From NCBI RefSeq assembly GCF_009914755.1, contig NC_060934.1: a stretch of 64,000 nucleotides of DNA; one strand, given 5' to 3'. A program made the position numbers and the translations under genes. Positions 1-64,000 of the stretch are shown here, piece after piece. The notes beneath the pieces were generated by a model. The model searched no databases, was not told where the DNA came from, and saw nothing but the letters and a program-made list of their open reading frames with translations. How positions within the stretch are numbered: the first letter of the stretch is position 1; every line of letters begins with the position of its first letter. The stretch comes from the human T2T-CHM13v2.0 reference genome, Homo sapiens.

Positions 1-907
1 ACTGAGAACCTGTGCCCCAAAAGCACATGCTCACTCTATGCTATTATGAGCCGCCTCAGGATTCTATAGCCTAAGTCATTTAGTAAACAAAAATGTCCCT
101 GGCTTAACTCACTGCAACACAATGGTCCTACTCTTTCAGCAGCAATGTGAAAATGAATTGCATGAAAATTAGAGAAAAAAGGTATAAGCAAGTAATAAGG
201 TAGATTTTAGTGTATAAAGCCAAACGTGCAAAAATATATGTTCCTGAGCTATAAAAAGGTGTATGCATAACCAAACAAATCTCCTAAAAAACTGACAAGC
301 ATAGATTTCTTCTCCTCTGAGGATATAAAAATTAGTTAATTTCTGAATCTTGTGTTAACTTCCAAAGCATCTTCAGGAGGACATATGAACTCTGAATTCT
401 TGCAGGAACACCGCTTCTAAATTGCACTCCAGTTCTGATGCGCTACCCCTCCAGCAAAGCCATACATGAATAAAGAGCTTTAATTGGGGAGCTGGGAGGG
501 AGAAGCAGCGCTGAGAGGAAAGGAAGTGGCATTCAATGGCATTCAGTGGCCTGGGGAGGAAGTGACATCCAGTGAAGGGTAAGAAAAGGAAGGGTAGGAA
601 AAATGCCCAGGAAATTCCAAAACACCGGGAAGAGAGAAAAAGAGAATATGAAAAAAAATTCAACCCATCAATGGAGAATAACAAGCTCAGTGTTATAAAA
701 GGAGTGATCTAGGCTCTTTTATATGAGTACATGTCTTTATTATGTATAATATATATGAATGTATATCTATATGTAAGCCTCGATTATTAACATTACGAGG
801 TAGACAGTAAGCAAGTCACATTCTATCTTGCACTCTCTTACACGCACACATAAAAAGCATGTTTTGTCATTAGTTTCTGTCTTCTTTTACAATTAAGAAT
901 TAATCTA

Positions 908-1200
908 GGCTGGGTGCAGTGGCTCACACTTGTAATCCCAGCACTTTGGGAAGCTGAGATGGGTGGGTTGCTTGAGCCCAGGAGTTTCAGACCAGCCTGG
1001 GCAACAGGGCAAAACCCCACCTCTACAAAAAATTAGCTTGGCATGGTGGTGCATGCCTGTAGTCCCAGCTACTCAGGAGCCTAAGGTGGAAAGATCACTT
1101 GAACCTGGAGGTTAAGGCTGCAGTGAGCCGAGATTGCACCACTGCACTCCAGCCTGGGCAACAAAGTAAGGCCCTGTCTCAAAAAAAAAAAAAAAAAAAA
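908..1200 (+). mobile_element. Alu (J-like)
   Basis: Full dimer with A tail; gaattaatc on both flanks. Confidence 0.93.
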
Positions 1201-2299
1201 GGAATTAATCCAGCAAGAGGCCAAAACTGGACTGCTTCTCTTCCTACTGGACCTTATCTTTAGGGTCACTGCATGAGGAGGACAGGAATGGGAGGGAAAG
1301 GAAGAGGCCCAGGGCTGGGAAAATCCACCAAATCCACATGGGAGCTTTGATCTTCCCCTTTGAACTAACACAGCTATGGCTTTTAACCTTAGGAAATGTC
1401 CCTGTTCTTCTAATGGAATGAGTAAGGATCCAGAGCCACAGGAACACTTTGTCCATGGCGTTCCTAGATTGACCTGATGGGGCATCTCAAGTGCACAAGT
1501 GCACACACACATCACTTGCAGAGACAGCAGGGGACATGGTGGAGCAGCCACTTGGAAGCCATGCAGAAAGCTCTGTCGTTCCCTCGTTCTGGTCACTTAA
1601 CCACTTTACACCTGTTTCCTCCACGTGATATAGAGTGGGGGTTCAACAAATTTGCTCTTTTCCCTTTCATCTCCTGCTGAAGTTATTACATAGGTGTTGT
1701 TCTTGATGGTCCCCAGGCTGTGGGGTACCTTGTATTTCTTTCCACACATTGCTGGTTCAGTTGGATGAAAAGGAGGGCTTCACAGAGAAAGATGAGCATT
1801 CATCTCAACTTTCTGAAGGATGAGCAAAATTCAGAGAGAGGGGTAGGAACTTAAGATTTTAGAAAAAAACAGGTAACTAGAACAAAAAATATATAGGCAG
1901 GGGAAAAAAAGCTAAAGAAATAGCAAAAAATTAGACAAAAGAGGGTTCAGACTGAAAACAGCAAAATGCAAGGTCCATTAGTTTGTTAACTGGTTATCAA
2001 TTGTATTCAAGTGGTTTTGGCCTATGATGCTGACTGACGAAGAAAGCGAAAAATGGAAATGGGAAAGGTATTCCATTTAAAAGTATCTGCATGTGTCCAC
2101 ACCATGTTCCATTCAAGCCTGGGAGCTAAAGATTACAAATTCTTATTTAACCAAATGTAAATTTAAGCAGATAAATAAGGTGGCACTTATCAACAATTTT
2201 TAAGAAGCCATTAAGAATGAGTTCTGTGATGCATTAAAAATTATCTAAAGTTTTAAACGAATTTCCAAGAAGCATCTCCTTTAAGAAATAGCATCACTA

Positions 2300-2587
<288 letters not shown>

Positions 2588-2780
2588 CTAGTGTTATCTT
2601 CACCCAACTCTGGAGTTTCTAAATCTGAGCTACGTAGACCTCTAAAAAATTCATGGATGAACACAATGGGATCCATAAGCCTGCTGAAATTAGAACCATC
2701 ACGTGTACTTCTCTATGGATCAGGGTTGTAGTTTTCACTCTATTATTTAAAAAAGTCAGTGACTTAAGAAAAGTTAAGAA

Positions 2781-3025
2781 GGCCAGGCACAGTGGCTCAC
2801 AGTGGCCTGTAATTCCAATACTTTGGGAGGCCGAAGAAGGAGGATCACTTGAGCCCAGGAGATCGAGTCCAGCCTGGGCAAATTAGCCAGGCGTGGTGGT
2901 GCACATCCATCTAGGAGGCTTGCTTGAGCCCAGGAGTTTCAGGTTACAGTGGGCTAGGATCATGCCACTGCACTCCAGCCTGGGTGATAAAGACACTATC
3001 TCTAAAAAATAAAAACATAAAAAAA
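2781..3025 (+). mobile_element. Alu (J-like, internally deleted)
   Basis: ggccaggcacagtggctcac..cactgcactccagcctggg. Confidence 0.88.
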
Positions 3026-3676
3026 GAGAAGAGATGCTCTAGAAGAATGTATGTACCTAAGTATCGCACTTCTTAGTGTATCTCCTCTAACATCCTGTAC
3101 ATACACTCACATGTACACACACACCAAGTTATTTAGGAGAGAGTGCATCAACTGAAAATCTATGTATAATATTTTGCTATTACATCAATTCTGTTTGATA
3201 GACATTCTATCATCAATAGCAAAAGAAATCTTTTTCAGGATCAGCCGTGCACATGGGCTAACTAGGAGTTGGAAAGTGACAGACTTACACTGCCCCGTCT
3301 TATTTTCTCCACAGCCTGCCACCGTTCTGAAGTTCTCACGATTGGGGTGGTTCCATTTAAAAATATACTGTGGAGGAATTAGCATGTTAGCTAGCTGCCA
3401 CTTAGCACAGTACAGGACCTCAAGAAAAAGGATTCTGGAACAGGTACATTTTGGTTGGTGGGGCCGAGAACAAAGAGAATGGGGGCAAGGGGGTGGCCAC
3501 AGTCTACAAGCTGAGAATAGATAAGATGCCATCGGGCGGACACTTCTTCAACTTCACCCGCTGGCCTTGGGTTGCACTGGTTCTGGGTCCCTGGGTCAAC
3601 AGATCCTCCCATGGGACAATCTCAGGAGCTCACTCACTAAAGACAAAAATAGCAACACATGCCCAATTGCCAGTGA

Positions 3677-3809
3677 TTTCTGCTCCTCTCCCTTCTGCCA
3701 CCCTCCACCCTATTAAATGAAAAGAACATTCCATGCTCATAGATAGGAAGAATCAATATTATTAAAATGGCCATACTTCTCCCCCAGATTTACAGATTCA
3801 ATGCTATTC
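3677..3809. repeat. 133-bp copy of the L1 inversion junction at 14244-14376
   Basis: Ungapped alignment with about 10 mismatches by hand count. Confidence 0.85.
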
Positions 3810-3909
3810 AATGCATTGAATGTTAAAACCCAGATTCTCACCGTGTGCAATTTGTCAGTGGCCAATGTGGAAGAACTCAGAAGTGCTCCTTAAAAAATAC
3901 TGAGGTCTC

Positions 3910-4050
3910 GGGGCAGGCACAGTGGCTCATGTCTGGAATCCTAGCACTCTGGGAGGCCGAGGCGGGTGCTCTGGAGTTCGAGACCAGCCTGGGCAAGCTG
4001 GGCAACAGAGGGAGACTTCATCTCACAGAAAAAAAAAAAAAAAAAAAAAA
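3910..4050 (+). mobile_element. Alu left monomer/FLAM
   Basis: Single monomer with A tail. Confidence 0.82.
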
Positions 4051-4067
4051 GGCAGGGTGGTAAAGAA

Positions 4068-4112
4068 AAGGACAGGCAGCACCATTGCAAGGACAGGTAG
4101 CACCATTGCAAG
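4068..4112. repeat. 21-bp tandem duplication
   Basis: aaggacagg(c/t)agcaccattgc x2. Confidence 0.9.
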
Positions 4113-4286
4113 CTGGAGCCAAAATGATATCACCCCTGATGGGTCCTCCTTTTTGAGAATCCCATTATCTCCTATGAATCCTGATGTTCTGAAAAAAATG
4201 TGTGAGCTGCTTGGCTAAGTTGCAAATGATGGTAGAGTAGATTCTCAGGACTGTATTTTCATGCTGTTTCCTTTCTTTCAATGTAG

Positions 4287-4432
4287 GAGACAATGACTTG
4301 GCCCAGCAGCTAGCAGTTCTCTGTGGCAGAGAGATCCCTGGGCCCATCCGGTCTACTGAGAGTACACATTCATCCGCTTCACCTTGGACTCCAGTGTAAC
4401 CAGGGTAGGCTTCAATGCATCCTTTCACAAGA
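4287..4432 (+). pseudogene. CUBN pseudo-exon 1 (CUB14 C-half)
   Basis: tgtag|GAGAC...AAGA|gtaatg. Reads GDNDLAQQLAVLCGREIPGPIRST/EYTFIRFTLDSSVTRVGFNASFHK with a 1-nt deletion near 4358. Confidence 0.92.
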
Positions 4433-5369
4433 GTAATGAGTTTAAATATTTTTTTAATCCCATGTTATCCCATCTCCTCTCCTTTCCTCTCTCTTTCTCT
4501 CTTCTTAATATAGTTTTCTGGGCACCAGGACGCAAGGCAAGTCAGAGGACATGGGTCTCTGCCCAGGTTCTGGATGGCTGGCTCCCCTTATGTCAATGCT
4601 GAGTCCTGATCCAAAGCACTGTGGCCAAGTAGTACAAAAGTGTCCTGCCTTAAGGTCTCTGGGTGGGGCATCTTCACTCCAGAGGAGGTGTGTCCATGGA
4701 ATGCATGAGAGAGAGCTTTAAAGCAATTTTTCAGCCTAACTAAGGGCTGGAACTAGAGCACAGCTCATATCCATAACTCATCGAAGGAGCAAAACATCAT
4801 CATTTATCCTTATAAATTACTTGGTTAAAGTCATCCATTTGAGGGTTGGCAGGAAGAGTTTGTTGCTCTTGAAATATGAACTTGATGAGTCAAAAACAGG
4901 CACCATATATGGGATGCCATCATGCACAATATGATTGAGACTTTTAAAACTTGACATGTGAAGTCCAGTAACAGCCTTAAATCCAAATCAAATGAAAAGT
5001 AATAAAGTAGTCCATGGAAGAGTGAAAGACTCCCATGTTTTTAACTGTAAAACATAATTTTAAAGTAGATTCTCAATCTAACATTAAAAATTAATCTAAT
5101 ATTTCCTCCATGCTTATATATACCTTTTATAAAGTAGGGAGCAACTGACGATAAATTGTGTTCCTCACGCTCAACAGAGGAAGGCTGCATAGTGGCTTAA
5201 GAGCATGGGCTTTGGAATTAGACCTAAGATAAATTTTCACCTCTGCAATTTAACTAGCTCTGTGAGCTGTCTACCTTTCCTTGCTGATGAGCTTCTAGTC
5301 CCTGAAAACTGGAGAATTAATGCCTGCTCCTTTCATCCTCTTCCTTCATCTCCTGCCCTCTCACTCTCA

Positions 5370-5566
5370 TGTATATATTAATATGTATGGCAGTTCATTA
5401 TACATACATACATATGTATATGTATATAGTGATGGTAGAACCATTGTAATTTATTTGTATGTGTGTATATATGTGTGTGTATGTATGTATATAATATATA
5501 TAAATATGTGTGTGTATCTATGAGTGTGTGTGTGTATATATGTGTGTGTATATATATATATATACA
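5370..5566. repeat. Compound (TA)n/(TG)n microsatellite
   Basis: Seen directly in the sequence. Confidence 0.9.
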
Positions 5567-5606
5567 TGGCAGCTCATGGTCTAGAATATATTTCAAATTT
5601 AACCTG

Positions 5607-5778
5607 TGATATAATGGACTTTGGAGACTCATAAGCAAGGAGGATGGGTGGGGTATGAGAGATAAAAAACTATATGTTGGGTGTAATGTATACTAGTCAG
5701 GTAACTAGTGCACTAAAACCTGAGACTTCACCAGTATGCAATTCATCCGTGTAACCGAAAACCACTTGTACCCCAATT
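5607..5778 (+). mobile_element. L1PB-like 3' end
   Basis: ataatggactttggagactca..gacttcaccagtatgcaattcatccgtgtaaccgaaaaccacttgtacccc, followed by (GATA)n. Confidence 0.75.
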
Positions 5779-5823
5779 AGATAGATAGATAGATAGATGG
5801 ATAGATAGATAGATAGATAGATA
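5779..5823. repeat. (GATA)n microsatellite
   Basis: About 11 units with one GATG interruption. Confidence 0.95.
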
Positions 5824-5899
5824 ATTCATAACAAAAAAAATTAACCTTTGAAAACTGAACACTTAATTCCCACCCTTTTCCATGCCACTACCCCCGCCC

Positions 5900-6740
5900 C
5901 CAGTTCTACACTCCTCACAATGTTAGCAAATGGAAAGTACATTTTTCTCATTATTTAAGGCAAAAATCTTGATGTTATTTTTGATGTTTCTGTTGGTCTC
6001 ATACTTAACCATCAACAAATCACACTGGCTCTACCCTCACAATGTATCTAGATTTCAACCACGCCTCTCCATTTCTGTTGCTACCAGCCTAGCCCATGCG
6101 CCTATCATCTCTCCTTGGCCTCAGGCAGTCCCCTTTTTATTGGACACTCTGCTCCTGCCCTTTGCTGCCCTCCACTCCTTACAGTTTAAGGACTGCACAT
6201 AGAGTGATATTTTCAAATGTAAGTGAGATCATGCCATTCTGAGGCCCAAAACACTTTGTCTTCCTCTTCTTACTCAGAGTAAGTCTTTTCAGTTTCCAGC
6301 ATGACCTAGACATGCTGCTACCTTTGGAATCTCTCATTCTGCCTCATCCATTCTGACTTCCATGATGTACCTCTACCACATCAAGCCTTTACACTAACTG
6401 TTTTCTGAACTGGAATGTTTTCTCCCACATATCCATCTGGCTTGATTCTTTTATTTCATTAATGTCTCTGCTAAGATGTTACTCCAATGACGTGGCTTTT
6501 CCAACTTAACTCTGACAATAAAGTACCCTTCTCCCTCCTCCCGTCCATTTTTCTTTATAGAATTTATCACCATCTCACATATTATGTATTTGTTTATTTT
6601 ATGTCTTCCCCATCTATAAAGAAATCTTTATGAAAGTAGGTAATTTGTCTTCATTACTTACCTCTATATCCCATATCTCAGTCAACCACCACAAACTGAG
6701 TAGCCAATAGCATATGCTCAATACATGCTTGTTATACTAA
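5900..6740 (+). mobile_element. Old L2 fragment
   Basis: Degenerate L2 3' region ending ..atgctcaatacatgcttgtt. Confidence 0.5.
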
Positions 6741-6878
6741 TCATTTCCTACACTCTGGCTTTATTTTCAAGAATTTTTATTGCCTACACTTTGAAAACCC
6801 CCCAAGAAAACTAAGAAAGCATAAAAATCCAGTTGCCAATCCTATTTAAATAATCTACCTTTGTTTCTTTGTGGGAAG

Positions 6879-7056
6879 GCTGCGGCGGATATTTGCATGC
6901 AGACACGGGATCATTACGTCCCCCAAGTATCCGGAGACCTACCCATCCAACCTCAACTGTTCTTGGCACGTCCTGGTCCAAAGTGGCCTGACCATTGCTG
7001 TCCATTTTGAACAGCCTTTCCGAGATTCTTCTTGCAACCAGGGGGATTACTTGGTG
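6879..7056 (+). pseudogene. CUBN pseudo-exon 2 (CUB15 N-half)
   Basis: [58 protein letters not shown]|gtaggt. Frameshift near 6906 and an apparent 12-nt in-frame deletion near 7021 (QIPNG to R versus recalled CUBN). Confidence 0.93.
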
Positions 7057-7216
7057 GTAGGTCTTGCTTGCTACCCTTTCTAATTACGTTTTCCATAGAC
7101 TTCATTCAGAAAACAAAATGATAATTTTTCTCTCCTGGGACATAAATGGATAAGAATTATGTACTCTTTCTTTTGCAATGTAAAGGAGTTGATGCAATTT
7201 TAATTTGTCTTTCCAG

Positions 7217-7400
7217 CTAAGAAATGGTCCTGATATCTATCCTCCACCCTTCGGACCCTGTGGAGGAAATGTTCATTTTTGTGGCAGTCGTGCTTCATCG
7301 ACTCTGTTCACCTCGGATAATCAAATGTTTGTTCAGTTTATTTCTGATTAGAGTAATGAAGGGCAAGGATTTCAGATCAAATATGGGGAAAAGAGTTTAC
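7217..7400 (+). pseudogene. CUBN pseudo-exon 3 (CUB15 C-half)
   Basis: ttccag|[60 protein letters not shown]|gtaagt. TAG at 7349-7351. Confidence 0.93.
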
Positions 7401-8455
7401 GTAAGTATTTTCACTGAGAATTATATATACTTTTCCTGCAATTGCTTGGTCTTCTTTGATTAAATAGATTTGAGAAAAAACATATAAAGTTTTCTTTTCT
7501 GAACTAACAGTAATAGAATTAATAAGAATGCCTACTCTCAAGTACTTATTATGTTTGATACATTCAATATCTCATCGTGACTACTTTTCAAGTAAAGTAT
7601 CATTATTTCGATTTTAAAGATAAGTAAAATGAGGCTTGGACTTTTCCAAGGCCACATATCTAATTAGTGACCAAAGTGAAATGTTCCATGAGTATAAGAT
7701 ACACTATTCTTCTTGATCCCTGAAATTCCTTAGACCTTTCCATTATAAGATGTCTAATTGTAAGTTAAATCTAGTTATAGAAACATTATAAGAATTACAT
7801 TTGCCCTATTTTGTAATAATGTGTATGCTGTTTTTAAAAGAATACATAATCTTTTGATTCTATTATTACTGATTTAATTATATATTACCTAAGATCTTTA
7901 CTTAATTGCTTGTACTTAATTACACTTGATTATAATTGCATTTAATTTTACTGTAATGATTTGATTTTGGGGACATTTACTTTTTAGTAATGTTTAATTG
8001 AATAAATAAATAAATAAATAAATAGGCATCACTTCCAAAAAACGGAGTAATGTCAGTAGAAAGCAATATAATAATAAATTTTTGCTCTGTCCCACCAGAA
8101 GTTAGATAATATAGATTTCAAAATGATCCTATTACTTGTATCCCAGATTCCTAAATGTATTTATATATATATATATATATCAGTGAAATCATGTTTTATT
8201 GCACATTGTATGAAATTTAAAGTCAACATCATTTCTTCATTTTGCTAAAAGAAATGAGTAAGAGTGTTTACCAACTGACACACAAAAATAATCGAATAGC
8301 TGGAGTAAGGTCCAAAACACCAGAGAAGGGGCTTTGGTCACTTCCCAGTGCACAGAGCTGTGGCACAAGGAGGGAGCTTTAATGCAGCTCTGTGGGCATC
8401 TGCACTATGGCTTTCTAGGCTGGGACCTTCTCATCCCTCCCTCTCTCCATGCTGA

Positions 8456-8914
<459 letters not shown>

Positions 8915-9533
8915 TAAATTTTTAAAGTCAACATTTAATGGTAATTCAGATACACTATTTGACATTGCACCTCTTCTATTTCTTTGTGGACTCACTGTTC
9001 ATGCAAGTATGGTCATGGCTGTTGCTTTCTCCCTATCTTTCTTGAAGCTTGTTATGACTGCCGTTAACATCAGACTTAAACAAAAGTATTTTGATTTCAC
9101 AACCTATTGTTGGCAACCTGAAACAACAGCATCACTCTTATTTCTCTCTACTTACCAACTCAATCATGTTCCATAACTATAGTCAGCCTTCTACTTCCCA
9201 CATCTATCTGGCTATCTTCCCACCATATCTACTTCCATGCCACTCCTATTTCTCAGCCTTTAACATAGGTCCTTTTGTGAACATCTTTCGACACTGAATC
9301 ACCTAGTTTTATACCGTTTTTCTCCAGAGACACTCCTTCGCTATGGTTGATTGAGATTTCTAGGATCCTGTGGTAGATGCCTTTTATTCTCACCAGATTA
9401 ATAGGCCTATTAATTAATCAATCAAACATTTACAAAGTGTTTCACATCATGAAAACTACTAGAGTTCTGGCAAGGAGTTCACAGCTTGGTAGACGAGACA
9501 GACAAGCAAAGGCACAGTTAGAACATGATGTAG

Positions 9534-9842
9534 GGCTGGACACGGTGGTTCATGCCTGTAATCCCAGCACTTCAGGAAGCCAAGGCAGGAGGATCACTTA
9601 AGCTTAGGAGTTTGAGACCAACCTGGGCAACACAGAAAGACCTTGTCTCTACCAAAAAATTTTTTAAAGTAGCTGGGCATGGTGGCACACTTCTGTGGTG
9701 CCAGCTACTCAGTAAGCTGAGTTGGGAGGATCACTTGAGCCCGGGCAATTGAGGCTGCAGTGAGCCATGATCATACCATGGCACTCCAGCCTGGGTGACA
9801 GAGCAAGACCCTGTCTCAAAAAAAAAAAAAAAAAAAAAAAAA
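9534..9842 (+). mobile_element. Alu (J-like)
   Basis: Dimer with long A tail; agaacatg on both flanks. Confidence 0.92.
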
Positions 9843-12573
9843 GAACATGGTATATGGTATATGGTATAATAAGCGCTACGTACAGAACAGAAACACCTAC
9901 TTCAGCCCAGGACATCAGAGAGGGCTCCAGAGGAAGTAGATGAAGAGATTTGCCAATCAGTGATAAAAAGATGTGAGTGCATAGAAAGTCTCAATGTTAA
10001 AAGTCATATTTAATAATTTGAAAGAATTCACCACTGCTTTGGAATAGAGTCAAAAAGAGGTAAACATAATAGTGATGAAGCAGGCAGGAATCACTGTGCT
10101 CAGGGCCATGGATGCCACCGTAAGTTAGTTAGATGTTAATCAAAAAGTAATGGGAGGCATTGGAAGATTTTACTCCAAAGCCTGAACAGTGTGATCAGAT
10201 TAAAAACACTAATGTGGCTGCAACACTGAAAACATTGGAGGCAGGGAAGACTAAAGAGAGAGAGACCAGATGAAAGAGTAATTTAGGAAAAAATATTACT
10301 CCCTGAACTAAGGCAATGCCAGTAAGAAAGTAGGAGAGAGGGCATATCAAATATATTATCAACACGGGATGGAGTGAATTTGGAGGTCAGCTGGATGTGA
10401 GGCAGGAGGGAAGGGATAGGAGGAGCCTTAGGAGCAGTTGTTAGGTTTTTGGCTGGGTGGATCCATTCATCCCACAGACATTTATTAAGAACTTTCCATG
10501 GGACAGACACTGTATTAGGTCCCGGGGATATAGCAGTAAACAAACAAAATCCATGTCCTCATGGAGCCTAATCCTAGTGTTAAGACGTAGACAATAAATA
10601 AGTAAAATATATAACATGCCATATGGTGAAAGGTATCAAGGAGAAAAATAAGGCAGTAAGGGTGGATACAGAGTGTCCATAGGAAGAGGGGCTGATGCTG
10701 TCATCAGCAGACTCAGGTATGGAACTCTGGATGATGAGCAAATGAGAGTGTTCATTTGAGACATCTTCAGTTTGAAACTTCTGAATTACCCCCATTGGAG
10801 ATGCCCAGTAAGTGGTCGGAACAGGAGTTTGGAGGACAGAACAGGGGTCTAGACTGAATCTGTAAATATCAACAGAATTTGAATTATCCAGAATTTGGAA
10901 TTATCAATAGACTGCTTACAGTTTAAGTCATTAGGATGTATAACAGCAATTGGGGAATTATTTAGAGTGAGAAGAAAGGCCTACAGGAGGATTCCTGAGG
11001 GCCTTCAGCAATGTCAGGGAAGCCCTGAAGAGAGGCGCCCAAGAACCAGAGGCAGAATGATGCGAGGAGTAAAAGGAGGAGAAGAGCTTGGTGTCACAGA
11101 AGCCAAGCGACAAAAATGTAAAGAAAGACAACGTGATCAACAATGTTAAATGCTGTGGATATAAAATAATAATTTAAAAAGTCATTTGGGCATATAACTG
11201 CGAGGTGACTTGGGAGAACATGAGTGCTTTCATAGGGTTGAAGAAAGAAGGGCGAAAAGAGAGAAAGAGAGAGACAGACAGACAGACAGAGAGATTAAAT
11301 AGACCAGGATCCCGGAGGAGACAATAGGATGGGAACTTGATCCAGAGATACAGGAAGATAATATACAGAGGAGAAAATAGAGTGTAGAGATGTGGATGAA
11401 TTTATTAAGGATAGTAACAAATGAAGGCTAAAAAATGGAAGGGATTATTATGTAATTTCTTCTATTTTCTTTGTAAAGTGGAGCCTAATGTAGTGTGCTG
11501 AGAACCAAAAGGAATTGGGGAAAGTCAAGGGTTTATGGAGTAAAGTTACAAAAGGCTGTTGTAGTTTATATGAAAAGAAATGGGTGAATTGCTTCGCAGT
11601 GTTGAGATGGGAGAACGTATATTTGCAGAGGCATCAGTTTCCATGAATGAATGGATTGACTTGAACACAACCACGGAGTTGGTATTTTGCAAGGGAAGTC
11701 TGAAGGAAAGACATGAAGCAAGGGAGCTGGAGGTCATCAAAGGGATTTGCAATTTAGAGTTTCAGAGATGGGGGAGTTGGAGGTATTGACAGAATTCAGG
11801 ATGTGACTGTAAGTGGATGAGTGACAGTGGACATAAATGTTGCTAGAGTTGAGCAGATCAAGTATCTGTGTGGCTAAGTGATTGGACAGGTTAATTTCAC
11901 TGGCATTGTAAGTACATTTACTCCTGTCTGGTTTGTTTGTTGAAAATGCCAAAGAATATTTATTGATAATAGAAAAGTATTTTTTGATAATACTTTGTTT
12001 TTTTTTAGAAAAGAAGTATTAAAAAGCTCCTTTATCTTCTGGCAAAACATGGCTAATAAATTGTCTGATGCCATTGATCTTGTTTCTCAAATGCATCTAA
12101 ATCCCGAAGAAATGTAATGAATGAATGCTCCCAGAGTTGTGCAAAGATATATCTGCTTAGTCTTTTAAATATACCAAGATCATAGCTCTGCATCATTCTG
12201 CTGTACTGAACGCTCAGTGGGAAGCGGTAACTGCTAGCATACTTACATGCTTATCGAAGTGCTGGATATTTATTCATGCTTCTGTGATGTTCTGCCCCAT
12301 GCACATGTGCCATAATCATTTGGTTGGTTTTAAGAAAGAATGAAATTTCCAATGAGAATAGATAGATGGTCTGGCAAATTAAAAAGTGTCACACCTGGTA
12401 GCTCCCTCCATAGCAAATAGAGAATTCATTTGCTGGAAAAAAAATGAGGATCATAACAGATGAAAGGAAATTGAGACAAGTTACAGAGAATTCGACTTTA
12501 AAAGATGATTTGTGTCCATTAAATGCATCTCCTTCACCAGATCGTAGACTGATTTAACTGTGTTTGCTGACAG

Positions 12574-12749
12574 CCTGTGGGGGCAACATCTACATCCATG
12601 AAGCTGATTCTGCTGGGTATGTGACCTCCCCCAGCCACCCTGATAATTATCCCCCTGCACGCTGATTGCATTTGGATCTTAGCGGTTCCACCGGAAACAC
12701 GCATACGGCTGCAATTTGAAGGTCAATTCGATATTGAAGTAACACCCAA
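12574..12749 (+). pseudogene. CUBN pseudo-exon 4 (CUB16 N-half)
   Basis: gacag|[57 protein letters not shown]|gtatgt. +1 frameshift in the C-run near 12655. Confidence 0.92.
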
Positions 12750-13924
12750 GTATGTCACTTCCATTTTCATTTTTTTCCTACCCGAAGTTAGTATTTTTTA
12801 ACTGTCATGTCTCAGAACAATTCATTTCTTTCAGTAGCACATACTGCAAGCAAATCTAGGGAAAAAGGGAAATGCTTAATAACTCAGGCCTGAAAACAGT
12901 CTGCCAGCAACTCTCTCATCAGCTGAGCGGGTTATGTACATGGGTACTGTCCTTTGTGAACCTAGACACTTCCTGCAAGGGACGCTGAGGGTGGCTACTT
13001 GAGATTGATGTTTATCCATTCTTCCTCCCACAGGAAATATATCGTGTTTCTGAGAGATGAATATTTATTTGCCCAGCCTCGTATTCAGTGTCACAAATGA
13101 TAAAATGTCTGTTTAACAAATGGGAATTTGTGTGGTATGTCACCAGGGGTCACCAGTGTCAGAACAGTACTAAAGCACTTACAGTATAATTTCCCAGTCT
13201 TTATTTAATAAGAGTTCTGAAAGTATTACAAAACAGAGAGTAACTCTTACTATATTGAAGAGAAAGGAAAACTATATAGATTGTAAAAAAACTGTTTTTC
13301 TCTTTCCTTTAACAAAGTGTGTATACGTTTGCATGAATGCAGCTGTGGTGCAAAACTTAGATATAAGAGCTTTTGTTGCTATTTCTGGCACTGGATTTAA
13401 TACTACTCTTCCACTCATGGAGCATTAATTAGCTGATGTAACTTCCTCGAGAAACGCTAGATACATGCTTGTCTACTTTTACGGACACAGAAAATTCCGG
13501 TTGGGACTCTCCGTTAGTCCCAATTACAGAGCTGTTAGAGAATTTATCTTTGTCATGTGAAATGTATCAAATCACTGTGTGGAACAAAATACTCGTTGTT
13601 TTTTGAAATTCGTAGGGATTAATTTGAAAACAACATTTATATTTGTAAAAGCAATACAGAATATGGAAGGGAAGTAAATATTCTTCAATGTAGGACATGT
13701 AAACCCTGTCTTTTTGAGCTGCTAATGAAAGAATGTATTACTATGAAAAATGTCATACAGCATTTTAATGTGACACGTGGCTTACGCTGATTCTATCGTA
13801 GTCTTTTATGCTAAGAAATGATGATTTAATAATATCGTCAAAGAAAGTAAGTGAAGTTGTCATTATCAAAATAAGTCAAGGCAATTGACCATGTAAATTT
13901 AACATAATTTTGTTTCCGCTTTAA

Positions 13925-14103
13925 CTGTACTTCTAACTACCTCTAGTTGTGGGATGGAGTGGATTCAGATGCACCAATACTTTCCAAATTTTGTGGGACA
14001 TCTTTGCCCAGCAGTCAGTGGTCCTTAGGAGAGGTTATGTATTTGAGATTTCGATCTGACAACAGCCCCAATCATATGGGATTCAAGGTCAAGTATTCTA
14101 TAG
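13925..14103 (+). pseudogene. CUBN pseudo-exon 5 (CUB16 C-half)
   Basis: CTSNYL*LWDGVDSDAPILSKFCGTSLPSSQWSLGEVMYLRFRSDNSPNHMGFKVKYSI. TAG at 13944-13946; acceptor reads AA and donor reads AT. Confidence 0.92.
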
Positions 14104-14280
14104 ATTATATATATTTTTTAACTTTTATTTTAGGTTCAGGGGTACATGTGCAGGTTTGTTATATAGGTAAACTTGTGCCATGGGGCTGGTTGTAAAGATT
14201 ATTTCATCACCCAGGTACTAAGCCTAGTATCTAATAGTTATTTTTTCTGCTCCTCTCTCTTCTCCCACCCTCCACCCTAT
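14104..14280 (-). mobile_element. L1 (older L1PA/PB) 3' end and tail
   Basis: ttttaggttcaggggtacatgtgcaggtttgttatataggtaaac..cacccaggtactaagcctagt is the reverse complement of an L1 3'UTR. Confidence 0.88.
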
Positions 14281-14828
14281 CAAATGAAAACAACATCCCA
14301 TGCTCATAGATCGGAAGAATCAATATCATTAAAATGGCCATACTGCCCCCCCAAATTTACAGATTCAATGCTATTCCTATCAAACTACCATGACATTCTT
14401 CACAGAACTAGAAAAAAACTATTTTAAAACTCCTATGGACCCCAGAAAAACCCAAATAACCAAGGCAGTCCTAAACTAAAAGAACAAAGCTGGAGCCATC
14501 ACAATACCTGACTTGAAACTATACTACAGGGGTACAGTAACGAAAACAGCATGGTACTGGTACAAAAATAGACACATAGACCAATAAAATGGAATAGAGA
14601 GCTCAGAAATAGGGCCTCACACCTACAGGCATCTGATCTTCAACAAAGCTGACAAAAGCAAGCAATGGGGAAAAGACTCCCTATCCAATAAATGATGCTG
14701 GGAGAACTGGCTAGCAATATGTGGAAGATTGAAACTGGACCCCTTCCTTATACCATATACAAAAATCAATTCAAGATGGATTAAAGACGTAACTGTAAAA
14801 CATAAAACTATAAGAACCCTGGAAAACA
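14281..14828 (+). mobile_element. L1 ORF2 fragment, inverted relative to the adjacent 3' end
   Basis: catcccatgctcatagatcggaagaatcaatatc..aaaacagcatggtactggtac..ctggaccccttccttataccatatacaaaaatcaattcaagatggattaaagac. Confidence 0.9.
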
Positions 14829-15121
14829 TTTTTATGTTAAATAAAAGAGTGGTTATAGAATGAATATGTTAAAACTTTTTTTTAAACCATGACTTTTTAA
14901 AAAGAAGTCATTCTATCTGCCTAATTTTAAAAATATTTTAATGCTAGAAATAAGGAGTGTAAATGTTTAAAACCACAGTCATCAACTTTAATTTCTCTTT
15001 TAATTTTTATTTTAAAATGTAATCTTAGTAAACCTGAATATTTTATATTTTTTCTAACTTATCTGGGAAGAAATATGTGTAGTTAAATCAAACTCCTGTT
15101 TCTCCTGCTTACTATGAAATT

Positions 15122-15460
15122 CAGTAGTTCTCTCTTATCCATGGTTTCATGTTCCATGGTTTCAACGCCCTTGGTAAACAGAGGCCCAAAAAATAGGTGA
15201 GTACAGTACACCAAGATATTTTGAGAGACCACATTTACGTAACTTTTCTTACAGTATATTGTTATGATTGTTCTATTTTATTATTAGTTATTGTTGTTAA
15301 TCTCTTACTATGTTTAATTTACAAAGTAAACTTTATCATAGGCACATATATATAGAAAAAAATCGTCTATATGTCTATATAGGGTTTGGTAATATCTGAG
15401 GTTTTAGGCACTCACTGGGGGACTTGGAATGTATCCCCCAAGGAAAAGGAAGAACTACAG
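15122..15460 (+). mobile_element. MER44A-like Tigger MITE
   Basis: cagtagttctctcttatccatgg ... ggaaaaggaagaactacag degenerate TIRs, about 340 bp. Confidence 0.75.
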
Positions 15461-16318
15461 TGTGTTTATTACTTTAAGTAATACAACTATTTAAGAACCA
15501 GATAACTATATTTAGAACAATGTCTTTGAATTCCTCATCATATATAAAATAATTAAGCTTTTTTTTTTTCTCTGAGTCTCTAGTGCCAAATCAGTCACTG
15601 GATAAAAAGCAAATATATCTCTTCAGGATTTTGATTTCCTTATTTAAAAATTGAGCAGTAACTTTGCTTGTTGAAGATTCACTATAGTATGGTCACAATA
15701 GCACAGAATTTAGTATCTAATAGGTCTAGACACAAACCAAACAAATATTTAATATAGCAAAAGTTCAGAAAGCCTAGTTGTAACAATATTTAGCTACACC
15801 ATAGATCATGTTATATCCCGAGTCAAGCTGCATATAATTCAATTAGCTATCACATCCAGCTAATAAGACATAATTGAATAGTAATTTTCAAGGCCTTGAG
15901 ATATCAGTTATTGTAGTGAACAGTTTAATTGATAGTAAAACTAGAAATGGCAGGTGTCCCCCCTTCCAGCTAAGCTTGGGTTCAGTCTTTAGAATCAACA
16001 CAGGGTTCTAGGCAGGTCAGATGAGTCTACCAGTTTGTTCTTGAGATGAAACTTGCTTGCAACTAATAGCTCTTATATAGTGTCCCAAAAGAATTAATGT
16101 GACATTACAGAATATGCCATTTGGCCGTCATCTTGTTTCCCATTATTGGATTGGACTTGTGGTATCATTTCTGTTTATATCAACCCTAGAATTCAAATAA
16201 TGAGGAAAGCACTAACCATTTTCAGAATTTTAAAAACTTCAATTCATAGTCACTTGGCACCTAAGTTTTCACATGTGCTGGTGAAATGAAAAAAAAAAAA
16301 AAAAAAAATTTGTAATAG

Positions 16319-16413
16319 AATCTTTCTTTCTTTCTTTCTTTCTGTGTTTCTTTCTTTCTTTCTTTCTTTTTCTTTCTTTTCTTTCTTTTCTTTTTCTTTC
16401 TTTCTTTCTTTTT
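16319..16413. repeat. (TTTC)n microsatellite forming the polypyrimidine tract of pseudo-exon 6
   Basis: Runs up to the CCAG acceptor ending at 16417. Confidence 0.95.
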
Positions 16414-16417
16414 CCAG

Positions 16418-16628
16418 CTCAGTGTGGGGGGAAGAGTAACAGGGCAAAGTGGTGTTGTTGAAAGCATTGGCCATCTAATGCTTCCATATAGAGACAACTT
16501 ATTCTGTGAGTGGCATCTCCAGGGGCTCTCCAGACACTATCTCACCAACTCTTTCGAAGATTTTAACCTTCAGAATTCCTCTGGCTGTGAAAAAGACTTT
16601 GTGGAGATCTGGGACTATCATACTTCTG
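16418..16628 (+). pseudogene. CUBN pseudo-exon 6 (CUB17 N-half)
   Basis: ttccag|[69 protein letters not shown]|gttagt. +1 G in the G-run near 16430. Confidence 0.93.
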
Positions 16629-17279
16629 GTTAGTGAAATATATCTGCTCTCTTTGGGGTGTTTATTTTCGCATGTACTTATTCAGCCTCTGAAGTTTCTG
16701 CACTTCCGAGAAAGGCAAAAGCATGTCTATACTCTGCAGAGAAGTGCAGATTAATGAGCTTTGGGCAGTACCAGTGATTCTCTACCTCAATTCTACCATT
16801 ACAATGGATGTCCAGAGCCCAGGTGTCATATAGCCTACCCTGGAGGCCACCTGGGGAGAGCAATGGTAGTGGGAAGGCAACCTGTTGCTGCTGAGGCATC
16901 CCATTGCCACATGCCATTATTTGAGGGGTGTTCTATAGCTTGAGGCAGACAGAGGGTCATGCATGTCTCCTGGCAGTAGCATAAGGCAGATATTTGTCAC
17001 TCTGTTTGTCTCAGACCACTTTTTCAACCAGATAAGCAAGCCTTCCTCATTGTCCTGAGATATCCTTCCCCTAACTGGTTGCATTTTTTTCACTTCTTCA
17101 TATATTTGAACATGTTAATTTTCATTCATGTTTTCCTGTTTTCTTGACAGAGAGTAACTTTTCTTCATGGGCAAGGTCTTGTTTTTTATTATTTTCTTTG
17201 TATACGCAGGACACCTCGAATAGAGGTTAAAAGAAATCAATCACCTGGACATATATATTTAATTATTTGTCTCTCACAG

Positions 17280-17420
17280 GAAACATCTTGGGAAGATACT
17301 GTGCAAACACCATTCCTGACAGCACAGACACTTCTAGCAATACTGCCGTGGTCAGGTTTGTCATAGACGGCTCTCTGACTGCCTCAGGATTCAGACTGCA
17401 ATTTGAATCCAGCATGGAAG
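17280..17420 (+). pseudogene. CUBN pseudo-exon 7 (CUB17 C-half)
   Basis: cacag|[46 protein letters not shown]|gtgatt. Frame is open. Confidence 0.92.
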
Positions 17421-17765
17421 GTGATTTCATTGATTAATTCAAAACAACATTGAGCACCTGCATTGGACAGACACTATGCTAGGCACTGGTGTTACAATAG
17501 TTTGAAAAGCAAAATAAAACATGACCTCTATCTTCTTGGACCTTAATCAAAAAGTTACACTGACAAATGAAAAATTACAGCTGTGATCAATGCTATAAGG
17601 GAAAACTAGTTATAATAAGAGGATGAGAGTTATACTGCAATGCTTGCCTTAAGAAAGTCCTGTAGTTACTCAGAATTTGCTTTACTGCAAATCCAACAAA
17701 CTCAGATGAAATAAAGATCTTGTTTGGAAAAACTGGATACTTACATTAACCTCCTGATTTTCCTG

Positions 17766-18164
<399 letters not shown>

Positions 18165-18456
18165 GATTTTCCTGATTCTTAAGTTCATTATATTCATTGG
18201 TCTCTTATATTTCTTGGGTCATGATGATAATTAAATTGCTGTCTGTGGACTATCATCCATGGAAGCCAGGGTTAAATATTAATAGAGATAGGAAATGAAT
18301 GTATATATTCACTAAAATCCTCACACACATAAATATGGAGAATAATTTTGTCTAGAAGGGTAATTTTTAAATACCTGAATTTTGAGAGCTTTCCTGATGG
18401 AAGGAGATATTTTGATTTGATTGGAAGTTTTCTTGGCTTTTTTTCCCCCACACCAG

Positions 18457-18637
18457 AGTGTGGTGGGGATCTCAGGGCTCTGCTGGAACATCTACTTCTC
18501 CCAACTACCTGAACCTAAATCCTCATGGCCGGATCTACGAGTGGAGAATCACCGCCCCAGAAGGAAGGCAGATCACCCTAACGTTTAGCAACCTGAGGCT
18601 GGCCATGCATCTGTCCTGCAACAGTGAGCATGTGATA
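18457..18637 (+). pseudogene. CUBN pseudo-exon 8 (CUB18 N-half)
   Basis: caccag|[59 protein letters not shown]|gtaagc. 1-nt deletion near 18472. Confidence 0.92.
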
Positions 18638-19249
18638 GTAAGCGTTCCCTGTGGCCTGAGATGTTATATTCCATCATTTAAGGAGTTTACTGACCCATAA
18701 ATCATAGTCAGAAAACTAGGTCAGGAAAATTGCTGTCTATGCAACTATAACTCAGACAAATTCTAAGTATTGTTGAGAGAACAAAACACGGTAAACTGTC
18801 AAAATAATTGTAAACATTGTTTTAAGAGACTATCAGCTATCACTCCATGCATGAGGGTCATAGATAGAATACATTTTAAGAGTGAATGATAATGACAAAT
18901 GGCAAAACCGGGGAGGCTGTGGGAAGCTAAGCCTACAGGAGCACATAGATGAATGGGACCAGAGTCACAGCACAAGCCACCACCGAAAGTTCTGAGCAGA
19001 TGGGTTGTCCTGCATAATGACTGCTCTTTCCAGGGGTGCAGAGGGACTCCTGGTGGGAGAGCACTACTACCTGACCTCCATGTCGCCAACCTCCAGTGGT
19101 TTCAGATGTGCCCTCAGCACTCTCAGCTTCCTGCAGTGAAAGAAAGCAAATGAGATCCCTGAGTGTGAATAACAAATAGATTGTTAACTGTGAAGTGCTA
19201 TACATACATATGTGTGTGTAGATAGGTAGACTGGATTAATATTAGTACA

Positions 19250-20135
19250 TTTCTCCACCCAACTTGCCCCTTCTGCAGTATATGCTATCTCAGTAAATAA
19301 TTCCAAACTTCTGGTTGCTAAGGTCAAAAATCTTGATGTCTATTTTGGAATACTTCCTCTCACACCCTATATGGCATCTACAAGCAAGTCCTCTCACACC
19401 CTATATGGCATCTATAAGCAAGTATCTTTAAAAATATTCACAAACTACTTGTTATATCTACTACTGCCACCCCCACCGTTCACTTGGATTATTTTATAAG
19501 TTCCCTCTGGTGCCCCTGCCTCCATTCTCATCTCCCTACATTCTCAACACAGCAGCATGTGATGGTTTTAAACCTCAATCAGATCATGTTGCTCCCTTTG
19601 AAAATCCTCTAATGGCTTCTCATCTCACTCAGAGGAAAATCCCAAATTGCACCTGTGGCCCACCTGGCCAACATTATCTGCTGCCCCTCCCTCTTCTACC
19701 TGTCTGTGTTATCTCAAACTCCCCTCTTCTCTGCTCGCTGGGGTCCAGGCACCTGGCCTCCATTCCATTCCTTGAATGTGCTGAGATGCTCCCTGTCCAG
19801 CTGTTGCCTTCATCTGGAATGCCCCTGTTCAGATGGCAGCCCGCTCCACACCCTCACTTCATTCAGGTCTCTGCTTGAATGCCTTTTAATCCATAGGGTG
19901 TAAGTATCTTATATTACAGACCCCACCCTAGCCTGACACTTCTCTGCCATGTTGTTTTATAGCACTTTACAACTGCTGCCATACATCATTTTGATTTGTT
20001 CATCAGTTTATTGTCTGCTTCCCCCACTAGAATGTAAGCTCCTTGAGCTCAAGCCATAGTTTCATTCACTGCTGGGGACTCACTGAATCCCCAATGCCTG
20101 TATATAATAGAGATAAATAATTGTTGAATGAATGG
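19250..20135 (+). mobile_element. Old L2 fragment
   Basis: ttattgtctgcttcccccactagaatgtaagctccttgag..ttgttgaatgaatg terminus. Confidence 0.6.
19355..19422. repeat. 34-bp tandem duplication
   Basis: tcctctcacaccctatatggcatcta(c/t)aagcaag x2, one mismatch. Confidence 0.92.
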
Positions 20136-22171
20136 ATAGTAGAGGTACTATCATTATCCCTTTAATAAGAAGCCACTTTTGTTTTCAGTTTAATTGTCTC
20201 CTGTTGGGTGGTGAATCTCAAAAATATGAAATATATTTGTAACTTATGACCACTTTGTATCACCCTAAAATGATCTCATTCAACCTTCAGATTTTATTTC
20301 CAAGTTCTAATATCTGAAGGACGGAACTATTGTCTTTCAGATCTTGAAAATAAGAAACCAAGTGTGTTTTCTTTTATTTGAGAGCCAGGAAATTTTGGAC
20401 TAAGGTTGTTTATTATAAAGAAACTTTGTTTCCTATTATTGATTGAATATATATAAAGAAAGATGAAGTAGAAAAAATACTAACCACTCCCACTATACCA
20501 TATTTTGATGCATTTTCTCATCTCTTCTTGGCAAAGCATATTTTAGGTACTTGTAATCATGTGATATAAATCCACTTGAATTCTAATTTTAGTCTATTTT
20601 TCTGGTTATAAATATCATGGATGCTTATTGAGCAATATTTGGAGAGTTCAGAAAATAAAAAATATAAAGATATTTTTAATTCTACTCATCTATTACTAAA
20701 ATTTAGATATATATGCTAACAGTTGTTTTTTACCTTTGAAATTATTTTTATAGTTTAAATCATACTGAATATAATGATTATTAGGAATTTTACAAGCAGA
20801 GTATTAACATGTCCTTTAGGAAAGAGAATACGAACAGTCATAGTTTTGGAACTCAAATAAAGATAAAAGTTATAGCCACAACCACAAATTCCAAAGCAGA
20901 TCTTACTTGTCATCTCTCTATACCTTAATTATCAACTTATAACTCTTGCAGCTACTGCTGGTGGGTTTTATGTCCTTATTTCTAAATAATATTCCTATTC
21001 TACTACTCCTTGCTTTTTTTGGACATTATCTATCCACATCCTACTCTGGAAGATGAGAATTAGCCCTCTGCCACCACAAATGCACATGGGGTATACACAG
21101 TTTATATACTTTCCCAAAAGTCCCCCAAAATACATATGTCACAGCTTTTGCTGAAATTGTCATTCAGTTGACATTACCATGATTATGTAAACACCATTCA
21201 CAACTGAGCCAAGTAGTGTACTATGGCAACATTTGCTTTTGTTTTCCCAAGGAATAATAATAATTGTGCCCTCTTTACATTTTCTTGGGTTTTACGCATT
21301 GATCACTAATTCTTCCACACCCTTTCCACCCTAGGTGTGCATCTTAACCTTCTGTAGTAAAACATGTCAGTTCCATTTCTTTTCCTCAGTAATATCCTTC
21401 CTTGAGCCTTTGTCCATCAGCTGCAAGCCTGATGATAGCTGTCATTTCAGAATTTCCCTTTGCCATCAGATTTGCAAGTTCCTTCATTCTGCTCCTGGGC
21501 TAGAAAGCTGGCTTTGTGTTGCTATGTACATCCCTTTCTTGGTTAATTTCCTCTTTTGTGAGGCATACCCTCTTGTAACTCCCCAAGGAAATGGGCAAGG
21601 GCAATACATATTTTAAGAAATGATATACCTGAAATTATCTTTATTTTACCATCGTTCTTCGAAAAATATATATTTAAATATTTTATATGTTCACTATATT
21701 AATATATCCATGAATATATTAATAATTTTGAAGTTTTGTGTGGCTTATCTGGGGTCAGTTTTCTTCATGTTCCTATCTCGTGTTTACTTATATTGGTCTC
21801 TGCCTTTTACATTAGTCACTTCCCTAAATATCTGCTGATCCTTGGCTATTCATTCATATTTAAGAATGAATTCCCGAAAGGATGACTGGCATCTCTGTAT
21901 GCATGAGGGTGCCTTGACTCTTTAAATAGGGAAACCTACAAACCTACAAATCTCATATCCACAGGTCTTTTCTCTTGGGGAGGTTAAAACTCCAGCAAGG
22001 AATCACTCTAAGAACTAATTTTTTTCTGAATCTTTAGCATAATGTCCACATTCCTTTTTCTAAAATATATTTTTATATGTTCAATGTTTATTTTGGTTCC
22101 TCTTTACTCTGCTCCAAACAAGGGCATGTGGGTTGGCCTTTGCCCCCACTCTATTTGATTGAGAACTTGCC

Positions 22172-22432
22172 AAAAAAAGGAAGAAGAAAGATGAAAGAGG
22201 GAGAAGAAGGAGAAGCAGGATGAGAAGGAGGAGAAGAAGAGGGAGAAGGAGGAGAAGAAGAGGGAGAAGGAGAGGGAGAAGGAGACAGAGGGAGAAGGGG
22301 AAGGAGAAAAAAAGGAGAAGGAGAAAAGGGGAAGAAGAAGAAGGAGAAAGAGAAGGAAGAGGAGACTGAGAAGGAGAGGGAGAAAGAGAAAAGAAGAAGG
22401 AGAAGAAAAAAAAAGAGTAAAGAAGAAAGAAG
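22172..22432. repeat. GA-rich polypurine low-complexity tract
   Basis: (GAA/GGA/GAG)n for about 260 bp with very few pyrimidines. Confidence 0.95.
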
Positions 22433-23660
22433 ATCTGCTGGTGCAGAGGCAGCTTTAACTTTCATTGCACTGCTTCGTGGCTAATGCCTTATCCAGCTGG
22501 TCTGAGCCTAAAATTTCTCCAAAGCCACCTGCCTATCTGACTCTCTGTACAGACAGAGAAAATGAAAAGCTATGCCACCCGGTGTGACCTACAATATGAC
22601 CTATATCTGATTTTGTCCCGTTCATAGCAAATTTTATAGCCTGTCCTAAATCTCACGTACCTACAGCCTATCCATTTGTATTCTGAGAGTTGTAGTTTCT
22701 GAGTACAAAAGGGATTAGAGGACAATGATGGGAATTGCATTCTGGTTGCTTCTAACAGCAGAAGTCCATGTGATAAATGGATGACTATAACATGTTCAGT
22801 CATTGTGATTCTACGCCAAAGGCAGACTCAGAGGCAGGATAACAGCCATTGATCATGGTTTCCAACATGTACTGTTAACCTTGCAGTTGGTTCTAATACC
22901 TTTTGATTTTGGCAATGTGATGCCCATTCCTGTTTTCAGCATTATAGAAATATTTGTCCTCATCTGTTTCTTTATACACTACTTCATGGTTTGGAATCAG
23001 AAGGATGGTTTGAATCCCAGTTCTATTATTACTAATTATTTGAACTTCAGCAAATTACATCATCTTTCTGAATTCTGGTATCTTAATCTGGAAAACAGGG
23101 ATACTATTATCTGCCTGGGAGGGTGTTGTGCTGATTAGATAAGACAGACTGAGTAGATGATGAGCAAAGACTGGCATTTTTGCCTGCTCAGTAAATGATA
23201 GCAAACTCTTCTTCTGGTCCCATGAGCCGGAAGACACTTTAGACCAGAAGCCTCCAGACAGCTAAATTTAATTAATTATAGTAAATTTTAAAAGCTGACA
23301 TCTTTTGTTGTGGAGTGCATTCTCCTACTGCATAACTTTTAGTGCCATAGTCTGAGTCATTATTTCTAATCTTGAGTCATTCAAATCCTTTTAAACACTG
23401 GAATATCAATCACTCAATCAATGAATTATTGTTTAGTTATTTCATCTAAATGTTTTTTTTGATTTTGTACAGCATTGGAACAATGTTTGCCAATTATTGT
23501 AACTATGTGAATGACTACAGTTATTATTTAATATTTTGGAGTCAATAATAATCCATTCTTAAAAACTCAACTGAGTAAGAAAATTGAAGCTTTGAATCCA
23601 TAACTAATAAGGAAAGAACTATTATGTTTAATTGCATATGGAGATTGATTTTTCAAATTA

Positions 23661-24056
<396 letters not shown>

Positions 24057-24459
24057 TTAAGCTTCCTTTCCAAATAACAAAAGTCCTGATGCATTGTTAA
24101 GAAAAACTGCCCATCAGTGAGCTCTGCACACCACATTGTAAGCACGATGGCTTATCTCCTTTACATTGGGAGCTCGGTTTCCAGTTCCAAACTGTATAGC
24201 AGCTTTTAATCTATGACCACATGGCAGGAAGGCATTACTGCAATACTTCCATTCTAGTGAAATCACCCTGAGGTCACAAAATGTGTTCAGGGTAACATAG
24301 TGGCTTGTGGCACTGGGATAGAAACCTGCATTGTTAGGTCATTCATTTTAGGGGAGGGTTCCCATAGAAGGAAGTAGGTCTGGGCTGGGAATATCACCTC
24401 CTAGGAAATATGCAGTAAGATGGATTGTGTGTCTAAAGGTTAAACTCTTTTTCCAACAG

Positions 24460-24631
24460 GTATTCAATGGCATTAGAAGTAACTCACCCCAGCTAGAGAA
24501 ACTGTGTAGTAGTGTGAATGTAAGCAGTGAGATTAAATCTTCAGGAAACACAATGAAAGTCATTTTTTTCACAGATGGATCTAGGCCGTATGGAGGATTC
24601 ACTGCTTCTCATACCTCCAGTGAAGATGCAG
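24460..24631 (+). pseudogene. CUBN pseudo-exon 9 (CUB18 C-half)
   Basis: caacag|[57 protein letters not shown]. Frame is open; donor reads ATAAAG instead of GT. Confidence 0.93.
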
Positions 24632-25696
24632 ATAAAGTGGGATGTTGTAAATGTACTTCATTTTAATCAGGTGCATTGCAGATGCCCCCCAGCTACTGCC
24701 AATGGCAGCAGAGCCATCCATTTTCCCTTTAGTGATCAAAGTTCACTTGGAATCTTTGACATAAGACAAACACATATAAGCAGATCAAAAACTTACTGCA
24801 GACAGAAAAAAAGCTTTCTGATTTCAGGAAGAAGCTGCTATGGTGAATTTAAAACTTGTAATGCCATTAGATGAGCTTCTAGCACAGTTTCAGTCATGTT
24901 ACCATGAGGATTGGTGTGACCTGTTCCATATTCCGTGGTCCATTATTTGGTGCTGAAAGAGACCATCTACCTCCTAGAAGGTAACTTAGTCTCGGAGAGT
25001 AATTAATTTTGCTGGGGACAGAACAGGCTTTATTGTTTCTGGTCGTCTATTCACACACGTATTTCCAGTGAAAATAAATGGGAGGTTTGATTTGATATAG
25101 AATATTTCAAAATTAAGCAAGATATGGCCTCTAATTATAAATATCCTCCTATTTCCTGGATTGGTGCTATTATCTAAGGGTTTTAAAATTTAGAAGTGGG
25201 AGTGAATATTTAAAAAAACCCACTAAGTTATTTCACTGGTACAGGAAGCATCTGTTCCTTTATTAAAAGGGGGCAAATTCATTGGTAGGCCAAGGTCCTA
25301 TTATCTGTCTGATTTAAATTAAATTATTAGATCAAGTGGAGAATTGCTAATCAAGCCATTAGGACCTGCCACCGTTATATTTGGGTATTCCTCTAAATTA
25401 AATATTAATGAGCACAGGGCCTCAATATTTGGACAAATTGATACAGAGCCAAACCCCAGCCACCTGATCTACACCAACAGGAAAATAGAGAAGTTGTTGA
25501 TTTTTGCACATTTTTCCTTTTTAAACTTGCAGAAACTTCCATAATTTGCATGCCTTTTACCCATAATCCTGATTGCATCTAGAAAAACAAATCAAAGCAG
25601 TAATGTTGATGTTTTAGTTACTGTTCCTATATTGTTTATCTCTTCTGTTGTGGCCTGAATCTTACTACTACTTTCTGTTGCCTTCTGTTTTCTTAG

Positions 25697-25903
25697 TGTG
25701 TGGTGGGTCTCTTCCAAATACTCCTGAAGGAAACTTTACTTCTCCTGGCTATGATGGAGTCAGGAATTACTCGAGAAACCTAAACTGTGAATGGACTCTC
25801 AGCAATCCAAATCAGGGAAATTCATCTATTTATATTCATTTTGAAGATTTTTACCTAGAAAGTCACCAAGACTGTCAATTTGATGTCCTTGAGTTTCGAG
25901 TGG
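25697..25903 (+). pseudogene. CUBN pseudo-exon 10 (CUB19 N-half), last CUBN exon in the window
   Basis: tcttag|[68 protein letters not shown]|gtgagt. Frame open, both splice sites intact. Confidence 0.94.
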
Positions 25904-25961
25904 GTGAGTTCTAAGAACACATTCTCCCATTTATCTACAATATTCTTTTTATCTTTTTGTT

Positions 25962-26015
25962 GTTGTGGCTGCTGTTGTTGTTTTGAGACAGGAGCTCACT
26001 CTCTGCCCAGACTGG
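25962..26015 (-). mobile_element. Alu tail fragment cut at the ERV junction
   Basis: (TTG)n-ttttgagacaggagctcactctctgcccagactgg, then ERV integrase sequence. Confidence 0.7.
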
Positions 26016-27292
<1,277 letters not shown>

Positions 27293-27296
27293 ACAC

Positions 27297-27714
27297 TTAG
27301 TGTCTTTAAACAACATATATGTATTCTCTCACAGTTCTGGAGGCCAGAATTCTAAATTCCCTCCCACTGAGTCAAGGTGGGAGCAGGGCAAGTGCCTTCG
27401 GAGGCTCTGTGGGAGAATCCATTTCCTGGCTCTGGAGGCAGCCTGCACTCCTCGACTTTTGATGCCCTCCTTGAATGACTCCAATTTCTCGCTTCCATCA
27501 CTACACCTCCCACCACTCTCCCATCACCTGCTCTGCTCTTACAAGGATCAGTGAGTACATCAACTTGCCACCTAAAGAAGCCGGGATAATCTTCCCTGCC
27601 AAAGGTCCTTAACTTCATTACATCTGCAAAGCTTCTTTTACCATATAAGGTAATGTTCACAGGTTCCTGGATCAGGATATGGGCATATTGAGGGGCCACT
27701 TATAAGCCTAATAC
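27297..27714 (-). mobile_element. MaLR LTR (MLT1D/E-like)
   Basis: Reverse complement matches the recalled MLT1 pattern ...ggaacctgtgaacattaccttatatggtaaaagaagctttgcagatgtaatgaagttaagg... Confidence 0.75.
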
Positions 27715-27810
27715 AGCTAGGCTGCAAAATACTACAAGTAGACTGCAAAACCATTACACCCTCTGGTGTTTTAATGATTGGGAGAAAAACAGTTGGGATT
27801 TTTTGCTTTG

Positions 27811-27876
27811 GGGTACTTCTTAACTTTGAATTTTTAAGGTCTAGGGTACCTCTTAAACTTGTATTTTTAAGGTCTA
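27811..27876. repeat. 33-bp tandem duplication
   Basis: gggtacttcttaactttgaatttttaaggtcta / gggtacctcttaaacttgtatttttaaggtcta. Confidence 0.88.
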
Positions 27877-27879
27877 GCC

Positions 27880-29463
<1,584 letters not shown>

Positions 29464-31030
29464 CTCTAAAGTCTTATTTCCACACAGCTAAGACATGTTT
29501 TAGGAAGTCTGCTAAAATACCCCTGGAGACCTCCTTATTGTGGTCTCCCTTTTGTCATGTTTAATTTGATTGATCTTTTCTGCCCTCCTGCTTTTCAGAA
29601 ATTTAAAGGCTAAAAAGAGGACCTAAACTTTAAAACTTCTCTTTTAGTCTCCCATTAAACTAATTGTAAGAACCACCAAAAAAGGGAAAAGTTCTTTGGA
29701 AAAATTATTTGGAAAGCAGTAAAATGATATGGACTGTTAGGATGTAAAACATAGGATATAAGTCATTATATGTTAGTGGTGCTCTGACATAGGGACCTAT
29801 TACTGAGAATCAACTTTTGCTCAATTTTCAGAGAAATGGAATGGTTGCATCACTTATCTACGTAAACAATTGAAGAACTGTCTGAAAGAAAATATGGTAT
29901 GTTTAAACTGGAAAAGTCCTGTAATACTTTGTTCATGAGCATTTACACAGTGGAGTTACTGTTAATTTTGGGGGTACTGTGGACAAGCCCAGGGCTGCCA
30001 GTGAATCGAGTCATCCTTACACGTCTCTCTTTGTAAGGTGCTTTGCAGTGTCTGTCTAAGTATTAGAAACATTCTTTGTTTCTAGATTACTGCAAAGCTA
30101 AGGAAAAGCTATATTTCTTTAATTATCAGCTAGCATTTCTTTTAAACTTTTAGCATGGATATTTGGGGATTTATTTACATATTTATTGCAAAGCCCTGGA
30201 TTATAGAGATTTAATTGAAGATTTTTTAAACTAATAGTTTCTCTGAATCTGCTTTGTTAAAATCAGTATTCACCAGGATGCCCCTGTTGTCTCTGTTTTT
30301 ATCTTAATGCATCACTGAGTTGACGTTAAATTTCAAATTCTTCTTTGCCCTTAATACTATTCTATCCTGAAGCCACCTTTATATACTGATGAAAGATGTT
30401 ATTATCATCTGTTTGTATATATCAAATGCTCACCTCACAATAGCATCAACCAGTGAAAAACATCACGTTTTACTGTTTTTATTTGGATAACTATTTACTT
30501 TGCAATCAACTAGCAAGGTATAAAATTGTATGATATGCAGAACTTTAACTGGATTGCTTTAAGTGAACATTTAAATATGATAAGCCATATTAATGATATT
30601 TAAGTTAATACACTTAAAATGAACATGTTTTATTCATCATGAGTAATACAACCTACCCCTCAATGAAAACCTAGAGTTAGAGTAAATTTGCTCATGAATT
30701 CAATAGCTTTTCCATAATATTTTTAGTTATTTGGTTAAGGTTCTCTTAATGTTTCTTTCACTTTTTAATAGTTTACGCCTTTTTTGCCTGGGTTTTTTAT
30801 TGGTTTGTTTAAAGCAAAATCTCATACCGTGTGCTACCTGGAAGCACTGTAACCTAGTGGCAAGATCATAGGCTCTAGGGACACACTGCCGGGCCACGTC
30901 TCTTCTCCTGTCTGAACCTTGGTCTTTTGTGGTCATGAGAACTGAAGATCTATCCTGAAGATTGGATAAGATAGTAAAGTGCTTCACATTAATTCCTGGC
31001 ATATAAATACATAATAAATGCTTCCACTTT

Positions 31031-31280
<250 letters not shown>

Positions 31281-31825
31281 TAGTACTATTCTGAGTAAAA
31301 ATAATTAGCTATTAGTTTTATAAATTTACCATGACTATTTTATAAACATCAGTGCTTTCCATAAAGTGAAACAGGTTATGTTGTGGTGCATTTGTCTTTA
31401 CCTTGTGCTGGCCAATCCCTCATTATGCTGTTCCCCTGTTGTAATACTTACATTAAATGTTACCAGTTTGTATTTAAGTGATTTATGTCTCCTGATTGGA
31501 CTCTGACAAAGAGAAAAATGATGCTAGGAAGAGTACCAGGAGATAGCCCCACAAAGATGGGATTTGGGCATAGGTTTGGTTATTCAAGTAGCAGTGCTTA
31601 GCTTCTTGCCAATGGGAAATGGAATGCTGGTAATTTATAGGAAGTGACCTCACAATGAACCAAGCTCCTGTTTGTTGATTGTGATGAAATGCATGCTGAG
31701 GCACATGCCTTGGGAGCTAAGTGGCAGCTATACTTCACCACTATGGCAGTAAAGATGACTATAAAGACTGGCGGGGGATGGATCCTTTCAAATGTACCTG
31801 AGCTGGGATGCCCAGCTTGTGGAAC

Positions 31826-32253
31826 GCACAGCAGGAGGTGAGCAGTGGCCGGTGAGTGAAGCTTCATGTGTATTTACAGTCCCTCCCCATCGCTGGCATT
31901 ACCATCTGAGCTCTTCCTCCTGTCAGATCAGAGGCAACATTAGATTCTCATAAGAGTGTGAACCCTATTGTGAACTGCCCATGCCAAGGAAGTAGGTTGT
32001 GTTGCCCTTATGAGAATCTATTGCCTGATGATCTGTCACTGTCTCCCATCATCCTCAGTTGAGACTGTATAGTGGCAGAAAAACAATCTTGGGCTTCCCA
32101 CTGATTCTACATTATGGTAAGTTGTATAATTATTTCATTATGTATTAGAAAGTAATAATAATAGAAATAAAGTGCACAATAAATGTAATGCACTTGAATC
32201 ATACTGAATTTATCCTCTCCATCCATGGTCTGTGGAAAAATTATCTTCCATGA
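31826..32253 (+). mobile_element. MER1A-like hAT-Charlie element
   Basis: cacagcaggaggtgagc..cctcctgtcagatcag..ttagattctcataag..aaagtgcacaataaatgtaatgcacttgaatc. Confidence 0.8.
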
Positions 32254-33368
32254 ATTCATCCTCTTCCTTTTTTTGCTGCCCAGGCTGATCTCCAACTCCC
32301 AGCCTCGAGCAATCCACCCTTCAAAGCCTCCCCAAATGCTGGGATTACAGGCACAAGCCACAACACTAGGTCAAAACCACGTTTCTTAAACAAAATAAAA
32401 ACTTGGCGGGAAGATTGCTTGAGCTCAGAAGGTTGAGGCTGCAGTGAGTACTTATCACACTACTGCACTCCAGCGTAGGTGACAGAGAAAGATGCTATCT
32501 CAAAAAATAAAATAAAATAATCCCACTCTGCCCACATCTTAAAAAAATATATTGTCCGTATCTTCATGACTCTCATTCCTGGCCCTTAAAATTCTCCTCA
32601 CACTGGACCTTTGTATTCATCCACTTGTTTGACCCCTTCTGGGACCTGACCTGTCCCAGGAAGAGTCCCCATTTTCCTCCAATGCACTTGTCTTCGAGTC
32701 TACCTGGCCAGACACCCAAGAGTTACCTTGAGGTGTTACTTTTCTCCCTTCCCACATCCAGCCTAGCAAGGCTTGCTGATTCCGCCCTGAATACAAATCC
32801 CAGACCATACCCCATCTTCCTTCACTGCCTTCCAGCGCTCAGTCAAAGCCATGCCACAGAGCAGCCAGGTTAGTTTCATTGGAAGTAGGAGGTGAAGCCT
32901 GTCATTCTCTGGTCTGTCATCTGTAGTGGCTTCCCACTGTACCTGGAATAACCTCACAGCCCCTGATCGGGCCTGTAGGGGCGCGGGTGAGCTGTGCCCT
33001 GCTGTTCCTCTGTCATCCCATCATCCCCTCTGTGGATTGCTTGCTCTGTGCCAGCCACCATGGTGGTCTGTGTACCTTTCTTCCTCTCAAGTCACAGCCT
33101 CCTGCACTGTCATGCTGAGGGGTGGTGTTTGTGGAATGCTCTTTCTTTAGGGCTTTCTGTGCCTCTCCTTTCTATTTGTGTCACAGTTTAAACATGACCA
33201 TATTGGAGAGGTCTCACTGAGCACCATCACACCTCAGCCTTGAGGCTCGCTGAACTCATCATCCTTTTATTTTCCACGAAGCAGTGCTGACTGACATTTT
33301 TCCTCTTACTGTAGCACAGTAAAAAACATCCAAGGTGAAGGATTAGAGCTTTAAAAAGTTTGGTAGTG

Positions 33369-33643
33369 TCCAGGCACAGTGGCTCACTCCTGTAATCCTA
33401 GCACTTTGGGAGGCCAAGGCAGATGGATTGCTTGAGCTCAGGAGTTTGAGGCCAGCCTGACTAATATGGTGAAACCTGTCTCTACTAAATACGAAAAGTT
33501 AGCCAGGCGATGTGGCCCGTACCTGTAATTCCAGCTACTTGGGAGGCTGAGATAGGAGAATTGCTTGAATTGCATTAAGCTGAGTTTGCACCACTGCACT
33601 CCAGCCTGGGTGACAGAGCAAGACTCAGTCTAAAAAAAAAAAA
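33369..33643 (+). mobile_element. Alu
   Basis: Dimer with a small deletion and an A tail. Confidence 0.9.
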
Positions 33644-33771
33644 ACGCGAGAAAAGAGAACTTTGGTAGTATTTAAGGAAAGCATACAGAGTGAGTAGAAG
33701 TTTGCCAGGTGAAGAGTCAGGAGGATGATATTTAGCAGAAGGAAAATTTAACCAGATTGTGTGTTTGGCAG

Positions 33772-34176
33772 AAGGAACATCTGAAGGAACACCTGACGAG
33801 GCTGCACCCTTGGCGGAAAGAACACCTGACATGGCTGAAAGCTTGGTGGAAAAACCACCTGATGAGGCTGCACCCTTGGTGGAGGGAACAGCTGACAAAA
33901 TTCAATGTTTGGGGAAAGCAACATCTGGAAAGTTTGAACAGTCAGCAGAAGAAACACCTAAGAAAATTATGAGGACTGCAAAAGAAACATCTGAGAAATT
34001 TGCATGGCCAGCAAAAGAAAGACCTAGGAAGATCACATGGGAGGAAAAAGAAACATCTGTAAAGACTGAATGCGTGGCAGGAGTAATACCTAATAAAACT
34101 GAAGTTTTGGAAAAAGGAACATCTGAGATGCTCACGTGTCCTACAAAAGAAACATCTACAAAAGCAAGTACAAATG
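33772..34176 (+). pseudogene. ANKRD30B-like large repeat exon (405 nt, open)
   Basis: tttggcag|EGTSEGTPDEAAPLAERTPDMAESLVEK...CPTKETSTKASTN|gtaaga. Matches ORF 33759..34193. Confidence 0.93.
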
Positions 34177-34458
34177 GTAAGATGCTTGAGTGAACTTTGT
34201 AAGGTTTATTGGCATTTCAGGTTTCTTAGTGAAAAAAGTGTGATATGGGAGTAGCTGGGAATGACTTGAATATCTAAATAAGGCAAGCTTAGGCAACACT
34301 TTTTCATAGTATAGAAATAAGTAGATATTATTCCGTAGGCCCTGGAAAAATTCTCACAATACTTCTGGCTGTAAATACTAAGTGAACTAACTAACAATGG
34401 CTAAAACCATAGGAACCAAAGTTGTTTTGGTGGTACAGGGATATTATAGGATCCCACA

Positions 34459-34752
34459 TTTTTTTGTTTGTTTTTCATTTGAGACAGAGTCTCACAGTGT
34501 TGTCTGGGCTGGAGTGCAATGGCAAGAGCAATCTCGGCTCACTGCAACCTCTGCCTCCTGGTGATTCTCCTGCCTTAGCCTCCCAAGTAGCTAGGATTAC
34601 AGGTGCCCGCCACCACTCCGGATAATTTTTTGTATTTTTAGTAGAGATGGGGTTTCACTATATTGGCCAGACTCGAACTCCTGACCTCATGATATGCCTG
34701 CCTTGGCCTCCAAAACTGCTGGGAATTCAGCCATGAGCCACCGTGCCCAGCC
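34459..34752 (-). mobile_element. Alu
   Basis: Antisense dimer. Confidence 0.9.
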
Positions 34753-35189
34753 AGGACTCCACTTTTGGTTGGCTAATTAGCAACAGCTCCAATCATCATG
34801 CTCTCTCAAGACAATATTTAAAGGCTGGAAGGGCTGCTTTTGTTCACATGTTTCTTTTAAATAGGGAGAAAACTTGGAAGCTTGCAGTAATCTTCCTGTG
34901 ACATTTTATTGGCTGGATTATACCACATGCTCATTTCTAAACCAGTCACTAGGAAAGCAAATGTAATTACTGTGATTAGCTTAGAATAATGATTTCTCTT
35001 TTTGAGATGGGATGGGGTAGTGGAATAATGAATATCTAAATAAGCTTGTGTTTCTGCAGCAAGAAAGAATAATGTCTTTGCATAGGAAGCCAGCAATGTT
35101 TTCTGTAGGGATTCATTGGAAAAGTTTAAGCAAGGGAGTCACAAGATTAGATTTGAGTATCAGGGCATACTGGTCATGGTATAAGGCAG

Positions 35190-35713
35190 AGATTGGCAAA
35201 CTTTTCTTGTAAAGTGCCAGATAGGAAATACGTTAGGCTGCCGGACATGGTGGCTCACGCCTGTTATCCCAGCACTTTGGGAGGCCAAGGCACGTGGAGC
35301 ATGAGGTCAGGAGTTCAAGAACAGCCTGGCCAACATGGTGAAACCCTGTCTCTACTAAAAATACAAAAATTAGCCAGGTGTGGTGGCATGCACCTGAAAT
35401 CCCAGCTACTCAGGAGGCTGAGGCAGGAGGATTGCTTGAACCCAGGAGGCGGAGGCTTCAGTGGGCTGAGATTGCACCACCGCACTACAGCCTGGGTGAC
35501 AGAGCAACACTCCATCTCAAAAAAAAAAAAAAAAGAAAAAGAAATATATTAGGCCATGTGGTCTCTATAACAGCTATTGAACTCTGCATTGTAGGGTGAA
35601 AGCAGTCATAGATAATGTGTGAGCAAATAGGCATGATTGTACTCCAATAAAACTTTGTATAAAAAACCATTTGGTAAGCTGAATTTGGCCTGTGGCCTAT
35701 AGTTTGCTGGCCC
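35190..35713 (+). mobile_element. MER58A-like element interrupted by an Alu
   Basis: ggcaaacttttcttgtaaag..ccagatag / ccaataaaacttt..tttggcctgtggcctatagtttgc. Confidence 0.72.
35236..35540 (+). mobile_element. AluS inserted in MER58
   Basis: Flanks gaaata(cg/ta)tta. Confidence 0.92.
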
Positions 35714-36993
35714 TTCATATAAAAGATAGATGGAGGGTAATTACATAAAAAGATTTAAAGACAAAGTAAGCTTGTGTAGTAGTTCATGCTATAGTCTCCT
35801 TTTTGTTTTTTTGTCACCAATCTGTGGCCTAGTATCAATCTATTATGAAAGTTTGACCCATCCAGGATAAAATGAATCAAGTTCAGAAGCTCAGTTTACA
35901 CATTTAAATATGTAAGTCTTTCTTTGCCATTATTTTATTTTGATTTGTTTTACTGAAATTTTTTTAACTTAAAAAATAACAGTAGTAACTGTTAGGGTTT
36001 CTTTTTCCCTGTGAAAGCCATCAGTTAAGGGGCCATGTCTAACTAGGCAATATAAATATAAAATAGTTTGTATTTCCAGTGGCACTGGAAAGATAAAGCA
36101 AAGGCAGAAAAGATGTACAGTTAATATGGTTTAGTGATTATTGAGTTTAAAAAGCTAGGGGACAGATACAATCTCAGGTCATTCATAAGTTTCCAGATTG
36201 TGCATGAGCATTTACAATGCTCATGGGGAAGGAGTAGGAAATTGTCAGGTTAACAGAGAAGAGCAAACAGTCATGGGACAGACCAGCAGTTTTCTTTACA
36301 TAATGAGTTTAATGAAACATTCATGTGGGATATTTTCAGTAGGTAATTGGATTATAGGCATTTCTAGCTGGAGATAGAACTCTGGTTGGAGATGTAGGCT
36401 TAGGATAATTTTATTATAATTATTGGGCAAAGCCATAGATCTCAATGAGCTTATCCGTGATGCAGAAGATATAGAATAAGAAGAAAGCCATTGACAAAAC
36501 CCTGGGAATATCAACATTTCACAGAGTCAAAGGACTTGGTAAAGGAGACTGAGCAGTGGCTAAAGAAAAGTAGGAGAGGAGTCAGAGAAAGTGATGTTGC
36601 AAATTTTTTTTAAATGTGAGAATTTCAAGCAGTAAGATTACTGAAAAGTGAATTGGATTTAACTTACAAGTTCTTCAGTGGTAATCTGTTCAAAAGAATT
36701 ATTTTAGAGTTGTTAGGTATACTGTTGATGTGGTTGATATTTCTGTTGTCCAAGAAGAAATCTCCCAAGATCCTACCTAACTTTTTGTAACTAAAGCAGC
36801 ATACATACACAGGGTCTGGGAAATTATCTAGACTGGTGAGTACACCTGCCAACATTTTTCCAGAATTGTCAAAACCTAAGCGTCATGTGTGAGGAAAAGT
36901 GTTGTCTTTTTTATCTGTTTCTTGTGGATAGTGGAGATCTGTGTTGTGTGTGTCTCTCACACGAACACACACACCCACGTACACAAATAAGTA

Positions 36994-38504
36994 CAGTAAT
37001 TCACCCTTATCCATGGGGAGTATTTTCTAAGACACCCAGTGAATGTCTGAAATTGTGGATAGTATGAAACCCTATATATACATGTTTTTTCTATTTATGC
37101 TTATTTATGATAAAGTCTAATTTATAAATTAGGCACAGTAAGAAATTAACAATAACTTATGATAAAACAATAACAATATATTGTAATCAAAGTTAGGTGA
37201 ATGTGGTCTCTCAAAGTGTCTTGTATTGTACTCACTCTTCTTTTTCTTGTGATGACTGTGAGATGATATAATGCCTGTGTGATGAGATGAAGTCAGGTGA
37301 ATGAGGTAGGAGTTGTCATGTGGTGTTAAGCTATTAATTATTTCTGGCTATCTGACTACATATCAGAAGGTGGATCATCTGCTTCATGTGGATCATTGAG
37401 CCATGATAATGTTGATGGTTGGGGTTCAGGAACAGACCATTTTGATGACTAATGGGCAGATAGCATATACAAAGGGATGATTCATGACCTGGGTGAGATG
37501 GAACATGATGTCTTAATACTTCATCGTACTCTTTAGAATGACACATTATTTAGAACTTATGACTTGTATATTTCTGGAATTCCCCATTTAATATTTTTGG
37601 ACTATGGTTGACCATGAGTAACTGAAATCATGGAAATCAAAACCATGGCTATTATATTGTGAAACATATGTTTGGTCTTCAACACTGTTTTCTGGCATAA
37701 AACTCATAAAATGTTTAGAATCTCCAAAGTGATGTCTTTGTATGCTAATAATTGAGTGATGGCTGGCGGTCCCTAGGTAGCTTCAGGATAGGAGCTGGTC
37801 ACAAAAAAGAACAAGGCATGATTAGAGTGTTGGGACTTTCAGCCCCACCCCTCAACCTCCTAGGAGGTGAGAGGAGATGAAAGTTAGGTCAATTACCAAT
37901 AGCCACAGATTTGTTCATTCATGCCTATGTAATAAAGCTTTCTTAAGAACACAGAAGGACTGGGATCAGAGACCTTCCAGATAGTTGAATGTATGGAAGT
38001 GTTTGGAGGCCGATGTGCCCTGGGAGGGCAAGGAAGCCCCATGCCCCTTCCCCTATATCTTGCCCTATGCATCTCTTCATGTGTCTGCTTTGTGATACCC
38101 TTCATAATAAACTGTTAAATGTGTTTCCCTTAGTATTTGGGGCACTCTAGCATGTTAATCAAACCCAAAGAGGGAGTCATGAGAACCCCAACTTGAAACC
38201 AGCTGGTTAGATGTTTCAGAGACCCAGATTTGCAACTGTTATGGGAGGGCAGTCTTGTGAGACTGAGCCCTCCGCCTGTGGGATCTGAGACTATTTCTAG
38301 ATAGACAGTGTTGGAATTAAATAAAGGACAACCAGCTGGTTTCTGCTACAGAATTGGTTGCTTACTTGTTGGTGGAGAAAATCCTCCACACATTTGGTCG
38401 CAGAAGTCTTCTGTTTTGATGATTGTTGTGGTGTGAGAGCAGAGGGAAATCATGTTGTGTGTGTTTCTTTCTACACATAGAGCAGATAAAGAGTGACTAC
38501 TGTA
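36994..38504. mobile_element. MER44/Tigger7-type element interrupted by an LTR
   Basis: cagtaattcacccttatccatgg at the left end, gataaagagtgactactg at the right end beyond the LTR. Confidence 0.68.
37658..38478. mobile_element. MER21-like ERVL LTR
   Basis: gtctttgtatgctaat..ggtagcttcaggataggagctggtcac..ttgggactttcagccccaccc..agacagtgttggaattaaat. Confidence 0.7.
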
Positions 38505-39105
38505 TACTCTGTTCTAACTGCTTCTAGTTCATTTGTCTAGAAATTGTAGTTTCTAAGATTGACACTGTCCACTTACACTAATTCTGCTAATAATACAATT
38601 TTCTGTCAGTCTTATAGGGTTCTGTTTGGATTATGACTATTGTATACTGTAGTTCACTTGTAGATACCAAATTGTGATAAATTCTATCTTTGCTTGCACT
38701 TGAGAACTATAAAGGAGTGGAAATAAGAGTTGTTAATGCATTAATTTCCTACCAATATAATGCTTAATAATAATTTTACTATAGTCTCAATGTATGGTCT
38801 CAAATGAATGCTTTATGACAAATCATCTGAGTCTTTGTAACAAAGTATTGGAGTATTATGCTTTTTTAAACAAGACCTGAATCATGCACGAAAGTGTGCA
38901 TGATTCTTTTAAATTAAGTTGAAGTCTCATGATGTCTCCCAGGCTGCTTTCAGACTCCTGGGCTTCTCAGGTGATCCTCCTGCCTCACCTTCCCAAGTAG
39001 CTGGGATTACAGGCATGTGCCATCATGCCCTCTTATGTTTTTAATATTCTGTATTTTTTATTTATATTTGTTGATTTAATATATTTTACTTTTTTTCTTT
39101 AATAG

Positions 39106-39136
39106 TGGATGTGAGTTCTGTAGAGTCTATATTCAG
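39106..39136 (+). pseudogene. ANKRD30B-like 31-nt exon
   Basis: tttaatag|TGGATGTGAGTTCTGTAGAGTCTATATTCAG|gtaaga = VDVSSVESIF(S). Confidence 0.88.
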
Positions 39137-41918
39137 GTAAGACTTTCCAGTTTTTTAAAACATGTATGTTAACTCAGAAAATATAGAGAAAAGAAACCAG
39201 TATCTTTTGAGTGTTCTACTCTGGGATAGACAACATGTGCTTAATATGTATTATCTCACATAGTCATCACACAGTTTTGCAAAGCATCTGTGCTACTATC
39301 ACCTACTTTGTATTAACCAGGCAAATGTGGTTCAGAGAGGTTGATTAATTGGCCTATGATTTCACAGCTAAAAAGTAGCTGACCCTTGAGTTTGCCATCA
39401 GCCTACCTTGCTCCCAAATCCCTTCTCTTGCCCCAAGGCATAGATTGATGGAGACCTGTGCATCACTAGAATCAAGGTACAGGTCCAGATGGGATCAATT
39501 CACAAAGTCACATTTTGTTATATGTTACCTCTTTTTAGAGTTTTCCCTTAGAACACTGGTTAATCCAAGACTTTGTTCTAATATGTTTAATAGTCAAAGT
39601 GATAACCAGTACCTTGTTTTTATTACCAGAGTTTTTAGAGCAGACCTTACTTAGCTGTGGCCACAAGACATAGGTTTTTGTTTCATAAGCAAGACCTGGT
39701 GAATCCTATAGATGAATTATTTTACTCTTAGTGGAGAATATCTACATATAGATATGTTATATTAATCATATTTAGAGGCTATTTCTTATAGATTTCTCTA
39801 TTTACTGACTTCCCAGTTTAGTTTTTCTTCAAAGCAGTACCCTGCCTAGTTGCATGCACTCTTCATTTTTTTTTAGAGTCTTTTTTCTTCTTCCATGACT
39901 TTTCTATAGTCTTTTCCTGGTTACTTTCTTCTCTGCTTTCCTCGGTGTTCTTTTCGTGTATGATTTTATTCTTTCCACCAGCCCCATTTTTCTATAGCTA
40001 AAATTAAAAGCACATGGAATTTTAGGATTGTAAGGACTCTTGGAGACTAATCAAAATACTTTCATATTTCAATCTGTATTTAATATCCTGGAAAAATGGT
40101 TGTTCAGATGGAGAATCTGAAACTCAAAGTGACTTATTTAAATATCAGAGGTAGCAGAAGTAATATTTAAACTCATTTCAAAGCCCATTACTCTTGTTTT
40201 TATAACATCATGTGAGTGAGTGTTTGAATAATAGAAAGAAAAGGGAATGGGTCTAATTAAACAAATGGAAAGGGATAAGAATGGAATTAGCTGGAGAACC
40301 CAGTGGAAGTAGATAAGAATGGAATTACCAGGGAAAGGCCAAGTTTGAAGAGAAACAATCCCAGGACTGGTAGGAGTAAGGATTTTACCAAAGAGATCAG
40401 AATATTGGATCTTATGACAAGTTTGATGAAGATAAATTAGAGGAACAAAAACACAGATGACATTGGGAGTTATCTAGAAACTCATACTAAAATAGGGTTC
40501 AAAGGAAGTCCTGAATAGGTCGCTGCTTTTTCGCTTCTTTAATTGGAGAAATGGACACACTTCATGCTTTCTATTGAAAGATGAAAAAAAAAAGCCACTG
40601 CAAAAATTCTCTGCAAGCAGATAGAAATGTCCTATTGTGTTCTTTCACCCCAAATCTCACAGGAGTGGCTTAGAGCCCCTTGAGTGCTAGGGGATTGAAG
40701 GTTGCTGAATTACATAGATCTGTGGCCCAGGGCAGGTGTCCCCTCCCCTTTGCCTCTTTTTCCAAGCCTCTGATGTCTTACCCATGTACATGTAAAGCAG
40801 GGGTAAGATTGGCTGTCAAATAAGTCATGGTTCAGTTGGGTTTTTGATAACATGCTTACGCTGGAGGTGAATGACTGACTGAGACTCCATTTAGTTGTTT
40901 TCCAGGAACAGGTAAATACAGAGCTTCTAGGTTGGTCATTGAGTTTATCTTTTCAGTAATCTGTGCTTTGATGAGCAGAATATTTAAAGGTTGGAGACTG
41001 CCATGAAGCTCTGCAGAAGAAAGATCTGGAAGTGGGAGACACTTTTACTATATATAGTGGCTCCCACTTCCAGATCTTTCTCTCTGTGTAAATATAGTAT
41101 TTAGAGAAATCCAACTATCAGGACTCAGTTTTTCTAGCAGTCTCTCTCCTTGGGTATAAGTACCTATGAAGATTTTTAAGGCTTTTCTAGTTTATGTAGA
41201 CCTGAATAAGGAAAGACAAGTACAAAATAAGTAATTAGATTTTATTATTTTTAATGTTTCAATTTTTGTTGAGAAAAACATTCCCAATAACAAATATACA
41301 TTTGTGTTTTGACATTTGTAGGTTCAGCTTTTCAACATTTCAAATATTTCAGGGCACTCTCTGCAGTGTTTTAGGGTGAAGGGAAGCAACAGGGCCTTCT
41401 TAAGTGGTTTTTATGCTGAAAAACAAAGAATGTCATTTTCCAGTGACACAGATTAGTCTTTGAATCAGAGATAGATAATGGAGAAGAAACAAGGTAAATG
41501 TATCTTTCTACCTCATTTTAGGTTATCAAGTTTGTTCCAGTTTAGATATCAAAAGTTATGTCAGCCATTAAGTAGATTTTCAGTTAATCATTAAGGACAG
41601 TTTGTGAGGACGAATTATACTCAGGGTATGCCAATTATATTGGCTGTCACTACTTATTATGGAACTAAGAGTCAGTCTTCATTGGATGTTATAGGTTGGG
41701 GAGGTAGAGTCAAAAATAGGTAACTAAAATCTTTTTTAAAAACAGAGGGCATATTTTAATTATACCAAGAAGCATGATTTAATATACAAAGACTGATTTT
41801 TCCCAGATTTTGGTTTTTGTTTTCATTTTTTGGAGTGAGCACCAAGATATGAACTAGCAGATTTTCTTTTTAAATATATGAATTTGCTTATTTTTGTTGT
41901 ATCTTTTTTTCTCTAAAA

Positions 41919-41991
41919 TCTGTTCAGCAAACTGACTATTGAAAATTCACAGTCTACAAAACTTAAGGAAGACTTTAATCTTGCTACCAAT
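41919..41991 (+). pseudogene. ANKRD30B/20A-like 73-nt exon
   Basis: LFSKLTIENSQSTKLKEDFNLATN|gtaaaa. The expected acceptor reads AA; another AG lies 9 nt downstream (41926-41927). Confidence 0.85.
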
Positions 41992-42592
41992 GTAAAATGG
42001 TCTCTTGTGAAGTTGATTTTCTCAGTTGGAATCTAGTTCTGTATAGTATTTACTTTTCATGTTTAGCAGTGGTGTAATTACCATTATTTCATGTTGGTAA
42101 TATAAAGTTGGTCAGATAAAAACATTTTATGGAAATATGAGTAGTTGATTTAACGTTTTTTTTTTTTTACTTTAGTAAATAACAAATGATTGGTAAATAT
42201 TTTGAGGGTGTGAGTGCCAACAAAAGGAATGGACTGGAGAATACATAGTGATAGGAACATTATATTAGAAAAAACTTTTCCACAATACAGAATATATAAA
42301 ATCTGGTAAAGGTTTATTTGGATAAGTGTACTTACTGTGACTTTTAAAATTATTCTATTGTCACTTAAAAAACTCATGCTTAAATTTATATTTAATGGAT
42401 CCAGTTACTTACTATAGTAATCAAGGAATCTCTCTGATACTGTTCAGTTCCAAAACTGTGCCACATAGCATATAGGGTTTTTTTTGCACGTATTATTTTG
42501 ATATCATGTAGTTTTTAGGAGAGAGCTTTTTCTCAGTTTCTCTTCTTGGTTCTTTAATTACACCAAAATAATATTAGAAATTGTGAAAATTT

Positions 42593-43046
<454 letters not shown>

Positions 43047-43743
43047 ATCTCTAATTTTAAAAAATAATTGTAGAAATTTAGAAATGTAAATTCTCTTTCT
43101 CAGAGTCTGTATTATTAAGGCATGCCAGTGTGTTTTCTAAATTATTTCATTAAAAGTATATTTTACACTCTTCATCTCAATGAAGAATGCAGGTTTTACC
43201 CCAAGTAAACAACCAGTGTATGGAAGCAGAGAATCTTACTAAGCATATGGTAGAATTTTAATTTCAGAATTTTTAAATTGCAATTTTTAAACATATTGTT
43301 AAAAGATTTTTTATCACATTTGAAAATTTTAAATTTTGGAAGATTTTGTATTGAGTTGTTTAAATAATCGTTTTGAAGTTCTTGCATCACTATAAGATAC
43401 TGCAGGTTAGAAAACATACTTGTGTGCAGCCTAGTGTACCCAGAATACAGTCTTGCCTATAAAAAGAGTTTTAAAAGTTTTCAATGTGAATAAATAAGCA
43501 GAAAAATGAATTTTTATGTAATGAAATGTTACAAGTAAGATAATATGCATAATATATCTTATAATAAAATCTAATGCATTTCCAAAATATGGCTTAAATG
43601 TATATTTTCTTTTAATATTTAGAATGCATAAATTCATGTGAGTTATCTTGAGAAAATATGTCTTAAATAAGACAATAAATCAGAGGTATGTAGTAAACAG
43701 GAAAGAAGGTTACACTATATCCTCCAAGTGGAGTTTAGATTAA

Positions 43744-44104
<361 letters not shown>

Positions 44105-45289
44105 GAAACTCATGTTCTATTAAACATATCATTTCAAGGAATACATTACTCTTTAGAATTCTGATTACCAAAACTTTCTTCAGGTGAAAAGTTTACGAAA
44201 CATTCCTTTTTAAATTTTGTCTCTCTGTAGTAAAAATGTTCTAGCTTTTAGGTATTGGCTGAAGACCATGTTTAACTAATTGAGTGTCTTATTATATAAT
44301 AATGAAATTAAAATCTTTATTACACAGGTATTAACAAAATAACTAATTGTAATGCAAATACTGACCAGCATTATAGGAATATATTATGAACAGAAGTCTG
44401 TATTTTACGTATTTCATCACATGTCTTATATAGTAGTTGTTTTTCCTTTTCTTTCATGACTGAAGCTCATACTTGATTGACTGGTTATGTCTCTTGTTTG
44501 TTTCTCCCTCCTCCTTCACCTTTTTAAAAATGATTTACCCCAGACTTTTTTCTCACAGAATACATTTCTTCAGTGTCTGCTTTTTAGGGCATCTCTGTCT
44601 CAATTGTCAGCATATTTATTTACAGGTTTCTATTTAGTTGCTATGTATTATTTTCATTAATCAATCATTGCCGCCCCCCATGATTTATTCTTTTTTTCTC
44701 TGTTTCTTGGAAGAAGCAGAATTTATACAATTATTTATACTTAGCTTTTTGCCACACAGAATAGAAACAACCTATGCTATTTCAATGCAAACCCAGTTAA
44801 ATAAGGTACTATTAAAAACTAAGCTCTCACACTTTTCCATACAAGAGGTAATTAATACAACTGTAAATTGTGAAGAGATATTTCAAAATATAACATGTAA
44901 TTTAACATTTTAAATTTTAATTATTTCTACAATTCTATAATCTATGTAATGGTAAATTTTTGTCCTAGGTTATTTTGGTTAAAAAAAAATCTAATGGATA
45001 CCACCATATTTGTATAATAATAAATTAGATGAAGGGGGATGAAAGGAAATTATTCATTGAAGAAGGGTAAGATAAACATAGAGACTACATGAGAGAGTGA
45101 AGATGAGACAGACTATTATAAAAACACAGCAAAAATAGTGGTTTAAATGAGAGCAGGAACTCTCTAGAATAAAAGATATAATATAAATTATTTAAAATAA
45201 AAATTAAGAAAACATAGCCAGGTAATAAAACACTGCTCAGGTGTTTTTGACTGACTTATAGCTGATTTTAACAAAAAGCTGAAAGAAAA

Positions 45290-45490
45290 TATAAGGACGA
45301 GTATAGGTAAGAGCAATTTGTTGTACTCTTTAAAATACCTAGTAGAGAATAGTTTGAATGTTTCTAGCATAAAGGAAAGATAAATACTTAAGGTGATTAA
45401 TATCTCAACTATTCTGATTTCATTATGTGAATGTATTAAGTTATTATATGTACCCTCGAAACATATACATTTATATTGTGTGAACAAAAA
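45290..45490 (+). mobile_element. L1MA-like 3' end
   Basis: gaatgtttctagcataaaggaaagataaatacttaaggtga..atgtaccctcgaaacatatac. Confidence 0.6.
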
Positions 45491-45861
45491 AATTATTAAC
45501 AAGGAAAGAATTCTCACTTCTTTTAGTAACTTTATGTTTTATATTTAATCTAGTCATACTTATATTAATGCAGAATGCAAAGTTAAATTGGTTTTAGGCC
45601 TTGTCAGCTTTATTGTGAATTATTAATTTTTGACTCTTTGGTTTCTGGTTTAAGATTTCTAACTTAATGTTTGACATATTCTTAGGTTATTTAACTAATT
45701 TATCCTACTCTTTGATATAACCTTGGTAGCTGTTTTGAATATTTTTGTTAATAGAGTATAAATAAATAAGCATTTTATTTAATCTTATTAAAATTAAATT
45801 TTCTGATCATATGAACAAGGTTTTTAATCTATATCTCTTAAAAGAGAAAAATCTTTTTTCT

Positions 45862-46139
<278 letters not shown>

Positions 46140-46973
46140 TCAAAGAAATAAATGTAGAAATTAATCTCTAGAAATATTCTGACATCTTTTGCTCATAATA
46201 TCTGTATGTAATGGTATTATATGCACACATCAAACGAATGTAATCAATCTTTGTGAATTTTTTAAAGTAAAGTACCTATTATTATAGAATCATATGTAAG
46301 GAAAATTGTTAACAGAGTAAACAAACTTATCATTGGAAGAATTTTTTTGCTCTTAAAAATATCTCTTGCAATCGGGATATTTTATATTATTTCCAGGAAG
46401 CCTTAACTTTAGTCTTCATAATTATTAAACCTTGCACATATATTTGTTTATTTCTAAAACTCAGGAATCCTGTCGACTTGAATTTTGTAGTTTCTTTCTT
46501 CACTTCTCCTGTAAATACTGGATCCTGCTTGACAATCATAGATGTATGTAAAAACTATTAAATCTTCAACTTGAATAATTATTGGTTAATTTTCTTTATA
46601 TGAGATCTTTTCTCCAATTTTAAACTACCATCCTATATGGTGTAAATAGGCAATGTGAGCTAGCATTCTATTGTTTACAGGAACATAAGAAAAACATGTG
46701 AATTTTAAAACAGGGTTTCACATTTCTATCTCACTTTATAATGGTAATTAAAAATGCCTCATAATTCTATAATTAGGTAAGCATTTCTCTTGTACAATTA
46801 AAAATTTCAAAGTTAATTTTTATAAAGGTTCTTTTGCAGAATCTTGGTGTTTTAGAATTAAATGTTTTCATTCAATTCAAAGATGCATATTGCAATATTT
46901 CAGAAATATTTACCTATATAAATAAAATTATTTTCTTGAAACAAATTTGGAAATATATAACTGAGAAACTTAA

Positions 46974-47309
<336 letters not shown>

Positions 47310-48451
47310 ATTTCACTTTCAAAAATTCAACAGTCTGCATAGGTTACTTAATTCTACCCATTTAGCCTATCTTATAAATATTTATCTTATCACTATGTAA
47401 TTTTCCTCATGTAGGTCATCTACTCATACTCCAAATGTATTTATCCAGATCTTTCTTCCAAGCCCCTTGGGTGCCCCAAATCTTATAGGTCTCAAACTGA
47501 AAGCATCATTTTTATTCTGTTCCTGTTTTCTGACTCTTCGTAATCTACTCTGTCATCTGGTTTCCCCATCCTAGGAAATAACACCTAGGAAGTAGCGGTG
47601 AAACACTCAAGCACTTAAACCTGCACTTCAACCCTCCCCCACATCCTAAACTTCAACCCTTTTCCATGTCACCCATCCAGTCACACACCTAATTTTGTAT
47701 TTTCTACCTTCTTATAATTTTCCATATCTTATTACCATAATTAACTCTCTACCTATAATTTTGAAGTACTCCTTTCTAGTTTTGCCCCATCTCCCCATGT
47801 TCATCTATCTTTACATCGCTGGAAGGGTCACCTTTCTAAAATGTATTTGTAATGATGTAACTCATCTGCATATTGAGTGAATACCCATTACACGAAGGGG
47901 TAAGTTCACATTCTAGCGTGACACATATCTTATATGGTTTGGCCCCATTTTATCTCTTCATCTCTTTCCTCTGTGTTCCAGTTTTACGACATCACCTTGG
48001 CACCCCTCAATTGCCATGTTGTTTCATGCCTTATTATTTTACACATGCTATTGCACCTAGAGTCTTTGTATCCTGACTCTGCACTTTGTCTGTCCTTCCC
48101 AATATGGCCCCATTATGGCAGCATTTTCTATGCTTTTCAGATAAAACTGATTGTTCTCTCCTTTGTGCCCTTATGTATTATATTGACTTAAATTGTAGAA
48201 CTGGTGAATTATACTTTTCTGTTCTTATTTGTTTTCACGTCTCTAACATTTCTTGAATATAGGCCAGAATCTATCTTCTGTGTATATTTCCTGCTTCTCC
48301 CAGGATAGTGCCTGTGATTCGATAGATACAATGTATGGGTTTTTTTGTTTGTGTTTTGTTTTGTCTTACTGACAAATTGAGTGAATGAGTGAATAAATAA
48401 AGTTTTTTCTGAAGTTGTTTTTTGGTGCTTTTTGGTTTTTGTTTGTAATAG

Positions 48452-48530
48452 AAGGAAGCAACAAAGACAGCAACTGAACAACAAGAAAATGATATTGGAA
48501 TTATTGAATGAGCGCCATAAGATCTAACAA
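48452..48530 (+). pseudogene. ANKRD20A-type 79-nt exon with two stops
   Basis: gtaatag|KEATKTATEQQENDIGIIE*AP*DLT|gtaatg. TGA at 48509, TAA at 48518. Confidence 0.82.
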
Positions 48531-48840
48531 GTAATGACAATTTTATTTTTTTATACCAAAATAATAGAAGTGGTAAGTTAGTATCTCTGAAAATTTTTCT
48601 ATGCTTAAATGCTATTATTTAGAAAACAATTTTATAGACTGAAATACAATGTCTACCTTAAAAAATACTTTTTGCTATCTTTCATCATACTATCAATTTT
48701 CTGAACCTGCTTTGATTCTGAAATTCTATATTTGCTATTACTTTTTGAAATATTCATAAATGGAAATAGATTTGTGTATGTTTTTATAATTTACAGTAAT
48801 AAATGTTCTCATATGTGTGTCTGTGAATACCATTTTGTAG

Positions 48841-48902
48841 ATAAGATGCCCACATCAGAGTCAGGACAAAAAGAAGATACGAAATCACCTTCAGTTTCTG
48901 AG
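48841..48902 (+). pseudogene. ANKRD20A-type 62-nt exon
   Basis: ttttgtag|(N)KMPTSESGQKEDTKSPSVSE|gtaccg. Confidence 0.85.
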
Positions 48903-51184
48903 GTACCGTGTATTGTTGTTATTTTAAAACTTAAGTAATGAGTAATCTTAAAACATAAAAAGATGACTTTGTCTCACGTCTGCATGTGTCCATAAGCCAT
49001 AAGAAATTTTCTGACATTTATCAGAACATACTTTATAATCATATGCCAAGTAGATAACAGCTGCATAGTGCAATTCTGCTAATTTGCAGGATTAATTTAC
49101 AAAGCCAGTGTAGAATAGAGCAAAAGAAAATAAGGCATAGAAGAAACCAGGAATCTGAGTTCTGAAGATAAGTTTGTCTAAAAACAAAATAATTTCTCTG
49201 CATTCATTTATGGGCAAATACATGATTCTGTGTATATCTAGATGTATGAAAGCTTTACTTGGATTCAGGGAGAAAGAGTTTAAACTGTAGTCTTAGTGTT
49301 GCTCAACTTGGAACTTGAAAAGATAATGCCTGGGACTTGAAAGTATTAGTATATTTCGATTATCCAGTATAGATCTGAAGGAACATTTCAGGAGTTGGAT
49401 AAACATGAGAAATAGGACACCTGTAAAACTATAACACAACAATTTGGTTGAGTAGTATTTTAATAAGTAGACATTCTTTTCACAAATAGAACTCTTTGAG
49501 TCCCTTTGTGGCAGCCATGTTTGCAACCACATAGGTATCAGATAATAATGATGTATTCCAAGGTCACAGCTATGGATGTGGAAGAGATAGGAAAGGCCTC
49601 ACCACTTAAGATAGAAGCAGCAGCTGCATAGTGGTAACAGCAATGAGTGGATGTCAAAAGGTAAGTCTGTATTTTGATTCTGTCACTTACTAGCTATGGG
49701 AACTTGGAAAAAATCATTTAACCTAATCAAATACTAGTAACCTTGTATATAAAAATAGTGCTCATATCTACCTCTTAGGTACGTGAGATGAAATAATGTT
49801 GTAACAAATGTGAAAACATTTTGTAAACTGGGAAGTCTGTATCCAAATGTAAGACAAAACGATCAAAGTGGCATTTATGTGAAAGCAGAATTGTTAGCAC
49901 AAGAATAGGGAGTAAGAACAGGCATGTGGATTTCTAATTTTGGGTAAGAGGATGGTAACTTTCAGCAGGCTACCACTGCAGATTTTCCATAGAAATATAG
50001 CAGTTTGGAAAATTAGACTTTCCTGTTGAGATTTTCAATGTTTTGACCTGGAGTAATTTCTTTCTAAGTACCAACTGTGTGCTAGGCAGTGAGTCTCTGA
50101 ATATCCAAGATGAGGGATTATGCTGCAGTAGTAGGAAGATAATAACAAATGAAAAACACTTATAAATCACTGTAACTTTTTCTTAAAAACAAAACAGAGA
50201 ATGTTTGGTTAGAGAAAATTGAAGAACTTTATAATTAGCATGGGTATGGGAGTGGCAGTGGAATTCTATGGTCAGAGTAGATCTTTCTGCGACTGCCATT
50301 CAATCTCCTGTCTCAAAGATGAGGAGTAAGCCATATGAAAGTCTAGGAGGAAGACATTCTGAACAGAGAACAGTGGACCATATTTGTTCATCATTTTGTT
50401 CTTAACAACCTAGAATGACTAGGAAGCAGAAAGTGGGGTAACCACCAACATCATCATCATCCTCATTATTCTAAGGTGAAGAAAAATCTGCAAATATGTG
50501 TCTGGCACATGTTAGATGTTTCACGAATACATGTTTTTATTTTTCTCTTTTTATGAAGGCTTGCTCTACTTTTCTGAAGTTATGTCTTAAGAATCAATTG
50601 CATACTTTATCTAATGATTGTTTTCATTTAAAAATAACAAATATATATTTTCCTTATGAATCTTTCATTTTATTCAAGCAGTTATCAGCAAAAACTTATC
50701 AAAATTATTCTTAAGCCTTTGTTTTCCTAAATGAAACAGATTTAGAGTTCTTTTCCTACTCCGCATGACATACTCTGAAAATTCTCGTGCCATGCATAGT
50801 TTTTAACAAAAATTCTGTAATTATGCATATGTCAAATGTTTAATCATATTGTATTTTGTTTGCAATGCCCTATTATTTTTGGTGAGGACTACAGTGTAAG
50901 GCAGATACTTTGAAGTTAATTCCTTTTGAAATATACACACGTGAATTTTTTTGTGAATATGATTTATTTTTCATGCTCAGTAACCCAGTCAATAGCCACA
51001 TGAAGATAAAAGATAAGCGTGTTCTACAGAGCATATGCAAGGTTTTCTCTTGAAATGTCTTGGTTTTCAATATGTGAACAGCCTGAAATCTAATTGCCTT
51101 TAAAGTAAGGAAATGTGTTTTAAAAAAGATTTGAAATAAAAAATATTGATGCTTGTCATTATTTTTAAATCAAAATTATTTATT

Positions 51185-51338
51185 GAGGCAGAATGTGGTG
51201 GCTTATGCCTGTAATCCCAGTATTTTGGGAGGGAAAGGTGGGTGGATCACTTCAGGTCAGGAGTTTGAGACCCACCTGGCCAACATGGTGAAACCCTGTC
51301 TCTATTAAAAATACAAAAAAATTAGCCAGGTGTGGTAG
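51185..51338 (+). mobile_element. Alu left arm, cut at the start of the right arm
   Basis: Ends ..ttagccaggtgtggtagg. Confidence 0.88.
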
Positions 51339-51447
51339 GCAATCAATATATATTTGTTCAGTGTATGAATTAGTGATTGTTAAAATATGCTGTCCTTTAT
51401 ATCCCAAAGTACTAATATATTTTATTTCTATCTCCTCCTCAAGACAG

Positions 51448-51658
51448 ATTCAACTAGCCTATCAATATTCTTGGGTGCAGTTCCTTCTCATGAAAGAGCA
51501 AGGGAACTTAAAAAATATCACTGTGAACAACTTACAGCAAAAATAAAACAAATGAAAAATAAGTTTTGGGTACTACAAAAGGAACTATCAGAAGCAAAAA
51601 TAAAATTGCAGTAAGTGAATCAAAAGGTTAAATGGGAACAAGAGCTCTGCAGTGTGAG
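51448..51658 (+). pseudogene. ANKRD30 coiled-coil exon
   Basis: gacag|DSTSLSIFLGAVPSHERARELKKYHCEQLTAKIKQMKNKFWVLQKELSEAKIKLQ*VNQKVKWEQELCSV|gtatga. TAA at 51612. Confidence 0.9.
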
Positions 51659-52420
51659 GTATGACATCCTAGTTTTAAATAAATATTTCAACTATTTATA
51701 CTAAAATTATGTAGGATACTTTTTGTAATAGCTGACTTACCTTCTGAGGTTTAACTGCAGAAAAAAACCTGTCTTGTAGAGTGTCAAATTCCTTTAAATA
51801 ATACAAGTTCTTAACTTTGAATACTTCTACTGATAATTAAATGCATATTTATTTAAATCACAATTTTAATGACTATATAGAAGGCCATTATTTGGAAATC
51901 CCATTATTTACTTAACAAATTAATTTTTTTGATTTTTAATTTTTTGTATTATAAGTGCTGCAAGGCATAACTGCAAGTAAATATTTTTCTACCTTTCTAA
52001 TTATTGATTTGGAATAAATTCTTCAATATAAAAATATTTGGTCAAATTATAGGAAGTTTTAAAAAGTTCTTTGTTCATTACTTCCAAATTGTTCTCAAGA
52101 AAATTTATATTCATTTACAGCTCAACAAAGAGAGTGTGAAACGGCCATTCCTCTCCCCCCAAGAATCAATTTCCTTTAATTGTACACTTTTAATCTTAAT
52201 GTGTATGGAATATAAGGAAAATACTTGTTTATATTTTTAATCTTTTCCTTTCAGAACTGTGATAACTAAAAGTGCTTGTTACAATGTCTCAACTTATAAT
52301 TTATAAATATAATTCTTAAAATTATATTTTTAAAAATAGAATATCTATAGAATATTCTCAGGAAAAAGGAAATGAAAGGGCTTTGGGAAATTTTATCTGT
52401 CTAAATATAAGCAGCACTAA

Positions 52421-53289
52421 TATTGGGGGAACTGGCCAGCAGCCCGCAATGCAACAGGGCTCCTTCTTTGTTCCCAGGCGGATTGGCAGGTTGAGAAATA
52501 AAAGACACACACAAGATAGTGAAAGCTGTGTCCAGGGGGGTCACCACCTTCTGGTCCTGTGATGCCGCCAATGCACTGGATATACCAGCATTTATTATTA
52601 AGTTTAGTGAGGGTGGGGATAGGTTAGTGAGGGATTTATGGTCATTTGATTATGAGGTGAGATGGTCACGAGGGTGAAGTAATTTAACATAACATCAGTA
52701 TGCAGAAGTACAGTATACAGAGATAAGAATTTACAATATAGTGTGTGCATCAGCAATTTCTAACAGAGCCTTAAAACAGAAACACAGTCTTTCCATAACC
52801 TATGATTAGCAAGATATTAATCAGCAGTAACAGTTGCAGCAAAAGCTGGTTGCAAACAATCCATAGAAACAGGACGTGAAGCTAGACAACTGGTTAGACC
52901 ACAAATTCTCAGAAGGGAGTATGCTTTAACCCTAAAGAGGCCTAGAAGAGCCGAGGCAAGATAAGGGCATTTATAGCCCCATCTTATCCATATAAACAGG
53001 CGCCCCTCATGCGTTCGCTTATAGGCTCTCCACAAGAGTCACATTCCATTCCCAGAGCTATGAACATCTGCTTTTCTGGGATAGGAATCATGGTGATGTG
53101 AAACCTCCCTGACTGCATATCCGTTCATAGGCTCTCTGCAGGGGGAAGCGTATCACGCACTGTTGGCTTATTCTGGCAGTCCAACCTGGCATTGTCTTTA
53201 CACAATCCTGCATGCAATTTTGTATTTACAATAATCAGGAGTATTTCACCTTTTATTCCAAAGCAATAGTTTCAAGGGGTCTCCCTACA
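52421..53289 (-). mobile_element. Solo ERVK LTR (MER11D/HML-7-like) with 6-bp TSD CACTAA
   Basis: Minus strand starts TGTAGGGAGACCCC..GAAACTATTGC; CACTAA at 52415-52420 and 53290-53295; 869 bp. Confidence 0.85.
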
Positions 53290-53669
53290 CACTAAGGCTT
53301 CTAGTATGGGGTCTTGTATAGGTTAGACATCAGGGTGTAAATCAAATTTTTGTATGTAGTCAAAGTGATTAATCTTTTATTTTATGCTTTTGCATGTGTT
53401 GTAATCCAGGGAAAGTTTGTTTCAATTCTGAAGCTCTTAAAAATTCTCTAGTCATTTCTTTTTTACTTTCATGAATTCATTGTGTTCAAATAAATGTTTG
53501 AACTTTGGGGAATTTATGCTCTATAGCATTTGAAGTTTTGATTCAATGGTTCTTCAACTGATACCTACTTACAGAAACCCTTTCAGTGGATAAATGTAAA
53601 AATTATTCTTTAAGAGGAACCATGATATCCCATTTTATTGAGTGCTAGCTAAAAATTTATTTTATTTAG

Positions 53670-54565
53670 GTTTCTCATGCTTATGAAAATGAAAATGATC
53701 TCTTACATGAAAATGGCATGTTGAAAAAGGAAATTGCCATGCTAAAACTGCAAATTGGACATACTAAAACATCAGCACCAGGAGAAGGAAAATAAATACT
53801 TTGAGGACATTAAGATTTTAAGAGAAAAGAATGCTGAACTTCAAATGACCCTAAAACTGAAAGAGAAAACATTAACAAAAAGGGCACCTCAGTATAGTGG
53901 GCAGCTTAAAGTTCTGATAGCTAAGAACACAATGCTCACTTCTAAATTGAAGGAAAAACAAGACAAAGAAATACTGGAGAAAGAAATTGAATCATACCAT
54001 TCTAGACTGGCTTCTGCTATACAAGACCAAGATAAAGTGTGACATCAAGAAAAAACCAAGAACTTGCTTTCCACAGTGCTCATTTGCAAGGAAAAATGAA
54101 TGTTGATGTGAATAATATATAACAATGAGAAGCTTCATCAACCACTTTCTGAAGCTCAAAGGGAATCCAAAAGTCTAAAAATTAATTTCAATTATGCAGG
54201 AGACGCTCAAAGAGAAAATACATAGGTTTTAGAACATGCACAAAGAGACCTAAGTGAAACATAGTGTCAAATGAAGAAAGCTGAACACATGTATCAAAAC
54301 AAACAAGATAATGTGACCAAGCACACTGAACAGCAGGAGTCTGGAGCAGAAATTATTTCAACTACAAAGCAAAAACATGTGGCTTCCACAGCAATTAGTT
54401 CAGGTGCATAAGAAAGCTGATAACAAAAGCAAGATAATAATATTCAGTTTTGAGAGGAAAACGCAACATCACCTCCTGAAAGAGAAAAATGAGGAGATAT
54501 TTAATAACTGTAACCATTTAAAATAATGTTTATACCAATATGAAAAACAGAAAGCTGAAAGAGAA
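53670..54565 (+). pseudogene. ANKRD30 long coiled-coil exon (ANKRD26/CCDC144-family domain), frameshifted
   Basis: tttag|VSHAYENENDLLHENGMLKKEIAMLKL/..LKHQHQEKENKYFEDIKILREKNAELQMTLKLKEK..LLKEKNEEIFN..QYEKQKAERE|gtatca. Several indels and stops. Confidence 0.92.
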
Positions 54566-54842
54566 GTATCAAAAAAAATAAATATTTTTCAACCTTCCTG
54601 AAAGAAAATTTAAAGTCATATTTGGCCTTAGATAAAGGCTGAATCTAGTTTAATATAGATAATAAATATATTTACCATGTCAGCTTAGAAACATGGCTTA
54701 TTTCCACCAAATGCAAGTTAAAGCTGAGAGATGTTTTACTTTAAGACATTGTGTCACTTATGAAATTTTAAGAATTTAAGTTAAAGGTTTTTAATAGATT
54801 AACATTAATGACATTGGCTTATACTGCTGAAATAAAGGTTTT

Positions 54843-55153
<311 letters not shown>

Positions 55154-56258
55154 AATAAAGGTTTTAATATCTCTTTGTGGCCACATTTTATGACCACGAT
55201 GAAACAGATAAATGGGAATGCCCATATCAGCAATGAGTATTTTGAAATTGATTCAACAATTTACTTTGACAGTTAATTCTAAATTTTCCAGAGGAACTGA
55301 AGTGTATTTGAAGTATATTTTGAAGTGTACATTTCTGCATCTTGTAATACTACTTTTTCAGTAACTTTTTGTATATTTTAGTTGGTAGAATTTTATTTTC
55401 ATTTATGTCAATTTGACTTAAATCTGAACATATCTGAATCTCAAATTATGTATTGTTATGACAACTTAATTTTTTAAAGCCATCTGTGTTTTATTAAATA
55501 ATAGCTTAGGACAAATGTAGTGGATTTTAGCAATATCAAATTTGATTTAATCATCCCACTGGTATTTATAATTTACTTTGAATATTGTTACAAATAATTT
55601 GCTCATAATTTCTATTTCAAGGCTCAAAGACTGTCATGTGGATAGAACTTTGTCCCAGAGAAAGATCATTGTAGCTATCTGTGATTTATTAGCTTTGCAT
55701 TGGATCCCCATTTTTCAATTCATGGGGGGTGGCAGGGTTCATGTATAGTACAAAAAAAGTGAGTAGAGGAGAGAAACTTAGCAGCTGCGGTCAGGAGGGA
55801 TGTGGAGACCAGGTTACCTAGGGCCTCTAAAGCCTTTGAAACAAAAATACTTTTATTCTGAGATAGAAACCTGTTGGAAAAATTTCACCAGGTGATTGAG
55901 TATGTGAGGAACTTTGATGTTGATTTGTGCTTCAATAAAAAAGAAGGAAAGCATTCCACAGCATAGAATTTACCACCACTAGTCCTGCCCACATATTTTC
56001 TTGAGACTTCAGTAAGTTGTGAAGCATTACAGATTCATTAGGGGACAAATGACTAGTGGGATGAATCTGGTGTCTAGTAAGAGAGTACCAGTTTGGCAGG
56101 AAGATAATACCTTCTTGTGTCCTTAAGTGGATTCAGTAATAAGCAGGAATGTGTACACATAAAGAAAATAAGCTGAACCAATATATTTGGTGATATTTTT
56201 GAAAGTAAATATTGTTAATTTGATAAGGTGATTTACAAATCAATAACAAACATGTCAG

Positions 56259-56408
56259 GTCACTGTGAGACAACTTCAAAAAAAATTGGCTGATCTCAAT
56301 AAACAATGTGTGTCTGAGGCTTCACTAGAAGCTGCATCACATTACCACATTAATCTCAAAGTTGAGGTACAGGATTTAATGAAAAAATGATTTCGAATTG
56401 AAAGTCAA
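56259..56408 (+). pseudogene. ANKRD30B/ANKRD26-type 150-nt exon
   Basis: tgtcag|VTVRQLQKKLADLNKQCVSEASLEAASHYHINLKVEVQDLMKK*FRIESQ|gtatgt. Confidence 0.87.
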
Positions 56409-56780
56409 GTATGTATTAAAAGTAACATGCCAACAGTGAATCTATAGCTGGTGAAATTATATAAATTGTTTTATGATACTAATCTCCATGGGGAGACTTC
56501 TTTTATATGTTCATTATAATTAGTTGTATTACAATTTTATTATCATTATAATGTGCTTATTTTTAAAACTGTGGCTATAATTCTGCAATGTTTTTCTTAT
56601 GATTAAAAATTTTCTCATAATATCTGCCCTCAAGAAGGTTAAAAATTATACATCATTTATCCCACAAGTTGAGAGACTATTCTTCGGATAAACAGTATTT
56701 TTCAGTGATTTATGTTGCCATGGTGAGGCAAGCGGTATTTAATCAGAGAAGAATGTTTAATGGAATATTCCAGAAAATTA

Positions 56781-57221
56781 TCTGTCTGAGAGGCTGCCTT
56801 AAATACTTCCTAAAATGCTTGCTGAAAAGTCCGGCAAGATGAATATGACTTGGAGGCTGGGTGGCAGGCCGGTTTTTTGGAGGCCGGCCTAGAGCCTGCC
56901 TGCATGGGAGTCTGGTCGAATGACAAGTCTTCTGGCAGGGGGAGAGGCTTGCTGGAACGCTGATCGAAATGCTGGCTGCATGGAAGGCCGGTCTTCAGGC
57001 TGGCTGGCTGGCTAGGAGGCTGACATAGAGGCTTGCTGGGAGATTTGCCAAGAACCCGGGTGAGAGGCGGCCGACTAGGAGGCTGGCGGAGAGTCCGTGT
57101 GAGAGGCTACCTCAAATTCTTGCTAATTTTGCTTGCTGAGGGCCTGGTAGGCTGAGTCCGGCTAAGAGCCTGGTTGTACCAGGCTCGCTTGTTAGGAGGC
57201 TGGCTACAAGATCCCGTGAAA
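56781..57221. repeat. Degenerate GAGGCTGGC-based satellite, left block
   Basis: Recurring gaggctggc/gcttgctg motifs; higher-order unit starts at 56788 and 57101. Confidence 0.8.
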
Positions 57222-57423
57222 GCCTCACGGCTCTACTCAACAAATTTCTCTAGAAAGAGGCCGGAGTGTACAAGGGCTTCACTAGACCACACTTTTTACT
57301 GATGTTGGGCCGGATGTGGTGGCGATTAAGGGCAAGGGCGAGCGGCGGGGGCTGGGGCTGGGGCTGGGGCTGGGGAAGGGCGAGTGAGAGGAGCGGCCTC
57401 TCTCTTAAAAGGTGGCTGCAGCC
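57222..57423 (+). promoter_or_regulatory. GC/CpG-rich ANKRD30-type promoter/5'UTR remnant with (GGGGCT)n G-quadruplex motif
   Basis: GC-rich segment directly 5' of the exon-1 ATG; five G-runs of 4 or more at 57347-57375. Confidence 0.55.
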
Positions 57424-57642
57424 ATGCAGAGGCTTTCTGCCACTGCTGTCAAGGGCGTGACAAGCCTGGAGTGCCAGAGAGCCTTCACTCAGCTGGTCTA
57501 CCACCAAAGACTCTTAAGTCATCCACTATAGGGATATCAGAAAGATGCACAGAGCTGCCTCCCGGGGCCACGCCTGGAAGCTTGCAGGGGATGATGTGAA
57601 GACGAGGACCATCGACCTGAACATAAAAGATGCGAAGAAGAG
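57424..57642 (+). pseudogene. Displaced ANKRD30-family first coding exon (ANKRD30BL/30A-like)
   Basis: gcagccATG then MQRLSATAVKGVTSLECQRAFTQLVY/..DS*VIHYRDIRKMHRAASRGHAWKL..TIDLNIKDAKK(R). Frameshift near 57500; donor reads ag|gcgccg. Confidence 0.88.
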
Positions 57643-57936
57643 GCGCCGTGCCCTGCCTGAGCTGGGGCTGCAGGAGGAGGTGACAGCTGTGGGAGGATCG
57701 CCCCTTCAGCGTGGGGTGTGGTGGGTGCCCCCGGGACAAAGGCAGCAGGTGGAAGAGTGGGTCGGCAGCGGGGCAGAAATCTTGGGCCCCGGTGTCTGGG
57801 CCTTCTTCCTGGGCAGGCCCCCAGTCCTGGGATGGGGGCGCCCTGCAGGGCACAGGGACAAGGCCTGCAGGGCAGAGGGACAAGGCCACCTTAAAATCAA
57901 CCTCAAACTTTGGCTGCCTTCTCCTTCACTCCCACT

Positions 57937-58851
57937 GAGGCTGTTGGAAACGCTGGCTGCAAGGGAGGCTGGTTTTGAGGCTGGCTAGTCAGGAGGCCGC
58001 CTAAGAGGCTCTCTAAGAGGCGTACTGGGAGGCTGGCCACGCCATTGGTGGCATGGGAGGCTGATTCTGAAGCTGGTTGGCTAAGCGGCTGGCTAACAGA
58101 CTTACCTAGAGGCTGGCTGGAAGGCTGGCCAAGGCGCGGGCTGCATGGGAGGCTGGTGTACTGAAGGACTCTCTTGAAAAGTAGCATAGAGGCTTGCTGA
58201 GAGGCTGGCTCACTGGGAGGCTGGCCTAGAGCCTGTGGGAGAGGCTTTCTGTCTGAGAGGCTGCCATAAACGCTTGCTAAAAGGCCTGCTGAGATCCTGG
58301 CAGGCTGAATCTGGCTAAGAGTCTGAATGCAAGTCTGGCTTGTTAGGAGGCTGGCCTAGAAGCTGGCTGCATGGGAGGCTAACCAAGAGGCTGGCGAGGA
58401 AACTGGCAGAGTGGCAGATTGTCTGGCTGTGCAAGAGGCTTGCTGGATGGCTGTTAAAAACGCTGGCTGCATGGGAGGTTGGTCTGGAAGCTGATTGTCT
58501 GGGAGATTCGCTTAGAGACTTTCTGAAAGGCTGGATCGGAGGCTGGCTGTCTAGGAGGCTGGCCAAGAGCCTGCGGGAGAGGCTGTGTGAGAGGCTGCCT
58601 TAAATGCTTCCTAAAACGCTTGCTGAAGAGTCCGGCAAGATGAATGTGACTTGGAGGCCTGGTGGCAGGCCGGTTTTTTGGAGGCTGGCCTAGAGCCTGG
58701 CTGCATGGGAGGCTAATCAAATCACGAGTCTTCTGGCAGGGGAAGAGGGTTGCTGGAATGCTGTTCGGAATGCTGGCTGCATGGGAGGCCAGTCTTCAGG
58801 CTGGCTGGCTAGGAGGCTGACACAGAGGCTTGCTAGGAGGCTTGCCAAGAA
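57937..58851. repeat. Degenerate GAGGCTGGC-based satellite, right block
   Basis: Same motifs; unit starts at 58256 and 58589. 58589-58851 repeats 56788-57053 (offset 1801). Confidence 0.82.
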
Positions 58852-59462
58852 TTAGTTCAACCATCGAGGAAGGAAGTGTGTTGACTCCTCAAAGATCTAG
58901 AAGCAGAAAGACCATTGACCCAGCAATCCCATTGCTAGGTATATATCCAAAATAATATAAATCATTATATTATAAAGAGACATGCACATGTATGTTCACT
59001 GCAGCACTATTCACAACAGCAAAGACATGAAATCTACCAAAATGCCCATCAATGTTAGACTGGATAAAGAAAATTTGGTACATGTGCACGATGGACTATC
59101 ATGCAGGCCTAAAAAGAAACAAGATCATGTCCTCTGCAAAGACATGGATGGAGCTGGAAGCCATGATCCTCAGAAAACTAATGCAGGAACAGAAAATCAA
59201 ACAACACGTATTCTCACTTATAAGTGGGAGCTGAATGATGAGAACACACAGATCCATGAGGGGTAACAACACACAATGGGACCTGTTGTGGGGGCAGGAG
59301 GAGGGAGAGCATCAGGAAGAATAGCTAATCAATACTGGGCGTAATATCTGAGTGATGGGTTGATCTGTGCAGCAAACCACTATGACACACGTTTACCTAT
59401 GTAATGAACCTGCACATCCTGTACATGGACCCCAGAACTTAAAAGCTGAAGAAAAAAAAAAT
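58852..59462 (+). mobile_element. 5'-truncated L1PA 3' end
   Basis: gacccagcaatcccattgctaggtatata..WIKKIWY..gacatggatggagctggaagcc..acctgcacatcctgtacatg..A tail. Confidence 0.9.
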
Positions 59463-59803
59463 AAAGAAACTTTAGTGCTGTCCAGGGATGCACACTGAAC
59501 AGAAAAAATGGCCTTGTGATTTGCTTTATAATATTCCTGTAAAGATAGATGAACAGATAGATGAACAAAATGTAGGACAATCTTGATCACAGAAATTGAA
59601 TAATGGGTATTTTAGTGTTACTTTTACTATTTTCTCTACTTTTGAATAGGTATACAAATTGTAATTAAAAGATAAAAATAAATATATTAATCCCTGCTTT
59701 GAAACCACATACAAACAGTACTCTGAAAAGATTCAAGCAATTTACATGGTACTATATGGATCTCCCTCGCACCTCTGTATGTAACATTTAAATATTTTGC
59801 AAC

Positions 59804-60038
59804 TGGCCAGGCACGATGGCCCATGCCTGTAATCCCAGCACTCTGGGAGGCGAAGGCAGGTGGACCACCTGAGGTCAGGAGTTCAAGACCAGCCTGGTCA
59901 ACATGGTGAAACCCTGCAGGAGAATTACTTGAGCCCGGGAGGCGGAGTCTGCAGTGAGCCAAGATGGCGCCACTGCTCCAGCCTGGGTGACAAGAGCAAG
60001 ACTCCATCTCAAAAAATATAAATATAAATAAAATAAAA
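59804..60038 (+). mobile_element. Alu with central deletion
   Basis: gaaaccctg joined directly to caggagaatt. Confidence 0.88.
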
Positions 60039-60856
60039 GATCTTCTTTCTTAAATTCTTACTTCATGTTATTAGCACCAAATCTGAAGGGCTCCATTACA
60101 GAAACTCTTTGAAATAAGACACAAATGTATTTTTGAGAAACCACACAAGATGTAGTAATTATCATAGCTGTTAAAAAGAAATGTGCTCATAAACAAATAA
60201 CAGTAAAGGATTAGAGGCTTTCGGTCACACCAGGAAGTGATATTAATTATAATTCTTCTGTTAATTCTGAAAGAAAATATATAAACCTACTTCTAACAAA
60301 CTTCCCATAAAACAAAACAACAACAAAACTCTTGGAGTTGAGAATGAACAGCAGAAGTTCTAGAAAAGCAGAAGTTCTAGAAGTTCTAGATAGCAAGCAA
60401 CTGTGGAACGCAGCGCACTGCCTTCTGCACTGCCCAGTTTCTGGCACCTGACTCACAGGTGCCAAATGGCTGCAGGATTACGACGTTGGAAGTAGTGAAT
60501 ATTTCCTCAATACTTGCAGTGGTTCATAGCAATGAAAAATCTAAGATTTCCTCTCTGCCTTTCAGGAGCTTTAAGGGAAGCAGCAAATACTACTAGCTTC
60601 TCACAAGTGGTTACGTTCCAAGATCCACCTAAAGCCATGAGCAGTACAAAGAGAGCCAAGCTTTTATTGTTTACAAGTAAATGATTAATAAACTGTTATT
60701 AATAAAATATTGTTTTAGCTATAATAGCCAAAATATTTTCCAATGGCCATATTATGTGAGCAAAATAACTCGACAGTCTCCTCCTTCTATGAGAAAGATG
60801 TAAGCTTGCTTGGTGGCAAGGGTCAATGATTCTATTAGGTTTAGCTGATTCTTTAT

Positions 60857-61130
60857 CTTTTTTTGTTAGGGGCAGGGTCTTACTCAGTTGCCCAGGCTGG
60901 AGTGCAGTAGCCTCAAACTCCTGGGCTCAGGCAATCCTCCCATCTCAGCCTTCCGAGCAGCTGGGACCACAAGCACATGCCACCACACTTGGCTAATTGT
61001 TAATGCTTTTGCAGAGATGGGGCCTCACTCTGTTGCCTAGGCTGGTCTCAAACTCCTGGCCTAAAGCCATCCTCCTGCCTCGGCCTCTCAAAGTGCTGGG
61101 ATTCCAGGTTTGAGTCACTGTGTCCAGCCA
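60857..61130 (-). mobile_element. Alu (J-like)
   Basis: Diverged antisense dimer. Confidence 0.86.
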
Positions 61131-62470
61131 GGTTTAGCAGGTTCTTTTTACCATGCTCAATTTCCAAAAAAACACAGGAGGGCAGAGGTGAGGCCTCTTA
61201 TGCAGATCCTTCTTCTCAGGTGTCATCTCCTCACGAATCCTAGTGACATCACAGTGGTATCTCTAATGATAAACAATGTTCACCACCTGACCTATTTTAT
61301 TGCATGACTTAAAAATATAATGATTTGAAAAGTGGGAGAGACTCTTTATTGATCACTGGCTGATTTATAATCAAGTATTAGGGGAGATCAAATATCACAA
61401 AAAGTAATGAGGAGTAGAAACTTAAAATTTTCAATTTTTTCAATATATGAATTTTTAGAGACTTAAAGTAGTATAAATAGTTAAAAACTAAGTACATGAA
61501 TCCTGCAAGTAACATACAAACAGTGACCTAAGTTTGTAGTTGCCAAATGAGTTGCACCTAAAAGCTGGTCTTTGAAGACTCAGTGAGTGCCACGCACCCC
61601 ACTTCAAATCCATAGGGATATAAAACGTCTGACACATGCTGAATATGGTAACGACATGACATAATAAGTAATTAGAAGCTCCCAAAGGGGTTCTAGCACA
61701 GAATGAGCGCTAAATAAATAAATAATAAAAACAAGAAAAATGCTTAGTACCTTAATAAAGTAGTAAATAATAAAAAATGACAATGATAATAACAAGGAAG
61801 ATGTTTAGTACCTTAAAGATACCTGACAGTTATTTGTTAAGTGGACAAGTGGATAAATAAATAAAAAACATTTTTTAGGAAATTCTGTTGGAAAAAATGC
61901 AGAAATTCAATAGGGACAGCTCTACTGTATTATGAGCACCTTAAAGACCCAGACTATGTGTATTCCATCTTTGTCTCCTGCAACTTGCAAAACCTAACTT
62001 ATCGTTTGATAATTTATCCTTTGATAAACATATAATAAAGATGTGCTCATACAGTTCATATTGTACCATGCATTGTGTCACATTTAGATATCACAGTAGC
62101 ATTTTTGTTATTGTGAAAAATGTTTGTAATTTTATTATAATTTGTTGAGCCTAGAGTTAAGCTATTTGAATACTTATAATGATAATATTTTGGCTATTAG
62201 AAACAGAGTATCTTGTTGTAACAAAATTACTATTAACACACTAATTATCCAGCAGATAGAACAACATATCTTGTTCTAATGAAGTAAATATATCTTATTT
62301 GGTTTCAGCTTGGAATGAAGTTGATAATAGTGAGACCTTGTTGGTACAAGACTATGTAACACAACCTGCACTTCTCAACAAAAAATTGCTTTTCTGACTT
62401 CTGCACTCAGTAGGTATCTTTGGAAAATAATCTCCTATTGGTACTGAGGCACCCTGGCTAAGTTTTGTAA

Positions 62471-62832
<362 letters not shown>

Positions 62833-62872
62833 AAGATAGTTACTTTCTTAGTGACACAAGTCACTATGTCAC

Positions 62873-63309
62873 AAAGTTGATCCTTGAATAAGGGTTTTCA
62901 CTGTAGGAGCCCACTAACAGACAGATTTTTCTTTTCCTTTGGCACTGCAAGATAGCAAGACAAATCTCTCCTCTGCCTCCTCCTTATCAGACTACTCAAT
63001 GTGAAGGCAATAAGAATGAAAACCTTTATGTATAATAATTCACTTCCACTTAATAAATAGTGAATATATTTTTTCCTCCTTATAACAGTTTTCCTCGAGT
63101 TCACTTTATTGTAAGAATACAGTATATAGTACATATAAAATCGAAACTATGTGTTAATTGACTATGCTTTCAGTAAGGCTCCAGGTCAACAGTGGACTAT
63201 TAGTAAAGGTTTGGAGGAGTCAAAAGAAACAGATTTTCATATGAAGCAGATTTTCAGCTGCATGGGGGATCAGCACCCTAACTCTCATATTGCACAAGAC
63301 TCCATTGTA
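62873..63309 (+). mobile_element. Tigger2a/MER28-like element
   Basis: agttgatccttgaa..cctcctccttatcagactactcaatgtgaag..ctttattgtaagaatacagtata..ggtcaacagtggactattagt. Confidence 0.72.
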
Positions 63310-63451
63310 ATTAATTCTCATTTACTAAATGCAAACCGTTTATTGTAAAAATTAAATAGAGCCCAGAAGTTCAATACCAGCCTGGGCAATATAAGGAGAC
63401 CCTGTCTCTAAAATACATAAATAAATAAAACCATGTTTCTTCATAGGTTAT

Positions 63452-63948
63452 TGTGGGAGTTCAGTCAGGCTGGTGGGAAACATTTTAAGATGAAGTTATA
63501 GGACATAGACACAAATCTTCTTGGAATGCCAAAGGTTTTGTAAAAGTCTCAAGATAGGGTTATGGCTGAAAGCAGCCTAATCCTTACCTTGAGTAAGTAG
63601 CTTAAAGTGGGTACAAAGAAAGGTAGAGTAGTTTATCCAAATAGCTTGTTTACTCATGTGGTCTTAAGACTACCCTTTGATCACCCACAGGCAAGATGGC
63701 TCTCCTGGGGTAGGGGCACCCAGATTAATTACCCACAGGTGTGTTGGCTCAAAGCCTTTATCATTAAAACTTTGCTAATAAATGCCCACAGGGCCAGCTA
63801 GCCAGGGCTGTGGCTGCTGACTCTTTACAGCACCTTCCTTGGTGCCTGTAATCGGCTCAGAACCCTTGCTGCTCTTTCACTGAATATTGGTGTCTGGGTA
63901 TGTGTCTCATCCGTCATGCAGCCGGGGTCTGTGGGACAGACCACCGCA
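63452..63948 (+). mobile_element. Solo LTR22-like (HML-5) LTR
   Basis: TGTGGGAGTTCAGTCAGGCTGGTGGGAAA...AATAAA...CA, about 500 bp; imperfect flanks ggttat/agttaa. Confidence 0.75.
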
Positions 63949-64000
63949 AGTTAAAATATTCAAATGTTACGGTTTTCTGTTATTAATTCCTACTTTTCAT

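What the first reader, a model, noticed from the sequence alone, without database searches (positions are those of the whole stretch)
56781..58851. ANKRD30 promoter and exon 1 captured inside a satellite with a ~1.8-kb period, downstream of the gene body
Seen: a ~715-bp piece (57222-57936) holds a GC-rich 5' region, the first coding exon of an ANKRD30-family gene and ~290 bp of intron-1-like sequence. It sits between two blocks of GAGGCTGGC satellite, 1 kb 3' of the last recognisable exon, on the same strand. The gene body upstream lacks exon 1, and no ankyrin exons follow this copy. Segment 56788-57053 recurs at 58589-58851 (offset 1801). Inference: this is ~1.15 units of a composite macrosatellite whose unit carries an ANKRD30 promoter/exon-1 cassette, i.e. 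a portable promoter module at a duplicon edge. I do not recognise it as a named repeat.
Basis: partly seen in the sequence, partly recalled or inferred. Interest (0 to 1): 0.8.

Follow-up and report, generated by a model that had tools for sequence, protein, structure and literature searches.

The report
Dead ANKRD30 exon-1 scrap in minisatellite
A broken 715-base copy of the start of an ANKRD30 gene sits inside a small, one-of-a-kind GC-rich repeat block at the edge of a duplicated pseudogene; it looks like an old relic of DNA rearrangement, not a repeated or mobile promoter unit.

Summary
Positions 57222-57936 are an ANKRD30-family upstream region, exon 1 and 294 bp of intron 1. A 12-bp-period GGCTGG-rich minisatellite flanks it at 56784-57221 and 57937-58851. 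Segment 56782-57053 recurs at 58583-58851 (offset 1801, 90% identity).

- In T2T-CHM13 the satellite and the exon-in-satellite arrangement occur once. None of the 12 other exon-1 copies has this satellite beside it.
- The second "unit" stops about 170 bp before the point where the exon would recur, so nothing shows the exon belonged to a repeating unit.
- The exon is dead: a 2-bp frameshift, stop codons, and a splice donor changed from GT to GC. CpG observed/expected is 0.38.
- The two repeat ends differ by K2P 0.106. That is as old as the paralog split, so there is no sign of a homogenised array.

The "duplicon edge" idea is right. Homology to ANKRD30A's 3' flank stops at 56783, and a 5'-cut L1 begins at 58852.

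New finding: ANKRD30BP3 is one ANKRD30 copy split by a ~28.3-kb inversion (33328-61615). Its real exon 1 and ankyrin exons lie inverted downstream, which explains the missing exon 1.

Verdict: an ordinary junction relic of low interest. Other human and ape assemblies could not be checked.

The parts
56247..56783 (+). Last stretch of the ANKRD30 pseudogene body. It holds the last exon-like ORF (56247-56390, CCDC144C coiled-coil region) and the 3' intron/flank up to the duplicon breakpoint at 56783/56784.
   Evidence: Pfam CCDC144C profile positions 427-470 of 534, E 1.6e-8. 90% identity to chr10:37264239-37265716 (ANKRD30A 3' flank), ending at 56783. The chr8:43.77M and chr13:13.7M relatives (71%) end at the same base, while ANKRD30A and the chr8 copy stay homologous to each other beyond it.
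56784..57221 (+). Left block of degenerate 12-bp-period GGCTGG-rich minisatellite (438 bp).
   Evidence: Junction with the gene flank shows 2-nt (CT) microhomology.
57222..57423 (+). ANKRD30-family sequence upstream of the start codon (promoter/5'UTR-like, 202 bp). It includes a (GGCTGG)5.3 run at 57344-57375.
   Evidence: Aligns to the region upstream of the ATG in 12 paralogs. Paralogs continue further upstream, the window copy does not. CpG o/e 0.54. TRF.
57424..57642 (+). Decayed ANKRD30 exon 1 (coding part, 219 nt): ATG kept, 2-bp deletion frameshift, in-frame stops.
   Evidence: Frame 0 reads MQRLSATAVKGVTSLECQRAFTQLVY. After the deletion, frame 1 reads ..VIHYRDIRKMHRAASRGHAWKLAGDDVKTRTIDLNIKDAKK. 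The ANKRD30A copy reads MEEISAAAVKVVPGPERPSPFSQLVYTSNDSYIVHSGDLRKIHKAASRGQVRKLEK....
57643..57936 (+). Intron-1 fragment (294 bp). The donor site is GC here; 11 of 12 paralogs have GT and 1 has AT. A 22-bp tandem duplication lies at 57842-57887. Homology ends at 57936.
   Evidence: All 12 paralogs continue ...CACTCCCACTTCCTCTCACAGAG..., whereas the window switches to satellite after ...CACTCCCACT.
57937..58851 (+). Right block of the same minisatellite (915 bp).
56782..57053 (+). Copy A of the 270-bp direct repeat. It begins at the left edge of the block.
   Evidence: 266 aligned nt, 19 transitions and 7 transversions, K2P 0.106.
58583..58851 (+). Copy A' of the direct repeat (offset 1801), cut off by the L1 junction.
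58852..59463 (+). 5'-truncated L1 3' end with poly-A, bounding the block on the right.
   Evidence: 82-85% identity to the 40 scored L1 3' ends, out of 17566 first-look candidates. Poly-A at about 59448-59463. Homology to the chr7:66.3M duplicon starts at 59464.
33328..61615 (.). Context: the ~28.3-kb inverted segment that carries the gene's 3' part and the block. The matching 5' part of the gene lies on the minus strand from 61616 to beyond the window.
   Evidence: The + strand homology to ANKRD30A intron starts at L059:1843 (window 33328). The minus-strand homology ends at L059:1846 (window 61616). Both pieces keep ATCC. The outer flanks 32519-33321 (+) and 61132-61618 (-) map 328 bp apart on chr7:68079294-68080947.

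Best explanation
The 2,068-bp block (56784-58851) is an old, non-functional rearrangement relic at the 3' boundary of the ANKRD30BP3 duplicon.

What it contains:
- A minisatellite found only at this locus: a degenerate 12-bp GGCTGG-type motif, about 1.35 kb in total.
- Inside it, a 715-bp truncated copy of an ANKRD30 5' end: 202 bp upstream, exon 1, and 294 bp of intron 1.

Inferred origin:
1. The fragment was most likely captured into a break in the array by end-joining or template switching.
2. At some stage the region carried at least 1.15 periods of an 1801-bp repeat, or of a 1086-bp repeat if the insertion came later. This probably arose by unequal exchange or slippage between satellite units.
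3. Both ends were then trimmed by the junctions with the ANKRD30 3' flank (56783/56784) and with a 5'-cut L1 (58851/58852).
4. Later a ~28.3-kb inversion (33328-61615) flipped the gene's 3' part together with the block. This separated them from the gene's real promoter, exon 1 and ankyrin exons, which now lie inverted downstream.

Shown: the anatomy, the single-copy status in CHM13, the decay of the exon, the breakpoints and the inversion.
Inferred: the capture mechanism, the order of events, and the lack of function.
For: (1) Truncated fragment. All 12 paralogs align to each other beyond both edges of 57222-57936, while the window copy abuts satellite.

(2) The satellite is unrelated to native exon-1 flanks. 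Local alignment scores of 17-22 fall within the range of the Markov-shuffled controls (control means 16-23) for the five flank queries tried (four upstream, one downstream), each against both satellite blocks. GAGGCTGGC occurs 0 times on the exon's strand in all 12 paralog loci of 3.6-10 kb each.

(3) Single copy.
- Genome-wide searches with the left and right satellite blocks hit only this locus, plus weak motif-level matches (65-83%) to one 12-mer array on chr16.
- The 18-mer GCTGGCTGCATGGGAGGC, allowing up to 1 mismatch, occurs 7 times here. The other 22 genomic hits are scattered, none near another.

(4) Decay. Frameshift, stop codons, donor GT>GC. CpG o/e is 0.38 against 0.45-0.55 in paralogs. 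Its terminal branch (0.16) is the longest in the tree, attached at an unresolved base.

(5) Age. A/A' K2P is 0.106, against 0.087 between the gene's 3' flank and ANKRD30A.

(6) Duplicon edge. Homology of three relatives stops at 56783, while two of them continue with each other beyond it. No continuation of the ANKRD30A flank appears anywhere in window coordinates 1-74000.

(7) Inversion. Complementary breakpoints share ATCC. A prediction was tested and met: the two outer flanks are neighbours on chr7. Ankyrin exons on the minus strand at window coordinates 70815-71024 and 71192-71317 (Pfam Ank E 1.9e-8 and 1e-6) and exon 1 at 74873-75544.

(8) RefSeq (hub table) shows no exon or functional element in 51659-62308.
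Against: - Only one human genome was searched. Copy-number variation, or arrays in other haplotypes or apes, cannot be excluded.
- The terminal redundancy of the block (A at one end, A' at the other) is exactly what an excerpt from a longer 1.8-kb-period array would look like. A once-larger array is therefore not excluded.
- No expression, CAGE or methylation data were available, so 'non-functional' rests on sequence decay and annotation only.
- The source copy of the fragment is unidentified. It nests with no living paralog.
- No clear target-site duplication or long microhomology marks the fragment's two junctions, so the capture mechanism is inferred.
- The genome search tool skips simple repeats and very common words, so its negatives are lower bounds (notes).
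Confidence: 0.78

Rival explanations
1. The block is 1.15 units of a true composite macrosatellite whose 1.8-kb unit carries an ANKRD30 promoter and exon 1. It would be present as arrays or be copy-number variable in other haplotypes or species, and able to seed promoters at duplicon edges.
For: A and A' are 90% identical at offset 1801, and they sit at the two cut ends of the block, as an excerpt of a periodic array would. Composite tandem units that capture exons are a described class (Hoyt et al. preprint 10.1101/2021.07.12.451456, passages read).
Against: - One locus and 1.15 copies in CHM13.
- The second copy ends about 170 bp before the exon would recur, so the exon's membership in the unit is unobserved.
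- 10% divergence between the ends, as old as the paralog split.
- Dead exon and donor site.
- None of the other 12 exon-1 copies has the satellite.
- The main text of the T2T repeat preprint has 0 mentions of ANKRD or chr10. Its supplements are closed.
Confidence: 0.07
2. The fragment is not an insertion but the remnant of a second, head-to-tail ANKRD30 copy, or the gene's own displaced 5' end. On this view its surroundings were overwritten by expansion of the minisatellite and by deletions.
For: It has the same strand as the gene body and lies only 438 bp after the duplicon end. The fragment branches at the base of the family, about as deep as ANKRD30A, ANKRD30B and the local inverted copy. 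It could therefore date from the same burst of duplication.
Against: - The gene's own exon 1 is accounted for at window coordinates 74873-75544 on the minus strand. It is complementary to the body at the ATCC breakpoint.
- Both edges of the fragment are abrupt and satellite lies on both sides.
- No further ANKRD30 intron-1 sequence follows on the + strand in 57937-74000.
Confidence: 0.08
3. The GC-rich block is a working regulatory element: an unannotated alternative promoter, an enhancer, or an R-loop-prone element. It would act for the ANKRD30BP3 lncRNA or for antisense transcripts of the inverted 5' part.
For: It keeps about 200 bp of promoter-proximal sequence with an ATG. GC is 0.58-0.60 with strong G skew (+0.24) across 2 kb. 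It lies inside a transcribed pseudogene (hub table).
Against: - CpG o/e is 0.35 for the block and 0.38 for the fragment, below the usual island criterion of 0.6 (recalled) and below all 12 paralogs.
- No RefSeq exon or functional element is annotated here. NR_033891.1 splices across it, from 51658 to 62309 (hub table).
- The donor site is lost.
Confidence: 0.07

Closest known systems
Composite macrosatellites with captured exons (T2T 'composite elements', Hoyt et al.; classic examples such as D4Z4/DUX4, recalled)
   Same: A unit built from satellite plus a gene fragment, with a period in the kilobase range (1801 bp), and an exon plus upstream region inside it.
   Different: Those are multi-copy tandem arrays, often homogenised and copy-number variable. 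Here there are 1.15 copies at one locus, the ends are 10% diverged, the second copy lacks the exon part, and the exon is dead.
GC-rich repeats at pericentromeric duplication boundaries (CAGGG-type repeats; passages of PMC2566985 read, which cites earlier work)
   Same: A GC-rich short-motif repeat block sitting at the seam between duplicons in a pericentromeric mosaic (10q11.22). Here the seam joins the ANKRD30 duplicon, an L1 and a chr7-like duplicon.
   Different: The motif is a GGCTGG-based 12-mer, not CAGGG. The family is not dispersed: only one distant relative array was found, chr16:20541149-20545904.
Filler or captured DNA at rearrangement junctions (end-joining or template-switch insertions; L1-associated junctions); general knowledge, recalled
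   Same: A short (715 bp) truncated piece of a gene from the same family sits between unrelated sequences with abrupt edges. It lies next to other small patches: a 612-bp L1 end and a 2-kb chr7-like piece.
   Different: No diagnostic microhomology or target-site duplication could be shown at the fragment's edges. The donor copy is unknown.
ANKRD30A / ANKRD30B / ANKRD30BL exon 1 and promoter (gene names for the CHM13 places are recalled, not from a tool)
   Same: 77.5-81.2% identity over about 660 aligned columns. The same ATG and the same exon end (AAGAAGAG).
   Different: Truncated on both sides, frameshifted, donor GT>GC, not followed by ankyrin exons, longest branch in the tree.

Membership tests
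Macrosatellite / composite tandem repeat | Kilobase-scale unit repeated head-to-tail in several copies | tested here: not met
   Only 1.15 periods of 1801 bp. No other locus in CHM13.
Macrosatellite / composite tandem repeat | Every unit carries the captured exon | tested here: inconclusive
   The second copy is cut at 58851, corresponding to 57053 in the first copy. That is about 170 bp before the fragment starts at 57222.
Macrosatellite / composite tandem repeat | High identity between units (homogenisation) | tested here: not met
   90.2% identity, K2P 0.106, over 266 nt. This is no closer than the gene flank is to its paralog ANKRD30A (K2P 0.087).
Macrosatellite / composite tandem repeat | Copy-number variation between haplotypes or species | not testable with these tools
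   Only T2T-CHM13 is held. No HPRC or ape assemblies are available.
Minisatellite (GC-rich short-unit tandem array) | Tandem short unit with strand asymmetry over about 0.5-30 kb | tested here: met
   Lag-12 autocorrelation 0.467. TRF period 12/24/40 rows. 1,353 bp in two blocks. GC skew +0.26 and +0.31.
ANKRD30 exon 1 (functional first exon) | Sequence homology to exon 1 and upstream region of family members | tested here: met
   12 of 12 paralogs align at 72-78% by BLAST and 77.5-81.2% in the MSA.
ANKRD30 exon 1 (functional first exon) | Open frame from the ATG and a GT splice donor | tested here: not met
   2-bp deletion, stops, donor GC.
ANKRD30 exon 1 (functional first exon) | Followed by intron 1 and ankyrin exons on the same strand | tested here: not met
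   Homology ends at 57936. The ankyrin exons found are on the minus strand at window coordinates 70815-71317 and belong to the inverted 5' part.
Segmental-duplication boundary | Paralog homology stops at one base while paralogs continue with each other | tested here: met
   ANKRD30A, chr8:43.77M and chr13:13.7M all stop at 56783. ANKRD30A and the chr8 copy align for a further 640 bp or more.
CpG-island promoter | CpG observed/expected above about 0.6 with GC above 0.5 (criterion recalled) | tested here: not met
   o/e is 0.38 for the fragment, 0.54 for the 202 bp upstream of the ATG, and 0.35 for the whole block.

The most novel reading that the evidence does not exclude
The block is a fossil excerpt, 1.15 turns, of a 1.8-kb composite that once existed as a tandem array or a circular/rolling-circle intermediate. 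That composite carried an ANKRD30 promoter and exon 1. Living arrays or copy-number variants of it would survive in other human haplotypes or apes, so gene starts could be spread by satellite amplification at duplicon seams.
Probability: 0.06. Interest if true: 0.55.

Novelty: new member of a known kind. Interest (0 to 1): 0.17.

Why it matters
As it stands the finding matters little. It is one more decayed gene fragment and private minisatellite at a seam of the 10q11.22 duplication mosaic.

Its use is descriptive:
- It marks the exact 3' boundary of the ANKRD30BP3 duplicon.
- Together with the inversion found here, it explains the odd annotation of ANKRD30BP3. The + strand body has no native exon 1 and is transcribed from the foreign start at 31655, next to RSU1P2. 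The native promoter, exon 1 and ankyrin exons lie inverted downstream.

If other genomes showed arrays of the unit, it would become an example of promoter/exon capture by a satellite, and would be more interesting.

Tried and rejected
- Satellite as the normal flank of exon 1: rejected.
- Satellite derived from the 21-bp motif repeated upstream of exon 1 in paralogs: an eye-level resemblance did not beat shuffled controls.
- A regular ~335-bp higher-order unit within the satellite: only weak lags of 0.38-0.40 at 334-370 bp, no better than other multiples of 12. Dropped.
- PRDM9-type hotspot motif CCNCCNTNNCCNC in the block: 0 of the window's 4 matches lie in it.
- Simple L1 retrotransposition explaining the right junction: only a 5-nt AAGAA match as a possible target duplication, and chr7 homology starts right after the poly-A with unrelated unique sequence upstream in chr7. 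Left open.
- Simple inversion inside a larger ANKRD30 duplicon: the continuation of the ANKRD30A 3' flank is nowhere in window coordinates 1-74000, so the duplicon really ends at 56783.
- The 328 bp that separate the two outer flanks on chr7 are absent from window coordinates 1-79000. They were either deleted at the inversion or gained on chr7; this is undecided.
- The bacterial promoter/terminator scan is not meaningful for human DNA and was ignored.
- Literature. 'ANKRD30BP3' occurs in 2 papers, neither about this structure (a passage of PMC6077796 was read). 'ANKRD30' plus 'macrosatellite' gives 2 papers. Passages of one were read (PMC2588610); it lists an 11.1-kb x4 intragenic repeat in ANKRD30A, not this block. 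The other was seen in the listing only.
Full report
**1. What is in the sequence**

Window 56784-58851 is a 2,068-bp GC-rich block (GC 0.58, GC skew +0.24) set in AT-rich surroundings.

Two parts of it, 56784-57221 and 57937-58851, are a degenerate tandem repeat.
- Twelve of the 13 exact GAGGCTGGC matches in the whole 64-kb window lie there, all on the + strand. The expectation is 0.31, and 0 of 100 shuffles reach 13.
- The best short autocorrelation lag is 12 bp (0.467 over 1344 positions).
- TRF reports period-12/24/40 rows.
- Longer lags near 335-370 bp are weak (0.38-0.40), so I do not claim a regular higher-order unit.

**2. The 715-bp piece**

A search of the complete CHM13 genome with 56781-58851 found 12 other places. 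All of them match only 57222-57936, at 72-78% identity (16 of 16 first-look candidates scored).

By position and translation these include ANKRD30A (chr10:37.16M), ANKRD30B (chr18:14.91M) and ANKRD30BL (chr2:132.6M). These gene names are recalled. There is also a copy at chr10:46078873-46079544 on the minus strand, just beyond the window.

In a MAFFT alignment the window copy is 77.5-81.2% identical to the others. All 12 paralogs go on aligning with each other both upstream and downstream. The window copy changes abruptly to satellite at about 57213-57222 and at 57936/57937. It is therefore a truncated fragment with three parts:
- 202 bp upstream of the ATG;
- exon 1 (57424-57642);
- 294 bp of intron 1.

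The fragment is decayed (except where noted):
- The reading frame starts like the family (MQRLSATAVKGVTSLECQRAFTQLVY).
- It then loses 2 bp, continues in another frame (..VIHYRDIRKMHRAASRGHAWKLAGDDVKTRTIDLNIKDAKK) and contains stops.
- The donor is GC, where 11 paralogs have GT and one has AT.
- CpG observed/expected is 0.38, below all 12 paralogs at 0.45-0.55.

A maximum-likelihood tree places the fragment on the longest terminal branch (0.16). It attaches at an unresolved base together with ANKRD30A (0.12), ANKRD30B (0.10), the neighbouring inverted copy (0.085) and a well-supported 9-member clade. It is copied from no living paralog.

**3. The 1801-bp offset**

Segments 56782-57053 (A) and 58583-58851 (A') are 90.2% identical. 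Over 266 aligned nt there are 19 transitions and 7 transversions, giving K2P 0.106.

A begins at the left edge of the block, and A' is cut off by the right edge.

Two limits apply to that reading.
- A' ends at the equivalent of 57053, about 170 bp before the fragment starts at 57222. Nothing shows that the second period ever held the exon. With the fragment removed the period would be 1086 bp.
- The two ends are as diverged as the gene's 3' flank is from ANKRD30A (K2P 0.087 over 710 nt). This is an old duplication, not a homogenised array.

**4. Copy number and relatives of the satellite**

- Genome-wide searches with each satellite block alone returned only this locus. They also returned weak, motif-level matches (65-83%) to one array on chr16.
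- That chr16 array is a 4.8-kb run of a (CTGAGAGGCTGG)n-type 12-mer at chr16:20541149-20545904.
- An 18-mer typical of the block, allowing up to 1 mismatch, occurs 7 times here. The other 22 genomic hits are scattered, none near another.
- None of the 12 paralogous exon-1 loci (3.6-10 kb each) has a single GAGGCTGGC on the exon's strand.
- For the five native exon-1 flanks tested (four upstream, one downstream), there is no similarity to the satellite beyond shuffled controls.

The satellite is therefore not the normal flank of ANKRD30 exon 1, and in CHM13 the arrangement is single-copy. The search tool skips simple repeats and very common words, so these negatives are lower bounds.

**5. Surroundings**

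*Left side.* The + strand pseudogene body is 90% identical to the 3' end of ANKRD30A. This includes a last exon-like ORF at 56247-56390 (Pfam CCDC144C positions 427-470 of 534, E 1.6e-8).
- That homology, and that of two distant relatives (chr8:43.77M and chr13:13.7M, 71%), stops at 56783.
- ANKRD30A and the chr8 copy continue to match each other beyond that point.
- The continuation is nowhere in window coordinates 1-74000.
- So 56783/56784 is a true duplicon boundary, with 2-nt microhomology.

*Right side.* A 5'-truncated L1 3' end with poly-A occupies 58852-59463. From 59464 a piece follows that is related (82-85%) to pericentromeric duplicons on chr7 and chr11.

**6. An inversion explains the missing exon 1**

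- The + strand homology to ANKRD30A begins at window 33328, which equals chr10:37173342.
- From 61616 to beyond the window lies the complementary 5' part of an ANKRD30 gene on the minus strand. It ends at chr10:37173345.
- Both pieces keep the same ATCC.

This predicted that the sequences just outside the two breakpoints were once neighbours, and they are. Window 32519-33321 (+) and window 61132-61618 (-) map 328 bp apart on chr7:68079294-68080947. Those 328 bp are absent here.

The inverted 5' part carries:
- exon 1, at window coordinates 74873-75544;
- ankyrin exons at 70815-71024 and 71192-71317, with Pfam Ank E 1.9e-8 and 1e-6.

So ANKRD30BP3 is one gene copy split by a ~28.3-kb inversion (33328-61615). 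Before the inversion the block already lay just 3' of the gene, on its strand.

**7. Reading**

The most economical account is a relic.
1. A private GC-rich minisatellite sat at a duplicon seam.
2. It captured a 715-bp piece of an ANKRD30 5' end during break repair.
3. It underwent a partial tandem duplication.
4. It was trimmed by the neighbouring junctions.
5. It was later carried along by the inversion.

The anatomy, copy number, decay and breakpoints are shown. The capture mechanism and the order of events are inferred.

RefSeq annotates no exon or functional element in 51659-62308 (hub table), and the sequence features of a live promoter or exon are lost. I could not examine expression or methylation.

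**8. Comparison with known things**

- Composite macrosatellites that capture exons are a described class. I read passages of the T2T repeat preprint 10.1101/2021.07.12.451456. Its main text never mentions ANKRD or chr10, and its supplements are closed.
- This block fails the defining tests for that class that could be run: several copies, and homogeneity between units.
- GC-rich repeats at pericentromeric duplication boundaries are also known (passages of PMC2566985). This block resembles them in place and kind, not in motif.
- 'ANKRD30BP3' occurs in 2 papers of the library, neither about this structure.

**9. Limits**

Only one human genome was available. Dfam, HPRC and ape assemblies, CAGE and methylation tracks were not.

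Noticed in passing
window 33328-61615, with partners at 32519-33327 and 61616-64000 and beyond: ANKRD30BP3 is a single ANKRD30 copy split by a ~28.3-kb inversion. The two breakpoints fall at the same ANKRD30A intron position and both keep ATCC. The outer flanks are neighbours (328 bp apart) on chr7:68.08M. 6 nt (AAAAAC) of filler lie at 33322-33327.
   Followed up: yes
window 61616-64000 and chr10:46068001-46079544 (window coordinates 64001-75544), minus strand: The inverted 5' part of the gene holds exon 1 (74873-75544) and ankyrin exons (70815-71024, 71192-71317). The annotated + strand exons 62309-62409 and 62952-63069 of NR_033891.1 therefore lie antisense within this inverted ANKRD30 intron sequence.
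   Followed up: partly
window 31655-31851 / 31452-31589 (hub table): The annotated first exon of ANKRD30BP3 starts 66 bp from the first exon of RSU1P2 on the other strand, and it lies outside the ANKRD30-derived sequence, which starts at 33328. The pseudogene body appears to be transcribed from a borrowed, bidirectional start. This comes from the annotation only.
   Followed up: no
L044 2149-6904 (chr16:20541149-20545904): A 4.8-kb degenerate array of a (CTGAGAGGCTGG)n-type 12-mer. It is the only other place in CHM13 with motif-level similarity to the block's satellite. Its identity and annotation are unknown to me.
   Followed up: partly
window 59464-61131: Filler between the L1 end and the chr7:68.08M-like piece. 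It is related (82-90% in pieces) to multi-copy duplicons at chr7:57.1M, 64.9M, 66.3M and 67.0M and at chr11:50.35M. Homology starts exactly after the L1 poly-A.
   Followed up: partly
window 57496-57498 and the exon-1 copies at chr14:12.84M and chr22:15.84M: The same TAA stop (..DS*VIH..) occurs in the window fragment and in two paralogs that are not its close relatives in the tree. This is either a parallel change or an old polymorphism.
   Followed up: no
window 57344-57375: A (GGCTGG)5.3 hexamer run sits in the upstream part of the fragment, where most paralogs have a different GC-rich repeat pattern. It shares its core with the flanking satellite motif, possibly by chance.
   Followed up: no
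ANKRD30BP3 region, hg19 chr10:45694889 (PMC6077796, table passage read): A CpG assigned to ANKRD30BP3 (cg26510023) is listed as a candidate parent-of-origin methylation site. I could not place it in window coordinates with the tools at hand.
   Followed up: no
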